A stretch of 64,000 nucleotides of DNA, taken from positions 1-64,000 of the IMG/VR virus record IMGVR_UViG_3300037010_003311; one strand, written 5' to 3'. Both the position numbers and the translations under genes were made by a program. Numbering within the stretch: the first letter of the stretch is position 1; each line of letters begins with the position of its first letter. This document shows, piece after piece, positions 1 through 64,000 of the stretch. The notes beneath the pieces were generated by a model. That model was not told the origin of the DNA, did no database searches, and saw nothing but the letters and a program-made list of their open reading frames with translations.

Positions 1-24
1 ACATAGAAATTATATTATTGAATA
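1..24. repeat. dyad element A, copy 1 (right half only, cut by window edge)
   Basis: ACATAGAAATTATATTATTGAATA matches the right part of copies 2-4. Confidence 0.75.
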
Positions 25-59
25 AAACAAAAAGGCCAAAAGAGCCAAAAAGGAATAAC

Positions 60-218
60 ATGAAAAATGTCGAAATAAAAAATATTGCGCCAAGAGCGCT
101 AGTTGCCAGAACGCGTTATGCGTTCGAGCGTGCAACAATAGGTACGATTGAGTACAAAAAAGCATTAATTGCTTATGATAGGGCATTGAGAAATGCCGAA
201 AGAAGAAGAAGTGCGTAA
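60..218 (+). CDS. small basic hypothetical protein
   Basis: ATG at 60 after AAGGA; followed by a GNRA-loop hairpin. Confidence 0.55.
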   Translation: MKNVEIKNIAPRALVARTRYAFERATIGTIEYKKALIAYDRALRNAERRRSA

Positions 219-226
219 GCACTTCT
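207..226 (+). terminator. hairpin, probable terminator
   Basis: AGAAGTGC-GTAA-GCACTTCT over the stop codon, T-rich downstream. Confidence 0.6.
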
Positions 227-269
227 ATATTTGTACAGTTATTTATTTTTATTAGAGGATAAAAGGTCG

Positions 270-330
270 TTATTTCTATACTACATTAAATAATTATTAA
301 TAGTTAACATAGAAATAATATTATTGAATA
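270..330. repeat. dyad element A, copy 2
   Basis: TTATTTCTATACTA-N21-TAACATAGAAATAA then TATTATTGAATA. Confidence 0.8.
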
Positions 331-539
331 ACTAGATGGAATGATATATTAGAGGGCATTAGTTAGAGTAAATTAAATTGATAAGATTAAGTATTAACCT
401 ACTTAGTCGAGTAATACCAATTTGAGGAGTAGACGTAAAAGTTTATGAATTAGAACGATATTAAAATCAGTATAACACTTTAACAAAATGTGTTCGAAAT
501 GTTGAAGCCCATTTTAGTTTTTGTTTAAATCTATTCTTT

Positions 540-598
540 ATTTCTATGTTACCGTAAATAAATATTATAGTTTAACATAGAAATTATAATATTGAATA
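540..598. repeat. dyad element A, copy 3
   Basis: perfect 12-bp inverted repeat ATTTCTATGTTA/TAACATAGAAAT, 21-bp spacer, then TATAATATTGAATA. Confidence 0.8.
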
Positions 599-625
599 GG
601 AGATAACAGACCCTATTTGCTACCC

Positions 626-657
626 TGATTGGGCCGACGGGCCCAATCAATTTTGTT
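626..657 (+). terminator. GC-rich hairpin (terminator or leader structure)
   Basis: TGATTGGGCC-GACG-GGCCCAATCA followed by ATTTTGTT. Confidence 0.55.
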
Positions 658-679
658 AATTTTTTTAAAAGGTTATATT

Positions 680-1321
680 ATGGAAAATATTAAAAGTGCT
701 GTAGAAAGCTATTACCAAGCGGAAATTGCGCGGAATGATACCGCTCATAATTTGGATCATATTAGATCGGTTGCGGAAAAAGTTATTGTGATCAGAAAAG
801 ATCTTTATCCAGATAAGCCAGAATTTGATTATCTTTTAATTTTGTGCGCATATTTACATGATTTAAAATGTCAGGTAAGTAGAAAAATGCATAATGAATT
901 AGCATCCGAATATATTCTGACTCATTATAAAACTGACAAATTCTTAAAAGAATTATGTCTAGGAGATGTAAAACGAATAGCGAATGCTGTTTATTTGCAT
1001 AGATCATCTATCGAATTAGATGAAATGAATCCAAAGCATAAGGATCCCTTAGTTTTAATTCTACGGTTGGCCGATAAAAACCGACCAGAACTAAGGGAAA
1101 TGTTAAAGAGATCATTAAAGTTTAATAAGTATAATGCAGAAGGAGTTCTTAATCATTTAAAGGAGAAATTCTCTAGAAATGGTTATGCCTCAAAAGATAA
1201 GCATTATGCCGAATATTATAAAAAGGATCTCGAGCAATTGTGGAATAAAATAGATAAATTAACGTTGCGTAATATGGAGCGTTACAGTAAATATTTTAAA
1301 TCAATTGATTCTAATCTTTAA
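680..1321 (+). CDS. HD-domain phosphohydrolase
   Basis: H..H (AHNLDH), LHD, H and late D (LADK) motifs; ATG at 680 after AAAAGG. Confidence 0.8.
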   Translation: MENIKSAVESYYQAEIARNDTAHNLDHIRSVAEKVIVIRKDLYPDKPEFDYLLILCAYLHDLKCQVSRKMHNELASEYILTHYKTDKFLKELCLGDVKRIANAVYLHRSSIELDEMNPKHKDPLVLILRLADKNRPELREMLKRSLKFNKYNAEGVLNHLKEKFSRNGYASKDKHYAEYYKKDLEQLWNKIDKLTLRNMERYSKYFKSIDSNL

Positions 1322-1354
1322 GAAGTAAGTGGTAGTAGAAGGGAGGATATTAGT

Positions 1355-1418
1355 ATATTATTTCTATACTACCTTAAATAATTATTAATAGTTAGTATAG
1401 AAATAATATTATTGAATA
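1355..1418. repeat. dyad element A, copy 4
   Basis: perfect 17-bp inverted repeat ATATTATTTCTATACTA/TAGTATAGAAATAATAT, 21-bp spacer, then TATTGAATA. Confidence 0.85.
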
Positions 1419-1461
1419 AGGACAAAGAACCTTATTGAAATTAAAAGTACGGGAGTACAAA

Positions 1462-1638
1462 ATGAATGCGAAAAAAATAGAAAAAGAAATATTGCAAATA
1501 AAGTTGACAATATCAAAGATTGAATTGGATAGATTTGAATATATCCAAAAAGTTAAAGAGCTAAGAAACACGAGAGAAAGTCTCAAAAATGATTTGGCTA
1601 TGTTGGAGCTTATGCTCCTAGTAGCGGATGATCTATAA
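1462..1638 (+). CDS. small coiled-coil hypothetical protein
   Basis: ATG after GGGAG; helical, charged sequence. Confidence 0.55.
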   Translation: MNAKKIEKEILQIKLTISKIELDRFEYIQKVKELRNTRESLKNDLAMLELMLLVADDL

Positions 1639-1663
1639 CCAAACGGTTATAGATCATCTTTTG
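1627..1663 (+). terminator. intrinsic terminator
   Basis: 14-bp stem GATGATCTATAACC/GGTTATAGATCATC plus TTTTT. Confidence 0.8.
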
Positions 1664-1773
1664 TGACCGGAATGTCGTAAAACTATAACATATAGTGTAA
1701 CTCATTTATCGCAATGAATGAGTTTCTCACCAATTATAGTAAATAAAAAATAACTCAAAAAGAAGGAAATATT

Positions 1774-2448
1774 ATGACACAATCAAATGAAATTAAAAAC
1801 GAGAACAACACAATTACTCCAAAGTATAAACTTGGAGCAGCAAAAGAGTTTAACGGAAAAACTCTTTTTAGAATTATCGCTCTTAGATCTTTCAGCAATG
1901 TAATTGCTGGAGATATTGGCGGCTGGATTGAAAGCGAAGCCAATTTATCCCATGACGGAAACGCATGGGTATTTGACGAAGCCATGGTATATGGTAATGC
2001 CAAAGTATTTGGCAATGCCGAATTATGGGGTAATGCCGAAGTATTCGGCAATGCTCGCGTATACAACTACGCGCGCATTGCCGATAATGCCATGGTATGG
2101 GACAATACCATGGTATATGATTATGCCTTGGTATTGGATGATGCCAAGGTATATGAAAATTCCCATGTATTTGGGAATGGTGTAGTGAGAGGTGACACCT
2201 CAATATTTGGTGACGCTATAGTCACCAAAGCGGCAGTGTCGCTTCCAACCGACGAACATATGATTGTCATCACTGACAATCATATATCGATTGGGGGGAA
2301 AAATTTCCCAATCGAGAATTGGAACGAAACTGATAAAGAAATAGCCAAAATAAATTTTGGCGCTGACAATTGGTGGAAAAAATGGAAACCAATTGCCTTT
2401 GGGATAATTGAGGCTTATCCCAACGGGGCCTTCGTAAAAAGAGGTTAA
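1774..2448 (+). CDS. capped hexapeptide-repeat (beta-helix) protein, dispersed copy
   Basis: N-cap KYKLG..TLFR..ALR.F..GDIGGWIE..NLSH.G.AW, V[YF][GD]NAx repeats, C-cap ITDN.I.IG...WWK.WKPI. Confidence 0.9.
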   Translation: MTQSNEIKNENNTITPKYKLGAAKEFNGKTLFRIIALRSFSNVIAGDIGGWIESEANLSHDGNAWVFDEAMVYGNAKVFGNAELWGNAEVFGNARVYNYARIADNAMVWDNTMVYDYALVLDDAKVYENSHVFGNGVVRGDTSIFGDAIVTKAAVSLPTDEHMIVITDNHISIGGKNFPIENWNETDKEIAKINFGADNWWKKWKPIAFGIIEAYPNGAFVKRG

Positions 2449-2456
2449 CACTATAA

Positions 2457-2500
2457 CGTTTGATGCACTTAATCATACAATCGATTAAGTGTATTAAACG
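2457..2500 (+). terminator. long RNA hairpin (terminator or processing site)
   Basis: 18-bp stem whose two mismatches are G-U pairs on the + strand transcript. Confidence 0.6.
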
Positions 2501-2547
2501 TGAGGTGTTACCATCGAACTTTTTTTATTAATGAAAGGATATATATA

Positions 2548-2796
2548 ATGTTAAAATTAAAAAAAGGACTGAGTTTTGAGGAATTAGGTTTAGTCATTTC
2601 CTCGATAGAAAGTAGAGGGTCGACACTCGACTTGTTTTATATAGACCCAAAAATAATCAAAAAAATTAAAGTTGACGAAATATGTAGATATCTCGTTATT
2701 ATTAATGACGAAATCGAGATTCGTTTTAGTAGATCCGATTATGAGAAAGTCAATCTCAAACAACTCGAAGATTGGATTGATATTTATTTGATTTAA
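2548..2796 (+). CDS. hypothetical protein
   Basis: ATG after AAAGGA. Confidence 0.6.
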   Translation: MLKLKKGLSFEELGLVISSIESRGSTLDLFYIDPKIIKKIKVDEICRYLVIINDEIEIRFSRSDYEKVNLKQLEDWIDIYLI

Positions 2797-2809
2797 TTGG
2801 AGGATAAAT

Positions 2810-3790
2810 ATGAACATATTAAGGTTTGCCATTTTAGTGGCTATTTCTGCAGCAATTCTTAATGCAACCCCAGACTGGTTCCAAGATCGGTCTTTAATTG
2901 CCGATAAAACTTTTATTGGTTACGGTGAAGATGCTAATCTTCAAAATGCGGTTACCTTAGCTAGAGCTGATATTAGTAATCAGTTACAGACGAAGGTTAA
3001 TAGTAATATTAGCATTACACAAGCTGATCATAATGGTGTAATCAGTAGTGATTCTGTGCAGCAAAATGACTCAACTAGTGCTTCGGTGTTAGAGGAGTCC
3101 CAAATCATTAAGCAATCATACCAAGATGGTAGATGGTTTGTTGCGGTACAGTATCAAGAACTTACCCAAATAAATCGCTTTGTAAAAAAAGTTGAAGCTA
3201 GTAAGGGCTCAGAAAATATAACTGAGCACCAAAATCAATATTTTGTACATACTTATTTAGGTATGGAACTTAATAAGAAACTTGGTAAGATGGATATCGG
3301 TCTCCAGCGTCAAGCTGGCGAATGGTATCTTAATTATAAAGATATCTATCAAAAAATAGATATCAATATTCCAGATCTTTTTATTACGTTTTCTACTACT
3401 GAAGCAAATAGATTAGATATTGAAAAAAGCAGTAGGTTCGAAAGAATCATCAATGATGGCGAACCAGTTCACTTTCACCCAGTATCTAAAAAAAGGTATT
3501 GGAGCCTATTTGCTATGTCACCAGAGGGTGAAGTATATGTTATAGAAGACAACATGCCTATAAACATGAAACCAGGAAATTTTAATTTCAGGAAGAAAAC
3601 TGGGGACACAGAACGTCCAACAATGTTTGTAGCAGTCTTTAGTAATAGTCGTATAGATAACTCATACTTCCGTTTAATGAATGGTTATGAGTCATTAGAT
3701 ACTTACAAAAACGATAAAGTTCGTTTTAATAAATTTATCGAATTTTTAGATGACAAAGAATATGTCACTAAAAAAATGATAATTAAATAA
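2810..3790 (+). CDS. secreted LPP20-like domain protein
   Basis: N-terminal signal peptide; PDWF..FIGYG..A..ARADISNQLQTKV pattern. Confidence 0.6.
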   Translation: MNILRFAILVAISAAILNATPDWFQDRSLIADKTFIGYGEDANLQNAVTLARADISNQLQTKVNSNISITQADHNGVISSDSVQQNDSTSASVLEESQIIKQSYQDGRWFVAVQYQELTQINRFVKKVEASKGSENITEHQNQYFVHTYLGMELNKKLGKMDIGLQRQAGEWYLNYKDIYQKIDINIPDLFITFSTTEANRLDIEKSSRFERIINDGEPVHFHPVSKKRYWSLFAMSPEGEVYVIEDNMPINMKPGNFNFRKKTGDTERPTMFVAVFSNSRIDNSYFRLMNGYESLDTYKNDKVRFNKFIEFLDDKEYVTKKMIIK

Positions 3791-3803
3791 AAAAGGAGAA
3801 ATA

Positions 3804-4565
3804 ATGAAAAAATTGTTAGTTGCGAGTATGAGTGGTGGATTAGATTCAGCCACTTTGGTCCGTAAAGCATTAGGGGAAGGATATATAGTTCTTCCCGTAA
3901 ATTTTCAATATGGTCAAAAAAACTATATTGAATCCGTCGCTCAAAGCAATCTTATCGAATTTTTCGATAAGAAATTTCCAAACCAAATTTTAAAAACGGT
4001 TAGTATAGACACCACCCGTATTATTTCGGACTTTATTGTCCAATACCAAAGTGCTAGAGATAGTGGTTTGGTATTGGAGAAAACCGGGGAGGAGTTCTAT
4101 ACCCCAAGCCGAAATCTTTTATTTATGACCCTATGTGCGGTCATAGGTGAAATTACGGCAATAGGTAGTGGATACGATGAGATCAGTATTGGTCTCGGTA
4201 TTCATAAACATAGTAGTGAAAACTACAAAAAGGACTACTGGGATATAACCCCAGAGTTCGTAAACCGGTTACAAAACCTGCTGGAGTTAAATGATAGTGT
4301 GAAAATCAATATCTATTCTCCATATGTGGAAGAATTCAAATCTGGTATCATTCAAGATGCCGAAGATATGAATCTTCCATTTTCTTTAACTTGGTCATGC
4401 TATGATCCGGTTTTAGAAATCCACGAAGATGGATTTTCTTCGAAAAAAAATATTTTTAAACCATGTAAAGCATGCGAAGCATGTCTCGAAAGAGATTCAC
4501 AAGCCCGTAAAATTGGAATATATGGAATTAATGATTATTTCATAGAAACTAAAATAGCAAACTAA
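3804..4565 (+). CDS. queC: 7-cyano-7-deazaguanine synthase
   Basis: SGGLDS PP-loop, YGQK, P.RN, TWSCY and PCxxCxxC zinc motif. Confidence 0.93.
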   Translation: MKKLLVASMSGGLDSATLVRKALGEGYIVLPVNFQYGQKNYIESVAQSNLIEFFDKKFPNQILKTVSIDTTRIISDFIVQYQSARDSGLVLEKTGEEFYTPSRNLLFMTLCAVIGEITAIGSGYDEISIGLGIHKHSSENYKKDYWDITPEFVNRLQNLLELNDSVKINIYSPYVEEFKSGIIQDAEDMNLPFSLTWSCYDPVLEIHEDGFSSKKNIFKPCKACEACLERDSQARKIGIYGINDYFIETKIAN

Positions 4566-4645
4566 AACGATAGATGGTGTGGTAGTTGTAGGGATATCGT
4601 AATGATATTTCTATACTACTTTTCCTGTCGCAAAAAAGGATATTA

Positions 4646-4954
4646 ATGATAAAATTATCGTACATAAATGCCCCAGAAACTAGTGTGGGTGATATTATGA
4701 TAAAAGGGTTTGGTTCTAAAAAATATAAATTTAGTGTTTGTTTACATAATGGTATCAATCATGACCAAAGGATTAAGATAATACATGATTCTAACCCTAT
4801 ATCTTATAATCCAGGGAATGAGTATATACTATTGATTAAGACGCACCTTTTTTCGGTATGGCGTTATCCAAATGGATATGATTATTTATTTATAATAGAT
4901 CATCATCAAGTTATAGTTGATCCATTTATACCTAAGTGGTGTTATTTGGATTAA
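4646..4954 (+). CDS. hypothetical protein
   Basis: ORF with AAGGA RBS. Confidence 0.55.
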   Translation: MIKLSYINAPETSVGDIMIKGFGSKKYKFSVCLHNGINHDQRIKIIHDSNPISYNPGNEYILLIKTHLFSVWRYPNGYDYLFIIDHHQVIVDPFIPKWCYLD

Positions 4955-4989
4955 ACCTAATGCCCAAAGTGGTTCTAATAAGGAAAAAA

Positions 4990-5544
4990 ATGAAAGAGGA
5001 AACATTAAATCTAACAAGCGTTAAAAACGACTTGCAAAAAATTAAAGATAGTAATAGTAAAATAATCTATCTTTATAACGCGATAAGCTTTATGTTTAAT
5101 TTACTAAAAGAGAAAAATCTTTTAATTAAATATTGGCGAGAGCGAGCAGAAGCCCTTGGGGATAATATCCTAGTCGAAAAAGATGCGGAAATTATTAAAC
5201 TGAAGGAGCAGTTACAGAAATCCAAATGTAATCTGGAGCAGGCCAAGGCCACAGAAAAATTGTTGCTTGAGAAGCTAGCATCTTCACTCAAACAAGTCGA
5301 AGAAACATTCAAAGTTCTTAAACAAGAGCGACAGTTGAATAAATTAGGTGATATGACGGAAGCTTGGAAAAATCAAGTAAAAGTTTTAGTTGATAATGAA
5401 TTAACTATAACTACCACTAACACTACTACAATATCTTCTAGTATTCCAATCCGAGAAATTAAAGATGAAGACCGTCCAAGTTCTCGGATATTATATAAAC
5501 AGCATACTAGTTATAATAAATATGGTAATGGTTTTAGATATTAA
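4990..5544 (+). CDS. coiled-coil hypothetical protein
   Basis: ATG after AAGGA; heptad-rich. Confidence 0.6.
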   Translation: MKEETLNLTSVKNDLQKIKDSNSKIIYLYNAISFMFNLLKEKNLLIKYWRERAEALGDNILVEKDAEIIKLKEQLQKSKCNLEQAKATEKLLLEKLASSLKQVEETFKVLKQERQLNKLGDMTEAWKNQVKVLVDNELTITTTNTTTISSSIPIREIKDEDRPSSRILYKQHTSYNKYGNGFRY

Positions 5545-5584
5545 CTGGCGCATAGTAGTCGAATTTCAAATTAAAGGACTAACA

Positions 5585-6190
5585 ATGAAAATCATTACAA
5601 AATTTTTACTAACCTTTATGTTGTTGGTAAGTACCGCAATTACATTAAATGGAGCAGTGGCTCCGGCTGCCGGAGCCACTGAGGTAATTATTAATATTAG
5701 AGATGGTGACGTTTCAATAAACGGTGGTAACGTTATTTATAAAAAATCAACAACTACTAATTTACTGGACGTATTATTATCGCATACAAATGCTGGTGAT
5801 TCAAAACCAAACGATAATAATAATAATCAATCTATGATTGACAATATTATTATAGGGAAAAGTACTTATAAATTTATAGGTACTCCAGTTATCACTTTAA
5901 CTGGTACGGGAACTGGTGCAAAGTTTTATGGAAAATTAAATAATGATAGAACATTAAATTCCATTTTAACAGTTTCTCCTGGTTCTGGTTATACTCCGGG
6001 TAATGTTGTATCTATTACTGATAGCGCAACTGGAAAAGTAGTACCTATAACCACAGGTGTAGTTTTAGATAGACAAGTTAAGTTTGGAGATGGGGGTGGT
6101 AAGTTTTGGGATGGGGGTGGTTCATACTTCTCAAGTTTAGTTGTGGCGATTATGATAGTAATGTTAGCATTTGTATTCCTCTCATTGTAA
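5585..6190 (+). CDS. exported, C-terminally membrane-anchored protein
   Basis: signal peptide, Gly/Thr-rich core, hydrophobic C-terminus. Confidence 0.65.
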   Translation: MKIITKFLLTFMLLVSTAITLNGAVAPAAGATEVIINIRDGDVSINGGNVIYKKSTTTNLLDVLLSHTNAGDSKPNDNNNNQSMIDNIIIGKSTYKFIGTPVITLTGTGTGAKFYGKLNNDRTLNSILTVSPGSGYTPGNVVSITDSATGKVVPITTGVVLDRQVKFGDGGGKFWDGGGSYFSSLVVAIMIVMLAFVFLSL

Positions 6191-6292
6191 AAGTTGGTAA
6201 CCAGTCATTAAGTGTTGAGGTGAGATTTGTAACAGCTACCGGCAATGGTTTTAGATATTAGTCGAACTCAAATAATTTTTAAAGGATAATAA

Positions 6293-6550
6293 ATGTTAAT
6301 AGAAAAACAATCAGACCTACTTGCTGAGAGTGTAGCGAATTGTATGGTTGATCCACAAAAGGCGCTGGAAGATGCTTTCGGTGATGAGTACTGTGAATTG
6401 GCTCAAGCCATAGTGGAACCAAAAGGTATAGACGATGAGTACTATACCTTTATGGAAGTTGATCCCTATAACTGGATGGGGTTTGTATTAACCGTAATAG
6501 GGAGTAAGTACAAAGATTTTGTACAACATATTATCGATAATGGTTATTAA
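6293..6550 (+). CDS. acidic hypothetical protein
   Basis: RBS plus ORF. Confidence 0.6.
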   Translation: MLIEKQSDLLAESVANCMVDPQKALEDAFGDEYCELAQAIVEPKGIDDEYYTFMEVDPYNWMGFVLTVIGSKYKDFVQHIIDNGY

Positions 6551-6634
6551 ATAATAATTAAATACCAATCCAAATTAAATCTATTTGGAAAAGGTTAGAT
6601 TAGTAACTTATAATAACTTAATTCGAATAAGGAG

Positions 6635-7393
6635 GTGATGAAAGAAAAACTAAATACCAAACCAAAACTACAAAGGAGAAATATGACACAAAGTTCCCGG
6701 AGCCATTTTGTGAGCACTAGGAAAGCTTGCGAAACGGAAAACTTATTTAAAACATTTAGTTCTGGCATAAGAAAATATTTCTATATTTTCTTAATTTTCG
6801 TGGTAATGATTATTGGGGTATTCGAATATACGGAATCCGAATTTGAACATAGTACGAGATTTAACGTTTATGAGAAAAAGATACAACAATTGCAACAGCA
6901 AGTCATAGAAGCTGAAAAAGCTAAAGTGGCTGAACAGCAACAAGTTGCCAAGTTAAAGAAAATTGTTGCCCTTCAAGATCAAAAACGCACGCAGATTAAT
7001 AGTATTATTAAGGACTTAGATCGGTGTAAACATCCGAAGATAGCATTGGGTATTGGGTTTAGCGAATCGCACTTAAGATACGATGTTAAACATCCAACAA
7101 CCGATACACATGGAATAGGTGGTATTAAAGATGGGTACTGGAGTAAACAGCTTCGTGCCCATAATATACCACTGAATAGTCTGCAGGCAATAGACTATGT
7201 TTTTAATGCTTCATTAAAACTGAAAGGTAATAATTATGAAGCATTAAAGTTCTATAAAGGTTCAAAAGATAATGATTATAGTTATCGTTTGACTAAAACC
7301 TATATAGAAAAGGTTGAGCATTCGCCAAACTTTAAAAAGTTAATTGCTATCAATCAATTGCAAACCAACCTTAAGCGCGAGGTTGGTATTTAA
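6635..7393 (+). CDS. membrane-anchored coiled-coil protein with lysozyme/transglycosylase-like domain
   Basis: TM helix, coiled coil, IALGIGFSES catalytic-Glu-like motif, GIGGI, YKG. Confidence 0.55.
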   Translation: MMKEKLNTKPKLQRRNMTQSSRSHFVSTRKACETENLFKTFSSGIRKYFYIFLIFVVMIIGVFEYTESEFEHSTRFNVYEKKIQQLQQQVIEAEKAKVAEQQQVAKLKKIVALQDQKRTQINSIIKDLDRCKHPKIALGIGFSESHLRYDVKHPTTDTHGIGGIKDGYWSKQLRAHNIPLNSLQAIDYVFNASLKLKGNNYEALKFYKGSKDNDYSYRLTKTYIEKVEHSPNFKKLIAINQLQTNLKREVGI

Positions 7394-7404
7394 TTTTTAG
7401 CGCT

Positions 7405-7420
7405 GGGGGGTTCGCCCTCC
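7405..7420 (+). terminator. UUCG-tetraloop hairpin
   Basis: GGGGGG-TTCG-CCCTCC between genes; followed by an A tract, not a U tract. Confidence 0.45.
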
Positions 7421-7436
7421 TAAAAAAAGGTTAAAG

Positions 7437-7820
7437 ATGGAAGAAGAAAATACCAATAACTTGGGTGATCCAAAAGTGGTTGCCCAAAACCAAGTAAAAA
7501 AAATTGTGAACCATTTTATTTGGTCAAAAAATAGGACTCATTATTTAAAATGGGAATTATTTCACCATTTAGATAAACATTGGTCAATACGATTTTATTT
7601 TACTTTCGATCATAAAAAAGAGTATGTTGGCAAATGGGTGCTTAAGCATCATGTAGACAAAGTTTATATTATATTAACCAGCGGGGAAGCTCGCAGGTAT
7701 ATACAATATTATGCAAAACAACTAGAACCAAAAGAGTTCTGGTCAGTGAGAGAGGGTAAACGTTATCGTAGGTCTATAATTGACCATAGTACGTTGCAAT
7801 CACAATTTATATTAGAATAA
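7437..7820 (+). CDS. hypothetical protein
   Basis: ORF with RBS. Confidence 0.6.
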   Translation: MEEENTNNLGDPKVVAQNQVKKIVNHFIWSKNRTHYLKWELFHHLDKHWSIRFYFTFDHKKEYVGKWVLKHHVDKVYIILTSGEARRYIQYYAKQLEPKEFWSVREGKRYRRSIIDHSTLQSQFILE

Positions 7821-7840
7821 TTAAGTAATGAGGTATCAGG

Positions 7841-8380
7841 ATGAAAAAATTAGTTACCTTCCTATTCGCTATAGGTTTAGCTACTAATTTAGTAGCTAAA
7901 AAAATAAGCGTGTCACCAGTTGAGGTCTGGAATATTGCCAGTAAACATACTGACCAACCAGATGTGTTGGTTGGTATTGCTTACACTGAAAGCTCTTTTG
8001 GTAAAAGCAAGATTGGGGATATCCCAAAAGATGGAAACCTCTCTAAAGCCTCTTTTGGGGTATGCCAAATAAAACTGGAAACGGTAAGATTTCTTGCAAA
8101 GCGGGATAAATCATTAGCTTGGGCTAAAACAGTTAATGATCGCACTTTAATTTCGGAACTTGTGAATAATGATAAATTTAATATCATTGTTGCCAGCAAA
8201 TATATAAATTGGCTTAAACAACATAACTCCAACGAAATTAAAACAATAGGTGCCATCAGTAGATATAATGGTGGCAATAATAATATCGTTTATATAAACC
8301 GTATTATGATCGCTAGAGACATGTATATGCCAATGGTAGATACTGGTCTAGCTATACAAAATGCATTAGCATTAAACTAG
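7841..8380 (+). CDS. lytic transglycosylase (SLT family) with signal peptide
   Basis: IAYTESS, FGVCQI and AISRYNGG motifs. Confidence 0.85.
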   Translation: MKKLVTFLFAIGLATNLVAKKISVSPVEVWNIASKHTDQPDVLVGIAYTESSFGKSKIGDIPKDGNLSKASFGVCQIKLETVRFLAKRDKSLAWAKTVNDRTLISELVNNDKFNIIVASKYINWLKQHNSNEIKTIGAISRYNGGNNNIVYINRIMIARDMYMPMVDTGLAIQNALALN

Positions 8381-8389
8381 GAGTAAATT

Positions 8390-8593
8390 ATGTTAGAATC
8401 TCTCTTAATGGTGGTAATATGCCATCGGCAAGTAACTGCTACCGAAAAACTTAGTGAGGATGGTTGCAAAAAAGCAACCGAATACATTATGGATAAAAGT
8501 AGCTGTACAGCAGAATGTGTACCAATTGGTGGCCTTAAAGGCTTAAAAGATAGGGCTAAGAATGGTCTTAAAAAAGTGGAGGAAAAATTATAA
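8390..8593 (+). CDS. hypothetical protein
   Basis: GGAG RBS; stop overlaps next start. Confidence 0.55.
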   Translation: MLESLLMVVICHRQVTATEKLSEDGCKKATEYIMDKSSCTAECVPIGGLKGLKDRAKNGLKKVEEKL

Positions 8594-9480
8594 TGAAAAA
8601 AAATAAAGTTTCCAAAGCTAAGATTCTTAGTCTTTTAAAACGAATTGCAGAAGCTTCATTTACTATAACTAAATGGAATAATAAAATAGAAGTTAGGTTC
8701 CAGACTCCATTTTATAAAGATCATTACACTTGGAGGAATAATGAAGTAAAATGGATTGCTCCAGATAATAACCTTATCTGGGAAAGTAGTAGATCAAATG
8801 TATTAACCCTCAACAATGTTACAAATAACATTCTTACAAACGAGGAAAAAATGTTATTTGAACGATGTGGGTTCCAAGTTATGGGTAATGATGTTATTTT
8901 GTTTATGAGTAATTTGGAGTTATCTATTAATATTGGAACTGAGGAAAGCCTTAAAGAAATTTTTATTGCTGCAAAAAACCGGGCAGAAAAAGAAGCCAGT
9001 AAGATCACAGATCCAACAAAGTTTCATTTTAAAAAAAAGGCAATTGGTACCAATTACAAGGTGGAAGCTTTTATTCAAAAGGATGGCCGACCAACATTAT
9101 CTACTCTAATCTTAAATGAGAACGAACTTAGTTTCGTGCAGGAAGCCATAAAACTCTTCAAAAATAAGAAAGCCACTACTACCAAAATTGTAGATTTTTT
9201 TATTAAGTACAAATTTGAAGTTTGTAAAAATGTAAGATCCAGTCGGGATAATGGGTATGGTAGTTACACCTATTTCAATGCTCAATATAAATTAATACTA
9301 CCAGGTCCTGCAGTGGATCACACCAACCAGCAGGTTCTAGATTTTAAAAAGATTATGCCAATTCTAACGGATGCCTATCGTATTTATATGCAACCGAGGT
9401 CTGGTTTATATCTTGATAATGAAACGAGCACTGGATGGGCAATATATAGTACTCAAGGGGGATACACATATGTTGGATAA
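8593..9480 (+). CDS. hypothetical protein
   Basis: 295-aa ORF. Confidence 0.7.
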   Translation: MKKNKVSKAKILSLLKRIAEASFTITKWNNKIEVRFQTPFYKDHYTWRNNEVKWIAPDNNLIWESSRSNVLTLNNVTNNILTNEEKMLFERCGFQVMGNDVILFMSNLELSINIGTEESLKEIFIAAKNRAEKEASKITDPTKFHFKKKAIGTNYKVEAFIQKDGRPTLSTLILNENELSFVQEAIKLFKNKKATTTKIVDFFIKYKFEVCKNVRSSRDNGYGSYTYFNAQYKLILPGPAVDHTNQQVLDFKKIMPILTDAYRIYMQPRSGLYLDNETSTGWAIYSTQGGYTYVG

Positions 9481-9880
9481 ATTGGAACATTATAAACCAG
9501 GGAATGAAGAGTTGATTCAAGATATCAAACTTATTCATCTTAATGTAAAAAAATATGGTGTCACATTAAAAGATGCCGATATTTCCCGAGAGGATATTTT
9601 AATTATAAAAAAACCTCTAGTTGCAATACTTGAAAGTTTCGATATCCAGCTTTTAAAAACTGGTATTTTTGTCGATTTGTATAAAAAGAAACATAGTTAT
9701 TTGAAAGTAAAGATAACTATTAATCCAGTTAAATGGAAAAAGGTTGATCAGGAGTTAGTTGATAGCATATTTGATGCAGTAGATAAAGCTACTAATGGTC
9801 TGGTGAAAGTTGAATACTTTGACTCAAAGTTTCAATTTTTTAATTTATGGTTTACGGACCCAAAAAACTTAAAAGGATAA
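9470..9880 (+). CDS. hypothetical protein
   Basis: ATG after AAGGGGG. Confidence 0.6.
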   Translation: MLDKLEHYKPGNEELIQDIKLIHLNVKKYGVTLKDADISREDILIIKKPLVAILESFDIQLLKTGIFVDLYKKKHSYLKVKITINPVKWKKVDQELVDSIFDAVDKATNGLVKVEYFDSKFQFFNLWFTDPKNLKG

Positions 9881-9883
9881 ATA

Positions 9884-10324
9884 ATGATTAACAGTATTGA
9901 TTTTAAGGATAATGGTAATAGAAATTTTACTTTAAAGGGTGCCTGGTATTTCTTGGGCAATAAAAATTTTACTTTAAAAGGTGCCCGTTATTTCTTGGGT
10001 CATATGGAATTTACCTATAATGCAAAAGATCATAATTGGGAGCATTTTGTAGAACAACTTGATATCAATAAACAGGTGTTATGGTATGATAAAAATATTA
10101 TAACTTACCAAGAGGACTATGATAAAGCGGATGAGGTGATTAAGAAATATTCTTATATTTCTAGTTTTAAAAAAGAACTGAATAAGCAGACCGAAATTTG
10201 TAAACAAAAACAACTGCATATCAATGAACTTAAGCAGGCTAGAGAGACAATCCTATCTAATCAAAATGATAAGGATGCATTTATTTATGGGCTTGTGGCT
10301 GCTAAAATACTAAGATCTCAGTAA
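9884..10324 (+). CDS. hypothetical protein with a 14-aa internal tandem duplication
   Basis: NFTLKGA.YFLG twice (42-bp unit, about 9917-10000). Confidence 0.65.
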   Translation: MINSIDFKDNGNRNFTLKGAWYFLGNKNFTLKGARYFLGHMEFTYNAKDHNWEHFVEQLDINKQVLWYDKNIITYQEDYDKADEVIKKYSYISSFKKELNKQTEICKQKQLHINELKQARETILSNQNDKDAFIYGLVAAKILRSQ

Positions 10325-10360
10325 TTCAAAAATAAATATAAAAACTTAAAAGGATAAATA

Positions 10361-10915
10361 ATGAAAAACTGGAAAAATGAAATAACGGCAACAGATATAA
10401 AAGATAATGATATCCATCAGGCTATTCTAAATATCATGTATAATGAATGGAGAACTATCAAGGCCATTTCGTATGAAGATATGGTTCGTAAGTTTTGGGG
10501 TGAATATGGTGATCTCGCAGCTTTTGCTGTACTTATAGGTAAATATAATCAGCAGGTTTGTAATGGTGGTCACTATCAATACTTTGATAATGGCTATGCT
10601 GGAAAGAATATGGACCAGGATATTAGTCTTCATAAAGTTTTAATTGATCTTTTTCCAATCGAATTATTGAATGAAAAAGATCTGTTTCAAAATACAATTA
10701 TTCAAAAAGTTTATACAATTTTGAATAAGTTCAACGTTGTATTATATAATGAGGAGGATATTGATGATGATGATGATTATAGTGATGATATAGTGGCTAA
10801 TTTTAATGAACTAGAGGACTTAGACAACGAGTACTATGAAGTATCCGATCAGTTTATGATACTCTTAGAAAACTTTTTTGAAGCTAAATATCATGAACCG
10901 AGTGAAATTAAATAA
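10361..10915 (+). CDS. DMP19/DUF4375-like acidic protein (putative DNA mimic)
   Basis: QVCNGGHYQYFDN motif, very acidic, LDNEYYE. Confidence 0.6.
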   Translation: MKNWKNEITATDIKDNDIHQAILNIMYNEWRTIKAISYEDMVRKFWGEYGDLAAFAVLIGKYNQQVCNGGHYQYFDNGYAGKNMDQDISLHKVLIDLFPIELLNEKDLFQNTIIQKVYTILNKFNVVLYNEEDIDDDDDYSDDIVANFNELEDLDNEYYEVSDQFMILLENFFEAKYHEPSEIK

Positions 10916-10925
10916 AGGATAAAAG

Positions 10926-11474
10926 ATGAAAGATATAACTAAAGTATTAAAAGGCAAAATAATAGACCTTTTAAGTGGTAAGAATCAAAACGAAGGTACC
11001 TTAGAATACTCAACATCTATTAAGCAATTGATTGATACATACTATAAGTATAATACCCTTTTAGAAGCGGCTAAGCAAGTAAAATTTATAGAACCAACTA
11101 TTTTCCAAAATAGTTGGAAAACGGAGGTTGTGAAATCTAGGGGTCGACCTCGTGGTCCGGTTGGCAACATTAATCCCCAACTTGTTGATAATAAAATAAC
11201 GTTTCGGAAAAAACAGAAATCCGGCACAAAGCATACCCACCATAAATCCCCGGTATATCTAAGTCACACAATTTGGACAAATACCGAAGTTCAATTGCTT
11301 ACAGAAGCAATTGAACAATATCCGCCAAAAACTACGGTGGTTGAACTATTTAAACTATTTGACTACCGTTCAAATAGTTCAGTTTTAAGTAAGTTATATA
11401 AACTAGGTGGCTATATAAAAAATGGTCTAGTAATTAAAGATCGAAGTGATATAAATGAAAAGGTTAAAAAATGA
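10926..11474 (+). CDS. putative DNA-binding protein
   Basis: AT-hook-like RGRPR and a Myb-like WT..E..LL C-terminus. Confidence 0.45.
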   Translation: MKDITKVLKGKIIDLLSGKNQNEGTLEYSTSIKQLIDTYYKYNTLLEAAKQVKFIEPTIFQNSWKTEVVKSRGRPRGPVGNINPQLVDNKITFRKKQKSGTKHTHHKSPVYLSHTIWTNTEVQLLTEAIEQYPPKTTVVELFKLFDYRSNSSVLSKLYKLGGYIKNGLVIKDRSDINEKVKK

Positions 11475-11833
11475 ATGCAAAAAATATAATCAAAAATCTA
11501 AAACTATATGAGGACTTAGAATATTGTTCATTTGATGTTCCGATGATACCATTAGAAATAATCAGTTGGAGAGGCTCATATTCGGAACCGGCAATTGTAT
11601 GTACTACTAGTTCGAATTATCCAAAAACTAGTGTAAAAGAATGGATTGAGTTTTTTGAAAAAATTGAAGGGACTACAGTAACTGGTTATAAGGGTGGAAC
11701 GTTTACCCTTTCTGAAAATGATGACATATGGTTAGTATCTGGCCCAAGTAATGTTCACCATTGTGGAATTTCGCATATAACATGCGTTGATAACTTCGAA
11801 GTTATTATTCATACATGTTATCAGAAAGTATAA
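11471..11833 (+). CDS. phage hypothetical protein
   Basis: SWRGSY and GYKGG motifs. Confidence 0.6.
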   Translation: MNAKNIIKNLKLYEDLEYCSFDVPMIPLEIISWRGSYSEPAIVCTTSSNYPKTSVKEWIEFFEKIEGTTVTGYKGGTFTLSENDDIWLVSGPSNVHHCGISHITCVDNFEVIIHTCYQKV

Positions 11834-11835
11834 AA

Positions 11836-12105
11836 ATGAATACGAATGATAAACTAAATAGTTATGTATTTACTTTTGGATCCGGACAATTAAAAAAATT
11901 TAATGTTTCGAATCCAAATGATATAGCTTTACTAATTAAAGCTAAAACCGAGTCTGAAGCCAGACGAATAGTTTTTGATGATCCAGATATTGGATCAGAG
12001 TTTTGTACAAGTTATACACTTGATACATTCAATGAACAATTCCAAATTTATAGAATAGAATTGCTAGATCTAGTTGCTTTAAAAAAAAGGAAAACTGATG
12101 CCTAA
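11836..12105 (+). CDS. phage hypothetical protein
   Basis: YVFTFGSGQ motif. Confidence 0.55.
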   Translation: MNTNDKLNSYVFTFGSGQLKKFNVSNPNDIALLIKAKTESEARRIVFDDPDIGSEFCTSYTLDTFNEQFQIYRIELLDLVALKKRKTDA

Positions 12106-13633
12106 AGAAATAATCGAAATAATCACTAACGTTAGTAACTGCTCGAAAAGTAGTGAGAAAAAGAAAATATTAGAGGAAATAGATCTTAATACCGATTTAG
12201 GGAAAAAGTTTATAACATATATGAATTATGTTTATAACGAAGCGGATTATGTTTACAATATTAAAAATTTATTGAGTCTTTTTGATCAGGACGATATAAT
12301 TAATGAAAAACATGGTACCTTTGATATAGGAGATCTTTTTTTATTACTTGAGCAACTTAATGCTGGATCTGGGGGAAAAGATGAAAAACAATTAATTCGT
12401 GACTTTATAGACAATTCCAGTTTCGACTTATATCAGTTACTTGAGTACGCAATTGATCGCACTATTCGAGCTGGGATTGATGTTAAAGGATTAGTAAATG
12501 CTATCCCAGAACTGAGCTATTTAATTACTCCATATATGAGATGCGAGAAAGAAGAGAAGCTGGATACTAGAATTACGTATCCAGCGATTGCTCAGGTTAA
12601 GGCTGATGGTCTATTTATAAATATGATCTGTGATGAAGATATAAAATTTGTAACTCGTTATGGTAATAAGGTTGATTTTGATGGCCCCTTAAAAGTTGCT
12701 TTAAAAAACCTTTTAAGTGAAATAGTTGGTGAAAAAAGTACGGATATTAGTACCCAAGTTATAATGGGTGAGCTACTAGTACTTGATCAAAATGGTGAAC
12801 CACTACCTCGCGAGGTAGGTAATGGTTTACTAAATTCATTATTTAAACGTGTAGCAACTGAGAGAGGTCTGGAAGCAAAACTTATTAAAGCTAAAACACC
12901 AAAAGCTAAAAAGAAGTTAATGGAAGAACAGGCCTTAAATATTAGCGAATGGGAAAATACGAGAAAGAATATTGTAGCAAAAGTTTGGGACATAGTTCCT
13001 TATGAAGATTATAAGAAACTTTCATGTAGTATTCCATATAGTGATAGACTAGAAACTCTCAAAACTTTACTAGCTAATGTCCCATCGCCTAGTATAAACA
13101 TCATCGATACTAAAATAGTGAACTCAAAAAATGATATTTACAATTACTACGGTGAAGTGCTAGACAAAGGAGAAGAGGGATTAGTTGTTAAAAATTTTAA
13201 TATTACTTGGAAGCATGGTACTAGCACCGAGGGTATGATTAAAATGAAAGAATTCTTTGACTGTGATCTTAAGATCACTGGTTGGGTACCAGGTGAAGAT
13301 AGTTATACTGGTGGTATTGGAGCACTAATATGTGAAAGTTCCGATGGAATAATAAAGGTTGACCCTAGTTCTGGATTAAGTATGGCTCAACGTGGACTAC
13401 AAAGAGTCGACGAAGAGGACTCAAGTAAAGGTTGGGAACCGATCCCATGCTTCGATTTAAATCAATACACAGGTTTAATAGCAGCAATAAAGTTTAATAC
13501 TCTTATGGTTGAAAAGGAAGATGGTACTAGATCTCTATTTTTACCAAAAATTGTAGAGATTCGGGATCCATCGGATAAACGCGAGGCGGATAGTATAGAA
13601 GATATATTATCAGAAATTAAATCAAAAAAATAG
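12098..13633 (+). CDS. ATP-dependent DNA ligase (T4 gp30-like)
   Basis: KADG adenylation motif, MGEL, EGLVVK, C-terminal SLFLP..VEIR..DK. Confidence 0.92.
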   Translation: MPKEIIEIITNVSNCSKSSEKKKILEEIDLNTDLGKKFITYMNYVYNEADYVYNIKNLLSLFDQDDIINEKHGTFDIGDLFLLLEQLNAGSGGKDEKQLIRDFIDNSSFDLYQLLEYAIDRTIRAGIDVKGLVNAIPELSYLITPYMRCEKEEKLDTRITYPAIAQVKADGLFINMICDEDIKFVTRYGNKVDFDGPLKVALKNLLSEIVGEKSTDISTQVIMGELLVLDQNGEPLPREVGNGLLNSLFKRVATERGLEAKLIKAKTPKAKKKLMEEQALNISEWENTRKNIVAKVWDIVPYEDYKKLSCSIPYSDRLETLKTLLANVPSPSINIIDTKIVNSKNDIYNYYGEVLDKGEEGLVVKNFNITWKHGTSTEGMIKMKEFFDCDLKITGWVPGEDSYTGGIGALICESSDGIIKVDPSSGLSMAQRGLQRVDEEDSSKGWEPIPCFDLNQYTGLIAAIKFNTLMVEKEDGTRSLFLPKIVEIRDPSDKREADSIEDILSEIKSKK

Positions 13634-13687
13634 AAATAATAGTTATTTTTATTTCTATTTAAATTAAATAAAGGATAAAGGATAAAG

Positions 13688-14278
13688 ATGATGCAAGAAC
13701 CTCTTACCGAAGAAAAAGGGATTGAAATACTTAAAGAGTATTTTGAACACGATGCCGATGCTCAGAAATATTTAAAAGCTTTTGAAGATGGTGAAACCTT
13801 AGTTAACTGTTTAAGACGTATTTCAATGCGTCGAAGTAATGGTGTAAAACCAAAGGTAATTGCTTGGAACTTTTACCAAGCTAAATTGATCAACTTGGCT
13901 CAACTTGGTTTTATAATCAACATCGGGCCAAACGAACGATTAATCACACAAAAATTAAAAAGCTTTAATTCTACATATTTTTTAGAATCTGATGGTTGTA
14001 ACTTTGCTTTCTCTACTATTAGTGATTCAGTTATGGCTAAATATTTTTTAGGGGAAAGGTTCACCAAGAATACTACTTTCTCGAACCAGATACAGATAGC
14101 TAAAACTAAAAAAAATTCGTCTGATATTGATCCGGATTGGTATAAAAATGCTATCGAAGATTGGATGAAAAAAAATAATTTTACCGAGATTCCTTATTAT
14201 GAGGGAAATAAACCTATAAACAGAGAAGCAAAACTTCAAGTTAAGCGGCAACGCATGAATACAAAAGATAAGGACTAA
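13688..14278 (+). CDS. hypothetical protein
   Basis: ORF with RBS. Confidence 0.65.
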   Translation: MMQEPLTEEKGIEILKEYFEHDADAQKYLKAFEDGETLVNCLRRISMRRSNGVKPKVIAWNFYQAKLINLAQLGFIINIGPNERLITQKLKSFNSTYFLESDGCNFAFSTISDSVMAKYFLGERFTKNTTFSNQIQIAKTKKNSSDIDPDWYKNAIEDWMKKNNFTEIPYYEGNKPINREAKLQVKRQRMNTKDKD

Positions 14279-14279
14279 T

Positions 14280-14903
14280 ATGTGTGAAAAATATAATGAT
14301 AATCAAGTTAAAGTTAATTTTGGGAAAATTATACAAACTACAAAAATCGTTCCAGGATTTAAATACATCAAACCATCTAAAATAGTTGGGGAGGTTAATG
14401 GTAAGAATATTGAATGGGAATCAATTAAACAAAAGGATTCGGTTCATATTATTATTAATGACAAAGTTCGGGAGGAGATTATTTTAGTTCTCCAAGTAAG
14501 GTTACCGGTTTATGTAAATGATCGAAACCATAATGGGTTTGTATTTGAGGCATGTGCTGGTCTGGTTGATAAAGAATTCTCTGGTACTAAAATTGAAAAT
14601 CTTAAAAAGATTGCTCAAGAAGAACTAGCAGAAGAGATAGGTTTAATCGCCTCAACTAACAGTTTAAAGTATATTCGGACTATTAAAACAAACGTTGGTA
14701 TTAGTGGTAGTAATGCTTATTTATTCTACCTCGACTTCCAAAATTGTATGATGGCTAAACCAAAAGAGGAAGACCTCCCGATCAGTCTTGCAAAATTATC
14801 ATATAATGATGTTAATGAATTTATTATGGATGATGAAATAAATACTGATGCAGTAACTTTATTTCTTATTTCCTATGTAATGAATCGTGAGTTTGAAAAA
14901 TAG
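14280..14903 (+). CDS. Nudix hydrolase (NudF/NudK-like)
   Basis: Q.R.P, EACAGLVD..AQEELAEEIG Nudix box. Confidence 0.85.
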   Translation: MCEKYNDNQVKVNFGKIIQTTKIVPGFKYIKPSKIVGEVNGKNIEWESIKQKDSVHIIINDKVREEIILVLQVRLPVYVNDRNHNGFVFEACAGLVDKEFSGTKIENLKKIAQEELAEEIGLIASTNSLKYIRTIKTNVGISGSNAYLFYLDFQNCMMAKPKEEDLPISLAKLSYNDVNEFIMDDEINTDAVTLFLISYVMNREFEK

Positions 14904-14911
14904 GGGGTAAA

Positions 14912-15121
14912 ATGGGTAATAATATATATATCAAACATGGTTTCAAATCAAGAAACGATTATTTACTTGATTTGGCTGATAGCTATGGAGTAGAACCCGA
15001 AAAGGTTTTTCAATTGGCTAATATGCTTGGGGAAACCGAAGATTTTGATGGTTTAGTAACTGCTATTCAGGATATGGATTGGGATATGAAAGGTTACGAT
15101 GATAATTGGGATGACGAATGA
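14912..15121 (+). CDS. small acidic hypothetical protein
   Basis: RBS; overlaps topoisomerase start. Confidence 0.6.
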   Translation: MGNNIYIKHGFKSRNDYLLDLADSYGVEPEKVFQLANMLGETEDFDGLVTAIQDMDWDMKGYDDNWDDE

Positions 15122-17016
15122 AAGAAAATAAAGTCAAAAAACTCAATTTTATTGAAAAGGTTTTGAAGCGACCCGCTCGCTTCATTGGTAGTACGCAAAT
15201 ACAAACTCATACCCGGCACATATTAAACGATGAGACTAAAAAAATTGAATATAAAAGTATTCAATATTCGCCAGGGTTAATCAAAATATTCAAAGAGCCT
15301 TTGGATAATGCATTGGATGAAGCAGTACGTACAAACTTTAAAATTTGTAATAAAATTGAGATAACTATTAAAGATGGTTGGATTGAAATTATAGATAATG
15401 GTCGAGGAATTCCTTCGGAAATTGGGGAAGATGAACACAAGGTGCCGACATTAGTTGCTGACTTATGTTGGTGTCATCTAGATGCTGGATCAAATTTTGA
15501 TGATGAAGAAACCAACCAAACTGCTGGTCAGAATGGGGAAGGGGTTTGTCTTACCAATATTTTCAGCAAAGAATTTATTGGGGAAACACAAGATGGTAAA
15601 TTATTTACTACTTTAAAATGTAGTAATAATCTTGGTACAAAAGATTTGAACCAAAGTAAAATTAAAAATAAAAAAACTTTTACCAAAGTTAAATTTTTAC
15701 CCGATTATAGTAAGTTTAATGTTACTAGTATAGAAGATTTTGATCATATGGCATTAATTAAATTCGATATAATTAATGCTAGTGTAAATTTTCCACTTGT
15801 AGATATCTATCTTAATGGGGAACTGGTTAAATATAGTTTTAGTGATTACTGTGGCCTATTCCAAGTAGAAACTTATGAATCTTTCAGATACCGGGGTTTG
15901 GATATTATGGTGTTCCCTAGTGAGGAGGAGTTTCAGTTTATACATTTTATTAATGGTATAAACGTTAATCGTGGTGGTACTGCTTTAGATTGGGTAACTG
16001 ATAATATAGTAGATGAACTTCGTGATAAATTGTCTCGAGGTTGTAAAGGTATTAAACCAGGGGATATTAAAAACAAGCTTGGGCTAATTGCTATATTTTA
16101 TGGGATGTATAATCCTAGGTTTGAAGATCAGGCTAAAACGATTTGTGAAACTACTTATGTACAATTTAAATCACAAATCGAAGATATTAATTTCGAAAAG
16201 CTTGGTAATACAATTTATAAAAATAAAGTAATTATCGATCCAATAATTGCACTATTCCAAGCTAAAGCCTCGGCTGAGGATATGAAAGCTATTAAAGCCA
16301 AAGATAAAATTCTTAAGAAAAAAGAGGTTGAGAAATATAAACCGGCTTTTAAAAAGAAATATGGTTTAATACTATCCGAAGGAGATAGTGCGATCGATTC
16401 TGTTGTAGCAAATGTTGGTAGAGAGAACTATGGGTTCTTACCCACTAGTGGGGTTCCACAAAACTCACTAGAAAAAGAGACTAGTAAAATCATTAATAGT
16501 GATAAATTTGCAGATCTCGCAGTGGTACTTGGTATCGAGTTTAGTAAAGCACCAAAGGAGGTATTAAATTATGAAATCATTATTCTGGGTATGGATGCCG
16601 ATTACGATGGCATTCATATTATTGGGCTTTATCTTGCCTTTTTTTATAGGTATTGTCCTGCCTATTTATTTGGTGGAAAAATTTTTATATTTAAAACGCC
16701 AGTAGCGATGTTAAAAGATAGGAATGATAAAACCATAGATGTATTCCTTACCCAAGCTGAATTCGAAAAGTATTCCAAAAATCCAAAAGCTAAATACCAC
16801 ACGGAAATTAAAAAAGGTCTTGGTTCACTAAGTGAAACTGAATGGGATGAATTTTTTAATATAATCCCATTTGAAAAAACTCTGGAGCCACTTATAGTTA
16901 AAAATAAAGAAGCCGTCGAGGATATACTTTATAACTGGTTAGGTGACTCTAATCATAATATTACTTACAGGAAGCAACAGATAATCGATTATAGAAAAAA
17001 TAAAAAGGAGACGTAA
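15118..17016 (+). CDS. type IIA DNA topoisomerase large subunit (GHKL ATPase + TOPRIM; T4 gp39+gp60-like)
   Basis: EPLDNALDE, DNGRGIP, GQNGEG, EGDSA, DADYDG, KGLGS. Confidence 0.95.
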   Translation: MKENKVKKLNFIEKVLKRPARFIGSTQIQTHTRHILNDETKKIEYKSIQYSPGLIKIFKEPLDNALDEAVRTNFKICNKIEITIKDGWIEIIDNGRGIPSEIGEDEHKVPTLVADLCWCHLDAGSNFDDEETNQTAGQNGEGVCLTNIFSKEFIGETQDGKLFTTLKCSNNLGTKDLNQSKIKNKKTFTKVKFLPDYSKFNVTSIEDFDHMALIKFDIINASVNFPLVDIYLNGELVKYSFSDYCGLFQVETYESFRYRGLDIMVFPSEEEFQFIHFINGINVNRGGTALDWVTDNIVDELRDKLSRGCKGIKPGDIKNKLGLIAIFYGMYNPRFEDQAKTICETTYVQFKSQIEDINFEKLGNTIYKNKVIIDPIIALFQAKASAEDMKAIKAKDKILKKKEVEKYKPAFKKKYGLILSEGDSAIDSVVANVGRENYGFLPTSGVPQNSLEKETSKIINSDKFADLAVVLGIEFSKAPKEVLNYEIIILGMDADYDGIHIIGLYLAFFYRYCPAYLFGGKIFIFKTPVAMLKDRNDKTIDVFLTQAEFEKYSKNPKAKYHTEIKKGLGSLSETEWDEFFNIIPFEKTLEPLIVKNKEAVEDILYNWLGDSNHNITYRKQQIIDYRKNKKET

Positions 17017-17450
17017 TGAACAGATATGAAAAGCGGTTTTTACGAATTGATAGGGAAAAAGCCAGAAAAAATAAAATGGTGAAACCTAAACCAGTAATCA
17101 ATACTGAGCGAGTAAAGGCTATCTCATTAGCGATAGCTGAATACTTTAAAAATTCGGAAAAATATAAACAGGAACCAAAACCGCGACCAAAACAGTATTA
17201 TACTGTGCCCAGAATATTGAAACGATTTCAAAAAGAAGTATCCATAACATTAATAAACGAAATTAAAAACTTACCAAGAGATCGGATTAATATTAATTAT
17301 CTCAGTAAGAAATTTAACGTTAGTATCAAGACCATATATAGTTGGAAAAAATTTGGGTTTGATATTATTAACAGCGAAGTAGATAAAATACAATTTATTG
17401 AGGCTGTACAAAATAGCCCGAAAAAATTTATAATTCGGTGGGGTGAATAA
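17016..17450 (+). CDS. basic helix-turn-helix protein
   Basis: INYLSKKFNVSIKTIYSW HTH-like segment. Confidence 0.55.
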   Translation: MNRYEKRFLRIDREKARKNKMVKPKPVINTERVKAISLAIAEYFKNSEKYKQEPKPRPKQYYTVPRILKRFQKEVSITLINEIKNLPRDRININYLSKKFNVSIKTIYSWKKFGFDIINSEVDKIQFIEAVQNSPKKFIIRWGE

Positions 17451-17462
17451 TGAGGACTAACT

Positions 17463-18938
17463 ATGTTTATTGAAGATTTCTTTAATGAGGAATACGTAGT
17501 TTTTGCGAACTACCGGACGACGCAACGGTTACCAAATTACGATGGATTAATTGAAACCCAACGTAAGGTGGTTTATACATTCCTGGAATTAAATAAAACC
17601 GGAAAAGAGAAAACCGTAACCTTAATATCAGACGTAATGAAACATACCCATTATAATCACGGGGATAAATCGGTTGGTACCGTTATTAATACTTTAGCTG
17701 CGAGTTGGGGAAATAATATTCCTTTACTTACTGAAGATGGTTCATTTGGTTACAGGTCTAATAACCGAGCTGCCGATTCCAGATATACCTATACTAGGAT
17801 GAAAGAGTATTTAAAAGTACTTTTTAATCCAATTGATAATGAACATTTCGTAGATAAAAAGACAGATGGTGATGGCAATAAAATAGAACCAAATTCTTTA
17901 ATACCAATTTTACCACTCTTAATAATAAATGGGCAAAATCAAATTGGTGTAGGATTTGCTACTAAGGTCTTACCGAGAGATCCAAAGGTTATAATAGGTC
18001 TTATTAAGGATATATTAGAAAAGAAAACCACTAAAATACCAAGTAATATTGCTCCTTGGTATTGGTGCTTTAATGGTACCATAGAACCAGTATTAAATAG
18101 TTCGAGTTGGAATATCAATGGTTTATGGAGCAGAGGTAAAAATAATACAATTATAATTACAGAAGTTCCATTTAAGTATGATCGAGACGGGTATTTAAAG
18201 CTATTAAACGATCTAAAAGAACCACAAGTAGTCAAAGCTATTAAAACCAAGAAAGGTGACCCTAAGCTTGAGATTACACCAGTTATAAGTTATAAAGAGA
18301 ATATAAATAAAAATTCTTTTTATCTAGAAGTTAAAGTAGATAAACTGATTTACGATCTACCGGATAATAAATTAGAAGAATTTTTATCGTTGACTTCTAC
18401 CGAATCGGAATTCTTCACAATTATAAATGAAAAGAATGAAATAGTTAGTATAGAAAACATTGGGGTATATCTTTATAACTTTATTAAATGGCGGCTTGGT
18501 ATTTATACTAAACGAAAAGCATATTTGCTAAAAAAGATGAAAGATGATATCCAGACTATTAAAGAAATAGTTCGATTCATTAACTTAGTGAATAATAATG
18601 TTATCATTATCCATAAGCAGAGTAAAGCCAATTTAATTAAGCAGATTGAAAATAACCAGTTTCTACCAATTAATGATTCTTTTAATTATATACTTAATGT
18701 AAAAATTTATGAACTTACAACGGAAAGGATTATTGATTATTTAGATGAAGTAGATAAGTTACAGAAAGAACATGATAGGCTTGAAAAGGTTACAATTTCT
18801 GAACTTTGGTTGGAGGATATTAAAAAATTTGAAGCTTTATTTTTTAAAAATGAAAAGGTTCCAAAAGTATTAAAACCAAAACCAGAGAAGTTAGGAAAAC
18901 CAGAGAAAAAGACAAGAACCAAAAAAGGAGCAATATGA
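17463..18938 (+). CDS. type IIA DNA topoisomerase breakage-reunion subunit (T4 gp52-like)
   Basis: DGL..QRK, YNHGD, AADSRY catalytic Tyr, IGVGFAT, ITEVP. Confidence 0.95.
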   Translation: MFIEDFFNEEYVVFANYRTTQRLPNYDGLIETQRKVVYTFLELNKTGKEKTVTLISDVMKHTHYNHGDKSVGTVINTLAASWGNNIPLLTEDGSFGYRSNNRAADSRYTYTRMKEYLKVLFNPIDNEHFVDKKTDGDGNKIEPNSLIPILPLLIINGQNQIGVGFATKVLPRDPKVIIGLIKDILEKKTTKIPSNIAPWYWCFNGTIEPVLNSSSWNINGLWSRGKNNTIIITEVPFKYDRDGYLKLLNDLKEPQVVKAIKTKKGDPKLEITPVISYKENINKNSFYLEVKVDKLIYDLPDNKLEEFLSLTSTESEFFTIINEKNEIVSIENIGVYLYNFIKWRLGIYTKRKAYLLKKMKDDIQTIKEIVRFINLVNNNVIIIHKQSKANLIKQIENNQFLPINDSFNYILNVKIYELTTERIIDYLDEVDKLQKEHDRLEKVTISELWLEDIKKFEALFFKNEKVPKVLKPKPEKLGKPEKKTRTKKGAI

Positions 18939-19228
18939 ATTATGATATAAGTGTCGTAGTAGATCTTATTCGTATTAAGGTTGAAAATGCTGGCTATAAA
19001 CTCCGGCAGATAAATTTGAAAAAAATAGATAGTGAAATTTTTTGTTTCACTATACAAGGCGCTGATGGCAGAAGAGCCCCTTTAACTATTAGTAATAATC
19101 GGGATTGGTCAAAATTCGTAATGGAAAATATCACTAGGTTTATTTATCCAGGTTGGGGGATACTTTGTGGTGGAGCTGGAAATTTTTCAGAGCCATATTA
19201 TTTTAAACTTTATAAAGTTAATAGCTAG
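18935..19228 (+). CDS. hypothetical protein
   Basis: AAGGAG RBS, coupled start. Confidence 0.55.
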   Translation: MNYDISVVVDLIRIKVENAGYKLRQINLKKIDSEIFCFTIQGADGRRAPLTISNNRDWSKFVMENITRFIYPGWGILCGGAGNFSEPYYFKLYKVNS

Positions 19229-19255
19229 GGATCTAAAATTAAATAAAGGATAAAG

Positions 19256-19627
19256 GTGACACATGAAATTAAGGAAATAACTTTTTTACATACTAATACT
19301 ATGTGTAAGTTATTAAAGATAAAAAAATATATTGAGGAGGATGATCCGGTTTGTTTATTTGATAAAATGAGATTATACTTTAATATATCCGATATTTTTG
19401 TATTCAAATTGAATACCAGAAAAGATCATTCATTACTAATACCTAAACCTCTTATCCAGAGAGATATGATTATTAAGGTACCAATTTATCTTCGAGAAGA
19501 TATCGGTTCATTCGTAGGCAAAAAAGCTAATAACCTTAAACGGTTATTAACAGAAATAAACGAATACAGTTCCCGATATAATCTATCAGAAGTTAAAACA
19601 ATAAACTATGTGGGATTCGACTTATGA
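19256..19627 (+). CDS. protein with KH-like RNA-binding motif
   Basis: IGSFVGKKANNLKRL resembles the KH GxxG region. Confidence 0.45.
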   Translation: MTHEIKEITFLHTNTMCKLLKIKKYIEEDDPVCLFDKMRLYFNISDIFVFKLNTRKDHSLLIPKPLIQRDMIIKVPIYLREDIGSFVGKKANNLKRLLTEINEYSSRYNLSEVKTINYVGFDL

Positions 19628-19866
19628 AAACCTTAATAATATTAATAATTTTAATAAGTTCAATTTTTGCCACAACGAATACACAAAATAAATGTGATTT
19701 ACCATTTGAAACATTTATTAAAAATAGAGAGCAAGAAAATTGCAAAAGTATAAAAATTGCAGCTCTAGCTTTTACTCAACTCCAATCATTAAGGTGTAAA
19801 CTAGATGACCTAGATATAGATCTTGGACATTATGTATTGGAACAAGCGAAATATTGTACCGATTAA
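19624..19866 (+). CDS. small secreted Cys-containing protein
   Basis: signal peptide, four Cys. Confidence 0.55.
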   Translation: MKTLIILIILISSIFATTNTQNKCDLPFETFIKNREQENCKSIKIAALAFTQLQSLRCKLDDLDIDLGHYVLEQAKYCTD

Positions 19867-19878
19867 AAGGAGAGAAAA

Positions 19879-20160
19879 ATGGAAATATGTGCAAAAGACC
19901 TAAAGCAGTTTGGTTATAATTCCGAGCAGTCTAGATCCATAATTACAACTCTGATCCGAGAAAATGTACCATATGTATCCCAGCTACCGGAAGGAACTAC
20001 AAACTTACGTCTCAGTACTCGGTATTTAGATATTGATGTTTGCATTAATACTTTAACTAGGATTATTCAAGAAAATCGGGTCCCTTGGATAAAAAATCAT
20101 ATTGAGCATAAGAAAAAAATACTAGAAGCTCTAATAGAGATTAAAAAGATTAAAAATTAA
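19879..20160 (+). CDS. hypothetical protein
   Basis: AAGGAG RBS. Confidence 0.6.
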   Translation: MEICAKDLKQFGYNSEQSRSIITTLIRENVPYVSQLPEGTTNLRLSTRYLDIDVCINTLTRIIQENRVPWIKNHIEHKKKILEALIEIKKIKN

Positions 20161-20170
20161 AAGGATTAAA

Positions 20171-20782
20171 ATGTTTAGTGATGATAAAGATTGGGAATTA
20201 ACTTTAGATGTTAAAAAACAAGAAGAATTAAATGTTATAGAACCTGCGATAAAAGCATTGGAAGATATAGCATCAGATTGTAAAATTTTAACGAATGAAG
20301 TGACCCGGTTGACGGAAGAAAAAATTGCTTTAATGCAAGAAGTTGATTTATTAAAAATGCAATTAATGGAATCTAAAGCCCAGATCCTAAACCGCGAGGT
20401 TACCCCATGGGAACCAAAGGGTGGTAGTTGGTATATTTTAATAGAAGGTGTAAGATTCTCAACGAGCTCTAAGAAACATAGACAATTTGGTCTCGTATAC
20501 GAAACTGAAGAGCAAGCAAAGTTAGCTAGAGATAATATGCGAACCCGTAATCGTTTACTCGCATATGTGGCGGAGCATGATATAGATGAAAATGGTAACC
20601 AATGGGTTCCAGTTTGGAAAGATAATAAGCAACCTAAAGGATTAGTATTATACGATGGTTATAGGGAAACTTATGAAGCTACTACAGTATGGGGTAACCA
20701 ACTTGTAGGCGCAGTATATATGTCACAAAAATGTGCTGAAAAGCTAGCAAAAGATTTAAATTCAGGGAGAGTAAAATTATGA
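20171..20782 (+). CDS. phage hypothetical protein with coiled coil
   Basis: 203-aa ORF with RBS. Confidence 0.7.
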   Translation: MFSDDKDWELTLDVKKQEELNVIEPAIKALEDIASDCKILTNEVTRLTEEKIALMQEVDLLKMQLMESKAQILNREVTPWEPKGGSWYILIEGVRFSTSSKKHRQFGLVYETEEQAKLARDNMRTRNRLLAYVAEHDIDENGNQWVPVWKDNKQPKGLVLYDGYRETYEATTVWGNQLVGAVYMSQKCAEKLAKDLNSGRVKL

Positions 20783-21645
20783 GCAAAGATAAAAAAGGGT
20801 TATCTCTAGAAATGGAAAAAATAAAATTACCAACCATAGTTTTTATAGGTTTTGGTGTAGTTGGTCAATCAGTATATAATGCATTAGTCCCGAAAGCAAA
20901 AGAAAATGTTTATATAGTCGACCCAAATAAAATCATAGATACTAAGCATCAATGGGACCTAGCAGTTAGTATAAGTGATTCGGCCGATGGGTATCAGGAT
21001 GCTATTATTTTTTTAAGTGTACCAACTAGTACTGGTTTAGATATTAATGCTGAATATAATCCAGAACTAGTGGTTTATTATTTAAATGAATTATACGTTG
21101 CTGGATATAAAGGATTGGTGGTTATAAAAAGTACTATCCTTTATGCTGATATTATGAGTTTTACTAATAAGTTAAAAATTATTTATTGGCCAGAGTTCTT
21201 AAATGATCTTACACCAAATAGTGATTTCATAAATGAAATTGATATAATTCTTGGTTCTGATATGATGGAGCAGGATACTATTAAAAATTGTATACTGATA
21301 GAAAGTGTATTTGATCATATTGAAAATATAGATTATTTATCAATATCAGATGCCATAAATTTTAAATATATACGCAATAGCTATATTGCTTGGAAAATTA
21401 CATTCTGGAATATGATGGCAGATAGTAGTTTAATGGATCAACGGACACTTAAAAAGCTGATGAGAAAATATCCATTAAAATCAGAAATGATTGAAATAGC
21501 TTTGGATGGGAAACTTGGTTATGGTGGTAAATGTATTCCAAAGGATTTTGATGCATTCCATAGCACATTATCTAATAAATCAAAAATTATGTTTGAAGCA
21601 GTGAGCTCTTTTAATAGAATAATTAGAAAATTTGAAAAGGAATAA
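20779..21645 (+). CDS. UDP-glucose/GDP-mannose dehydrogenase family protein (short form)
   Basis: GFGVVG Rossmann motif, VPT, IKST, PEFL, KY..N, GYGGKCIPKD; no C-terminal domain. Confidence 0.85.
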   Translation: MSKDKKGLSLEMEKIKLPTIVFIGFGVVGQSVYNALVPKAKENVYIVDPNKIIDTKHQWDLAVSISDSADGYQDAIIFLSVPTSTGLDINAEYNPELVVYYLNELYVAGYKGLVVIKSTILYADIMSFTNKLKIIYWPEFLNDLTPNSDFINEIDIILGSDMMEQDTIKNCILIESVFDHIENIDYLSISDAINFKYIRNSYIAWKITFWNMMADSSLMDQRTLKKLMRKYPLKSEMIEIALDGKLGYGGKCIPKDFDAFHSTLSNKSKIMFEAVSSFNRIIRKFEKE

Positions 21646-21646
21646 A

Positions 21647-22150
21647 ATGAATAAATTGAATGAATTGAATAAATATCAAAAATTATTTGATATTTTTGAT
21701 TTAGTTATCCAGGATTTTCAGCATCCGGATGGCAGTGTTGGTTTTACAACAGCTGAAAAGTTTAGAATGCTAAATGAATACCAAAACTTATTAGCTGACC
21801 GTATCGAACATTCAAATAATAAACAGATGCAAAGCGCTATGAGTCGAACAGCAATGTATGAACTCAATGAAGTATTCCAAGATATTAAAAGGGCTGAAAA
21901 ACTTAAAAAATGGAGTCATAAATACCACCGGTTGGTAAATATGTTTTGTCTTAATATCACTAGTGTTGATATGTTGGAGCATCTAACCCCACTAGATATT
22001 AAGGTATATGATTACTTAATGTCTAAGAAAGAAGACATACTTGAACATTCTGGTTGGTATTATAGAGTAATACCTGAATCAATTTGGTTGTTAAAACATA
22101 TGTTTGCAATAAAGGATTCCGAAAATAATATAACCAAGGATAAAAAATGA
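21647..22150 (+). CDS. hypothetical protein
   Basis: ATG after AAGGA. Confidence 0.65.
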   Translation: MNKLNELNKYQKLFDIFDLVIQDFQHPDGSVGFTTAEKFRMLNEYQNLLADRIEHSNNKQMQSAMSRTAMYELNEVFQDIKRAEKLKKWSHKYHRLVNMFCLNITSVDMLEHLTPLDIKVYDYLMSKKEDILEHSGWYYRVIPESIWLLKHMFAIKDSENNITKDKK

Positions 22151-22473
22151 GAGAATATGCAAAATTATGGGTAGGTATTGCGATAGGTTTTGCAGTTTGT
22201 TGTATGACAACTTTTCTGGAACCATTTCATTTAAGAGGTGTAATCGAAGCTTTAAAGGATAATAATATGGCTTATTACAATAAAGCCGGTAATTTTGTTT
22301 TAAATAGACCTACACCATTAGTATGTAATAATCTTAGTGTAGTTAATAATGAGATTATATCTAATGAAGTCGAAGTTACTAATTGGTCTTTAACGGACCA
22401 AAAGGTTATACGAGATAATGAAACGAAGAGCCTTTACTCATTCGAAGGTTGCAAAATTTCAAAAACCAAATAA
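22147..22473 (+). CDS. membrane-anchored protein, paralog of 23126-23470
   Basis: N-terminal TM; shared MAYYNKA.NFVLNRPTPLVC..VTNWSLTD. Confidence 0.75.
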   Translation: MREYAKLWVGIAIGFAVCCMTTFLEPFHLRGVIEALKDNNMAYYNKAGNFVLNRPTPLVCNNLSVVNNEIISNEVEVTNWSLTDQKVIRDNETKSLYSFEGCKISKTK

Positions 22474-22775
22474 AAGGACAAAGAATAGAATATATTCAAT
22501 ATTTGATTATTAGATTAATCAGAAAACTTAAAAATAAAATGGCATATTTTTACTGGCGGATGCGACTTAATAACTTAACCGATTATAGATTAAGCTTATC
22601 TTTTTATGAAACGGTTTTTAATAAAAATTACCGTTTAACATTATGGTATATTGCTGGTAAGCGGCATGGTTACCGGGGCGCTATTCATTATGCATTCTTT
22701 AAAGTATATCACTTTTGGGGAATGGATATCTTAGATGAAAAAGAAGCAGAAGGCTTCTAATTAAAAGGAATTAAA

Positions 22776-22871
22776 ATGGGATTAATATTTTTAATAATTA
22801 GTGTTGTGTGCTTGTTCACTGGAAATTTTCTATTTGCATTAATATTTTTTACATTAATGTTTCTAGTATAA
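22776..22871 (+). CDS. 31-aa hydrophobic membrane peptide (not in ORF track)
   Basis: AAAAGGA RBS; MGLIFLIISVVCLFTGNFLFALIFFTLMFLV fills the gap between genes. Confidence 0.55.
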   Translation: MGLIFLIISVVCLFTGNFLFALIFFTLMFLV

Positions 22872-22880
22872 GGATTAAAG

Positions 22881-23111
22881 ATGGGAGAAAATCAATGTGG
22901 TCCAATTATTGAATTCACATTCGATCATTTGGATGATTTTGGGCGCAAAGTTTATAAAGGTAAATGCGAAGGATTTTCATTTACTGATATTTATAAGATG
23001 GTGAATGGTATAATTCATTACTGTACAAAAGATGGTGAACCAAGTGCCCCAACGGCGTATAATTATGTAATCATAAAAGATTACGAAGGGGTAGATCACA
23101 CATCAAATTAA
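22881..23111 (+). CDS. hypothetical protein
   Basis: RBS plus ORF. Confidence 0.6.
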   Translation: MGENQCGPIIEFTFDHLDDFGRKVYKGKCEGFSFTDIYKMVNGIIHYCTKDGEPSAPTAYNYVIIKDYEGVDHTSN

Positions 23112-23125
23112 ATAAAGGATACGAA

Positions 23126-23470
23126 ATGAGATTATTTACCAAAACTGGGTTATGGTGTGGATTAGGTTTTATAGTTTTTTGTATAGCAACTTTTTTTCAG
23201 CTAATTAGTGTAAGACATGAACTGGTTAAAAACGATATGGCTTATTACAATAAAGCCGATAATTTTGTTTTAAATAGACCAACACCATTAGTATGTAAGA
23301 GAGATACATTCATTAATAATGAGTATACTGTTAAAGAATTCGACGTTACTAATTGGTCTCTAACTGATGAAAAGTTTATACTAGATAACGAGACGAATCG
23401 GCTTTTCACATTTGAAAGTTGCAAAATTTCAAAAGATGTTATTAAAAAGGGGATAAATGAAAATAGTTAG
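23126..23470 (+). CDS. membrane-anchored protein, paralog of 22147-22473
   Basis: clear protein and DNA similarity to 22147-22473. Confidence 0.75.
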   Translation: MRLFTKTGLWCGLGFIVFCIATFFQLISVRHELVKNDMAYYNKADNFVLNRPTPLVCKRDTFINNEYTVKEFDVTNWSLTDEKFILDNETNRLFTFESCKISKDVIKKGINENS

Positions 23471-24053
23471 AGATATGAATGTATTTGATTATATTAATAC
23501 TATAAAAGAGAAACCAGAGAAGGTACATTATGGGTTTGAAACTCTGCAGCGGAAGTATCAGACAAGTTCTGGACCAAGTACTATACTAAATTTAATTATG
23601 CTTGGTAACGAGTACGATGATGAATTAATCATACCTGACTACCAAAGAGATCTAGTTTGGACCTTAAAACAGAAGCAAGATCTTATATTAAGTATTTTAT
23701 TTGGTAATCCAATCGGAGACTTTATTTTTAAGAAAGTTAAATATAAAGGTAGTACTACGCATATAATCTGGTCGGTTATAGATGGTCAACAACGCATGAA
23801 TGCAATAAAAGGTTTTGTGACCAATGAATTTAATCTACCAGATGGAAGAAAATTTGAAGATCTTGAGTATTGGGATATACGCGAGTTTATAGATGGATAT
23901 CAATTGCAATCATATGTGGTTGGTGATATATCCAAAGAGGCCGAACTGGAACTATATTTCAAAAGAAATTTTGGTGGTACAGCTCACTCATTAGAAGATT
24001 TGAAACGTTTTTATGAAATAGATTTAAAAATAAAGGATACATACGGACAATAG
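23457..24053 (+). CDS. DUF262 (GmrS/ParB-Srx-like) domain protein
   Basis: IPDYQRDLVW, P.G, IDGQQR motifs. Confidence 0.85.
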   Translation: MKIVRDMNVFDYINTIKEKPEKVHYGFETLQRKYQTSSGPSTILNLIMLGNEYDDELIIPDYQRDLVWTLKQKQDLILSILFGNPIGDFIFKKVKYKGSTTHIIWSVIDGQQRMNAIKGFVTNEFNLPDGRKFEDLEYWDIREFIDGYQLQSYVVGDISKEAELELYFKRNFGGTAHSLEDLKRFYEIDLKIKDTYGQ

Positions 24054-24176
24054 AACACCGAGTAGAAACACTGGCGCTAAGTATCTAGGTTGGGTAAGAT
24101 ACCTGAAGATGAAGCTGATTTAACTAAACCGTTAGATCATAAATTATATAATAACTTTGGTTATTAAGGAGATAAA

Positions 24177-24821
24177 ATGGAAATCAAAATTTTAATGGAT
24201 ACTGAGTTTACTAGAGTGATTAAAATACAGGATAAGGTATTTAAACTTATTTATATTAATGAGTGCCATACTAATGGTACTATCAAATATATTTTCACAA
24301 TTGATACCTTACTGCCTAATAATACTTGGGAACGGGTCGCTACTCATTTAGATACTGACTATAAACCAGGAAAAGGAACTTGGGCGGTGGGTGAAAAAGC
24401 TAAAGATCAAGAACAATATTACGAAAGCATGATATCTTACATTAAAAAAGTTTTTTTAGTCGATACCGAAACAGAAGATAAAAAATATACAAATATACCA
24501 ATTAGTGGTATATTATTAGAAATTGATCGAGAAATTGGTAAAATCACTTTAGATAATAATTGGACATATGATTTTGGGAGCCTCAGCCTAACTATGATCA
24601 AAAATATCCACAGTGATGAAAGTTATAATGATATTTTTATTCATAATGGTATGCAACTATCGGATAGCGGATATCTAGCTCATACAACGAACAATGGAAT
24701 ACGACTTGGCCATACTGAACTTATATTGAATGAAGCTTCAAGCCTTCAAAAAAATAAGTTACTAACAATGATCGCTTCAATTGCTGATGGAGCAAAACTA
24801 GTTAATTGGGAGAATCAATGA
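24177..24821 (+). CDS. hypothetical protein
   Basis: AAGGAG RBS. Confidence 0.65.
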   Translation: MEIKILMDTEFTRVIKIQDKVFKLIYINECHTNGTIKYIFTIDTLLPNNTWERVATHLDTDYKPGKGTWAVGEKAKDQEQYYESMISYIKKVFLVDTETEDKKYTNIPISGILLEIDREIGKITLDNNWTYDFGSLSLTMIKNIHSDESYNDIFIHNGMQLSDSGYLAHTTNNGIRLGHTELILNEASSLQKNKLLTMIASIADGAKLVNWENQ

Positions 24822-25045
24822 AAAAGGGGCAAAAATCAAAAGATGGTAGAGAGATAATTACAAAAACAGTATTAAAAACAATGTTTGATGAGGTACTTAA
24901 TGATAAGGGCCCTATCGATATTTATGGTACTGAATATTTACCATCTAATATTCATAAGCGTTTAAATTCTAAAAAGTACGAAAGAGGACTTAAAGAATTT
25001 TATGATAGTGTAGGTCGGTTCTACTGTAAAACCTACGAGGGTTAA
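24818..25045 (+). CDS. hypothetical protein
   Basis: ATGA overlap with upstream gene. Confidence 0.55.
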   Translation: MKKGQKSKDGREIITKTVLKTMFDEVLNDKGPIDIYGTEYLPSNIHKRLNSKKYERGLKEFYDSVGRFYCKTYEG

Positions 25046-25066
25046 AATTAAAATAAAGGCTATAAA

Positions 25067-25498
25067 ATGGATACAATGTCCCTTATAGGGCTTATTCGGA
25101 ATAATGGGATTGATTTAAATCAATCAGAAAATGAGTTATGGTGGGATATTATCGAGGTGGCTAATTTTAGCTTAGAAACACATGGTGATGATATGGCTTC
25201 GGAATTAATCGATGAGCTAATGAGAAGCAAAAAATATTATATTGATATATGGGAGGAAATGATTTTACCGGCTCTTAAAAAACGTAGAGCCCAAGGAAAA
25301 ACTATTGATCCTTTTCGGGTTATTTATGTTTTAGTGAACTATCATCCAGGGAAACATAAGCATACCGATATAGATATGATAAAAGAACATTTATTATCAG
25401 CTCTAGGTTTATATCACCAACGGATGTTACCGGAAGAGGTCGTAGATTATTTGAAAGCAGAAGAACTATATCCAGAAGAGTGGATAGAAGAACTATAA
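25067..25498 (+). CDS. acidic hypothetical protein
   Basis: ORF with RBS. Confidence 0.65.
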   Translation: MDTMSLIGLIRNNGIDLNQSENELWWDIIEVANFSLETHGDDMASELIDELMRSKKYYIDIWEEMILPALKKRRAQGKTIDPFRVIYVLVNYHPGKHKHTDIDMIKEHLLSALGLYHQRMLPEEVVDYLKAEELYPEEWIEEL

Positions 25499-25516
25499 CA
25501 GTAAGAAAGGTTATAA

Positions 25517-25918
25517 ATGTTTAAGGGTGCAAAAATTGGAGATAAAGTTTGGTACATAGGTAGAGGATGGGGAACAATAGTTGACATTGTTCCTAATTCA
25601 TCATACCCAATCGTGGTTGAGTTTAAACTGGATCAGGTGATTTCCTTTTTAGTTGATGGCCGTTTATTTATAGAGGATGAGTATCCAGTATTATTTTGGA
25701 ACGAGGTTGTTATATCAGATAGTGCTTATAAAAAACCTTTACCTAAAGATACAAAAGTTCTGGTATGGGATATAGATGAATTTGAAGCATTAAAAAGACA
25801 CTTTAGTCATTTCGATAAAGATGGTAGAATTTGGGTATTTAATTGTGGTACCACATCGTGGTCATCGAATACAGTAAGTTCGTGGCCTAATTATAAAATA
25901 GTTGAGGAGAATGAATGA
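25517..25918 (+). CDS. phage hypothetical protein, possibly distantly related to the 40.5-42.8 kb family
   Basis: YPIVV..F..DG and VLVWD..HFSHF...G segments. Confidence 0.6.
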   Translation: MFKGAKIGDKVWYIGRGWGTIVDIVPNSSYPIVVEFKLDQVISFLVDGRLFIEDEYPVLFWNEVVISDSAYKKPLPKDTKVLVWDIDEFEALKRHFSHFDKDGRIWVFNCGTTSWSSNTVSSWPNYKIVEENE

Positions 25919-25964
25919 TTATACGTTTCGATCCTTTTAAAATAGAACACTTAGGAGATGATTA

Positions 25965-26195
25965 ATGGAATTACGAGAAACCCACACAACTGTTTCAGTT
26001 GAAATGACTCTTCATGAAATCGAGTACATTCGCCGTATGACTCAGAATTATATGGCTGGACCCGAGGAATCATCAACTGATTTCCAAACTCGTTTATCCT
26101 TATTCGTAGGATCATCAAGAATATTAGGTTATGATATGGAGGACGACGGTTCCATAAAAAAGGCAAAAGAAATTATAGCTATACTGGATCAGTAA
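25965..26195 (+). CDS. hypothetical protein
   Basis: AGGAG RBS. Confidence 0.55.
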   Translation: MELRETHTTVSVEMTLHEIEYIRRMTQNYMAGPEESSTDFQTRLSLFVGSSRILGYDMEDDGSIKKAKEIIAILDQ

Positions 26196-26227
26196 GCTAT
26201 ATAAAATTATATACAACGGACAAAAAA

Positions 26228-26458
26228 ATGAATTATGATTTAAAAGCAGACGATAAAAAATTTACGGTAAAGATCGATTCAGCCAAACAATATGGATATT
26301 TTGAACATCACACGTATGGTGATGAAATGGGTGGTGGATTGTGGTTTGAGAATAAAATCTTAACCGATTTCGATGGAATGATGGTACTTCCTAAAGAAGT
26401 GGCCAATCTTATAAATGAATTAGGCTATTATGCCAACTTGGAGGAATTTTGTGAGTAA
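26228..26458 (+). CDS. phage hypothetical protein
   Basis: GYFEH..GGLWF..DFDG...LPKEV. Confidence 0.65.
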   Translation: MNYDLKADDKKFTVKIDSAKQYGYFEHHTYGDEMGGGLWFENKILTDFDGMMVLPKEVANLINELGYYANLEEFCE

Positions 26459-26684
26459 TAAAAAATTTATACAACTGGTACCAAAATTTAAAATGGGGCA
26501 ACTGGTTTGGTTAGCGAATGGATCATCGGGTAGAGTATCAGAAATTACTATTCGTGAGGATACTATACTGTATCGGCTGAATAATATTCATAGCGAAATG
26601 AAGCTTGAATACCAGGTATTTAGTGATAAAGATGAATATCTAAATTTTCATGCTTCACAATTTAAGGAGAGTAACGATGAATGA
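26451..26684 (+). CDS. hypothetical protein
   Basis: GTG after GGAGG. Confidence 0.5.
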   Translation: MSNKKFIQLVPKFKMGQLVWLANGSSGRVSEITIREDTILYRLNNIHSEMKLEYQVFSDKDEYLNFHASQFKESNDE

Positions 26685-26937
26685 AATCGAACGCAATACG
26701 ATAGTTAAAGCAACTAGAACTAAAGATGGTTTTAGTTATCAAGCAAAATATTATGCTAAGTGTGGAGATAAGCATGCTGTTGATTTCAATGGTACGAATG
26801 CTATGTTAGTCGATGAAGTAGAAGTACTTTCAACTTTATCCAAAAAAGAAGCGAAGCAAATCATTTCGCAAATGTTTAGTAAAGGTCGAACCCCGACATC
26901 TAGCATGATTCGGGAAGTTATTGATCTTATACAATGA
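26677..26937 (+). CDS. hypothetical protein
   Basis: ATG after AAGGAG. Confidence 0.55.
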   Translation: MNEIERNTIVKATRTKDGFSYQAKYYAKCGDKHAVDFNGTNAMLVDEVEVLSTLSKKEAKQIISQMFSKGRTPTSSMIREVIDLIQ

Positions 26938-26979
26938 GTCAAAAATTAGATAAAATAAACAACGCATAAAGGAAATAAA

Positions 26980-28194
26980 ATGCAAAACTGTTATAAATCA
27001 AACCCATATAGTGGGTCAGTGTTAGATATTAATATTGCTAAACAACTAGTTCGTAATATAGTAAATTTATGCGAATCGAAATCTATATTGCTATCCGATG
27101 GTAAAAGCAAAATCGAAACAATTTTCATTGGACTTGATTTGGTAAGAACTATTTATAATGTACTTGGGATTGATTACCAAGAATCAGTAACTGGGGACAA
27201 AGAAATAGACAACAAAAATTTTTTGGAATCGATTACATCAAATATTGAAAAATTTATAAAATATTATGATGGAGGAATATTTATGGGATTCGTGAAAAAA
27301 AATAAGGACTATTATTTGATATTAGATACAACTGATGAATCAGTTCGTCAAGCATTAAGAGATGGTAGTTTATTCGCACCAACTGGAGATGAACCAGTTG
27401 ATGATAAAGTTAGTTTAGATGATCAGAAAGAAACCACAGGAGATTATTCTCCTCAAATTTCAACATTGTTAGAGTGTTTTGGTATTCAACTTGAAGACGT
27501 TATAGATGAAACAATTGAAAACATTAAACTAAAAGATCTAGAAAAAACTAGAAAAGAGTTTGAGAACCTAGTAATCAAACATAATGAAAAAGTTGAGCAG
27601 CTATTTACTAGTAACTCAAAATGGGGCCATATCATGGAAGCTGCTAAACAGCTTAACCCAAATATTACACCGGAGTATTTAAACCAGTACAGTGCACTAT
27701 CGATTCTCAATAATCAATATGTTGATGATAATTTTGATTTAATTTCAATTTTTAAAGCTTACATACCAACAATTGAAAATGCTGCAACGGATATTAATCC
27801 AGATTTAAAATTACCAGTCATTTTCGTGGATGGTACTGGCTTGTTTGTAGAAATTACTGGTAAAGTTAAAATAGATGTTAACTCTAAATTATATTCTATG
27901 GAGGAAATTAATGACGAATTAACCGAATTAGTTTATAAAATTCGTGTGATACCAAATGTTTGGTTCTATCATACCGATAATTTATCTGATCATTATAAGG
28001 ATATAATTGAATATCTAAATACAGATTTTTACAAAATTGATTCAATTTCCACGTTTGAGACAATACTCGGTTACCAATATATTAAATTAAAAGAAAATAT
28101 TGATAAAATATTGGGACTCTATGTTAAGATTTTTCAATATATGTTAGTTGCTTCGAATATGCAAAAACTTGATAACTATGATTTAATCTCATGA
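26980..28194 (+). CDS. large acidic hypothetical protein
   Basis: 404-aa ORF with RBS. Confidence 0.75.
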   Translation: MQNCYKSNPYSGSVLDINIAKQLVRNIVNLCESKSILLSDGKSKIETIFIGLDLVRTIYNVLGIDYQESVTGDKEIDNKNFLESITSNIEKFIKYYDGGIFMGFVKKNKDYYLILDTTDESVRQALRDGSLFAPTGDEPVDDKVSLDDQKETTGDYSPQISTLLECFGIQLEDVIDETIENIKLKDLEKTRKEFENLVIKHNEKVEQLFTSNSKWGHIMEAAKQLNPNITPEYLNQYSALSILNNQYVDDNFDLISIFKAYIPTIENAATDINPDLKLPVIFVDGTGLFVEITGKVKIDVNSKLYSMEEINDELTELVYKIRVIPNVWFYHTDNLSDHYKDIIEYLNTDFYKIDSISTFETILGYQYIKLKENIDKILGLYVKIFQYMLVASNMQKLDNYDLIS

Positions 28195-28538
28195 AATTAG
28201 TAGTTATTGGAAGTCGAGGCTTTAATAACTACTAATTGTTATTTCAAACACTAGAAAAAATCAATGAATCTGGAAATATAGAGTTAATTGTTTCTGGTGG
28301 AGCAGCTGGTGCAGATAGTTTAGCTGAACGTTATGCTAAAGAACGTAATATTCCTATTCTTATCATTAAGCCAGAATGGGAACTTTATGGTAAATCGGCT
28401 GGTTTCATACGTAATGAAAAATTATGGAATGCCGCAACACAAGGTATAGCATTCTGGGATGGGCAAAGTAAAGGTACTGCCCATTCATTCCAGATTGCCA
28501 AAAAGCAGAATAAACCACTTACTATCATAAGGTATTAA
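28191..28538 (+). pseudogene. SLOG/YspA (DUF2493-like) protein interrupted by an in-frame TAA
   Basis: ATG at 28191 reads MKLVVIGSRGFNNY*LLFQ..., continuing in frame into VSGGAAGAD..AG.IRN..AFWDG.SKGT. Confidence 0.75.
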
Positions 28539-28539
28539 T

Positions 28540-28752
28540 ATGAATAAAAAAAATAAAAGGATGCCAGTCCATAAATTAAAACGTGGTAGCCAATTTTCAT
28601 TACTAGATGATGATGGGAATATACTTAAGTGTACTTTTATAAAATGCGATGGGGCTTATGCCCAAATTATAATACAGTCTACAAATGAGTTACAATTTAT
28701 AGGTTGTATGACCGAGATTGAGGTTGTTCCGGACAGAAAGGATACCAAATGA
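28540..28752 (+). CDS. hypothetical protein
   Basis: ORF packed between neighbours. Confidence 0.55.
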   Translation: MNKKNKRMPVHKLKRGSQFSLLDDDGNILKCTFIKCDGAYAQIIIQSTNELQFIGCMTEIEVVPDRKDTK

Positions 28753-29003
28753 AAAAAGGTGATTGGATATATGACCCAAATGATGGTGATATCTGGCAGC
28801 TAGAGATTGATGCTGAACCGGGTAGTTACGCAATGGAGGACTGTATTTTATGGGAACCGATCCATGGTTCAGATTATATTGCAATTAAGAACGATGAGGA
28901 TGAAAACAGTTTCACCGTAGCTATATTTAATAAGCAATTACATGATAACTTAAAGTATGAACCATATCTTGGTCCATTACCAACCTGGTTATTAAAAAAT
29001 TAA
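28749..29003 (+). CDS. hypothetical protein
   Basis: ATGA overlap, RBS. Confidence 0.6.
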   Translation: MKKGDWIYDPNDGDIWQLEIDAEPGSYAMEDCILWEPIHGSDYIAIKNDEDENSFTVAIFNKQLHDNLKYEPYLGPLPTWLLKN

Positions 29004-29016
29004 AAAAGGATAAATT

Positions 29017-29334
29017 ATGGCAACACCATGTGTAATTAAAATTGAAGGTATAAATTTTGCAAAAATCTATAAACATTGGGATGGGGATAGTGACGATCTT
29101 TTCATCTGGTTACAAGATTTCAATAAAAAGTTTGAAGCTATTAGAAAGAGTGACCCAGAATATAAGTTTGCACAATTATTGCGAAATGCTTATGCAGATG
29201 CTTTAAATTCCCCAAATTCCCCACTAGATGGTTCATTGGATACTGGTTGGGGGGTCGTTAGCTTTAATGACCAAACTGGGGCATATGTTGAATACCTTCT
29301 AACTGGAACTGAGGTTATTAAAAAAATTTTATAA
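29017..29334 (+). CDS. phage hypothetical protein
   Basis: IYKHWDG motif. Confidence 0.65.
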   Translation: MATPCVIKIEGINFAKIYKHWDGDSDDLFIWLQDFNKKFEAIRKSDPEYKFAQLLRNAYADALNSPNSPLDGSLDTGWGVVSFNDQTGAYVEYLLTGTEVIKKIL

Positions 29335-29342
29335 AGGCACCA

Positions 29343-30428
29343 ATGATGAAAATGATTAATACTAAAGCCGAGCTAATAGAATATTTATTTGAATTATCAA
29401 AAGATACAATCCAAATAAATCCAGATTTAAATGGTATAGTAGTTGATATTCACAGGAAGTTATTAGATCAACCAAAGATCAAAAAACAGATTAAAGGTGT
29501 TGATATTATTTGGATTGATGATAGCAATGAGTTGATAAATAGACATAAAGGATTAATTGAAAAATTCGATATAAAGCGTAGTGCTTTATTTCCATTTAAA
29601 ATCAATGATCTATTACAATGGTTATTTGATGGAGCTTCTGTGGAAATCCCGGAGTTATTTCTATATTACAAGAAAGAGATAGATGGAATACTTTGGTATC
29701 TTCATAATAGCTTTTTAAAGAATATAAGATTTGTAGTTCTTTTAAATGAACATGGTAATAGTCTTTATAACAATGATACTTTCCAGGTATTAAAGTTTTA
29801 TAAGTTTTTGATTCAGCAACAGAAGTTAAATCAATCACAACTGATGCAATATTTTCCAAATAAAAACTATCGTAAAGAATTTGTAGCTAGGATGAATGAA
29901 ATCCAACTTGCCGATACGGGGAATGCTAAATCACTTTATGAATTACTATTATCTGGAGCATTTGGAAAAAATTATAGTGCCGCAGATATTCAAAAACTTA
30001 TCGAATCAACTTATGGTGAAGTAGTTGATACTAAAACAGATACCACTACACTTGAGGAAATCAATAATATTTTATCCAGTCATGAAGATAGTAAACGTAT
30101 GCAAGATTCTAAAGTTATTACTACTCTTAACCAGCAAGTAATAGATGATCTCCAACTGACTATATTTGATGTAAGGACCATCAAAGCAAAGAATCTTATA
30201 TTATATATCTTTATCGATAAAGATAATAATAAACGGTATTATTACGAACCATTTAGTTATACTTTTTTCATATCTATGAATCCAAGTATTATTCAAAATG
30301 ATTATTTGGTTGATTACGATCCCCAAATTCATATACCATACACTATGACTAATTATGATCAGGTTACAAAATTTAAATTTGCAATAACCGATCTATATAA
30401 AAAGCATATGGTTAAATTTTTAAAATAG
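29343..30428 (+). CDS. hypothetical protein
   Basis: 361-aa ORF. Confidence 0.75.
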   Translation: MMKMINTKAELIEYLFELSKDTIQINPDLNGIVVDIHRKLLDQPKIKKQIKGVDIIWIDDSNELINRHKGLIEKFDIKRSALFPFKINDLLQWLFDGASVEIPELFLYYKKEIDGILWYLHNSFLKNIRFVVLLNEHGNSLYNNDTFQVLKFYKFLIQQQKLNQSQLMQYFPNKNYRKEFVARMNEIQLADTGNAKSLYELLLSGAFGKNYSAADIQKLIESTYGEVVDTKTDTTTLEEINNILSSHEDSKRMQDSKVITTLNQQVIDDLQLTIFDVRTIKAKNLILYIFIDKDNNKRYYYEPFSYTFFISMNPSIIQNDYLVDYDPQIHIPYTMTNYDQVTKFKFAITDLYKKHMVKFLK

Positions 30429-30440
30429 AATTGGGGGTTA

Positions 30441-30653
30441 ATGATGAGTAAACATGTCGTATATATTAATCGTGGTGATGAAAAAGAAAAAATTGTAATC
30501 GTAATAAGTGATACAACGGTGGCCACAAAACCTCACAATATGCTAATCGAAGATGCTGTAGTAGAAATGATAGAGGATATTGGAGAATTTGATTATGCCT
30601 ATCTTAAAGAATTGGTACAACAGGATTGTCACTTGCATCCAGGGAGTATGTGA
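30441..30653 (+). CDS. hypothetical protein
   Basis: ORF with GGGG RBS. Confidence 0.5.
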   Translation: MMSKHVVYINRGDEKEKIVIVISDTTVATKPHNMLIEDAVVEMIEDIGEFDYAYLKELVQQDCHLHPGSM

Positions 30654-30720
30654 GAGCGTAGTGGTACTAAGTACTAGATAAATCGTTCGAGAGTTGATGA
30701 ATATATAATGGAGATTATAA

Positions 30721-30933
30721 ATGGCACAAATGACTTTTTGTAGAGACAAAGATGGAGTAATAGTTAGAGCTACTACAGCGTTGGGCGTGAAAAAGCTCTA
30801 TGCTATAGGTTGCAAAATTTTATTCGCTATTAGTGGTAGGAACTTATCCTTTGTTGATATTCATGATAATTGTATTTTAGCAAATGAATATTTAAGGGGT
30901 AAAGATATAAATAAAGTTTCGATAAAGGAGTAG
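30721..30933 (+). CDS. hypothetical protein
   Basis: GGAG RBS. Confidence 0.5.
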   Translation: MAQMTFCRDKDGVIVRATTALGVKKLYAIGCKILFAISGRNLSFVDIHDNCILANEYLRGKDINKVSIKE

Positions 30934-30940
30934 TGATTCA

Positions 30941-31411
30941 ATGGCTAAGAAAAAGAACGAACAAGAAGAACTCCTATGGTATGATTATAATGTTGCGGAC
31001 GAGAAGCAGTTTAAAATGGTAGTTAAAGCCATACAAAAGGTTTGTCGGGGGTCTTTGGAATATGATCAGTGGCAAACTAGAACTAAAGCTGGTTCTAAAA
31101 CCTGCCCAATATGCGACGAGTTTTATACGTATATGAAATCAGAAACTCATCATTATCCCAAAACAATGTATTCAGTCTGCGAGGAAGTAATAGAAAAACA
31201 TATATACGAAAACACATTAGATGAACAATCAGGATTTGGTATTTGCCAAGAGATTATGAATAAACATATACTTGGTAATGTTGAATACATAGTGCTTTGT
31301 AAAAGCTGTCATGAGAAATTTCATGCCGACCATCCGGAAGTTTGTACTAAAGTTAGTGAAGTATATAAACAACAGTTGCTGGATAAGCAGAATAAGCTAG
31401 ATAATAAATAA
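30941..31411 (+). CDS. HNH-like zinc-binding protein
   Basis: CPIC, ETHH, LCKSCHEKFH. Confidence 0.6.
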   Translation: MAKKKNEQEELLWYDYNVADEKQFKMVVKAIQKVCRGSLEYDQWQTRTKAGSKTCPICDEFYTYMKSETHHYPKTMYSVCEEVIEKHIYENTLDEQSGFGICQEIMNKHILGNVEYIVLCKSCHEKFHADHPEVCTKVSEVYKQQLLDKQNKLDNK

Positions 31412-31427
31412 AGGGTAAAGATAAAGA

Positions 31428-32453
31428 ATGACAACAGTTAAAATTAAAAATAAAGATAAAACAGTTGGGCCAAAATATAAACTAGGTGAGCCAAAAGATT
31501 TTAACGGAAGAACTCTGTTTAGAGTTATAGCATTAAGAGCTTTTAGCAATGTAAATATTGGCGATATCGGTGGCTGGATTGAAACCGAAGATAACTTGTC
31601 CCATAGTGGTGACGCTTGGGTAGGCGATGAGGCAAGAGTCTATGACGAGGCAAGAGTATATGATAATGCTCATGTATTTAATAATGCCTGCGTGTATGGT
31701 AAGGCTCAAGTTAGGGGCGATGCCAGAATATATGACCAAGCTACTATATTTGGTAAAGCTAATGTATTTGGTAAAGCCCAAATATTTGAGGATGCAAATA
31801 TATACGATGAGGCTAAGGTTTATAATAATGCAAGAGTGCGTGGTAATACCAAAGTATATAATAATGCTAAAATACATGATCGAGCTAGAGTAAGTGATAA
31901 TGCTAGAGTAAGTGATAACGCAATAATAGATGGATCGGCTCAGGTATATGGTAATGTTAGGATATATGGGAATTCTAGAATTTTTGGTAATGCCAAAGTA
32001 TATGATGATGCCTGCGTGTATGGTAAGGCTCAAGTTAGAGGTGAGGCCAGAATATATGACGAAGCTACTATATTTGGTAAAGCTAAGGTATTTGGTAAAG
32101 CTCAAATATATGAGGAAGCAAATATATATGATGATGCTCAAGTGTACGGTAATACTAAAATATCTGGTTATGGTGAAGTATATGATAATGCTCAGGTATT
32201 TGGTAATGGATTGATTAAGGGTAATACCCAAGTATATGGTGACGCCATAGTTACCAAAGCCGTTAATACAATATCCACTTCTAGATATGATATTACGATT
32301 ACCGACAATTATCTAAAAATCGGGAGTGAAAATCACCCAATCGATGATTGGGAAGCTTTTACAGACGAGCAGATAGCTGACATGGATACCGGAGCACTAG
32401 AGTGGTGGAACATTTGGAAGCCAAGCATATTCAGCATGATAAAAAAGTATTAA
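31428..32453 (+). CDS. capped hexapeptide-repeat protein
   Basis: N-cap, long repeat tract with an internal block duplication, C-cap. Confidence 0.9.
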   Translation: MTTVKIKNKDKTVGPKYKLGEPKDFNGRTLFRVIALRAFSNVNIGDIGGWIETEDNLSHSGDAWVGDEARVYDEARVYDNAHVFNNACVYGKAQVRGDARIYDQATIFGKANVFGKAQIFEDANIYDEAKVYNNARVRGNTKVYNNAKIHDRARVSDNARVSDNAIIDGSAQVYGNVRIYGNSRIFGNAKVYDDACVYGKAQVRGEARIYDEATIFGKAKVFGKAQIYEEANIYDDAQVYGNTKISGYGEVYDNAQVFGNGLIKGNTQVYGDAIVTKAVNTISTSRYDITITDNYLKIGSENHPIDDWEAFTDEQIADMDTGALEWWNIWKPSIFSMIKKY

Positions 32454-32555
32454 ATTATAATAATTTTAATTTATAATGTGACTGAGGGTTGAGGTTTAGA
32501 ATTCCATATTATATAACGATTCGCGAAGCTGAATCGGTAAAGAGAAAGGTAACTT

Positions 32556-32855
32556 ATGAAATACGTAATACTTGATTTTAATAACGGTAAAGTCTTCCCA
32601 GATAATCATTTATATCAAGAAGCTTTAAACTTTTGTAATTCTGATATGCAAACTATAACGATTGGGTCCGAATTATTTTTTCATCAGTTTAGACTGTTGG
32701 TTAAAACCAAAGTTATCAATAATGAAGATTATCAGTTTATTTTCAAAACTGATAATCACGAAATGTTATTAAATGTTAGCTCCGATGGTGCGTTATGTGA
32801 ATGGTATCCATCGGATTATAATGTATCATTTAATACAATTATCAAAATTATATAA
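32556..32855 (+). CDS. hypothetical protein inside the repeat-gene cluster
   Basis: ORF with RBS. Confidence 0.6.
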   Translation: MKYVILDFNNGKVFPDNHLYQEALNFCNSDMQTITIGSELFFHQFRLLVKTKVINNEDYQFIFKTDNHEMLLNVSSDGALCEWYPSDYNVSFNTIIKII

Positions 32856-32951
32856 CTGGAATATTATGACATTACAAAAAGAAATTAAAATCCTTTAGAA
32901 GATGTTCAATTACTGTATAAATAAAAAATAACTCAAAAAGAAGGAAATATT

Positions 32952-33785
32952 ATGACACAATCAAATGAAATTAAAAACGAGAATAAAGCAATTGCACCAA
33001 AATATAAACTTGGTGAAGCAAAAACGTTTAACGGGAAAACTCTTTTTAGAGTTGTAGCATTGAGAACATTTAGCAATGTTGCTGCTGGTGATATCGGTGG
33101 CTGGATTGAAATCGAAGCTAACTTGTCCCATAGTGGAGATGCTTGGGTTTATGACGAAGCTATGGTATATGATGGGGCAAGAGTTAGTGGTAATGCTATG
33201 GTATTGGATCATGCTATTGTATTTGGTAACTCGATGATATACGATAATGCCATGGTATTGGATCATGCTATTGTATTTGGTAACTCGATGGTATTTGATA
33301 ATGCCATGGTATTTGATAATGCTATGGTATTTGATTATGCTATGGTATTTGATAATGCCATGGTATTTGATTATGCTATGGCATATTGTAAAGCTAGGGT
33401 ATATGGTGATGCTCGGGTATTTGGTAATGCTGAAGTATATGGTGATGCTCGGGTATTTGGTAATGCTGAAGTATATGGTGATGCGGTTGTATATGGTAAC
33501 TCGATGGTATACTCCGGAGCTAAAGTATATGGTGGTGCTCAGGTGTATGGCGAAACTGAGATTTCAGATAGTGCTCAAGTATGGGGTAATGCAAAAATTT
33601 TTGGTAAAGCAAAAATTTCTGGGAACGCAAGAGTTTTTGATAAAGCCGAAGTTTTTGGTAATATTTGGGTTTATGGTGATACATTAGTTCATGATAACAC
33701 AAAAATTTATGATAATGCTAAAATTTCTTGTAAAACAATCATTTGGGGCAAAACACTTATTACTGAAACATACAAGGATAAGTAA
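32952..33785 (+). CDS. hexapeptide-repeat protein without C-cap
   Basis: N-cap and repeats; divergent end. Confidence 0.9.
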   Translation: MTQSNEIKNENKAIAPKYKLGEAKTFNGKTLFRVVALRTFSNVAAGDIGGWIEIEANLSHSGDAWVYDEAMVYDGARVSGNAMVLDHAIVFGNSMIYDNAMVLDHAIVFGNSMVFDNAMVFDNAMVFDYAMVFDNAMVFDYAMAYCKARVYGDARVFGNAEVYGDARVFGNAEVYGDAVVYGNSMVYSGAKVYGGAQVYGETEISDSAQVWGNAKIFGKAKISGNARVFDKAEVFGNIWVYGDTLVHDNTKIYDNAKISCKTIIWGKTLITETYKDK

Positions 33786-34489
33786 TGATAGAATTAAAAT
33801 ATAAACTAGGTGAATCAAAAGAGTTCGAAGGGAGAACTCTTTTTAGGGTCGTAGCACTGAGATCATTTAGCAATGTAACAGCCGGTGATATCGGTGGCTG
33901 GATTGAAATCGAAGATAATTTGTCACATAGTGGAGATGCTTGGGTCTATCGTGATGCTAAGGTATATGGGAATGCCCGAGTATTTGGTGATGCTCATATA
34001 AGTAATAATGCTCAGGTATTTGGTAATGCTCGAATAAATGATGATGCCTGGATAGGCAATAATGCTCAGATATATGGTAATGCTTGCGTGCATGGTAATG
34101 CTCAGGTATATGATAATGCTGAAGTATATGATAATGCCGAAGTATTTGATAATGCCGAAGTATTTGATAATGCCTGCGTATATGGTAATGTTCAGGTATT
34201 TGATAATGCTGAAGTATATGGTGATGCCCGGGTGGTTGATAATGGTGTAGTTGATAGTAATGCTCAAGTATGTGGCAATGCTTTGGTAACTAAAGCAGTT
34301 AATACAATAACCACCAATAAATATATTATCACGATTGCTGACAATTACATGAAAATCGGTTGTCGGAATCACCCAATCGATGATTGGGAAGCTTTTACAG
34401 ACGAGCAGATATCTGACATGGATACCGGAGCATTAGCTTGGTGGAAAGTTTGGAAGCCAATTATATTTACCATAATAAATGCTTATTAA
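33785..34489 (+). CDS. capped hexapeptide-repeat protein
   Basis: N-cap, repeats, C-cap ending WKPIIFTIINAY. Confidence 0.9.
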   Translation: MIELKYKLGESKEFEGRTLFRVVALRSFSNVTAGDIGGWIEIEDNLSHSGDAWVYRDAKVYGNARVFGDAHISNNAQVFGNARINDDAWIGNNAQIYGNACVHGNAQVYDNAEVYDNAEVFDNAEVFDNACVYGNVQVFDNAEVYGDARVVDNGVVDSNAQVCGNALVTKAVNTITTNKYIITIADNYMKIGCRNHPIDDWEAFTDEQISDMDTGALAWWKVWKPIIFTIINAY

Positions 34490-34516
34490 ATAAGCTAACT
34501 ACAAAAAGGAAAGATT

Positions 34517-35167
34517 ATGATACAATCAACTGAAATTAAAAACGAGAATAAAGCAATTGAACCAAAATATAAACTTGGAGGCACAAAAACATTTAACGGG
34601 AGAACTCTTTTTAGAGTTATAGCATTAAGATCTTTTAGCGATGTGATGGCTGGTGATATCGGTGGTTGGGTAGAAACTGAAGATAACCTAGCACAAGATG
34701 GTGACGCTTGGGTCTATGATGATGCTATGGTATATGATGGGGCAAGAGTTAGTGGTAATGCTGTGGTATTGGATCATGCTATTGTATTTGGTAACTCGAT
34801 GATATACGATAATGCCATGGTATTTGATAATGCCGTGGTATATGGTAATGCCATGGTATATGATTATGCTATGGCATATTGTAAAGCTAGGGTATATGGC
34901 AATGCTCGGGTATTTGGTAAGGGATTGGTTAAAGGTAAAGCCCAAGTATATGGTAACGCCATAGCTACCAAAGCAGTTAATACGATGCATACTGATGCTT
35001 ACAATATTACCATTATTGATAATTATATAACTATTGGGTTCGAAAATCACCCAATCGCTGATTGGGAAGCATTTACCGACGAGCAGATAGCTGACATGGA
35101 TACTGGAGCCCTAGCGTGGTGGAAAGTTTGGAAGCCAATTATATTTGCTATAATAAATGCTTATTAA
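34517..35167 (+). CDS. capped hexapeptide-repeat protein
   Basis: N-cap, repeats, C-cap. Confidence 0.9.
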   Translation: MIQSTEIKNENKAIEPKYKLGGTKTFNGRTLFRVIALRSFSDVMAGDIGGWVETEDNLAQDGDAWVYDDAMVYDGARVSGNAVVLDHAIVFGNSMIYDNAMVFDNAVVYGNAMVYDYAMAYCKARVYGNARVFGKGLVKGKAQVYGNAIATKAVNTMHTDAYNITIIDNYITIGFENHPIADWEAFTDEQIADMDTGALAWWKVWKPIIFAIINAY

Positions 35168-35194
35168 CTAAGCTAACTGCAAAAAGGAAATAAT

Positions 35195-35974
35195 ATGACA
35201 AAAGTAGATAATAAAGCAATTATACCAAAATATAAACTTGGTGTAGCAAAAGAGTTCGATGGGAGAACTCTTTTTAGAGTTGTAGCGTTAAGAGATTTCG
35301 GTGACATAAAAGCCGGTGATATCGGTGGCTGGATCGAAACTGAAACTAACTTATCTCATAGTGGTAACGCTTGGGTCTATGATGATGCCAAAGTACAAGA
35401 TAATGCAAGAGTGAAGGATAATGCAGTAATTTGGGATAATGTGGTTGTATATGATAACGCAATGGTATATGGTAATGCAGTAATTTGGGATAATGTGGTT
35501 GTATATGATAACGCAATGGTATATGGTAATGCAGTAATTTGGGATAATGTGGTTGTATATGATAACGCAATGGTATATGGTAATGCCCGGATATTGGATA
35601 ATGCCAAAGTATATGATAACGCAATGGTATATGATAATGCAAGAGTTAGTGATACCGCCCAGGTTTATGGTAATGCTAAAATATATGGTATGGTTGAAGC
35701 ATACGATAATGTTCGTATATTTGGTGACACATGGGTTACCGGTAATACTTAAGTATATGGTAACGCCATAGCTACCAAAGCAGTTAATACGATGCATACT
35801 GATGCTTACAATATTACCATTATTGATAATTATATAACGATTGGATTCGAAAATCACCCAATCGTTGATTGGGAAACATTTACAGATGATGAAATATCTA
35901 AAATGGATACCGGAGCACTAGCGTGGTGGAAAGTTTGGAAGCCAATTATATTTGCTATAATAAATGCGTATTAA
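35195..35974 (+). pseudogene. capped hexapeptide-repeat gene with a single in-frame TAA (35750-35752)
   Basis: GGT AAT ACT TAA GTA TAT here versus GGT AAT ACT CAA GTA TAT in the paralog at 36427-36444; frame continues to an intact C-cap. Confidence 0.85.
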
Positions 35975-35991
35975 ATAAATAAGGATAAAAA

Positions 35992-37584
35992 ATGGTAGGA
36001 AAAAAATATAAACTTGGAGAATCAAAAAAGTCCCAAGGAAGAACTCTTTTTAGAGTTGTAGCGTTAAGAGATTTCGGTGACGTAAAAGCAGGTGATATCG
36101 GTGGTTGGATAGAAACTGAAACTAACTTATCTCATAGTGGTGATTCTTGGGTCTATGATGAGGCCAGAGTTAGTGGTGATACTTGGGTCTATGGTAATGC
36201 CAAAATATCCAATAATGCACAGATATTCGGTAATGCCTGCATATATGGTAATACCAAAGTAGGGGATGAAGCTCAGGTATTTGGTAATGCCATCGTATAT
36301 GGTAATGCTTTGATATATGGTTCTACTCAGGTATTTGGTAATGTTGAAATATATGAGAATGCCCAAGTATTTGGTATGGCTAAAGCATACGATAATGTTC
36401 GTATATTTGGTTATGCATGGATTACCGGTAATACTCAAGTATATGGTAACACCATAGTTACCAAAGCGGTTAATACAATATACACTGGTGAGTATGATAT
36501 TATCATTACTGACAACTATATAAAGATTTGGTGGGAAAATCACCCAATCGACGTTTGGGAAGCATTTACCGACGAGCAGATAGCTGACATGGATACCGGA
36601 GCGCTAGCGTGGTGGAAAGTTTGGAAGCCAATTATATTTGATATAATACAAAAAGGAAATAATATGACATCACAAAAAGAAATTAAAAACTTCTGGGAAA
36701 AGATGCTTAATTACCGTATAAATAAAAATAACTCCAAAAAAGAAGGAAATAATATGATGCAATCAAATGAAATTAAAAACGAGAATAAAGCAATTGTACC
36801 AAAATATAAACTTGGTGAAGCAAAAACCTTTAATGTAAGAACTCTTTTTAGAGTTGAAGCTCTGAGATCATTTGGCAATGTGTCTACCGGTGATATCGGT
36901 GGCTGGATTGAAAACGAAGATAATTTGTCTCATAGTGGAGATGCTTGGGTCTATGACGAAGCTATGGTATATGGTAATGCTCGAGTGAGTAATGACGCAA
37001 TAGTGAGGGATAATGCCTGCATATATGGTAATACCAAAGTAGGGGATGAAGCTCAGGTATTTGGTAATGCCATCGTATATGGTAATGCTTGTATAAGTGA
37101 TAATGCTCAGGTATATGGTAATGCTCGTATAAGTGATGACGCCCAAGTATACGATACAGCTCATGTATTCGATAACGCATATATAATCGATAATGCTTGG
37201 ATAGGTAATAATGCAAGAGTATGTGGCAATGCGCGTATAACTGATGATTCGCGAGTATACGATAACGCATTGATTAGTGGTCATTCCTTGATTTCTGATA
37301 GGGCTTTGATATATGGCAATGCCCAGGTATTTGATAATGGCTTGGTTAAGGGTAATACCCATGTATGGGGTAACGCCGAAGTTACCAAAGCAGTTATTAC
37401 GATACATACCGATGCTTACAATATTACCATTACTGATAATTATATAACTATTGGGTTCGAAAATCACCCAATCGCTGATTGGGAAACATTTACTGATGAT
37501 GAAATATCCAAAATGGATGCAGGAGCGTTAGATTGGTGGCGAGTCTGGAAGCCAATTATATTTGCTATAATAAATGCTTATTAA
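35992..37584 (+). CDS. in-frame fusion of two capped hexapeptide-repeat genes
   Basis: two complete N-cap/repeat/C-cap units; former intergenic DNA with its RBS is read through; internal start near 36754. Confidence 0.85.
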   Translation: MVGKKYKLGESKKSQGRTLFRVVALRDFGDVKAGDIGGWIETETNLSHSGDSWVYDEARVSGDTWVYGNAKISNNAQIFGNACIYGNTKVGDEAQVFGNAIVYGNALIYGSTQVFGNVEIYENAQVFGMAKAYDNVRIFGYAWITGNTQVYGNTIVTKAVNTIYTGEYDIIITDNYIKIWWENHPIDVWEAFTDEQIADMDTGALAWWKVWKPIIFDIIQKGNNMTSQKEIKNFWEKMLNYRINKNNSKKEGNNMMQSNEIKNENKAIVPKYKLGEAKTFNVRTLFRVEALRSFGNVSTGDIGGWIENEDNLSHSGDAWVYDEAMVYGNARVSNDAIVRDNACIYGNTKVGDEAQVFGNAIVYGNACISDNAQVYGNARISDDAQVYDTAHVFDNAYIIDNAWIGNNARVCGNARITDDSRVYDNALISGHSLISDRALIYGNAQVFDNGLVKGNTHVWGNAEVTKAVITIHTDAYNITITDNYITIGFENHPIADWETFTDDEISKMDAGALDWWRVWKPIIFAIINAY

Positions 37585-37610
37585 ATAGCTAACCGCAAAA
37601 AGGAAATAAT

Positions 37611-38360
37611 ATGATGCAATCAAATGAAATTAAAAACGAGAATAAAGCAATGGTAACTCCAAAATATAAGCTTGGTGAGTCAAAAGAGGTCTTAGGGAGA
37701 ACTCTTTTTAGAGTTGTAGCGTTAAGAGATTTCGGTGACGTAAAAGCAGGTGATATCGGTGGTTGGGTAGAAACTGAAGATAACCTAGCACAAGATGGTG
37801 GAGCTTGGGTAGAAACTGAAGATAACCTAGCACAAGATGGTGGAGCTTGGGTCTATGATGAAGCTATGGTATATGATGGGGCAAGAGTCTATGATGACGC
37901 AAGAATATTTGATAAAGCGATTGTATGTGGTAACTCGCTGGTATATGGTAACTCGCTGGTGCGCGAGTATGCTATGGTATATGATAATGCTGAGGTAGCT
38001 GGTAAGGCCGGGATAGCTGGTAATGCTAAAGTATATGATAACGCGTTAGTTAGTGGCTATTCCTTGGTCTCTGGTAATGCTTCGATATATGGTGCAGCCC
38101 GGATATTTGATAATGGGGTAGTTGATAGTATCGCCCAAGTATGCGGTAACGCAGTAGTTACCAAAGCAGTTAATACCATACACACTGATAAATATATTAT
38201 CACGATTACTGATAATTATCTAAAAATTGGATGTCAGAATCACCCGATCGACGTTTGGGAAGCATTTACCGACGAGCAGATAGCTGACATGGAGGTAGGA
38301 GCATTAGATTGGTGGCGAGTCTGGAAGCCAATTATATTTACCATAATAAATGCTTATTAA
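37611..38360 (+). CDS. capped hexapeptide-repeat protein
   Basis: has a 42-bp tandem duplication encoding WVETEDNLAQDGGA twice. Confidence 0.9.
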   Translation: MMQSNEIKNENKAMVTPKYKLGESKEVLGRTLFRVVALRDFGDVKAGDIGGWVETEDNLAQDGGAWVETEDNLAQDGGAWVYDEAMVYDGARVYDDARIFDKAIVCGNSLVYGNSLVREYAMVYDNAEVAGKAGIAGNAKVYDNALVSGYSLVSGNASIYGAARIFDNGVVDSIAQVCGNAVVTKAVNTIHTDKYIITITDNYLKIGCQNHPIDVWEAFTDEQIADMEVGALDWWRVWKPIIFTIINAY

Positions 38361-38387
38361 CTAAGCTAACTATGAAAAGGAAAGATT

Positions 38388-38963
38388 ATGACAAAAGTAG
38401 ATAATAAAGAAATTACACCAAAATATAAACTTGGTGAAGCAAAAGAGTTCGATGGGAGAACTCTTTTTAGGGTCGTAGCGTTAAGAGATTTCGGTGACGT
38501 AAAAGCCGGTGATATCGGTGGTTGGGTAGAAAATGAAACTAACTTGTTTCATAGTGGTGACGCTTGGGTCTATGATGAGGCTAGAGTTAGTGGTGATGCT
38601 TGGGTCTATGATGAGGCTAGAGTTAGTGGTGATGCGCGGGCATATGGTAATGCCTGCATATATGGTAATACCAAAGTAGGGGATGAAGCTCAGGTATTTG
38701 GTAATGCCATCGTATATGGTAATGCTTGTATAAGTGATAATGCTCAGGTATATGGTAATGCTCGTATAGGTAATAATGCGCGGGTATATGGTAATGCTTG
38801 CGTGCATGGTAATGCTCAGGTATATGGTAATGCTGAAGTATATGGTAATGCTGAAGTATATGGTAATGCTGAAGTATATGGTAATGCTGAAGTATATGGC
38901 AGCGCAAAAATATCTAACAATATTTGGATATTTGATAATGCCCGTATATATGGTAAGGCCTAA
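38388..38963 (+). CDS. truncated hexapeptide-repeat protein (decaying copy)
   Basis: TAA at a Q position of the repeat; degenerate repeat sequence continues to about 39045; no C-cap. Confidence 0.75.
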   Translation: MTKVDNKEITPKYKLGEAKEFDGRTLFRVVALRDFGDVKAGDIGGWVENETNLFHSGDAWVYDEARVSGDAWVYDEARVSGDARAYGNACIYGNTKVGDEAQVFGNAIVYGNACISDNAQVYGNARIGNNARVYGNACVHGNAQVYGNAEVYGNAEVYGNAEVYGNAEVYGSAKISNNIWIFDNARIYGKA

Positions 38964-39077
38964 ATATTTGATAACGCTCAAGCATACGATAATGCATTGA
39001 TTAGGGGGTTAGTCCACGATCTCTGGTAATGATTTGATATACGCGGATTAAATAGCTAAATACAAAAAGGAAAGATT

Positions 39078-39857
39078 ATGACAAAAGCAGATAATAAAGG
39101 TGTGACACCAAAATATAAACTTGGTGAAGCAAAAACCTTTAATGGAAGAACTCTTTTTAGAGTTGTAGCATTGAGAACATTTAGCAATGTTGCTGCTGGT
39201 GATATCGGTGGCTGGATTGAAATCGAAGCTAACTTGTCCCATAGTGGAGATGCTTGGGTCTATGATGAAGCTATGGTATATGGTAAGGCCAGAGTTGGTA
39301 ATGACGCAATAGTGAGGGATAATGCCAGAATGAGTGATAATGCTCATGTATATGGTAATGCGTTGATAGGTGGTAATGCGGTTGTATATGGTAACGCAAT
39401 AGTATACGCTAGAGCGCAAGTATATGATAATGCACAAATATCTGGTGATACCCATGTGTGCGATAATGCTAAGGTATTTAATAATGCTAAGGTATATGGT
39501 AATGCTCAAATTTCTGGTTATGCTAAGGTATTTAATAATGCTAAGGTATATGGTAATGCCCATATCCATGGTAATGCTAATGTTGGGGATAATGCTAAAG
39601 TATATGGTAATGGTTTGGTTGGCGGATATACTAGGATATATGTTGATACGATAGTTACCAAAGCAGTTAATACCATATTCACTGATAAATATGAGGTTAC
39701 AATTTCTGACAATTATATAAAAATCGATTGCGAGAATCACTCACTATTCGATTGGGAAAATTTTACTGATAATCAGATATCCAAAATGGATACTGGAGCA
39801 TTAGAATGGTGGAAAGTTTGGAAGCCAATTATATTTGCTATAATAAATGCAGATTAA
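39078..39857 (+). CDS. capped hexapeptide-repeat protein
   Basis: N-cap, repeats, C-cap. Confidence 0.9.
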   Translation: MTKADNKGVTPKYKLGEAKTFNGRTLFRVVALRTFSNVAAGDIGGWIEIEANLSHSGDAWVYDEAMVYGKARVGNDAIVRDNARMSDNAHVYGNALIGGNAVVYGNAIVYARAQVYDNAQISGDTHVCDNAKVFNNAKVYGNAQISGYAKVFNNAKVYGNAHIHGNANVGDNAKVYGNGLVGGYTRIYVDTIVTKAVNTIFTDKYEVTISDNYIKIDCENHSLFDWENFTDNQISKMDTGALEWWKVWKPIIFAIINAD

Positions 39858-39912
39858 ATTAGAATAATTTAATCCCGTATAAGAATAACTACGAAAAAAG
39901 AAGGTATTTAAA

Positions 39913-40167
39913 ATGAAAATTAAAGGATTACGAAATAAACAATACTGAACATTTAAATGGTACGGGTAAAAGTAAATATACCCATGTAATGATAAACCGG
40001 TTCAAATATTGAGTACGGATAGAAAAAATAATTTATATCCAGTATTAGCGCACAGTGATGAATTCCAAGAAGAATGTGGCGTAAGGGCATTTACTAAATT
40101 TGGAAAGTTTACTCACGGAATAGATTCGGTATATGATCTAGTAGAGTTGAATACATTAAAACTTTAG
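39913..40167 (+). pseudogene. frameshifted remnant of the MKISM-KKYT family
   Basis: frame from 39985 reads CNDKPVQILSTDRKNNLYPV...FT..G...YDLVE; upstream KYT and MKI are out of frame. Confidence 0.6.
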
Positions 40168-40215
40168 AATCAATAATTTATAATTTTGGATTAAAAAAAT
40201 AGTAAAGGAGTTATC

Positions 40216-40527
40216 ATGCATGTACATGATTGGATAAACGAAAGAATGTATGGGAAATGCCCGGATGAAGAAAAATATGCTGTAGCTTTTTTACATATAA
40301 AGGCTACTACAACAGCAGTAAGTACTTGGGTTATAGAACCCATAATGAAACAACATAAACTTTTTTGTACGTACAAAGGAAGCAAATATAGAGTCACTGG
40401 ATGCAGCCGTATGGGTGATATATGGTTAGTAAAAAATTATAATAAAGATAATGGATACGATCTTAGAGTAGACGTTGAAGAGTGTACGGATTGGTCTGAA
40501 AAATTGGATAAAGAAAAAGGAGAATGA
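40216..40527 (+). CDS. phage hypothetical protein
   Basis: YRVTGCSRMGDIWL..GYDLRV. Confidence 0.7.
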   Translation: MHVHDWINERMYGKCPDEEKYAVAFLHIKATTTAVSTWVIEPIMKQHKLFCTYKGSKYRVTGCSRMGDIWLVKNYNKDNGYDLRVDVEECTDWSEKLDKEKGE

Positions 40528-40528
40528 T

Positions 40529-40882
40529 ATGAAGATATCAATGGATAAAAAATATACATGTTGCGGAGAGCCAATACGTATATTATGTATAGATGGAAAT
40601 GACAGTCTCTATCCGGTCATTGGGCTGAGAGATGATGGAACTATACTTAAATTCAGAGAAGATGGGAAATGTTCGCCAGAGTATAACCTCGTGGAGGTTT
40701 GGGAACCAGTAGTAGAAGAATGGTGCCTATTTACCGATGAAACATTAGTTGGGGCATGGTTGTTGCAATTTCTTGATAATGAAGATGGTCGTTTTTATGC
40801 CCTGGGGGTATCGGATAGTTTTGATAAATGTTATAAATTTACGGGAACCATCCCTAAACACTTAAAAGGAAATTTAAAATGA
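40529..40882 (+). CDS. tandem family 2 member (MKISMDKKYT...LPEHL type)
   Basis: shares RILC.D, NLVEVWEP..EWC.F and CYKF.G with neighbours. Confidence 0.85.
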   Translation: MKISMDKKYTCCGEPIRILCIDGNDSLYPVIGLRDDGTILKFREDGKCSPEYNLVEVWEPVVEEWCLFTDETLVGAWLLQFLDNEDGRFYALGVSDSFDKCYKFTGTIPKHLKGNLK

Positions 40883-41238
40883 AAATAGAAATGGGTAAGA
40901 AATATACGAGTAATGGTGACTCTGTTCGAATATTATGTACCGATAGACCTAACGATAATGGGTACACAGTTGTTGGATTATTTGAAAATGGCATGATAGG
41001 CTATTTTACAGAAGACGGGGAAAGTACAACTACTGATCGTCGTAACTTAGTTGAGGTCTGGGAACCGCAACGTGGCGAGTGGTGCCTATTTACAGATTCA
41101 TCATTTAATGGAGCAATGCTGATGCAATTTCTTGTTTGTACAATTTATGGTAGATTTCATGCGATGGGGTCGTACCGCAGTTTTGATCACTGTTATAAAT
41201 TTGATGGAATACTCCCAGAACACTTAAAAGGAGAATGA
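40879..41238 (+). CDS. tandem family 2 member
   Basis: same motif set. Confidence 0.85.
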   Translation: MKIEMGKKYTSNGDSVRILCTDRPNDNGYTVVGLFENGMIGYFTEDGESTTTDRRNLVEVWEPQRGEWCLFTDSSFNGAMLMQFLVCTIYGRFHAMGSYRSFDHCYKFDGILPEHLKGE

Positions 41239-41239
41239 T

Positions 41240-41956
41240 ATGAAGATATCAATGGATAAAAAGTATACAAGTAATGGGCAAGCAGTAAGAATTTTGTGCA
41301 TAGACCGAAAGAATGATTTGTCAGTCGTAGGAATGCTTACGAATAGTAAAATATGTTATTTTTCGGATAACGGTCATAGTCTCGCCGGAGAATGTTATAA
41401 CTTAGTAGAAGCATGGGAACCGCAACGTGGAGAGTGGTGCCTGTTTTATAATATTCTGCAGCCTCACATCATTTTAGATCAATTTGTAGAAATGACTGAT
41501 CAAGGAGAATTCAAAACTCCCGATAATTTAAGTTGGAAATATTGTTATAAATTTACTGGTATTCTACCAGAACATTTACAAGTGCAGAAAAAATATATAG
41601 AACTAACGGTAGAAATGGATAAAAAATATACGTCTGATGGAAGGCCAGTTCGCATATTATGTAATGATAGACCAAGTGGTGATTCTGTAGTAGGACTTTA
41701 TGAAAATGGCGATTTATGTTATTTTACTGGTAAAGGTTATAGTCTCGCCGGAGAATGTTATAACTTAGTAGAAGCATGGGAACCGCAACGTGGAGAGTGG
41801 TGTTTATTTTGTAATGTTCTGAAACCACACAACACTATTTTAGATCAATTTGTAGAAATGACCGAACTCGGAGAATTCCAAACTCCTGATAATTTAAGTT
41901 GGAAATATTGTTATAAATTTACTGGTATTCTACCAGAACACTTAAAAGGAGAATGA
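41240..41956 (+). CDS. tandem family 2 member with two fused units
   Basis: unit repeated twice, second halves near-identical. Confidence 0.85.
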   Translation: MKISMDKKYTSNGQAVRILCIDRKNDLSVVGMLTNSKICYFSDNGHSLAGECYNLVEAWEPQRGEWCLFYNILQPHIILDQFVEMTDQGEFKTPDNLSWKYCYKFTGILPEHLQVQKKYIELTVEMDKKYTSDGRPVRILCNDRPSGDSVVGLYENGDLCYFTGKGYSLAGECYNLVEAWEPQRGEWCLFCNVLKPHNTILDQFVEMTELGEFQTPDNLSWKYCYKFTGILPEHLKGE

Positions 41957-41957
41957 T

Positions 41958-42314
41958 ATGAAGATATCAATGGATAAAAAGTATACAAGTAATGGACAAG
42001 CAGTAAGAATTTTGTGTATAGATGGGTATAAAGAAGATTACCCAGTCGTCGCGATGTATTTAGATGGTGATATTAGATATTTTACTGAAGATGGAGAAAG
42101 TGCAACTGGTGCTCATCGTAACTTAGTTGAGGTATGGGAACCGCAAGTTGGTGAGTGGTGTTGGTTCTGGGATAGTAATGATCAAAAACATGCATCTTTA
42201 TATGAATTCGTAAAAATGGATGATGTTGGAAAATTTACCTCCACTGCTGGTTGTCATTGGAAACATTGTGCCCAATTTGATGGAACTCTCCCAGAACACT
42301 TAAACGGAGAATGA
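41958..42314 (+). CDS. tandem family 2 member
   Basis: same motif set. Confidence 0.85.
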   Translation: MKISMDKKYTSNGQAVRILCIDGYKEDYPVVAMYLDGDIRYFTEDGESATGAHRNLVEVWEPQVGEWCWFWDSNDQKHASLYEFVKMDDVGKFTSTAGCHWKHCAQFDGTLPEHLNGE

Positions 42315-42315
42315 T

Positions 42316-42834
42316 ATGAAGATATCAATGGGTAAAAAGTATACAAGTAATGGAAAGAACTTACGTGTAGTTTGTATAGATAGAGAAAATACATTTGGGT
42401 ATAAAGTTGTTGGGGTATTTGATGATGGAGATATAAAATGCTTTAGATCAAATGGTGATAGCGCGCTTGACTCAAAATATGACTTACAAGAAGTATGGGA
42501 ACCAACTGAAAACGAGTGGTGTTGGTTCTGGGATTGTAATGATTCACAACATATAATTTTATCTAAATTTAAGGAAAAGAATGCTGATGGAATGTTCGGG
42601 TCGGTCGATGGATATTTCTGGATTTATTGTGCTAAATTTACTGGAGAACTACCAGAACATTTACAAGAGAAGACTATAGATTTTAAAAAAACTTTTGTAG
42701 CGAGGGAAGCCAGATGTCAGGATTGTACATATTTGCTTGAATTAGATGGTGAGGGGTATTGTAATTCGGTTAATGATATAGTTAAGAATATAATCGACTG
42801 TCCTTATGGCCGCAGCGAAATTCATAATTGTTAA
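42316..42834 (+). CDS. tandem family 2 member with Cys-rich C-terminal extension
   Basis: unit plus CxxC...C...C tail. Confidence 0.85.
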   Translation: MKISMGKKYTSNGKNLRVVCIDRENTFGYKVVGVFDDGDIKCFRSNGDSALDSKYDLQEVWEPTENEWCWFWDCNDSQHIILSKFKEKNADGMFGSVDGYFWIYCAKFTGELPEHLQEKTIDFKKTFVAREARCQDCTYLLELDGEGYCNSVNDIVKNIIDCPYGRSEIHNC

Positions 42835-42915
42835 ACGTACCCAATATGAGCTTAGTATTATTTGGGATAATTGATGTTGATATGCATAAATAGAAAAATA
42901 TAAAAAAGGAAATAA

Positions 42916-43482
42916 ATGGCTACTAAAGAACTTGAATTAACAGAAGAACAACAGGCCAAGTTTAAGTTGTATTATGAAAATGTTCATTATAAAATGTTGG
43001 GTATTAAACGGGTTAAATACACTTTTTATAAATGTGAGGTGTGCATCAGAGAAGTTGAAGTTAAATTGAACGAAATTAAACGTAGAATAAAAGTAGGTAA
43101 ACCTTTAATTTGTAGTAAATGTAGAGCAAAAGGTTTACACCTCTTGGCACCAAAATTTTCATCCGATGAATATTCTAAGATGATTTCTTCTCGAGGATTA
43201 AGTAAAACTAATACATCCGGTTATTTAGGTTCATCTCTGTATACCACAAAAGGTTATACATGCGTACGCAACCAAGTTAGGTACAAACTAGTACGAAAAT
43301 GTTTTCATATTCCGTATAACTCAGATGATGATTTAAAATGGGGGGCCTGGTTACGCGATGATTATATTAGGAGTATGGGGTACCCACATGCTTTAAATTT
43401 TTCAGATGAAGAACATGAAGCGTTACGCATTAAGTACCAGGACCACCCAAAGAAAGATTGGGTATCAAAAAATAAGGGATAA
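42916..43482 (+). CDS. zinc-ribbon plus AP2-like DNA-binding protein
   Basis: two CxxC; NTSGY.G ... A..RD ... LNF AP2 signature. Confidence 0.7.
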   Translation: MATKELELTEEQQAKFKLYYENVHYKMLGIKRVKYTFYKCEVCIREVEVKLNEIKRRIKVGKPLICSKCRAKGLHLLAPKFSSDEYSKMISSRGLSKTNTSGYLGSSLYTTKGYTCVRNQVRYKLVRKCFHIPYNSDDDLKWGAWLRDDYIRSMGYPHALNFSDEEHEALRIKYQDHPKKDWVSKNKG

Positions 43483-43485
43483 AGT

Positions 43486-43653
43486 ATGTATGATGCATTA
43501 ATCAAAGCCACTAGCCTTATGGTTATAATGGTAGCGATACTACTTATACTGGGGGAAATTGCAATAACTGTGGTTTATGGTCATTGGGGTTATGCAATTG
43601 GTGAAATATTTATAATATTATTTTTTGCGGCATTATATGACTTACGAACGTAA
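43486..43653 (+). CDS. 55-aa membrane protein (not in ORF track)
   Basis: RBS; hydrophobic; shares YGHW.Y.IGEIFII with the next ORF. Confidence 0.7.
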   Translation: MYDALIKATSLMVIMVAILLILGEIAITVVYGHWGYAIGEIFIILFFAALYDLRT

Positions 43654-43695
43654 TTCATATAGTTATGAGAAAAAATTAAATAAAAAGGTTAAAGA

Positions 43696-43866
43696 ATGTT
43701 TGATGCGTTACGAAATACAATTATTTTGGTGGTTATAGCGGCATTGATGTTACTTATACCGGGCGGAATCGTAATAACCATGATTTATGGTCATTGGGAT
43801 TATATAATTGGTGAAATATTTATAATATTCTTTGCTATTGTATTATCTTACGTCTACGCCGAATAA
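43696..43866 (+). CDS. 56-aa membrane protein, tandem paralog (not in ORF track)
   Basis: paralog of 43486-43653; shared downstream TTATGAGAAAAAATTAAATAAAAA. Confidence 0.7.
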   Translation: MFDALRNTIILVVIAALMLLIPGGIVITMIYGHWDYIIGEIFIIFFAIVLSYVYAE

Positions 43867-43909
43867 TGAAATAATTATGAGAAAAAATTAAATAAAAAAA
43901 GGATAAAGA

Positions 43910-44308
43910 ATGAAATATGTACACTGCGCAGACTGGTGTGACACGGATGAAATCGAGATCACAGAAGTTATTAAATACGAGGTACTAGTAACTTTTGGTG
44001 GTGGAATGGGTGGAGCAAATATTACTTATTATAGTAAGGATATTATGAAATCAACTATAATAGATAATGAAAATTATATTAGTATTGATCATTTTGGTGA
44101 TATAATTGAATTAAATCTTGCTCACGTAGTTGAACTAAAAAAATGTTTAGTAATTGAAATGCTTAATAAAACCAAAAATAGTTTTAGAGTATTTAAGGTT
44201 GGCAGAATAGATACAAACTATGAAATTGTATACCGCTACACTGGAGACTGGTATAAATCTTTATTATATGAAATAAAAAATCTTGAAACTGACACAAAGG
44301 ATATATAA
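43910..44308 (+). CDS. hypothetical protein
   Basis: RBS plus ORF. Confidence 0.65.
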   Translation: MKYVHCADWCDTDEIEITEVIKYEVLVTFGGGMGGANITYYSKDIMKSTIIDNENYISIDHFGDIIELNLAHVVELKKCLVIEMLNKTKNSFRVFKVGRIDTNYEIVYRYTGDWYKSLLYEIKNLETDTKDI

Positions 44309-44523
44309 TGAAAGTAAAACTAAAACACGTTGCTAGCCACCGGTTAGCTCATTTTGAAAATTGTGTAGGGGAATTGGAATTCTTACCAAATAATGTTTTT
44401 ACATTTAAAACTTCTGATCGTGAACTAACGTCTACGACGATTACTGAAATAGAAGAGTATGATAAGCATATCAATATTTATACTATTAATTCAGTATTTG
44501 CGTTCAAGAAAAAAGATAAGTAA
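44308..44523 (+). CDS. hypothetical protein
   Basis: TAATG coupling at both ends. Confidence 0.6.
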   Translation: MKVKLKHVASHRLAHFENCVGELEFLPNNVFTFKTSDRELTSTTITEIEEYDKHINIYTINSVFAFKKKDK

Positions 44524-45347
44524 TGAAAGTTTGTAGAACCTTACGAGTAGAAGAACTAGTAGATGTCAACTGGGCGGAAGAGATATTAAATAATTTTCAT
44601 CAAACCTTAAAATCAAAAGGTTTTAATTTTTGCGAAATTAGGTATAGCGGATTTAATTCGCAAGGTGATGGAGCATCATTTACTTTTAATTCCGTCGATG
44701 TCGAGCGGTTTATTAAAATAAATAGCTGTGCTAGTAAATACAAACATTTACTTAAAGCTATTAATAATGGTATGACCCAACTAACCTTCCATAGTCAAAT
44801 TGTGAATCATTTTTACGCTCATAATAAAACCATTATTATTGAGGCATCTAAATATATATCAGATAATGTTTCGGAAAAAAAATGCATTAAAATAAATAAC
44901 GAAATTATCGAACTACAAAATGAGATTGAAGAAAAATATATATCATTATGTGATGAGATCTATAAGGAGTTAGAACAAGCATATTATGGTTTGGTTGAGA
45001 ATATAGAAGAAGATCTCAAGGAAGAAGAAGAAACCAAACGTAAAAATGAAGAAATATTTAAAAAGTATAATGGTGAACTGGTAAAATTTCAGTGCCTTGG
45101 AAAATTTAGACCGGGTTTAGTAATTGGATATGATTATGATACAACATGTCTTAGAATTGCAACACCCTCTGGTCTCGGAACTGCGACCTTTCCAGAGTTT
45201 GGGATTGTTGCGCCAGAAGTACAAAAAAGCTTTCTAATCATATTACCAATTAAGGATTGTGAAATTATTATAACTGATCCTAATATGGTTAATGATATTA
45301 AAGCTGGAATTCTAGCTGCTTTTAATAAAAGATATGGAGATGACTAA
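44523..45347 (+). CDS. phage hypothetical protein
   Basis: YSGFNSQGDGASF motif. Confidence 0.7.
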   Translation: MKVCRTLRVEELVDVNWAEEILNNFHQTLKSKGFNFCEIRYSGFNSQGDGASFTFNSVDVERFIKINSCASKYKHLLKAINNGMTQLTFHSQIVNHFYAHNKTIIIEASKYISDNVSEKKCIKINNEIIELQNEIEEKYISLCDEIYKELEQAYYGLVENIEEDLKEEEETKRKNEEIFKKYNGELVKFQCLGKFRPGLVIGYDYDTTCLRIATPSGLGTATFPEFGIVAPEVQKSFLIILPIKDCEIIITDPNMVNDIKAGILAAFNKRYGDD

Positions 45348-45751
45348 TGATTAACCCGGAGATATTTACAGTACCAGAAAGAATCAATACCCTTAAACCA
45401 AATGAGGTTTTTGTATTTGGTTCTAACTTGGCGGGTATACATGGTGCTGGTGCAGCACTGCTTGCTCGTAATAAGTTTGGTGCGGCCCAAGGTTTTGGGT
45501 ATGGTTTATGTGGACAATCGTTTGCAATACCAACTAAAGATATGCAGATCAAAACATTACCATTAAGTAAAATTAAAAATTATGTTGATCTGTTTATATT
45601 GGAAGCCGCTAAGCACCCAACTAAAACATTTTTGATTACCCAAATCGGTTGTGGACTAGCTGGTTATAAACCAGAAAACATGTTTCCACTTTTTGAAAAA
45701 GTACCAAGTAATTGTAGATTACCAATAGCTTGGTCATATTTAAATAAATAA
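45347..45751 (+). CDS. macro-domain-like phage protein (A1S_2505-like family)
   Basis: VFVFGSN..G.HGAGAA, GQSFAIPT, IGCGLAG. Confidence 0.75.
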   Translation: MINPEIFTVPERINTLKPNEVFVFGSNLAGIHGAGAALLARNKFGAAQGFGYGLCGQSFAIPTKDMQIKTLPLSKIKNYVDLFILEAAKHPTKTFLITQIGCGLAGYKPENMFPLFEKVPSNCRLPIAWSYLNK

Positions 45752-45761
45752 AGGATTACAA

Positions 45762-46304
45762 ATGAAATTCGGATTAATCGAAAATAAAAAACGTTTACCA
45801 TTCTTTGGTTTTATGTGGTTAGTGCTTATAGTTGGATTTTTTCTTGGTTCTAATGTAATTGGAAATGAATTAAAATCAACGGAATTAATATGTACCAATG
45901 CTGAAATTAAAAATATTATAACTGATGGTTATAATAAAAGTGGTCATAATTTATTCGGTCAGATGTTTTTTAATACAGAATCCGCTATTTCGAGTAAAAA
46001 TAAAAATATTGTAAAAATTTGGTTATATTTTATGTTTAATCAAATTGGTGCCCATGAAATAACGACTTATGCTTCGGATAGAGATTTATTATATTTTAAC
46101 CCATTAGGATATCAAAAGTCGTTAGTTGAAATCGATTTAAATAAAAATTTAATAAGAAAATCGTCTGATTCGTATTATGATTGTAATGGTAGAATTATAT
46201 CAAAAAATGTAATTTCCGAAAAATGGGAGCCGATAAGTGTTGGATCACCTAATAATTATGTATTAGAAGTTCTTAAAAACAGTAGAAACCAAATGGGTAA
46301 ATAA
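45762..46304 (+). CDS. exported protein, surface-adhesin-E-like
   Basis: N-terminal TM; VKIW..., YYD.NG..I...W.PI..GS. Confidence 0.5.
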   Translation: MKFGLIENKKRLPFFGFMWLVLIVGFFLGSNVIGNELKSTELICTNAEIKNIITDGYNKSGHNLFGQMFFNTESAISSKNKNIVKIWLYFMFNQIGAHEITTYASDRDLLYFNPLGYQKSLVEIDLNKNLIRKSSDSYYDCNGRIISKNVISEKWEPISVGSPNNYVLEVLKNSRNQMGK

Positions 46305-46660
46305 TGAAGTTTAAGCGAATTGGATTCAATGTTGCCAAAACAGTAGCGGCCATTATTGGTATATTTGGTTTATTAATAAATTCCCAGTTTATTATAAGTG
46401 AGTCAAAATTATTATGTGATAATGACAATAATACGAATCTTATTTCTAATTATATCATTACTAATCAGTTAGCAAATGGCTCAACATATCAGATACTTAG
46501 TATTAAAGAGCAACAACTGAATACCGAACATAATTTGAAACAATGTCAAATTACTTATAGTGATGCAAAAAATGAGCAAACTACCTTAATATATTCAATT
46601 GGGATAAATAATAATCAGATTGAACTTATCGATGTAAAACCAGAGAATTTAAATATTTAA
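46304..46660 (+). CDS. membrane-anchored hypothetical protein
   Basis: N-terminal TM. Confidence 0.6.
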   Translation: MKFKRIGFNVAKTVAAIIGIFGLLINSQFIISESKLLCDNDNNTNLISNYIITNQLANGSTYQILSIKEQQLNTEHNLKQCQITYSDAKNEQTTLIYSIGINNNQIELIDVKPENLNI

Positions 46661-46845
46661 CTATTTTATTTATCTTAGTATAAGGGGCAATATGTTTAAT
46701 ATATTATAGTAGTGCAACTATGATCATAAATATAGAAATATATTAGTGTTTCGCTTATTTTAAAAGTACATAAGCGATATGTATACTGATATCGTCTTCC
46801 GTACATAAGGTACGAAAAATAATTTAAAAGGTAAAAGGATTAAAA

Positions 46846-47577
46846 ATGGCAAGTAAAGTTATTTCTACTTATTATATAGGAAATGTTCCAGTATATGCCG
46901 GAGCTCAAGGTGGTGCTCATACTCAAAATGGGTGCATGTTTAATTTTAACATCCGAGTTAAACCAGAAATCAATAATGTTGGGATTATGATTATTAAAAC
47001 GAATGATCCAATAATTCATAGTTATGATAATACAACTAGGGCTCCAGAATTCGAATTGGATCTTAGTAATCTCACAAAACTGATTACGCTTTTAAAAGTA
47101 AGAGGTTTCGCTAGCCCAACACAAGGAGCTCAGGAGTTTATTAAACTTGGAGTGACTACTCAAGCGAAATATGCAGACCGCATAAAAATGGCATGGGTTA
47201 AATCTTTTCAAGATACTACAACCTTTATAATTGAAACTAACGGTCAACAAGAAATGTTCGTGGTAGAAGGGATATTTCAAAATGAATATCTATTAGATGT
47301 ATTACAATCAACAAGAGAACTTTTAATTAGCTCTAAAGTAGCCGATGAAATAATCGTTACTCGTGGTACAACTAATAATGTTGGAAATTCGATGCCTGGT
47401 ATTCCAGGTGGAATAGGTATGTCACCAGTATCTACCGTTGGAACAATGTTACCAAACTTTACTGGAACTCCAGCGGCACCTACTGCTCCAGCGGCACCTA
47501 CTGCTCCAGCGGCACCTACTGCTCCAGCGGCACCAGCAATACCAGGTGTACCAAATATGCCTGGATTGCCGGCTTAA
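46846..47577 (+). CDS. hypothetical protein with Pro/Ala-rich tail; candidate Whirly/PC4-like ssDNA-binding protein
   Basis: SYD...FELDLSNLTKL segment; low-complexity tail. Confidence 0.4.
   Translation: MASKVISTYYIGNVPVYAGAQGGAHTQNGCMFNFNIRVKPEINNVGIMIIKTNDPIIHSYDNTTRAPEFELDLSNLTKLITLLKVRGFASPTQGAQEFIKLGVTTQAKYADRIKMAWVKSFQDTTTFIIETNGQQEMFVVEGIFQNEYLLDVLQSTRELLISSKVADEIIVTRGTTNNVGNSMPGIPGGIGMSPVSTVGTMLPNFTGTPAAPTAPAAPTAPAAPTAPAAPAIPGVPNMPGLPA
47468..47534 (+). repeat. 18-bp in-frame tandem repeat (PAAPTA, about 3.7 copies)
   Basis: CTCCAGCGGCACCTACTG repeated. Confidence 0.9.
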
Positions 47578-47610
47578 TAAATTAAATAAATTTCAAGGAC
47601 CATATATAAT

Positions 47611-48378
47611 ATGTTAACCGAGCAAGATAAATTAAAAATCGTTTTAAAAAGTATGTCTAAAAAAAGATATAAAGCAGCGTTAAAAGAGCTTAACAATATT
47701 CCGTTATTTAAAGCTGATGGCAACTATCCGTTGTCGTTAGATGTTAGAGCTGTAATGGCGAATGAGGGTTCGATTGGTTTGGCTAAACTTTTAAGAGATA
47801 CGTTTAGATTTGATTTAACAGATCCAAACGTTAAAGATACCCCAAGTAGAGTAGCTAGTATGTGGGTAAATGAACTTATGGTTGGCAGATATACGGATAA
47901 ACCACGTCTGGAAGCATTTCCCGTCGAGGAAAAACATTTAAGTAAACATAGTATAGAAATGTTGCACGAAGATGCCTCTGTTTTAGAGTACGATGGGATA
48001 ATCATTAAAAAGATTGATGTTCGATCATTATGTTCGCATCATCTTATGCCTTTCTTTTCTGATGGTAAAAAGTCTTTTGCTTTAGTAGCTTATATACCAA
48101 CAACTAAGTTTTTAGGTATTAGTAAAATTCAACGTTTATCTAATTGGTATGGTGCAAGACCATCACTACAAGAGCAATTAACTTGGTCAATATATAAAGA
48201 GATGTGTGACACTCTTGGTACAGACGATGTATTTGTAATTATGAAAAACATTACACATACTTGCGAAACTCTACGTGGAGCTAAAACTGAAGATGGTAGT
48301 ACTACTACTATGTTCTATGGTGGAAAATTTAAAGATATCAAGAAACGTAATGAAGTAATCAATTTGGCAGCAGATTAA
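47611..48378 (+). CDS. folE: GTP cyclohydrolase I
   Basis: DTP.RVA, SLCSHHLMPF, GISKI.R, LQE, HTC..RG. Confidence 0.93.
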   Translation: MLTEQDKLKIVLKSMSKKRYKAALKELNNIPLFKADGNYPLSLDVRAVMANEGSIGLAKLLRDTFRFDLTDPNVKDTPSRVASMWVNELMVGRYTDKPRLEAFPVEEKHLSKHSIEMLHEDASVLEYDGIIIKKIDVRSLCSHHLMPFFSDGKKSFALVAYIPTTKFLGISKIQRLSNWYGARPSLQEQLTWSIYKEMCDTLGTDDVFVIMKNITHTCETLRGAKTEDGSTTTMFYGGKFKDIKKRNEVINLAAD

Positions 48379-48418
48379 TCGTTTAGGTTAAGTTATATCC
48401 AAATTAGAGGAGGTAATT

Positions 48419-48877
48419 ATGGAGAATAATGCAATTAATGATCTATGGTTTCTACCATTAGATTTCATTGAAAAGACCGAAAACGATAAGCGTTTAGTGT
48501 ATAGTGATACTGATTCTGTGGTGGGAAATTCAATTATTATAGTAAATGGTAAACCTATTAAAATTGAAGATTTTTATAATTCTTTACCTAATAACTATAT
48601 TGAAGAAAAAGATCATCACTTTGTAAAAAAAAGTGATGGTTTTGTAACGTTAACCGTTAATGATAATCATGAGCTCATAGATAAAGAAATTATTTATTGT
48701 ATGAAGCATTTAGTAAAAAAAAGATTTTTCCGAATTAAAACTGATACAAATGAAGTAATAATCACAGAGGATCATTCATTGATGGTTAAAAGAAATGGTT
48801 ATTTAATTGGTATAAAAGTTAAAGAACTGATGGAAGGTGATGAAATATATGAAATTTCAGAATCCCCCACTTTGTAG
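48419..48877 (+). CDS. family B DNA polymerase fragment (32-aa N-extein ending YSDTD) fused to split-intein N part
   Basis: YSDTD|SVVGNS block A, ITEDH block B; ORF ends after about 120 intein residues. Confidence 0.88.
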   Translation: MENNAINDLWFLPLDFIEKTENDKRLVYSDTDSVVGNSIIIVNGKPIKIEDFYNSLPNNYIEEKDHHFVKKSDGFVTLTVNDNHELIDKEIIYCMKHLVKKRFFRIKTDTNEVIITEDHSLMVKRNGYLIGIKVKELMEGDEIYEISESPTL

Positions 48878-49022
48878 AACGTGCTCTAATAAATTGATTG
48901 ATGATTCAATTTGGCAAAAATATATTAATGGTGAAACCGATCTAAAGGATAAAAAATTTTTCAATAATTTTTATTCTAAACTTAAAAAAAGGATATCAAA
49001 TGATATTAAAATTGAAAAATGA
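48849..49022 (+). CDS. small CxxC ORF between the split-intein halves (possible homing endonuclease remnant)
   Basis: MKFQNPPLCRTCSNKL; overlaps both flanking ORFs in a third frame. Confidence 0.45.
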   Translation: MKFQNPPLCRTCSNKLIDDSIWQKYINGETDLKDKKFFNNFYSKLKKRISNDIKIEK

Positions 49023-50004
49023 TTTTATAGTTGAAGATTTAGGTATTCGAGAAGAATGGGTTTATGATATAGAAGTTAAAGATAATCATAATTTCTTTGC
49101 AAATAATATCTTAGTACACAATTCCGCATATTTGCTATTCGATTTACCATTCAATAAATTTGATGATATCCGGCAACTGGTTGATTATATACAGCAGTTG
49201 TCGACTAAAATTGATACAGAATACAATAATGCTTTAAATTATTATGGTTCAATGTTTGCGGGGTTAAATCCTGAATTCAATATTATGAAATTTAAATCAG
49301 AAGTTGTAGCGTATCAAGGCTTCTTCAACACCAAAAAGTTTTATGCATTGAGTAAAGCTTGGGACGAAGGAGCTTTCTTTGATACGCCAGAAATTAAAAA
49401 GACCGGTGGCCAAATTAAGAAAGCAGACGTTACTAAGATATCGGAACAGCTTTTATCCTTAGTCTATAAAATACTTGTTTTACCATCAGAAACTAAAGAT
49501 CTTGAGTCATTATATAAAAAGATCTTTATTGAGACTAAAAACCGTATTAAAATGCAACTAAAGCATGATATAGATAATCTTGATTTTAAAAGTTTCGGTG
49601 TACCAAAAAAATGGAGTTTTAAAGCTACAAAAGATATGCAGTGGGTAACCGGTGCAAGATTGTATAATCAAATAGTGGAGGATCTTCACCGCCCTGGAGA
49701 TTCAATGTTAACTCTTCCAATTAAAGGGAATTTTAACATTCTTCAAAACTATGATGAACAATTATCTTTAAAAAATAAAGATTTAACTTATCTACTTAAA
49801 GCTGATGATTATAATGATATATCTACTTTAAGTATTCCACCGAATATGAATTCTGAACAAGTACAAAAACTATCAGCGGCATTTGAAAAATATTCAATTC
49901 GAGTAGATTTTGATCAGGTAATGTTATTTAATATAGATATGAAATTGGAAGTATTTGAAAAACTATTTCCCCCAGAAATTAAATTATTGGTAAAGGGAGA
50001 TTGA
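49000..50004 (+). CDS. split-intein C part (41 aa) fused to family B DNA polymerase C-terminal palm/thumb
   Basis: own AAAGGA RBS; VYDIEV..NHNFFANNILVHN|SAY; downstream FKSE and KKFY PolB-like motifs. Confidence 0.88.
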   Translation: MILKLKNDFIVEDLGIREEWVYDIEVKDNHNFFANNILVHNSAYLLFDLPFNKFDDIRQLVDYIQQLSTKIDTEYNNALNYYGSMFAGLNPEFNIMKFKSEVVAYQGFFNTKKFYALSKAWDEGAFFDTPEIKKTGGQIKKADVTKISEQLLSLVYKILVLPSETKDLESLYKKIFIETKNRIKMQLKHDIDNLDFKSFGVPKKWSFKATKDMQWVTGARLYNQIVEDLHRPGDSMLTLPIKGNFNILQNYDEQLSLKNKDLTYLLKADDYNDISTLSIPPNMNSEQVQKLSAAFEKYSIRVDFDQVMLFNIDMKLEVFEKLFPPEIKLLVKGD

Positions 50005-51089
50005 TGTTAATAGATCCTGCGAATACTCATATTTGTACCCCAGAACTTTATCAACAGTTAATGGATATGATTAAAAAACAACAAATTGCATTTCATCAAT
50101 TTTATAACGTTGAGATAGAAACTGATGAATTACCATTTCTAAATTTCATGCAAACCTATAAAGATAATCAAGCTACAAAGGTTTTAAATAAAACCTACTA
50201 CGATATCGAAACTTATGGTGTCAATGAAAATGGTGAAATAGTAGATGAATTCCCGGAAGTAGATAAAGCTGCGTTTCCAGTAAACGCTGTAGCCTTATAT
50301 AACAATATTACTAATGAAGCTACCATTATATCTTATGTAAATGATTGTAACATTACTGATCCAGTAGCTTTACAAGCTGGGGTTGAAGAATACTATGCTA
50401 AAACGGTCATAGAAAATCCAATCTATGAAATTCAAGATTTAAAAATCATAGTCGAAATAGTTGAAAATGAAAAACAACTTTTCCAATCATTTCATACCAA
50501 AATTCATTCGTTAGATACACTAATGTTGATTGGATTCAATAGTTCATTATTCGATGATGTATATATGATGAATAGAGGATCTAAGCTTTTTGGTGAGGAA
50601 GTATATCATAGTATGGTTTCAGAATTTCAAGTTACCAAATATAGTAGCCGGGTATTTGAGTGGCCAGATTATCTTTTGGTTGATCTATTAAAACTATACC
50701 AACCAGTTGATTCTGGTGGTATGGGCCTAGGCCAATCATTATCAAGTTATAAGCTAGATAATATTGCCGAAGTTGAATTAGGTATACAAAAATTAGATCT
50801 TGATGGGGGTTTCGTAAAAACCTATAGAACCAACATCGTTCAATATTTGACATACAACCTGATGGATACACTATTGACTTTTAAATTAGATCAAAAACTT
50901 CAATTTATTGAGCAAATTTATAGCTTATCGAAGTATAATAATTCGTCGATTGGTGCAACTATTAATGGTCGGTCAATCATGTATAAATATAGAAACGATC
51001 TTATTTATGCTAATCAAAAAAAATTGATCCGTGCTAAAAAATATTCTAGGGAAGTTTTTTATCAGATTGAAAAGGAGGTTAAAAAGTGA
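50004..51089 (+). CDS. family B DNA polymerase 3'-5' exonuclease domain as a separate gene
   Basis: ExoI YDIET, ExoII GFNS..FD..Y, YKLD.IA..ELG..K, ExoIII YN..D. Confidence 0.88.
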   Translation: MLIDPANTHICTPELYQQLMDMIKKQQIAFHQFYNVEIETDELPFLNFMQTYKDNQATKVLNKTYYDIETYGVNENGEIVDEFPEVDKAAFPVNAVALYNNITNEATIISYVNDCNITDPVALQAGVEEYYAKTVIENPIYEIQDLKIIVEIVENEKQLFQSFHTKIHSLDTLMLIGFNSSLFDDVYMMNRGSKLFGEEVYHSMVSEFQVTKYSSRVFEWPDYLLVDLLKLYQPVDSGGMGLGQSLSSYKLDNIAEVELGIQKLDLDGGFVKTYRTNIVQYLTYNLMDTLLTFKLDQKLQFIEQIYSLSKYNNSSIGATINGRSIMYKYRNDLIYANQKKLIRAKKYSREVFYQIEKEVKK

Positions 51090-51529
51090 AACAACTTGGA
51101 TCCGAGAATTTAACTATAATTGATAAATTAGAAAATATTAATAAGTTAACTTCCGATATAGACCAAAATATAAAACTGTGTAAATCAATTATAACAGTAA
51201 ATAATAAAGTCTCCGAGGATACATTAGAGCTCATCGAATCTATAAATTTAGATATTGATAAGCTTAAACAAGAGCAATTTTATATACTCGAAAATAATTA
51301 TAATTCAAAACTAACGTTCCGTGGCATCGAATATCGAGTATTAGAATTGATTAAAATTAAAGAAGCGTTAAAAGCTAAAATGGATGCAATTATTGATTAT
51401 TTAAAAGTCATGGAAGATCAGGAGATTGATCAATACCACCTTAGAGTCCAAACCTTATTAAATACAATAAAAACGGAATACCGAGATATAAATAGAGTGT
51501 TGTATCTCCACAATACTAAAAAGGCTTAG
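51086..51529 (+). CDS. coiled-coil hypothetical protein
   Basis: GTG after AGGAGG. Confidence 0.6.
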   Translation: MKQLGSENLTIIDKLENINKLTSDIDQNIKLCKSIITVNNKVSEDTLELIESINLDIDKLKQEQFYILENNYNSKLTFRGIEYRVLELIKIKEALKAKMDAIIDYLKVMEDQEIDQYHLRVQTLLNTIKTEYRDINRVLYLHNTKKA

Positions 51530-51540
51530 AAAGGCGCAAG

Positions 51541-52383
51541 ATGAAAGAAAACGAAAAAAATAGATTCGAGTTAAGTGAAAGGGATCCATATCTTTCACAA
51601 ACTTTTTATAGCTTAGAGGGTGAAGGAATGACTCTAGGGCGAACAGCTTTATTCTTAAGAATAAATGGTTGTAATGCTACTTGTACATTCTGTGACACAA
51701 GTTTTAGTATCAAGGGTGAAGAAAAATATAATCTTGTAAATATGGCAGAACCAGAATTTGTGGATTATCTTCGTAAAGAATACCAGCATCTTGATATTGA
51801 ACATGTGAATTCTATTACTATAACCGGTGGTGAACCACTTAAAAATATTAAACAGTTTAATAGAATGTTTAAAAATATTCTACATGTGTTTCCTAAAGTG
51901 GAGCATGTAATATTCGAAACTAATGGTACCTACCTAAGTTCGACTAGTAACTGTTTAAAGCTATTACGAGAAATTGGAGAATTTATTAATATAGATCAGA
52001 TTAACTTTACTTTAAGTATCAGTCCAAAACTATCCAGTAAAATGAGCTGGAGTAAAACAGATGATGCTGAAGTTTTATCTTGGTATAACGATATTCTTCA
52101 TAATTATAAATATTATCTAAATCGTTATTTAGATATACAAATGAAGTTTATTCAATTTCCAAATGATAGTGAATACTTTAATTTGAATCAAAATCTAATA
52201 AATTTATGTAAGGAATACAATATTCCAAACTATAAGATATTGATTATGCCTTTTACTCCACCAGATCCACTTGGTAAAGATAGTGCTATTTGGACAGAAT
52301 CTAAAGATACTGCGGCGAGATATGCGTTAAAGCATAATTTTAGATACAGTCCTCGTATCCATATTGATCGCAAATTGGATTAA
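51541..52383 (+). CDS. queE: 7-carboxy-7-deazaguanine synthase (radical SAM)
   Basis: FYSLEGEG, FLR..GCNxxCxFCDT, TGGEP, ETNG, ISPK, SPRIH. Confidence 0.92.
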   Translation: MKENEKNRFELSERDPYLSQTFYSLEGEGMTLGRTALFLRINGCNATCTFCDTSFSIKGEEKYNLVNMAEPEFVDYLRKEYQHLDIEHVNSITITGGEPLKNIKQFNRMFKNILHVFPKVEHVIFETNGTYLSSTSNCLKLLREIGEFINIDQINFTLSISPKLSSKMSWSKTDDAEVLSWYNDILHNYKYYLNRYLDIQMKFIQFPNDSEYFNLNQNLINLCKEYNIPNYKILIMPFTPPDPLGKDSAIWTESKDTAARYALKHNFRYSPRIHIDRKLD

Positions 52384-52385
52384 TT

Positions 52386-53666
52386 ATGGGAAATGTTAGT
52401 ATCCGGGATATTACTGCTTATGTTTGGAATACATCTCTTAATAACTACAGTCCGGTAGCTACATCTGATTTCGAAGTACATAAAGATCCGATCAGGACCC
52501 AACACAGTGATGGTAACCAGTATCGATTAAAGATTAATGCTATCTCAAGTACTATAGATGAGGTTAATCCAGTTTTTAATATGTTTGGTATTATTAATAC
52601 AACTGATACAAATAATGAGCATTTCTGGCTTAAAAAATGTTTTAAAGTTGAGGTTAACATATCATCTCAAATTAAAGTAATTTATCTGTTACCAATGTCC
52701 TATAATGTTAACTTGGAGAAATCAGTAACTTATATCTGTATGGAAATGAGCGAACGATTATTAGAGCTTGGAAATTTTAAATACTTTACGGAATTAGGAT
52801 TATCCGATTTTACAACATTTTTCAAAAATCGGATAACTGAAGCAAATAACTATTTAAATGAATTGGCCAAGTTAGCTTGCAAGCTTGATAAGTCTTTTGA
52901 AGGATTTAAGATTATTCCGAGAGCACCAGTTAGTACTATGGATCGGGCTTCTAATCAGATAAATAATAATAACATTATGCAGCTAGCCGATCAGTTATTC
53001 GAACTCGGCTGGTTTAAATGTCCAGCATATGCGAGTTATGATTCCTTTGATTTACAAGCTATGTCAGCTAACCCAAAAGATAAGTGTATTATAACGTATA
53101 AGATACTTGATCTAGGGGATATTCGAAAAATAACTAACGCAGTAAATGTTACTACTATGGCTCTATATTCTGGGTTACAAGATCAAACAGTGAAGCCATT
53201 TTTTGATACCGCATTTTTTGATAATTTTATCAATAAGAAAGCTACATTTGAATTTTCAAAATATGGTTCTTGGGTAAACTGTCTTATGGATGGTGGGCTT
53301 GAACAGGGTGATAGTACTAATCGTATTGAATTGGAAGCATTATTTGGTTCCAAAGAAAATATGGAAGCTAAACTCTGTTGTTTAAAACAACTCGTAGCTA
53401 TTAATCCACAAGTCTATTCATATGTATTACCAAATATGTTGTTAGGCGCAGATTTTGGGGTTTATAATCTTGGCTCGGGTGGTATTACTGCCTATGATTT
53501 TATAGTAGCTATAAACTATTCGGCCACCAATTTAGATGGCCGAACGGATGGTAGCAATTTAACGTTTACTACTAAATTAAAAACGCTAAAATTTAATTAT
53601 CCGATAATACAAACGGATTTTTATAATAACTTAAATATTAATGGGACACCATGTTTAAATGGATGA
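52386..53666 (+). CDS. hypothetical protein
   Basis: 426-aa ORF, no motif recognised. Confidence 0.75.
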   Translation: MGNVSIRDITAYVWNTSLNNYSPVATSDFEVHKDPIRTQHSDGNQYRLKINAISSTIDEVNPVFNMFGIINTTDTNNEHFWLKKCFKVEVNISSQIKVIYLLPMSYNVNLEKSVTYICMEMSERLLELGNFKYFTELGLSDFTTFFKNRITEANNYLNELAKLACKLDKSFEGFKIIPRAPVSTMDRASNQINNNNIMQLADQLFELGWFKCPAYASYDSFDLQAMSANPKDKCIITYKILDLGDIRKITNAVNVTTMALYSGLQDQTVKPFFDTAFFDNFINKKATFEFSKYGSWVNCLMDGGLEQGDSTNRIELEALFGSKENMEAKLCCLKQLVAINPQVYSYVLPNMLLGADFGVYNLGSGGITAYDFIVAINYSATNLDGRTDGSNLTFTTKLKTLKFNYPIIQTDFYNNLNINGTPCLNG

Positions 53667-53697
53667 CATTAATAACAATAACCATTAAAGGGAAATC

Positions 53698-54168
53698 ATG
53701 GGAACGCACAAACGAAAGTCGAAGCGAGTAGAACTCCTTGAATTATCAAGGCAGCAGGAATTAAGAAGTGTATTAACTCCAGAAGAATACGATTATAAAT
53801 TTAAGTCGTTTCTGACAGAGTTTAATATTGATCCGGCTTATATGAATTTTTATAAATTTTTACAAGATCCGGAATTCGAATTACCTCTTCAGGGGCTTTT
53901 AAGTCTTATACGTGGCGCTGGTTTTGATCTTCAGTTAACACTAGTGAATAAAAATTTTAAATACGATGATGCAAAAGAGTGGGACCAATTCCTAACTCAT
54001 TTAAAAAATGTAGTATTTAAATACCATGTACCTAAAAAGATTATTGACCCAACAGATGGAAAACCTCTCAAAAAGAGAGTTAGTTCGAAAACAATAATGA
54101 CTTCTATGAACGAGGTTGATACAATATCTACTTCAGAATTACAAAATCTTATGGATGAGGTTTGGTAA
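53698..54168 (+). CDS. hypothetical protein
   Basis: ORF with RBS. Confidence 0.65.
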   Translation: MGTHKRKSKRVELLELSRQQELRSVLTPEEYDYKFKSFLTEFNIDPAYMNFYKFLQDPEFELPLQGLLSLIRGAGFDLQLTLVNKNFKYDDAKEWDQFLTHLKNVVFKYHVPKKIIDPTDGKPLKKRVSSKTIMTSMNEVDTISTSELQNLMDEVW

Positions 54169-54189
54169 TTTAATATATAAAGAGGTTTT

Positions 54190-54942
54190 ATGACAGGATT
54201 ACCAGGGGCGGGAATACCAGGACAAGGTGTACCACAATATCAACAACAGGTACCATCATCATATCAACAAGTTGGTGTACCACAAGCTACGGTGCCAATG
54301 CAACAAGCTACGGTGCCAATGCAACCAATGCAACAAGCTACGGTGCCAATGCAACCAATGCAACAAGCTACGGTGCCAAGCAACGGATTACCAGGACCGA
54401 CGAATACTAGTACCTACCGAAATTTAATTACTGTAGGAACTATTACCCATACTGGTAACCAACTATTTGAAATTAATGGTAGAATTGATATTACCGATAA
54501 ATTCCCAGATGAATTTGCGTTTGTTTGGATTGCACCATCAGTTATTAATAATACTAAACAATCAAATAGAAGTTATGTATTGACTGATAAAATTAATATG
54601 AAATTCAGTTCAGAAGAGTTGCATGGATTAGCAGAAGCTTTAACAGAAGCTGGTATGTGGGGACGTTGTTCTTTTATTAAATTTAGTGATCCAAAAAAAT
54701 CGGGGTCGAACAATAACACTACCTCAAATGATTCAAAAAAGTTTACTGTTACTGCAAGCGTAGAAGGTGATAAAGTTAAAGTATTTATGAACATCATACA
54801 GGGTTCTAAAAAAATAGCTATGCCATTAGAAAAGTATACCGCATTAGGTTTAGCTCATCAAATACATGATTTAGCTACGGAAATTAATAGAATGAAATTT
54901 GAGCTAGATAGAGAAAGAGCAAAAAATTTTATTAAACAATAG
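54190..54942 (+). CDS. candidate Whirly-like ssDNA-binding protein with Gln/Pro-rich N-terminus
   Basis: IAP..RSY...K..MKFS..E, F.DP.K, KKFTV, IAMPL in the same order as plant Whirly motifs. Confidence 0.55.
   Translation: MTGLPGAGIPGQGVPQYQQQVPSSYQQVGVPQATVPMQQATVPMQPMQQATVPMQPMQQATVPSNGLPGPTNTSTYRNLITVGTITHTGNQLFEINGRIDITDKFPDEFAFVWIAPSVINNTKQSNRSYVLTDKINMKFSSEELHGLAEALTEAGMWGRCSFIKFSDPKKSGSNNNTTSNDSKKFTVTASVEGDKVKVFMNIIQGSKKIAMPLEKYTALGLAHQIHDLATEINRMKFELDRERAKNFIKQ
54283..54379 (+). repeat. in-frame 21/30-bp tandem repeat (QQATVPM(QPM))
   Basis: CAAGCTACGGTGCCAA four times. Confidence 0.9.
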
Positions 54943-54953
54943 GATTAGACAAT

Positions 54954-55406
54954 TTGAAACTTGATTCTAATATTTCGAATCAGACTTATACTGATTATCT
55001 ATTATCAAAATCAAATCGGTCTTTACGAGATACCGGGATACCCGGTATTCATATTCATTATTCCAGGAATAGGAGCGAAGTTTTTTTCCGGCCAACCCTA
55101 AAGATAAATAAAAAAGATATAATGAAACATCGTAATTTTGATTTAAACTATTTTGGGCTTTGGATAGCAATCCGATATTACAATAAAATAGTTTTAGATT
55201 TTGCAACAGATGAAAAAAATAAGGATACTCGGTTAAATATAAATACAGTTTTCGATTTTATGTTATTCAATAACGTAAAACTTGATCAACAAGTATACGA
55301 AGCTATTGCAAATAGAGATGAAAAATCTTTACAATTGCTTTATGAAATTACTTTCAATCAAAAACCATTTGATTTCGAAAGTATTATTAACGATATACAA
55401 ACGTGA
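54954..55406 (+). CDS. hypothetical protein
   Basis: TTG after AGGA. Confidence 0.55.
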   Translation: MKLDSNISNQTYTDYLLSKSNRSLRDTGIPGIHIHYSRNRSEVFFRPTLKINKKDIMKHRNFDLNYFGLWIAIRYYNKIVLDFATDEKNKDTRLNINTVFDFMLFNNVKLDQQVYEAIANRDEKSLQLLYEITFNQKPFDFESIINDIQT

Positions 55407-55433
55407 AAAATATAAAGGTTAAAAGGATTAATT

Positions 55434-55865
55434 TTGATAGATTTAAAAATGAGTGAAACAGAAGTATCTCCACCAGCAATTGCGGAAGTAAATGCCTCTA
55501 CCGATTTAGATACTGGTGGGAAATATACAAAGATTATAAATCTTACGAATCATAAACTAACGGAAATTCTTAGTGGGATCCAAATTGATTTCTCTGAGAG
55601 TGGCGTAGCTAGAGTTGATTGTAGAGATGAAATCATTTATCGTGATCCATCTGGTTATACAATTTCTCGTACAAAATATGTACATATTGTTGGCATCGAT
55701 TTGGATAATATTAATCCAAATCATTTATACATAGTTTCAGCTGTGGTATTGAATGCCATTCGTGAACGTGGATTACAATTTGATAATATTGTGGCACCAG
55801 CTAAAATCATTAGGGATAGTGATAACAACGTTATTGCGGCTAGGGGGTTCCGAGTAAATGGTTAA
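55434..55865 (+). CDS. phage hypothetical protein
   Basis: NLT.H, SGVARV, YIVS, RD..N.I...GF motifs. Confidence 0.65.
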   Translation: MIDLKMSETEVSPPAIAEVNASTDLDTGGKYTKIINLTNHKLTEILSGIQIDFSESGVARVDCRDEIIYRDPSGYTISRTKYVHIVGIDLDNINPNHLYIVSAVVLNAIRERGLQFDNIVAPAKIIRDSDNNVIAARGFRVNG

Positions 55866-57418
55866 TGGAAAAGTTAAAATTAGAAATTGAGCAAAAATTA
55901 TTCAATTCCAGGAACCGAATCGATTATGTATATTTGAAAAAATATCCAGAAATCTTAAATCGGGCCCAAGAGCATATGACTGGATTTGATGATAAGATTA
56001 CTTCATCTCAATTAGTTTTATTTTTTTACGAAGGTATATTGTCACCACCTAAGTGTCAGAACGCACATTGTGAAAAATATGTTAAGTGGTGGTCGAATAA
56101 AAAATGCTTTTCCAAATATTGTTGCATAAAATGTAGTAATTCTGATCCAGAAAAAGATCAAACAACTATTAAAAATAATATGGAAAAATATGGTGTACCA
56201 AGAGCATCTATGACCACTGAATCTAAACAGAAACTTTTAAATACTAATTTGTGCCGGTATGGTGTAAGTAGTACCGCTCAATTAAAAGAAGTAAAAGATA
56301 AAGCTAAACAAACCTGTTTAAAAAAGTATAATTATATATCAAGTTCTATATCCGATATAAAAAATCTGGAAGAATATTCTAATCGGGATTTTATAATTGA
56401 AAATTTTATAAACGATAATATTTTTGATTTATATGGATTTCGAAATTATTTTAATTGTGGTCAAGTTGCTGCTCATAATACTTTAAACCGCTTAAATATT
56501 GATTATAATAAGTACGCGGCAAGAAATACTTTTATAGAGCGGATCGTTGAAGATTTTTTAAAAGAAAATAATATAACTTTTATCAAAAATGATAGAATGG
56601 TTCTTAATGGTAAAGAACTTGATTTCTATTTACCAGAGCATAAGCTTGGAGTAGAATTAAATGGTTTATATTGGCATAGTTATAATACAAAAACAAAAAT
56701 TTTAAAATCAAAAAAAGATATTAAAAATTTTCACCGTATTAAAACCGATAGATGTGAAGAACAGAATATACAACTTTTTCATATATTCGAAAATGAAATT
56801 CTTTATAAGTTTGAGATATGGAAATCAGTATTAGAAAACACTCTTGGTAGAAGCATACAACTAGAAGCCGAGGATCATACTATTAAGCCGGTACCCAAAT
56901 ATGATATAAAACCATTTCTAGAAGCTAATCACTTACAAGGTTACTGCTCAAGTTCAATTGCTTATGGTCTGTATTATAATAACAATAATACTGGAATACC
57001 AGAGCTAATAAGCATTATGACTTTTACTAAAGGTAGTGGAAGTGCTGATTGGGAGCTAATGCGATTTTGTAATAAACTTGGTTATAATGTTTATGGTGCA
57101 GCAAGCAGATTGCTTAAAGCATTTCGGGTTGGGTACAAAGGAAATATTAAAACCTGTGTAAATAGGCGCTGGTCGAATGGTAACTTATACCGACAACTTG
57201 GTTTCCAAGAAATTGGTATAAGTGAACCGAATAAATTCATTATTAATTTTAATAAGATTAATAATTTATATAGTAGACTAGCTTTTCAAAAATACAAATT
57301 GCCAAAAAATTCAAATTTCGATAATACTTTATCAGCTGATGAAAATATCATAAATAATGGTTATGGAATCATTTGGGATTCTGGTCAAATAAATTTTATC
57401 TTAAAAGGAGATATATGA
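55865..57418 (+). CDS. Hef-like free-standing homing endonuclease with C-terminal GNAT-like region
   Basis: N-terminal Cys cluster, KYG repeats, ELDFY..GVELNGLYWHS nuclease motif, NHLQG..ELMRF..GAASRL..LGF..WDSG. Confidence 0.75.
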   Translation: MEKLKLEIEQKLFNSRNRIDYVYLKKYPEILNRAQEHMTGFDDKITSSQLVLFFYEGILSPPKCQNAHCEKYVKWWSNKKCFSKYCCIKCSNSDPEKDQTTIKNNMEKYGVPRASMTTESKQKLLNTNLCRYGVSSTAQLKEVKDKAKQTCLKKYNYISSSISDIKNLEEYSNRDFIIENFINDNIFDLYGFRNYFNCGQVAAHNTLNRLNIDYNKYAARNTFIERIVEDFLKENNITFIKNDRMVLNGKELDFYLPEHKLGVELNGLYWHSYNTKTKILKSKKDIKNFHRIKTDRCEEQNIQLFHIFENEILYKFEIWKSVLENTLGRSIQLEAEDHTIKPVPKYDIKPFLEANHLQGYCSSSIAYGLYYNNNNTGIPELISIMTFTKGSGSADWELMRFCNKLGYNVYGAASRLLKAFRVGYKGNIKTCVNRRWSNGNLYRQLGFQEIGISEPNKFIINFNKINNLYSRLAFQKYKLPKNSNFDNTLSADENIINNGYGIIWDSGQINFILKGDI

Positions 57419-58737
57419 AATATGCAGCGGTATTAAGCTCACAACCTGGTGCGGATGTATATACGCCAATCTTTAATTACTTCCCGGATTACTTAATTAC
57501 GCTTGGTGAACCAACAGCTGGTAATGCAAATAAGATTAAAACAGCAGGTTGGGATATCCAAACAATTGTAAAGCATGCAAAAAAAATAATCTATAAAGAG
57601 AATATGGGGGATGGAAAAAATCTTTACATAGATTCAGGTGGTTTTCAAATCATCAAAGGGCACATCACTAGAAATATGCTATCGGTATACGAGCAATGCT
57701 TCCATGATATTATTGAAAAAATGTATAGTGACATCTATCGTATATTTTCATTAGATATTTTTAATTTTAAGATGTCCCCAGAAGATGCCCATTACTATAA
57801 TATGGTTAGTATTCGTGACAGTATTGATCTAATTAAAATGATACCATCTATTGCAGATAAAGAACTATTTGTAATTCAAAGTACGAATAAGAATATGTTT
57901 GATCTTTGGAAACAGATTATGGTAGAACAAAAAGTTTTTGATTATTTTAAACTATGGTCACTTGGTGGGTTAGTTGGTTTAAAAAAAGATACTAATGCTG
58001 ATTTCAGTCATGCAGTACCAGCTACTTTGTGGTTACTAACCTATGCTAAGCACTATAATGGTACAATTAACCAGGTGCACTGGTTAGGGCAAAGTTCAAG
58101 GCTTGCGTTTTTAAGTATGGCAATGATTGAATCATTATATGGTATAAACATGACTGCTGATAGCAGTCAGTTAATAAAATTCGCCCCGATTGAGCAGAAG
58201 ATGCCATTTATGTCTTTTGATGATGATATACAAGATTTCGTACTAGCCCAAGATCATATATCGATCGAAAAAATGCTTGCTAAACATTCACTTGGGTCAG
58301 CACATAGTAAAAAAGCGTTACAAAGTTTTAAAAACTATGCAATTAATAGCTCAACGTTTGTTGTTGCAGATCATGATGGTTCGGAAGAAGAACTATCCGA
58401 AGCCGATTACGATGATGCAATTTCTAATTTTTCTAAAAAATCGAAAAGCAAATTCAGTATCCCAAATGAAGATATAATTGAATTGCAGTCTCAAAATATA
58501 TTTTACGAGATGAAATTTGCTGAGAAGATTGTTACAGAATTGCTCAAGCATCCACTAGAGCATTGGAATACCGATAACCTAAAAGAGGTACACCCAATTC
58601 TTAATCGCGGCCGTATTGCTAAAGAGTTTAATAACAATCTAAACTATTTTAGAATCTTCGCTCCAATCATTGAAGCTGGTGATATTAAAGCGGCCGATGA
58701 AGTTATGTACAGTGTTCTAGAAAAATTCTCGAGATAA
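57415..58737 (+). CDS. divergent DpdA/TGT-like guanine transglycosylase
   Basis: YIDSGGFQ, SLD, VIQ, SLGGLV, H.LG, ADSS TGT-barrel motifs; context with queC, queE and folE. Confidence 0.72.
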   Translation: MKYAAVLSSQPGADVYTPIFNYFPDYLITLGEPTAGNANKIKTAGWDIQTIVKHAKKIIYKENMGDGKNLYIDSGGFQIIKGHITRNMLSVYEQCFHDIIEKMYSDIYRIFSLDIFNFKMSPEDAHYYNMVSIRDSIDLIKMIPSIADKELFVIQSTNKNMFDLWKQIMVEQKVFDYFKLWSLGGLVGLKKDTNADFSHAVPATLWLLTYAKHYNGTINQVHWLGQSSRLAFLSMAMIESLYGINMTADSSQLIKFAPIEQKMPFMSFDDDIQDFVLAQDHISIEKMLAKHSLGSAHSKKALQSFKNYAINSSTFVVADHDGSEEELSEADYDDAISNFSKKSKSKFSIPNEDIIELQSQNIFYEMKFAEKIVTELLKHPLEHWNTDNLKEVHPILNRGRIAKEFNNNLNYFRIFAPIIEAGDIKAADEVMYSVLEKFSR

Positions 58738-58746
58738 GGAATAGTT

Positions 58747-58926
58747 ATGGAAAAAAAATTTAAATTAGTTGAAATACTAAATGGTTGTAAAACTGGTGAA
58801 AGTATAACTCTTACCGAAGATGAATACAATAAGCTTAATCTAAAAAATGTTTTTAAAATCCATAAAGGGAATAACGTGCAAGAAATTGCGGTCGACAATA
58901 CATATTTTAAAAGCTTAAAATCATGA
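58747..58926 (+). CDS. 59-aa hypothetical protein (not in ORF track)
   Basis: AAGGA RBS; ATGA overlap with the next gene. Confidence 0.55.
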   Translation: MEKKFKLVEILNGCKTGESITLTEDEYNKLNLKNVFKIHKGNNVQEIAVDNTYFKSLKS

Positions 58927-59387
58927 GTGGTACAAACCACTCGGATACTATCTTAAAGACGATTGTCTTAATAAGTTGCGTCTCCAAGAAAAAGGCTGGT
59001 AAGCAACCAGCATGTAACTTATATGGTGGCCCATTGTTTTCAAGCAGTTGGGAATACGCCAAAAATCTTAAACCAGACTTCATTCATATTATGAGTGCAA
59101 AATATGGGTTAATTGATTATAAAGAGGTTATTGAACCATATGATGTTACATTAAATGATATGGATAAAGAAACAATACAAGTATGGTCAGATAAAGTATT
59201 CGAAGATTTAAAATCTAAATACGATATCGAAAAAACCAAGTTTATTATTCTTGCGGGTAAAAACTATTATTCTGGATTTATCGATAAATTACCACATATT
59301 GAATTACCACTTGGTAGTCTCCCTATTGGTAAAAGAGTACAATATCTTCAAAATCTGAATAAAAAATATAATCAAGGATTGTTATGA
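58923..59387 (+). CDS. DUF6884/YaaA-like protein
   Basis: LISC..KK, A..LY.G..F, SAKYGLI, I.PYD, AG..Y, IGKR. Confidence 0.75.
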   Translation: MSGTNHSDTILKTIVLISCVSKKKAGKQPACNLYGGPLFSSSWEYAKNLKPDFIHIMSAKYGLIDYKEVIEPYDVTLNDMDKETIQVWSDKVFEDLKSKYDIEKTKFIILAGKNYYSGFIDKLPHIELPLGSLPIGKRVQYLQNLNKKYNQGLL

Positions 59388-60118
59388 AGTATAAGGAAGA
59401 TTCCAGGGATAATCAAACGTTATTTCTATGGTTAGATCTTGAGACTACTGGTCTTAATAGTAAGACTTGTGGTATTATTGAAGCAGCTGGATGCTTTGAA
59501 TTAAATGGAGAAGTGTTAAAAGAATTTGAACTTTTAATTAACCCGTTTACATATCCAAATCAAATTGAAGTACAAGAAAAGGCTCTAGCTGTAAACAATC
59601 GAACTATTCCAGAAATACAAACATTCCTGGATCAGAAACAATGTCTAGACTGGTTAAATAGTTGGATCGAATACTACATAACACAATATGGTTGTAATAG
59701 GCCATATATAGTTGGGTATAATGTTGGATTCGATGTAGATTTCGTTAAAGAGTGGTACGCGGCTAATAACGTGAAGTATTCATTGTATTTTCAATATAAA
59801 TTTATTGATGTGATGCAACATGTTATGATGTTAAGCTATCTTGGAGTACTTGATCCTTATAATAACACCCTAAAAGAGATGTGTTTAAAGTTTGGGATTA
59901 ATATTGATAATGCTCATACGGCAATTGCTGATATCCGAGCAACAAGAGAATTAAGTCAAAAGTTAGTACAAACTCATAAATATATACAGTGGTTAAAACC
60001 AACACCTATAGAGGAGGGAAGCACAGACATAGATAGTATTGTAGCAAACTGGGGTTCAAAAAGAGTTACTGAAAAATTAGGTTTAGTACAACATGATGTT
60101 ACTAAAGATTATAATTAG
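59384..60118 (+). CDS. DnaQ-like DEDDh 3'-5' exonuclease
   Basis: DLETTG, GYNV.FD, AH.A.AD. Confidence 0.88.
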   Translation: MKYKEDSRDNQTLFLWLDLETTGLNSKTCGIIEAAGCFELNGEVLKEFELLINPFTYPNQIEVQEKALAVNNRTIPEIQTFLDQKQCLDWLNSWIEYYITQYGCNRPYIVGYNVGFDVDFVKEWYAANNVKYSLYFQYKFIDVMQHVMMLSYLGVLDPYNNTLKEMCLKFGINIDNAHTAIADIRATRELSQKLVQTHKYIQWLKPTPIEEGSTDIDSIVANWGSKRVTEKLGLVQHDVTKDYN

Positions 60119-60160
60119 AATTCATTCTAATTCAAAATAAAATAAGATAAAGGCTAAAAG

Positions 60161-61615
60161 ATGACATATGATATTTCCAACTCAAGCATTCTTCTAATGG
60201 AGAATAACAAGAAAAAGTTTATAAATCTGGACGCGACATTTAAACCATTCGAACCAGAATTATTAAAAATGATCCTTATTGATCAAAAATCTTTTACAGA
60301 AATTTGTAATTTTGTAGATTCAAAAATTAATGCGTTAGTTAAGGCGGTTGAATCAACAACTACCCCGACCGAATTAAAAATGGTCAAGATAGATGACTTC
60401 TTGGATGATACACCTCTTACTGGAGAAGAGGCAAAAATAATTAACTCTGATAAATTAGAAGAGTTAATTGAATTTAGTTCTGGGCAATTAACTATAAAAG
60501 ATAATACTTTATATTGGAGAGGGGAACCTATCTATAATAAAAAGATGATTGAATTCATTAGTCATTATCAATCAAATATGGTAAATATTGAATTCGTTGA
60601 ACGTTTTTTAGATAAAGTCTATCAGAATCCAGATGTAAACGTTCGTAACGATATTTTCGATTTCATTGTTAATAGATGTGGTATCTTAAGCGATGGGGAT
60701 TTCTTAGCCTATAAAAGAGTTCGTGATTCATATATGGATATTCATTCTAATTCTATGGATAACAGTATTGGAAAAATAGTTTTTATGGACCGTATAAAAT
60801 GTGATCCAAACTCTAATCGCACCTGTTCTAGAGGGCTTCATGTTTGTACGAAGGGTTATTTATCTTCGTTTTCTGGAGATAGAATAGTACTTTGTAAAGT
60901 TAATCCAAAAGATGTTGTAGCTATACCAGTTGATTATAGTGCTATGAAAATGCGTACATGCTACTATAAAGTAGTAGGTGAAGTTAAAAGTAATAGTGAG
61001 TTTTCTGATATCTTAGCAAATCTATATGATGATCCAACCAGTGGTGATAAATTATTTATGGAAGTAGCGGAAATCAATGACAATATTGAAGTTGGTATTC
61101 AAGTAAACACAACTACCGTAGAAACTGATTCTCGAGTTCCAGTTACTCCGGCTGGTAAAGTTATAGATATAGAAGTAACAACTCCGGAAGAAACATTATT
61201 GTTAATTTTCGGTAATGATTCTAAAGTACTAAGTTCCTTAAATGTTGCTAAGAAAGCTTATGCTGAACATAAGGATTTAGATTTATATAATACTGATCTT
61301 ATTAATAGGGCTACAAAAATTAGACCTAAAAATACTAAACTATTATATGCTATTGATGTTTGGTCTACTAGAACTACTAAAGCCAAACAACTTGATGAAG
61401 TGTTAAAAAACAATGCTTCGGTTACTGATGATGCTAAAACAATTAAAGAAGTAATTGAACTCTTTAGTACGGACACTAAGGTAGCAAAAGCATTAGAAAA
61501 AATAGTGGAACCTGAAGAGAATAAAAATTTATTCGAAACTATAGTTGATCGGATTAAACAACTGCGTCCAACTAGTGCTAAACTAGTTAAGTTTCTAGAT
61601 AATTTAAAAAAATAA
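60161..61615 (+). CDS. rIIB: RIIB-like protein with C-terminal extension
   Basis: DG.FLAYK.V, D.HS, CSRGLH, KVNP.DVV.IP.DY...KMR.C.Y. Confidence 0.88.
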   Translation: MTYDISNSSILLMENNKKKFINLDATFKPFEPELLKMILIDQKSFTEICNFVDSKINALVKAVESTTTPTELKMVKIDDFLDDTPLTGEEAKIINSDKLEELIEFSSGQLTIKDNTLYWRGEPIYNKKMIEFISHYQSNMVNIEFVERFLDKVYQNPDVNVRNDIFDFIVNRCGILSDGDFLAYKRVRDSYMDIHSNSMDNSIGKIVFMDRIKCDPNSNRTCSRGLHVCTKGYLSSFSGDRIVLCKVNPKDVVAIPVDYSAMKMRTCYYKVVGEVKSNSEFSDILANLYDDPTSGDKLFMEVAEINDNIEVGIQVNTTTVETDSRVPVTPAGKVIDIEVTTPEETLLLIFGNDSKVLSSLNVAKKAYAEHKDLDLYNTDLINRATKIRPKNTKLLYAIDVWSTRTTKAKQLDEVLKNNASVTDDAKTIKEVIELFSTDTKVAKALEKIVEPEENKNLFETIVDRIKQLRPTSAKLVKFLDNLKK

Positions 61616-61662
61616 AAAACTTACCGGATAACCCGGTAAGTTTTCCTGTCGCTAAAAAAGGA
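61616..61662 (+). repeat. hairpin element B, copy 1 (probable terminator plus CCTGTCGC box)
   Basis: AAAACTTACCGG-ATAAC-CCGGTAAGTTTT then CCTGTCGCTAAAAAAGGA. Confidence 0.8.
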
Positions 61663-61699
61663 GATGGTATGAAAGCAGAAAGGGCAAGAGGGAATATAA

Positions 61700-62629
61700 A
61701 TGGTAGAAAAAAAATATAAACTTGGTGAGTCAAAAGGGTTCCAAGGAAGAACTCTTTTTAGAGTTGTAGCAATAGTTGGATTCGCTGATGTAAACATTGG
61801 TGAAATCGGTGGTTGGGTAGAGAAAGAAAATAACCTAGCTCACGATGGTGATGCCTGGATCTATGGTGACGCTATGGTATATGGGGATGCTCGAGTTAGT
61901 GGTGATGCTATAGTATATGGTGATGCCCGAGTTAGTGGTGAGGCCCGAGTATATGGTAAGGCTCACGTTAGTGGTGAGGCTCGCGTTAGTGGTGAGGCTC
62001 ACGTTAGGGATAATGCTGAAGTATATGGTAATGCTCAAGTATACGGTTATGCTATGGTATATGGTAATGCTGAAGCATATCGTTTTGCCAAAGTATATGA
62101 TTATACCGAAGTGTATGATAATGCAGAAGTATATGGTAATGCTGAAGTATATTGTGATGCTCGAGTTAGTGGTAATGCTAAGGTGCATGGTAATGCGATG
62201 GTATATGGTAATACTCGAGTTAGTGGTAATGTTATGATACATGGTAATGCGATGGTATATGGTAATTCTGAGGTATATGATAGAGCTCAAGTATATGGGG
62301 AGGCCCAAGTGTATGATAATGCCAAAGTGTATGGTGATACTTATATATATGATAAAGCCATTATATACGATGATGCTGAAGTGTATGATAATGCTAAAGT
62401 ATATGATAATGCCCAAGTGTATGGTTTTGCTGAAGTATATGATAATGCTAAAGTATATGATAGGGCTCAGGTATCTGGTATTGCTGAAGTATATGGTAGG
62501 GCTCAGGTATCTGGTATTGCTGAAGTATATGATAGGGCTCAGGTATATGGTATGGCTCAGGTATATGGTTGGGCCAAAGTATATAACGATACTCATGTAT
62601 CTGGTTATGATGAAGTCTATAGTGTATGA
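61700..62629 (+). CDS. hexapeptide-repeat protein, second cluster, no C-cap
   Basis: N-cap plus repeats ending NDTHVSGYDEVYSV. Confidence 0.9.
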   Translation: MVEKKYKLGESKGFQGRTLFRVVAIVGFADVNIGEIGGWVEKENNLAHDGDAWIYGDAMVYGDARVSGDAIVYGDARVSGEARVYGKAHVSGEARVSGEAHVRDNAEVYGNAQVYGYAMVYGNAEAYRFAKVYDYTEVYDNAEVYGNAEVYCDARVSGNAKVHGNAMVYGNTRVSGNVMIHGNAMVYGNSEVYDRAQVYGEAQVYDNAKVYGDTYIYDKAIIYDDAEVYDNAKVYDNAQVYGFAEVYDNAKVYDRAQVSGIAEVYGRAQVSGIAEVYDRAQVYGMAQVYGWAKVYNDTHVSGYDEVYSV

Positions 62630-62714
62630 TATCAAAGTAATACCATCATATAAACCAAAGTTGCCAATACCGGACCGAGGACATACTACTTCAGAACTTG
62701 AAGCTAAGTTATGA
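62626..62714 (+). pseudogene. frameshifted and internally deleted copy of 63358-63630
   Basis: shares SYKPKLPI and TTS.LEAK; its ATG is out of frame. Confidence 0.55.
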
Positions 62715-62729
62715 AGATTGAAACGAAAG

Positions 62730-62769
62730 AACTTACCGGATAACCAGGTAAGTTTCCCGGTCGCTAAAA
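62730..62769 (+). repeat. hairpin element B, copy 2
   Basis: AACTTACCGG-ATAAC-CAGGTAAGTT then CCGGTCGCTAAAA. Confidence 0.75.
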
Positions 62770-62827
62770 TGTTACAGATTGAAATTTGATACAATATACT
62801 AGCGGTCGATCATTAAAAGGAATATAA

Positions 62828-63361
62828 ATGGTGGAAAAAAAATATAAACTTGGTGAGTCAGAAGAGTTTCCATCTGGAACTCTTTTTAGAGTTATAGCAT
62901 TAAAAGATTTTAACGATGTAACTGCTGGTGAAATCGGTGGTTGGATCGAAAAAGAAGATAACCTAGCGCAAGATGGTGACGCTTGGGTCTATGGTGACGC
63001 TATGGTATATGGTGATGCTCGAGTTAGTGATGATGCTCAGGTATATGGTAATGCCCGAGTTAGTGGTGAGGCTCGAGTATATGATAAGGCTCACGTTAAG
63101 GATAATGCTGAAGTATATGGTAATGCTCAAGTATATGGTTATGCTATGGTATATGGTAATGCTGAAGCATATCGTTTTGCCAAAGTATATGATTATGCCG
63201 AAGTATATGATTATGCCGAAGTGTATGATAATGCTCAAGTGTATGATTATGCTGAAGTATATGATAATGCTGAAGTATATGGTATGGCTCAGGTATACGG
63301 TTGGGCCAAAGTATATAACGATACTCATGTATCTGGTTATGATGAAGTATATAGTGTATGA
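62828..63361 (+). CDS. hexapeptide-repeat protein, shorter paralog of 61700-62629
   Basis: same C-terminal 25 aa, fewer repeats. Confidence 0.9.
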   Translation: MVEKKYKLGESEEFPSGTLFRVIALKDFNDVTAGEIGGWIEKEDNLAQDGDAWVYGDAMVYGDARVSDDAQVYGNARVSGEARVYDKAHVKDNAEVYGNAQVYGYAMVYGNAEAYRFAKVYDYAEVYDYAEVYDNAQVYDYAEVYDNAEVYGMAQVYGWAKVYNDTHVSGYDEVYSV

Positions 63362-63630
63362 TGACAAAGTATATGCTATCCTATAAACCAAAGTTACCAA
63401 TACAAGAACTCAGCGAAGAAACTTTTAAAAGGGAATACCTAAGCGAGGATATACTTTACGCTAAGTCATATAATATGTGCGGTGAATGTATTTTCTTTGA
63501 ACCGGGTCGTGGGTGTACTACTTCAAAACTTGAAGCTAAGTACGGGAATAGTCGTACACCAGCCTGCGAAGAATTTAAAATAAAAGGAATGAGCAATGAC
63601 AACGAAAGAGCTTACCGGGATATCCGGTAA
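63358..63630 (+). CDS. small Cys-containing hypothetical protein
   Basis: CxxC...C...PAC..F. Confidence 0.55.
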   Translation: MMTKYMLSYKPKLPIQELSEETFKREYLSEDILYAKSYNMCGECIFFEPGRGCTTSKLEAKYGNSRTPACEEFKIKGMSNDNERAYRDIR

Positions 63631-63650
63631 GCTCTCCTGTCGCGAAAAAG
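63607..63650 (+). repeat. hairpin element B, copy 3
   Basis: AGAGCTTACCGG-GATAT-CCGGTAAGCTCT then CCTGTCGCGAAAAAG. Confidence 0.8.
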
Positions 63651-63707
63651 AAGACATAATGAAATTGGATATACTATACTATCGTATGATCATTAAAAGG
63701 AATATAA

Positions 63708-64000
63708 ATGGTAGGAAAAAAATATAAACTTGGGGAGTCAGAAGAGTTCTTAGGAAGAACTATTTTTAGAATTATAGCACTAAGAACATTTAATGATGTA
63801 TCTATCGGAGACATTGGTGGATGGGTCGAAAGTGAAAATAACTTAGATCATAATGGTGGTGCCTGGATTTATGGTAATGCTATGGTATATGGTGATACTC
63901 GAGTTAGTTGTAATGCTATGGTATATGGTAATGCTATGGTATATGATAATGCTCAGGTATATGGTGATGCTCAAGTATACGGGGATGCCCAAGTATATGG
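63708..64000 (+). CDS. hexapeptide-repeat protein, partial (runs off the window)
   Basis: MVGKKYKLGE..TIFRIIALR.F..GDIGGWVE then VYG[DN]A repeats. Confidence 0.88.
   Translation, partial: MVGKKYKLGESEEFLGRTIFRIIALRTFNDVSIGDIGGWVESENNLDHNGGAWIYGNAMVYGDTRVSCNAMVYGNAMVYDNAQVYGDAQVYGDAQVY

Follow-up and report, generated by a model that had tools for sequence, protein, structure and literature searches.

A putative serine split intein at motif C of a permuted, four-ORF family-B DNA polymerase in an uncultured T4-like jumbo phage

The family-B DNA polymerase (PolB) of an uncultured T4-like jumbo phage is encoded in four separate ORFs in permuted order, with a candidate naturally split intein placed inside catalytic motif C. 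The best explanation of this locus, to which we assign a probability of roughly 0.8 by analogy with characterised relatives, is that the only PolB found on the contig is a degenerate 'fractured gene', the products of which would be co-expressed, joined by protein trans-splicing and assembled into a three-subunit enzyme. The window, i.e. the whole stretch of 64,000 nucleotides analysed here, is the first 64 kb of a linear IMG/VR phage contig of 226,657 bp with a GC content of 32% and an estimated completeness of 81%. A megablast search of GenBank phages with positions 47600-51600 returned zero matches, indicating that the phage has no close cultured relative. The GC content of the intein DNA is 24% as compared with 32% for the genome, which fits the expectation for an acquired element.

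Three overlapping plus-strand ORFs, each in a different reading frame, make up the intein locus. ORF1 (48419-48877) encodes 152 aa and begins 5 nt downstream of a strong Shine-Dalgarno (SD)-like ribosome binding site, GAGGAGG (48407-48413, plus strand), which can be read directly from the DNA. Its first 32 codons (48419-48514) specify an N-extein, MENNAINDLWFLPLDFIEKTENDKRLVYSDTD, which runs from MENN to RLVYSDTD and holds the DTD of PolB motif C. The following 120 codons and the stop codon (48515-48877) constitute the N-intein, which reads SVVGNSIIIV...TEDHS...GDEIYEISESPTL. The nucleophile Ser1 directly follows the N-extein (DTD/SVVGNS), block B is represented by TEDH at N-intein residues 84-87, and an MKH at residue 65 aligns with MKH68 of the intein from Aeromonas phage Aes123, the His of which is specific to cysteine-independent inteins. 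The single Cys of the N half (YCMKH) aligns with Ile65 of Aes123 PolB1, shortly before the conserved His68, and is therefore non-catalytic; the C half has zero Cys. Judged by these alignments, the intein appears to be cysteine-independent, yet not cysteine-free.

ORF3 (49000-50004, plus strand, 334 aa) is read in a frame different from that of ORF1 and carries the C-intein, Ser+1, the rest of the palm and the thumb. An SD-like AAGGA (48989-48993, plus strand) precedes its ATG by 6 nt, again as read directly. The ORF starts with MILKLKNDFIVEDLGIREEWVYDIEVKDNHNFFANNILVHN, followed by SAYLLFDLPFNK. Its first 41 codons (49000-49122) encode the C-intein with blocks F and G, from VYDIEV to NHNFFANNILVHN, ending in ILVHN; penultimate His, terminal Asn and Ser+1 are all present. 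The C-extein of 293 codons plus stop (49123-50004) opens with Ser+1 and AYLLF and continues with the palm remainder, including a KKFYAL motif, and the PolB thumb. It matches the DNA polymerase family phrog_262 at profile positions 581-793 of 856 (E 7e-13) and, in tblastn searches, the C-terminal parts of phage gp43 proteins. The intein halves lie in separate ORFs in different frames with stops between them, and their lengths of 120 and 41 aa fall in the ranges of about 100-120 aa and 35-50 aa expected of a split intein. The Pfam Intein_splicing profile (PF14890) is matched by ORF1 at positions 5-93 (2.9e-6) and by ORF3 at positions 132-155 (1e-5), which makes the two ORFs complementary parts of one domain. 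The original prediction had described much of this anatomy, and direct reading bears it out: YSDTD followed by a 120-aa N-intein with Ser1 and TEDH in ORF1; a second ORF in another frame, with its own ribosome binding site and a 41-aa C-intein ending in HN before a Ser; an extent from 48419 to the Ser+1 codon at 49123-49125; and a single, apparently non-catalytic Cys in YCMKH.

Homology searches place the intein in a family that has been studied experimentally. ORF1 matches PHROG 27191 ('DNA polymerase', 5e-29), and the sole solved structure that it matches is PDB 9HTH, the Aes123 PolB1 intein (N half, E 1.8e-24); the first 45 residues of ORF3 match the same 9HTH chain (3.5e-8) as well as the PolB16 intein (5e-5). 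Matches of this strength greatly exceed what chance would give. In tblastn searches of GenBank phages, the N-intein shares 46-53% identity with those of Aeromonas and Campylobacter phages. The same two-gene layout is annotated as 'intein-containing split DNA polymerase precursor' in Aes508, Aes516, AS-gz and PTm1 and as 'DNA polymerase subunit' in Aes123, and it occurs with generic or no annotation in the Campylobacter phages CP21, F379 and CC_R7, in PA5oct-like Pseudomonas jumbo phages and in Lak megaphages. The insertion site, DTD/S of PolB motif C, is the same in the window and its closest relatives. Alignments with these relatives are invariant at DTD/SVVG, the MKH His, T-x-D-H-S, VYDIEV, H-N-F and ILVHN/S; in a set of 25 related loci that diverge by about 40-55%, not one departs from Ser1, T-x-D-H-S, the terminal HN or Ser+1. 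On sequence grounds, the window intein can be classed as a divergent member of the PolB motif-C serine split-intein family typified by Aes123 and CP21. Aes123 PolB1 is naturally split and cysteine-independent, shows trans-splicing activity in vitro and gave rise to the CL/CLm tools (PMC13014065; bioRxiv 10.1101/2025.01.22.634254). The CP21 PolB1 intein spliced to about 40% in vitro (PMC12707363), and wild-type Aes123 and CP21 N-precursors reach only about 30-40% in vitro splicing owing to aggregation (bioRxiv 10.1101/2025.01.22.634254; PMC12707363).

A split Ser/Ser intein at motif C of a phage PolB is already known and exploited as a kind, and the statement in the original prediction that phage polymerases carry split inteins at this site is borne out by the Aes123 and CP21 relatives. 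Its core claim, that YSDTD and SAY would be joined through trans-splicing by a split Ser1/Ser+1 intein, is likewise supported by the residues, the site and the tested relatives. The 32-aa N-extein singled out as unusual is real but not a one-off, since short N-exteins are a conserved trait of a metagenomic clade: the metagenomic loci L005 and L006 have N-exteins of 31-43 aa, L010 one of about 26 aa and the P0007/P0010/P0011 types ones of about 60-78 aa. Within the family, N-exteins that are short and without motif B are frequent (L005, L006, L010 and the P0007/P0010/P0011 group), and the N-extein motif WFLP..FIEKT..D....Y.DTD is shared by the window, L005, L006 and the P0007-P0019 types. The suggested value for protein ligation was overstated: a Cys is present, so the intein is worth less as a cysteine-less tool, and the family is already in use.

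Between the halves lies a third ORF, ORF2 (48837-49022, plus strand), which had gone unmentioned in the original prediction. It occupies the third frame, comprises 61 codons with potential starts at GTG 48837 and ATG 48840, and shares its first 41 nt with the end of the N-intein gene and its last 23 nt with the start of the C-intein gene. The intein halves of L005 (IMGVR_UViG_3300003873_000007), the nearest metagenomic relative, flank a 373-aa ORF that is homologous (1e-31, pairwise BLASTP) to Aes508_035, a Vsr-like putative homing endonuclease. This kinship was established by pairwise BLASTP since Pfam scans of the L005, PTm1 and F379 endonucleases gave no family; Aes508_035 itself has only weak matches to Pfam DUF559/REase. 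ORF2 aligns twice with the L005 endonuclease, through residues 1-29 with the equally numbered residues of the enzyme (E 2e-5) and through residues 14-53 with positions 338-371 (E 4e-5). As ORF2 matches both ends of the enzyme, it is what remains after an in-frame deletion of about 310 codons. Comparison of ORF2, the L005 endonuclease and the scar in L006 shows conservation limited to the first ~29 residues, which also fits a remnant. By these alignments, ORF2 is the scar that an in-frame internal deletion left of a free-standing, Vsr-like homing endonuclease. Between the intein halves there is only this 61-codon ORF and no intact free-standing endonuclease; the deletion left both overlaps with the intein genes in place.

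Related loci display a range of such states. Remnants of 52 codons in L006 and 54 codons in L033/L034 and a 16-codon bridging ORF in L010 resemble the situation in the window, whereas L019 retains only a C-terminal endonuclease remnant and L018 and L021 have a GIY-YIG-type ORF in place of the Vsr-like endonuclease. A contiguous mini-intein in one ORF is found in four loci with distinct exteins (L007/8, L012/13, L014 and L025). L011, which is split and carries an endonuclease, has exteins near-identical to those of the contiguous L012/13, suggesting that splitness tracks endonuclease invasion and decay as the fractured-gene model proposes. L005 and L006 resemble each other more closely than either resembles the window; thus, the endonuclease was lost at least two times, or lost once and regained. 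In Dassa et al. 2009 (PMC2677866), 'fractured genes' are split intein halves with a free-standing Vsr-like homing endonuclease between them. The present locus shares this original architecture and a scar ORF derived from the same endonuclease family, and fits a later stage of that model in which the endonuclease has been lost. The enzyme types named in the passages considered include no PolB loci. In-frame scars spanning the two intein genes recur, which would fit selection that keeps translation of the C half coupled.

The remaining polymerase pieces are scattered. The PolB N-terminal/3′-5′ exonuclease piece (50004-51089, plus strand) contains Exo I (DIE), Exo II (NSSLFD) and Exo III (YNLMD) and matches Pfam PF03104 (9e-8) and phrog_262 at positions 102-350 (1.8e-34). 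Its gene comes after the thumb piece, with an ATG that overlaps the thumb stop codon (TGATG). The palm/fingers piece (L001, G000:C1:88924-90168, 414 aa), with motif A (DARSLYPT) and motif B (KTTLNTGYG), has its gene 38 kb downstream from that of the exonuclease. The three large pieces jointly tile PHROG 262 without overlap (exonuclease 102-350, palm/fingers 382-550, thumb 581-793), and the stretch missing ahead of motif C is supplied by the 32-aa N-extein. The full family-B motif set is thus present, Exo I-III, A, B and a motif C (YSDTD/S) split by the intein, on four ORFs instead of the single or two co-linear polypeptides of T4 gp43-like enzymes. The genomic order is motif C/N-intein, C-intein/thumb, exonuclease and palm/fingers; this four-ORF permuted order is an observation additional to the original prediction. 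A six-frame scan of the 226-kb contig found Y-x-DTD-S once, and each polymerase piece is present in single copy. A PolA candidate, a 13.6-bit Pfam match inside a 1921-aa ORF, was rejected as noise.

FolE, short extein/N-intein, endonuclease or scar, C-intein/thumb, exonuclease, a small ORF and QueE follow one another in the same order in L005, L006, L031/32 and L033/34, at protein identities of only 42-54% for L005 and L006. The palm/fingers gene is also located downstream in the L005 record (G001), about 9 kb away; it was not found in the L006 record (G002), which is an estimated 26% complete. In the other relatives examined in which an exonuclease piece was detected, it is always upstream, i.e. 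in canonical order. Maintenance of the arrangement across such divergence speaks for a functional and against a decaying gene set. The short N-extein and the permuted order, present in at least four divergent metagenomic lineages, probably represent a stable, functional arrangement. This clade-wide conservation of the short N-extein and the gene order is a further feature that the original prediction had not recorded.

Two sceptical readings question whether the locus encodes a genuine split polymerase at all. One supposes that the intein is in truth contiguous and that frameshift errors created the three ORFs. Relatives with contiguous alleles exist, and the gap is rich in A homopolymers (A7 at 48984-48990). 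However, 48609-49155 is covered without a single difference or gap by Logan contigs from four runs (two microbial-mat, two sediment metagenomes), and no indel is reported in Logan contigs of public runs across 47600-51200; these are assembler contigs, which drop rare variants, and not raw reads. The search for indels merging the ORFs, which the original prediction had asked for, was carried out on the contigs of four runs and turned up none across the intein junction. Since identical, indel-free sequence was recovered from four independently assembled runs, the three-frame arrangement is no assembly artefact. Moreover, such errors would have to include two frameshifts, an endonuclease remnant is recognisable in the middle ORF, and split-with-scar forms recur in L006, L010 and L034, all of which makes an assembly or sequencing artefact extremely improbable. 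The other reading takes the PolB for a decaying, non-functional gene scattered by rearrangements, with the phage relying on a different replicase. Four pieces in permuted order on an incomplete contig might give that impression, but the exonuclease and polymerase motifs are all intact, the arrangement persists at 42-54% protein identity, which implies purifying selection, and no other polymerase was detected on the contig at its estimated 81% completeness. We regard decay as very unlikely.

The preferred fractured-gene interpretation would operate as follows. A mobile class-1 intein with Ser1/Ser+1 chemistry would have been seated at DTD/S of motif C and split at the canonical endonuclease position, leaving the N half on the upstream extein and the C half on the downstream extein. 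The Vsr-like endonuclease between the halves would subsequently have shrunk to the 61-codon ORF by in-frame internal deletion. ORF1 and ORF3 would be produced from a single transcript, and their intein halves are expected to associate and fold into the HINT horseshoe. Splicing would proceed via oxyester intermediates, namely the Ser1 N-O shift, transesterification to Ser+1 and Asn cyclisation. The predicted product is a 325-aa polypeptide in which motif C is restored as YSDTDSAY and joined to the thumb, with LVYSDTDSAYLLFDLPFNK as the predicted splice-junction peptide. This product would assemble non-covalently with the exonuclease piece and the palm/fingers piece, giving a replicase of three polypeptides of 325, 361 and 414 aa. 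Co-expression is suggested by the adjacency of ORF1 and ORF3 on the same strand, bridged by the overlapping ORF2 and followed by the TGATG-coupled exonuclease gene. A promoter and terminator scan of 47500-51700 revealed no enrichment over shuffled sequences and gave no informative signal between the halves. We infer splicing, co-translation and three-subunit assembly from tested relatives that are 46-53% identical. The N and C halves of the present intein both have a net charge of −4, as compared with +8/−11 for the halves of Aes508, and keep only local pairing of basic and acidic segments. Splicing efficiency is the main uncertainty of the mechanism: the halves lack global charge complementarity, and the wild-type relatives are aggregation-prone.

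The same missing charge complementarity can be turned into an argument that the halves no longer splice and merely tether the 32-aa DTD peptide to the thumb by non-covalent, high-affinity docking. A precedent for association domains of mobile-element origin is the fragmented NrdA of Aeromonas phage Aeh1 (PMC3045599). Docking of this kind is nevertheless unlikely, as Ser1, TxDHS, the His68 equivalent, HN and Ser+1 are kept in the window and all 25 relatives, and 161 aa of intein lodged in motif C would probably obstruct the active site. A different proposal, advanced in the original prediction, is a post-translational switch for replication; separate production or stabilisation of a small N-precursor would then gate polymerase activity. 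The catalytic DTD is indeed physically apart from the remaining enzyme until splicing, and the very short N-extein is conserved in the clade. On the other hand, the two genes lie side by side in the same orientation with an overlapping ORF across their junction, promoter- or terminator-like sites are not enriched between them, and the contiguous mini-intein alleles with near-identical exteins (L011 versus L012/13) make splitness look like a by-product of the gain and loss of an endonuclease, not a necessity. The switch is unsupported, the adjacent overlapping genes pointing to co-expression, and we hold it to be quite improbable. Splitting might also have been exploited: the 152-aa precursor would be a tuned 'activator' that donates the DTD peptide, the bridging scars of 16-61 codons would, through translational coupling, determine in what proportion or when the halves are made, and the result would be a three-subunit, gene-permuted PolB gated after translation. 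This elaboration of the fractured-gene interpretation we likewise consider improbable.

Comparison with known systems shows where the present locus departs from them. Aes123 PolB1 (phages Aes123, Aes508 and AS-gz; gp43B-1/gp43B-2) agrees with it in site and canonical split position, in Ser1, Ser+1, the His68 equivalent, TxDHS and HN, and in size, with an N half of 120 aa and a C half of about 40 aa; its N half is 46% identical to that of the window. Yet in Aes508 a complete Vsr-like endonuclease of 353 aa separates the halves, in place of the 61-codon scar of the present locus, the Aes N-extein comprises about 200 aa and contains a group I intron as opposed to 32 aa, the Aes intein has no Cys whereas the window intein has one, and the Aes gene order is canonical (gp43A, B-1, B-2) whereas that of the window is permuted. 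The closest cultured match is CP21 PolB1 (CP21, F379, CC_R7), with 52-53% identity in the N half and serine chemistry. The phage that hosts this intein likewise has queuosine-type genes beside the polymerase. In F379, however, the entire exonuclease/palm/fingers part (620 aa) serves as N-extein, and the halves are separated by two small ORFs. Tenacibaculum phage PTm1 (ORF-239/240/241: split DNA polymerase precursor with intein, VSR endonuclease, DNA polymerase) resembles the source of the window in being a jumbo phage of comparable size, in having PolB in several pieces and in an intein of the same family (36% identity); it differs in its canonical order, in that the endonuclease is intact and in its N-extein of about 145 aa, which retains motif B. 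Archaeal parallels are mentioned in the introduction of PMC2677866: in Nanoarchaeum equitans, PolB comes in two pieces rejoined by a split intein, and Methanothermobacter has a two-gene PolB, likewise in pieces, as compared with the four ORFs of the window locus.

Beyond the known kind, the locus adds an in-frame endonuclease scar, an allelic series that spans the fractured-gene cycle and a conserved permuted three-subunit PolB. The family survey brings together split inteins with a Vsr-like endonuclease, with a GIY-YIG-type ORF and with an in-frame scar, as well as re-fused mini-inteins, all in one allelic series, which documents late steps of the fractured-gene model and is of interest for mobile-element evolution. 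For intein research, a divergent natural Ser1/Ser+1 split intein with one non-catalytic Cys is a candidate orthogonal partner, and its natural N-extein of 32 aa would be a natural case of short-peptide ligation. In the uncultured T4-like jumbo phage clade, the replicase would come from three polypeptides encoded in permuted order.

The polymerase cluster is embedded in a conserved genomic setting. Its upstream neighbour is FolE (GTP cyclohydrolase I; 47611-48378, plus strand; Pfam PF01227, 5.7e-35), which is in the same position in the metagenomic relatives L005, L006, L031 and L033, and its downstream neighbour, kept by synteny, is a QueE-like radical-SAM gene (51541-52383, plus strand; Pfam PF04055/PF13353). 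Flanking of the cluster on both sides by genes for 7-deazaguanine synthesis is a feature of the clade, the phages of which probably contain 7-deazaguanine in their DNA.

At six of the related metagenomic loci (L007, L008, L012, L013, L014 and L025), the same intein is inserted at the same site of the polymerase gene as a contiguous (cis) mini-intein allele. The exteins of the contiguous alleles in L012 and L013 are near-identical to those of L011, where the intein is split and accompanied by an endonuclease. Between the intein halves, the Vsr-like homing endonuclease ORF is replaced by a GIY-YIG-type ORF in two relatives (L018:5271-5957 and L021:5302-5976), and a third contains only a C-terminal Vsr-like remnant (L019:5826-5993). 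The same split site has been used by different endonucleases. The intein DNA of the window (48515-49122) has a GC content of 24% compared with 32% for the genome. SNPs of the strain-variant sequencing runs X2 and X4 lie on both sides of it, and none falls within 48341-49385 among the rows listed, beyond which the comparison comprises 49 more.

A further mini-intein resides in the QueE (radical-SAM) homologue of the related locus L005 (L005:8518-9825), where a profile search retrieved PT-HINT and Intein_splicing (both 1.7e-7). This protein has 435 aa, whereas the intein-free QueE of the window (51541-52383) has 280 aa. By its homology, a 517-aa ORF (window 55865-57418) matching homing/HNH endonuclease families (phrog_3339, 6e-95) is a further mobile-element gene in the window.

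Profile searches also identified FolE (window 47611-48378), and two QueC-like genes together with QueD (window 3819-4499; whole-contig coordinates G000:C1:71456-72046 and G000:C1:91558-92256). The polymerase cluster is flanked by FolE and QueE in every relative, and in Campylobacter phage F379 QueC likewise adjoins the polymerase. This gene set, its bracketing of the cluster and the arrangement in F379 suggest that the DNA of the phage carries 7-deazaguanine modifications. Beside the FolE, QueE, QueC-like and QueD genes of the phage, the searches returned no match to TGT/DpdA. The modification would perhaps be made at the nucleotide level.

The palm/fingers piece of the polymerase (G000:C1:88924-90168, equivalent to L001:1378-2622) has approx. 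200 residues more between motifs A and B than the T4-type profile, 371 residues spanning 169 profile positions in the alignment. Overlapping the exonuclease stop codon, a 147-aa ORF without assigned family (window 51086-51529) shares its position with an ORF of 121-148 aa in L005, L006, L031 and L033, and its product could be a polymerase accessory factor. A 1921-aa open frame on the minus strand (G000:C1:~156.9-160 kb, L028) matches PolA at no more than 13.6 bits, a hit that is not credible. The 243-aa ORF at window 46846-47577 ends in a C-terminal proline/alanine repeat with several copies of (T)APAAP, a stretch also covered by an alternative-frame ORF.

What the first reader, a model, noticed from the sequence alone, without database searches (positions are those of the whole stretch)
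54190..54942. Candidate phage Whirly-fold ssDNA-binding protein
Seen: FVWIAP..RSY...KINMKFSSEELHGL..CSFIKFSDPKKSGS..KKFTV..VFMNI..KIAMPL. From memory this follows the order of plant Whirly motifs (LQFAP..RQYDW..KQ.FSLS..E.G..C.FFHDP.KG.S..K.LKV..FFNL..IYIP). It has a Gln/Pro low-complexity N-terminus. Whirly proteins are best known from plant organelles, so a phage homolog beside replication genes could be a non-OB-fold SSB and bear on the family's origin. The alignment is by eye only.
Basis: inference. Interest (0 to 1): 0.7.

Follow-up and report, generated by a model that had tools for sequence, protein, structure and literature searches.

The report
Whirly-fold nucleic-acid binder in jumbo phage
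This jumbo-phage gene encodes a protein confidently predicted to have the same four-bladed "Whirly" fold as the plant organelle single-stranded-DNA binders, plus a floppy Gln/Pro-rich tail; it probably coats single-stranded DNA during phage replication, but similar phage proteins are already known.

Summary

The family is small and unnamed. In several phage lineages it sits among split PolB, exonuclease, ligase and Rad50-like genes. The 227-kb phage record shows no OB-SSB, gp32, gp2.5-like or PC4 match. It has PhiKZ-type RNA polymerase pieces but no chimallin or ChmC.

Most likely it is a tetrameric single-stranded nucleic-acid binder serving as the phage's replication/recombination SSB. An RNA-binding, ChmC-like role is the main rival. 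DNA versus RNA binding is untested.

Novelty is moderate. ChmC (a Whirly-fold jumbo-phage protein) is published, and PF08536-bearing phage clusters already exist in databases.

The parts
54180..54185 (+). Shine-Dalgarno-like AAGAGG, 4 nt upstream of the ATG
   Evidence: Read directly from the sequence.
54190..54942 (+). CDS, 250 aa: N-terminal disordered tail plus Whirly-fold core; single copy in the phage record
   Evidence: ORF list. Family of 26 clusters at 50% identity. The A3 profile finds only this one place in the 226,657-bp record.
54190..54414 (+). aa 1-75: Q/P/M/G-rich low-complexity, predicted disordered (prion-like) tail with no acidic tip
   Evidence: pLDDT below 50 over aa 1-74. 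Composition Q21 P17 T10 G10 V10 M8. Length and sequence are hypervariable among relatives, and the wastewater relative's contigs do not lay on 54240-54431.
54295..54384 (+). 30-bp tandem repeat x3 (98% matches) encoding PMQQATVPMQ units inside the tail
   Evidence: Tandem Repeats Finder, score 173. Logan contigs of three independent runs end inside it.
54424..54660 (+). Whirly repeat 1: four beta-strands (aa 79-88, 91-100, 107-116, 135-139) plus helix 1 (aa 141-157); contains invariant K138 (MKFS)
   Evidence: AF2 models. Invariant columns. Helix 1 lies in the predicted tetramer interface.
54670..54936 (+). Whirly repeat 2: four beta-strands (aa 161-165, 183-192, 195-204, 207-214) plus long helix 2 (aa 215-249); contains the KFSDPKK motif (D167 nearly invariant) and invariant K183
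   Evidence: AF2 models. Alignments. Helix 2 (core 140-169) forms most of the predicted tetramer contacts.
54697..54720 (+). aa 170-177: disordered Ser/Asn/Thr-rich loop between strands 5 and 6
   Evidence: pLDDT below 50 at core residues 95-102. Variable length in the alignment.

Best explanation
The gene encodes a homotetrameric Whirly-fold (type I PC4-like, beta4-alpha x2) protein that binds single-stranded nucleic acid, with a fast-evolving Q/P/M-rich disordered N-terminal tail. Its most likely role is as the non-OB-fold ssDNA-binding protein of this jumbo phage's replication and recombination machinery. By analogy with StWhy2, ssDNA would wrap around the edges of the beta-sheet blades of the tetramer without sequence specificity, protecting and organising ssDNA at forks and breaks. 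The disordered tail would give cooperativity or condensate formation, or recruit partners, as the Gly/Gln/Pro-rich linker does in bacterial SSB and the N/G-rich tail does in ChmC. Supported by prediction: the fold, its closest structural relatives and the tetramer. Shown directly: the genomic context and the lack of any match to the four other SSB families searched. Inferred only: nucleic-acid binding, the preference for DNA over RNA, and the role of the tail.
Against: No binding assay exists, and fold does not fix the substrate. MRP1/2 and ChmC have the same fold and bind RNA, and ChmC comes from jumbo phages with the same kind of RNA polymerase (PMC11077065). This phage encodes PhiKZ-type msRNAP pieces, and one relative sits next to a KH-domain gene and an RNAP piece. 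The record is only about 81% complete, and HMM searches cannot exclude a divergent OB-fold SSB. T4-like phages that do have gp32 also carry Whirly-like-fold proteins (BFVD hits), so the fold does not imply 'the' replicative SSB. The tail lacks the acidic tip that canonical SSBs use to recruit partners. The query itself misses the Pfam Whirly model, and profile searches against PDB sequences found nothing. The two conserved upstream genes remain unidentified.
Confidence: 0.5

Rival explanations
1. It is a ChmC-like RNA-binding protein: a Whirly-fold tetramer with a disordered tail that binds phage mRNAs, possibly forming condensates, and supports transcription or translation coupling in an msRNAP jumbo phage rather than DNA replication.
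For: ChmC is a Whirly-fold homotetramer with a low-complexity disordered tail. It binds ssRNA (58 nM) better than ssDNA (184 nM), forms condensates and is essential in jumbo phages (PMC11077065). This phage has PhiKZ-like split RNAP beta/beta' genes. The jumbo-phage family members carry prion-like Q/N/P/M/G tails while the bacterial or mobile-element members do not. P0033 neighbours a KH-domain gene and an RNAP piece. Pseudomonas phage EL proteins appear among the BFVD fold matches.
Against: There is no sequence relation to ChmC: hhalign probability is 0.3% against PhiKZ gp67, and phrog_3284 finds nothing in the genome. No chimallin shell protein was found by tblastn or phrog_4795, so the nuclear-export rationale is missing. 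ChmC is beta3-alpha x2, whereas this protein is beta4-alpha x2 and scores higher against the plant ssDNA-binding Whirly proteins than against the RNA-binding MRP1/2. Gene neighbourhoods are dominated by DNA-metabolism genes.
Confidence: 0.25
2. It is a DNA-architectural or regulatory protein: a nucleoid-associated or transcription-factor-like Whirly protein that compacts or marks phage or host DNA, perhaps in connection with 7-deazaguanine-modified DNA or topoisomerases, rather than a replisome SSB.
For: Plant Whirly proteins were first described as transcription regulators and nucleoid compaction factors (PMC7209962; PMC11077065 discussion). The tail-less relatives sit near gyrB/gyrA. The phage module pairs the gene with FolE/QueE deazaguanine genes.
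Against: No helix-turn-helix or other dsDNA-reading element is present. The fold's best-characterised activity is single-strand binding. Linkage with QueE/FolE may simply reflect conserved synteny within one phage clade.
Confidence: 0.15
3. It does not bind nucleic acid: the Whirly-like fold serves as a protein scaffold or inhibitor, as in SsgA/SsgB cell-division proteins or CdiI immunity proteins.
Confidence: 0.05

Closest known systems
Plant organellar Whirly proteins (WHY1/WHY2/WHY3, PBF-2 p24; Pfam PF08536; PDB 4koo, 4kop, 4koq, 1l3a, 3n1h)
   Different: The query scores below the PF08536 threshold. A literal KGKAAL motif is absent. The N-terminus is a Q/P/M-rich low-complexity tail rather than a targeting peptide. 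The gene is encoded by a jumbo phage. ssDNA binding is untested.
ChmC (PhiKZ gp67, PhiPA3 gp61, Goslar gp176; phrog_3284), Enustun et al. 2024, PMC11077065
   Same: Both are jumbo-phage proteins with a Whirly-type fold, a homotetramer (predicted here) and a low-complexity disordered tail, encoded by phages with a multisubunit RNAP.
   Different: No sequence similarity is detectable. ChmC has beta3-alpha repeats and a C-terminal N/G-rich tail. ChmC belongs to chimallin-encoding nucleus-forming phages, and no chimallin was found here. ChmC prefers RNA.
Auto-annotated phage Whirly proteins (ESM Atlas viral cluster with PF08536 in 50% of members; UniProt A0A6J5NR37 'Whirly transcription factor [uncultured Caudovirales phage]')
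   Same: They are phage-encoded with the same fold (Atlas TM 0.68/0.74, rmsd 2.8 A over 145 residues; BFVD TM 0.54/0.65).
   Different: They are shorter (about 140-160 aa), have no long low-complexity tail and pass the Pfam model. None has been studied experimentally, as far as the searched literature shows.
Bacteriophage T5 PC4-like protein and bacterial YdbC/SP_0782 (type II PC4-like ssDNA binders)
   Same: They belong to the same PC4-like superfold and include a phage-encoded ssDNA binder implicated in recombination-dependent replication (PMC7549692).
   Different: They are single beta4-alpha units that dimerise (type II). Here the two units are tandem in one chain (type I) and a tetramer is predicted. 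PF02229 gives no match in the genome.
Bacterial OB-fold SSB with its Gly/Gln/Pro-rich disordered linker
   Same: Both are proposed to coat ssDNA as a homotetramer, and both have a Q/P/G-rich disordered segment (the SSB linker composition is from my own knowledge).
   Different: The fold is unrelated (not OB). The tail is N-terminal here and lacks the acidic tip. PF00436 gives no match.

Membership tests
Whirly (Pfam PF08536; plant WHY/PBF-2) | Tandem beta4-alpha x2 fold (type I PC4-like) with Whirly proteins as the nearest structures | tested here: met
Whirly (Pfam PF08536; plant WHY/PBF-2) | Homotetramer ('whirligig') assembled through the helices | tested here: met
   In silico only. The four-copy prediction scores ipSAE 0.93 against 0.00 for the best control, partner pLDDT 86, 95-100% contact agreement between runs; interface on helix 1 and helix 2. 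That mark was reached by 20 of 30 proteins solved as pairs and 1 of 23 solved as single chains, in a calibration with two copies. Needs SEC-MALS.
Whirly (Pfam PF08536; plant WHY/PBF-2) | Scores above the PF08536 gathering threshold (23 bits) | tested here: not met
   The query has no hit at E<=1. The best relative, P0011, scores 20.3 bits (E 5.3e-4). Nine of 30 members hit below threshold, colinearly. This supports remote homology, not formal membership.
Whirly (Pfam PF08536; plant WHY/PBF-2) | KGKAAL motif / conserved lysine in strand 1 needed for higher-order assembly (Cappadocia 2012, cited in PMC7549692; motif recalled from memory) | tested here: inconclusive
   Strand 1 reads THTGNQLFEI, so the literal motif is absent. 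No residue-level structural alignment was available to check for an equivalent lysine.
Whirly (Pfam PF08536; plant WHY/PBF-2) | Sequence-nonspecific ssDNA binding on the blade edges | not testable with these tools
   Requires gel shift, fluorescence polarisation or a co-structure.
ChmC (phrog_3284) | Sequence membership in the ChmC family | tested here: not met
   hhalign of A2 against PhiKZ gp67 gives probability 0.3%. phrog_3284 has no match in the genome.
ChmC (phrog_3284) | Encoded by a chimallin (ChmA) nucleus-forming phage | tested here: not met
   No hit with PhiKZ gp54 by tblastn or with phrog_4795. Caveats: the record is about 81% complete, and the phrog_4795 search had no positive control.
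ChmC (phrog_3284) | Whirly-type tetramer plus low-complexity disordered tail | tested here: met
   The tail is N-terminal here, and N- and/or C-terminal in relatives.
PC4 / T5 PC4-like (PF02229) | Single beta4-alpha unit that dimerises; PF02229 match | tested here: not met
   The protein is a tandem two-unit chain. PF02229 has no match in the genome.
PUR-alpha (PF04845) | PUR repeats; PF04845 match | tested here: not met
OB-fold SSB / T4 gp32 / T7 gp2.5-like | OB fold; PF00436, PF08804 or PF10991 match | tested here: not met
   The fold is not OB. None of these families matches anywhere in the genome record.

The most novel reading that the evidence does not exclude
A whole clade of msRNAP-encoding, chimallin-less jumbo phages runs its replisome without any OB-fold SSB, using this tailed Whirly tetramer as the sole replicative and recombination SSB. 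In addition, this phage lineage shares direct ancestry with the 'plant-specific' organellar Whirly proteins, making Whirly another phage-derived organelle replication factor alongside Twinkle and the phage-type RNA polymerase.
Probability: 0.12. Interest if true: 0.8.

Novelty: new member of a known kind. Interest (0 to 1): 0.5.

Why it matters
Plant literature up to 2025-2026 still calls Whirly proteins plant-specific (PMC12230644; bioRxiv 10.64898/2026.10.24.761589). The only characterised phage Whirly-fold protein, ChmC, is an RNA binder tied to the phage nucleus. This gene defines a small, unnamed family (26 clusters among 1.84 billion representatives) that is structurally nearer to the plant ssDNA-binding Whirly proteins than ChmC's published comparisons suggest. 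It sits in the DNA-replication module of jumbo phages in which four common SSB families gave no match. If it is shown to bind ssDNA, it would give these phages a non-OB replicative SSB. It would also provide a tractable prokaryotic-virus model for Whirly biochemistry and for SSB-type condensates driven by prion-like tails, and supply sequences for testing where the plant family came from. If it instead binds RNA, it would extend ChmC-like biology beyond nucleus-forming phages.

Tried and rejected
- Single-sequence Pfam and PHROGs scans of the query found nothing useful.
- Profile searches (A1, A2, A3) and phmmer of P0011 and P0016 against PDB sequences gave no Whirly hit.
- PF08536 searched against the phage record found no match.
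- tblastn against INPHARED phages found none.
- IMG/VR pattern scans failed: A2 was too diverse, and A1 gave 43 pattern matches but no relative.
- The profile search of the 5.8-billion-protein database with A3, and the search with P0011, found no bridging proteins that carry PF08536.
- hhalign against PhiKZ ChmC showed no relation, so ChmC orthology was rejected.
- The chimallivirus identity of the phage was rejected.
- ESM Atlas look-ups of the two conserved upstream genes (426 aa and 156 aa) gave only low-confidence leads (pTM 0.38 and 0.22).
- An Rfam scan of the roughly 600-bp insertion in the PolB piece found no intron family.
- No true RNA run holds the locus. The one run labelled RNA is probably DNA and holds a roughly 90%-identical relative, so expression could not be assessed.
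- I could not obtain plant Whirly sequences through the tools, so no hhalign against a Whirly alignment, residue-level check of DNA-contact residues, or phylogeny was done.

Full report
**Observation**

All quoted motifs occur in the stated order. Residues 1-75 are Q/P/M/G-rich and contain a 30-bp tandem repeat in three copies at 98% identity, 54295-54384, encoding PMQQATVPMQ units.

**Family**

A word-indexed search of 5.8 billion proteins found nine unnamed relatives. An exhaustive HMMER pass over 1.84 billion cluster representatives found only 26 clusters at E<=1e-3. A core of about 170 residues is conserved, with K138 and K183 invariant and L92, P116, Y129 and D167 nearly so across 30 sequences.

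The flanking tails vary greatly in length, sequence and position. The jumbo-phage members carry Q/P/M/N/G/Y-rich tails at the N- and/or C-terminus. Members from bacterial-looking or mobile-element contexts (P0029, P0030, P0032, P0034) have none. No tail ends in an acidic tip.

Laying contigs from independent metagenomes on the locus gave two results. Assemblies break inside the tandem repeat. A roughly 90%-identical wastewater relative matches the flanks and the core but not 54240-54431. The core is therefore constrained, and the tail evolves fast.

**Fold**

With only the ten close relatives as alignment, AlphaFold2 already gave beta4-alpha-beta4-alpha for residues 79-249 and disorder for residues 1-74. 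With the 30-sequence core alignment (A3), the model reached pLDDT 90.5 and pTM 0.84.

Structural comparisons:
- **Foldseek against the PDB:** the first 16 hits are all plant Whirly proteins (4koo WHY1, 1l3a PBF-2, 3n1h/3r9y/3r9z StWhy2, 4koq WHY3, 4kop WHY2; E 1.6e-6 to 1.6e-4, TM 0.55-0.64). PUR-alpha, SsgA/B and MRP1/2 follow.
- **Swiss-Prot AFDB:** WHY1, WHY3 and WHY2 rank first.

**Sequence-level link to Whirly**

The query does not hit PF08536, and profiles of the family find no PDB sequence. When each of the 30 members was scanned on its own, nine hit PF08536 at E<=1, and no other family matched more than two members.

The itemised hits are:

| Member | E-value | Bits |
|---|---|---|
| P0011 | 5.3e-4 | 20.3 (cutoff 23) |
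| P0016 | 7.6e-3 | 16.5 |
| P0021 | 0.012 | 15.9 |
| P0019 | 0.03 | 14.6 |
| P0033 | 0.092 | 13.0 |

All of them cover HMM positions about 33-127 and the same part of the core, strand 3 to strand 8.

Language-model neighbours include 15 of 100 clusters with PF08536. I read this as remote homology to the Whirly family that falls short of formal Pfam membership.

**Quaternary structure**

Four copies of the core were predicted to assemble. The score was ipSAE 0.93 in each of three runs, against 0.00 for the best of three controls. Partner pLDDT was 86, and contact agreement between runs was 95-100%. That mark was reached by 20 of 30 proteins solved as pairs of one chain and by 1 of 23 solved as single chains. 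The calibration used two copies rather than four, and my own alignment was used, so these counts hold only roughly.

The interface is made by helix 1 (core 66-78), helix 2 (core 140-169) and strand 1. This is the kind of helix-centred tetramer described for PBF-2, WHY2 and MRP1/2 (PMC7549692). It is a prediction, and it may partly reflect the model's memory of solved Whirly tetramers.

**Genome and context**

The window is the first 64 kb of a 226,657-bp IMG/VR virus record. The record is about 81% complete with 31.9% GC, and it occurs in microbial-mat, sediment and vent metagenomes.

Genes around the Whirly-fold gene:

| Coordinates | Gene |
|---|---|
| 12098-13633 | ATP-dependent ligase |
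| 15118-18938 | T4-type topoisomerase II subunits |
| 47611-48378 | GTP cyclohydrolase I |
| 49000-51089 | two PolB pieces |
| 51541-52383 | QueE |
| 52386-54168 | two unknown genes |
| 54190-54942 | the Whirly-fold gene |
| 55865-57418 | homing endonuclease |
| 59384-60118 | DnaQ-like exonuclease |
| 60161-61615 | rIIB |

Further along the genome lie rIIA, a RecJ-like exonuclease, PhiKZ-type RNAP beta/beta' pieces and another PolB piece.

The gene order from FolE through PolB and QueE to the two unknowns and the Whirly gene is kept in relatives down to about 30% identity (L002, L003, L006 and the P0020 contig).

Other lineages show different neighbours:
- P0019 follows a Rad50-like AAA_23 ATPase.
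- P0033 lies between a 5'-3' exonuclease/NAD-ligase and a KH protein, an RNAP piece and a helicase.
- P0017 lies among ThyX, PolB and Pnkp/RNA-ligase genes.
- P0030 and P0056 lie near gyrB/gyrA.
- P0034 (Malaciobacter mytili, WP_114843277.1) lies near a UvrD helicase and a DNA methyltransferase.

The record has no match to PF00436, PF08804, PF10991, PF02229 or RecA. It has only one copy of this family.

**Known precedent**

Enustun et al. 2024 (PMC11077065) described ChmC of chimalliviruses. It is a Whirly-type (beta3-alpha x2) homotetramer with a disordered N/G-rich tail. It binds ssRNA (58 nM) better than ssDNA (184 nM), forms condensates and is needed for mRNA handling around the phage nucleus.

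The present family is not ChmC by sequence. The phage shows no chimallin, although the phrog_4795 search had no positive control and the record is incomplete.

The fold is widespread in phages (BFVD hits). The ESM Atlas holds a viral cluster in which half the members carry PF08536 (TM 0.68/0.74 to this model), and an unannotated viral cluster at TM 0.82 by the query and 0.61 by the match. So a phage Whirly protein is not unprecedented. I found no paper describing a phage Whirly-family SSB. Recent plant papers still call Whirly proteins plant-specific.

**Mechanism**

The best-supported reading is a tetrameric Whirly-fold binder of single-stranded nucleic acid. I put the probability of the fold plus the tetramer at about 0.85-0.9.

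That it acts on ssDNA as the phage's replication and recombination SSB is an inference. It rests on three things: the DNA-metabolism neighbourhoods in several lineages, the closer structural match to the ssDNA-binding plant proteins than to MRP1/2, and the lack of any match to the four other SSB families searched. I put this at about 0.5.

The main rival is a ChmC-like RNA-binding role (about 0.25), given the msRNAP and the prion-like tail. An architectural or regulatory DNA-binding role (about 0.15) and a function that does not involve nucleic acid (about 0.05) are less likely. The tail plausibly provides multivalency or condensation, or recruits partners. This is by analogy only.

**Verdict**

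The protein is a new, divergent member of a known kind, the Whirly/PC4-like binders of single-stranded nucleic acid, which already have phage representatives. Interest is moderate. The origin-of-Whirly idea remains untested.

Noticed in passing
window 48434-49986 (ORFs 48419-48877 and 49000-50004): Compared with relative L002, the first PolB piece is interrupted. L002 aa 5-33 align to 48434-48520 and aa 31-317 align to 49120-49986, so about 600 bp is inserted in the window's copy. No Rfam intron family matches it.
   Followed up: partly
window 49000-51089 and 59384-60118; genome 88924-90168 (L009:4924-6165): The family-B DNA polymerase is encoded in at least three separate, non-colinear genes. 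They match phrog_262 positions 581-793, 102-350 and 382-550. There is also a separate DnaQ/RNase_T-like exonuclease, and homing endonucleases lie nearby.
   Followed up: partly
window 55865-57418: A 517-aa homing endonuclease (phrog_3339, E 6e-95) sits where relatives L002 and L003 carry a 238-252-aa gene with Pfam Tad6 (PF25188). That gene has no counterpart in the window.
   Followed up: partly
window 47611-48378 and 51541-52383: GTP cyclohydrolase I and a QueE-like radical-SAM enzyme are interleaved with the polymerase genes. Relatives add QueC and PTPS/QueD. This suggests that the DNA of this phage clade carries 7-deazaguanine modifications.
   Followed up: no
window 31428-32453, 35992-37584, 61700-62629: There are three paralogues of a repeat-containing family of unknown function (phrog_5070 / phrog_7964, E down to 1e-130), each with several matched stretches.
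   Followed up: no
genome 77460-80740 (L008:13460-16737): PhiKZ-type split multisubunit RNA polymerase beta/beta' genes are present, yet no chimallin (phrog_4795) or ChmC (phrog_3284) was found. This may be an msRNAP jumbo phage outside the nucleus-forming Chimalliviridae.
   Followed up: partly
L004:8001-8579 and L018:8001-8609: Tail-less family members (P0030, P0056) lie on 127-198-kb contigs in a conserved block with an HDOD-domain gene, type II secretion/pilus genes and gyrB/gyrA. This looks bacterial or megaplasmid-like rather than phage-like.
   Followed up: no
window 55029-55049: A perfect 9-bp-stem palindrome (GATACCGGGATACCCGGTATT) lies inside the downstream ORF 54954-55406. It was flagged as terminator-like but lacks a clean T-run.
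   Followed up: no
window 52386-53666 and 53698-54168: Two genes conserved immediately upstream of the Whirly gene in all close relatives have no family match. The Atlas structure neighbours of the 426-aa protein are tail or baseplate-like (gpD/XkdQ/YqbQ), but its model is poor (pTM 0.38).
   Followed up: partly
window 53600-55500 (runs X1-X7): The locus is held near-identically by microbial-mat and sediment metagenomes and partly by hydrothermal-vent runs. A relative at about 90% identity occurs in wastewater. Together with 31.9% GC and a homologue in Malaciobacter mytili, this hints at a Campylobacterota host.
   Followed up: no
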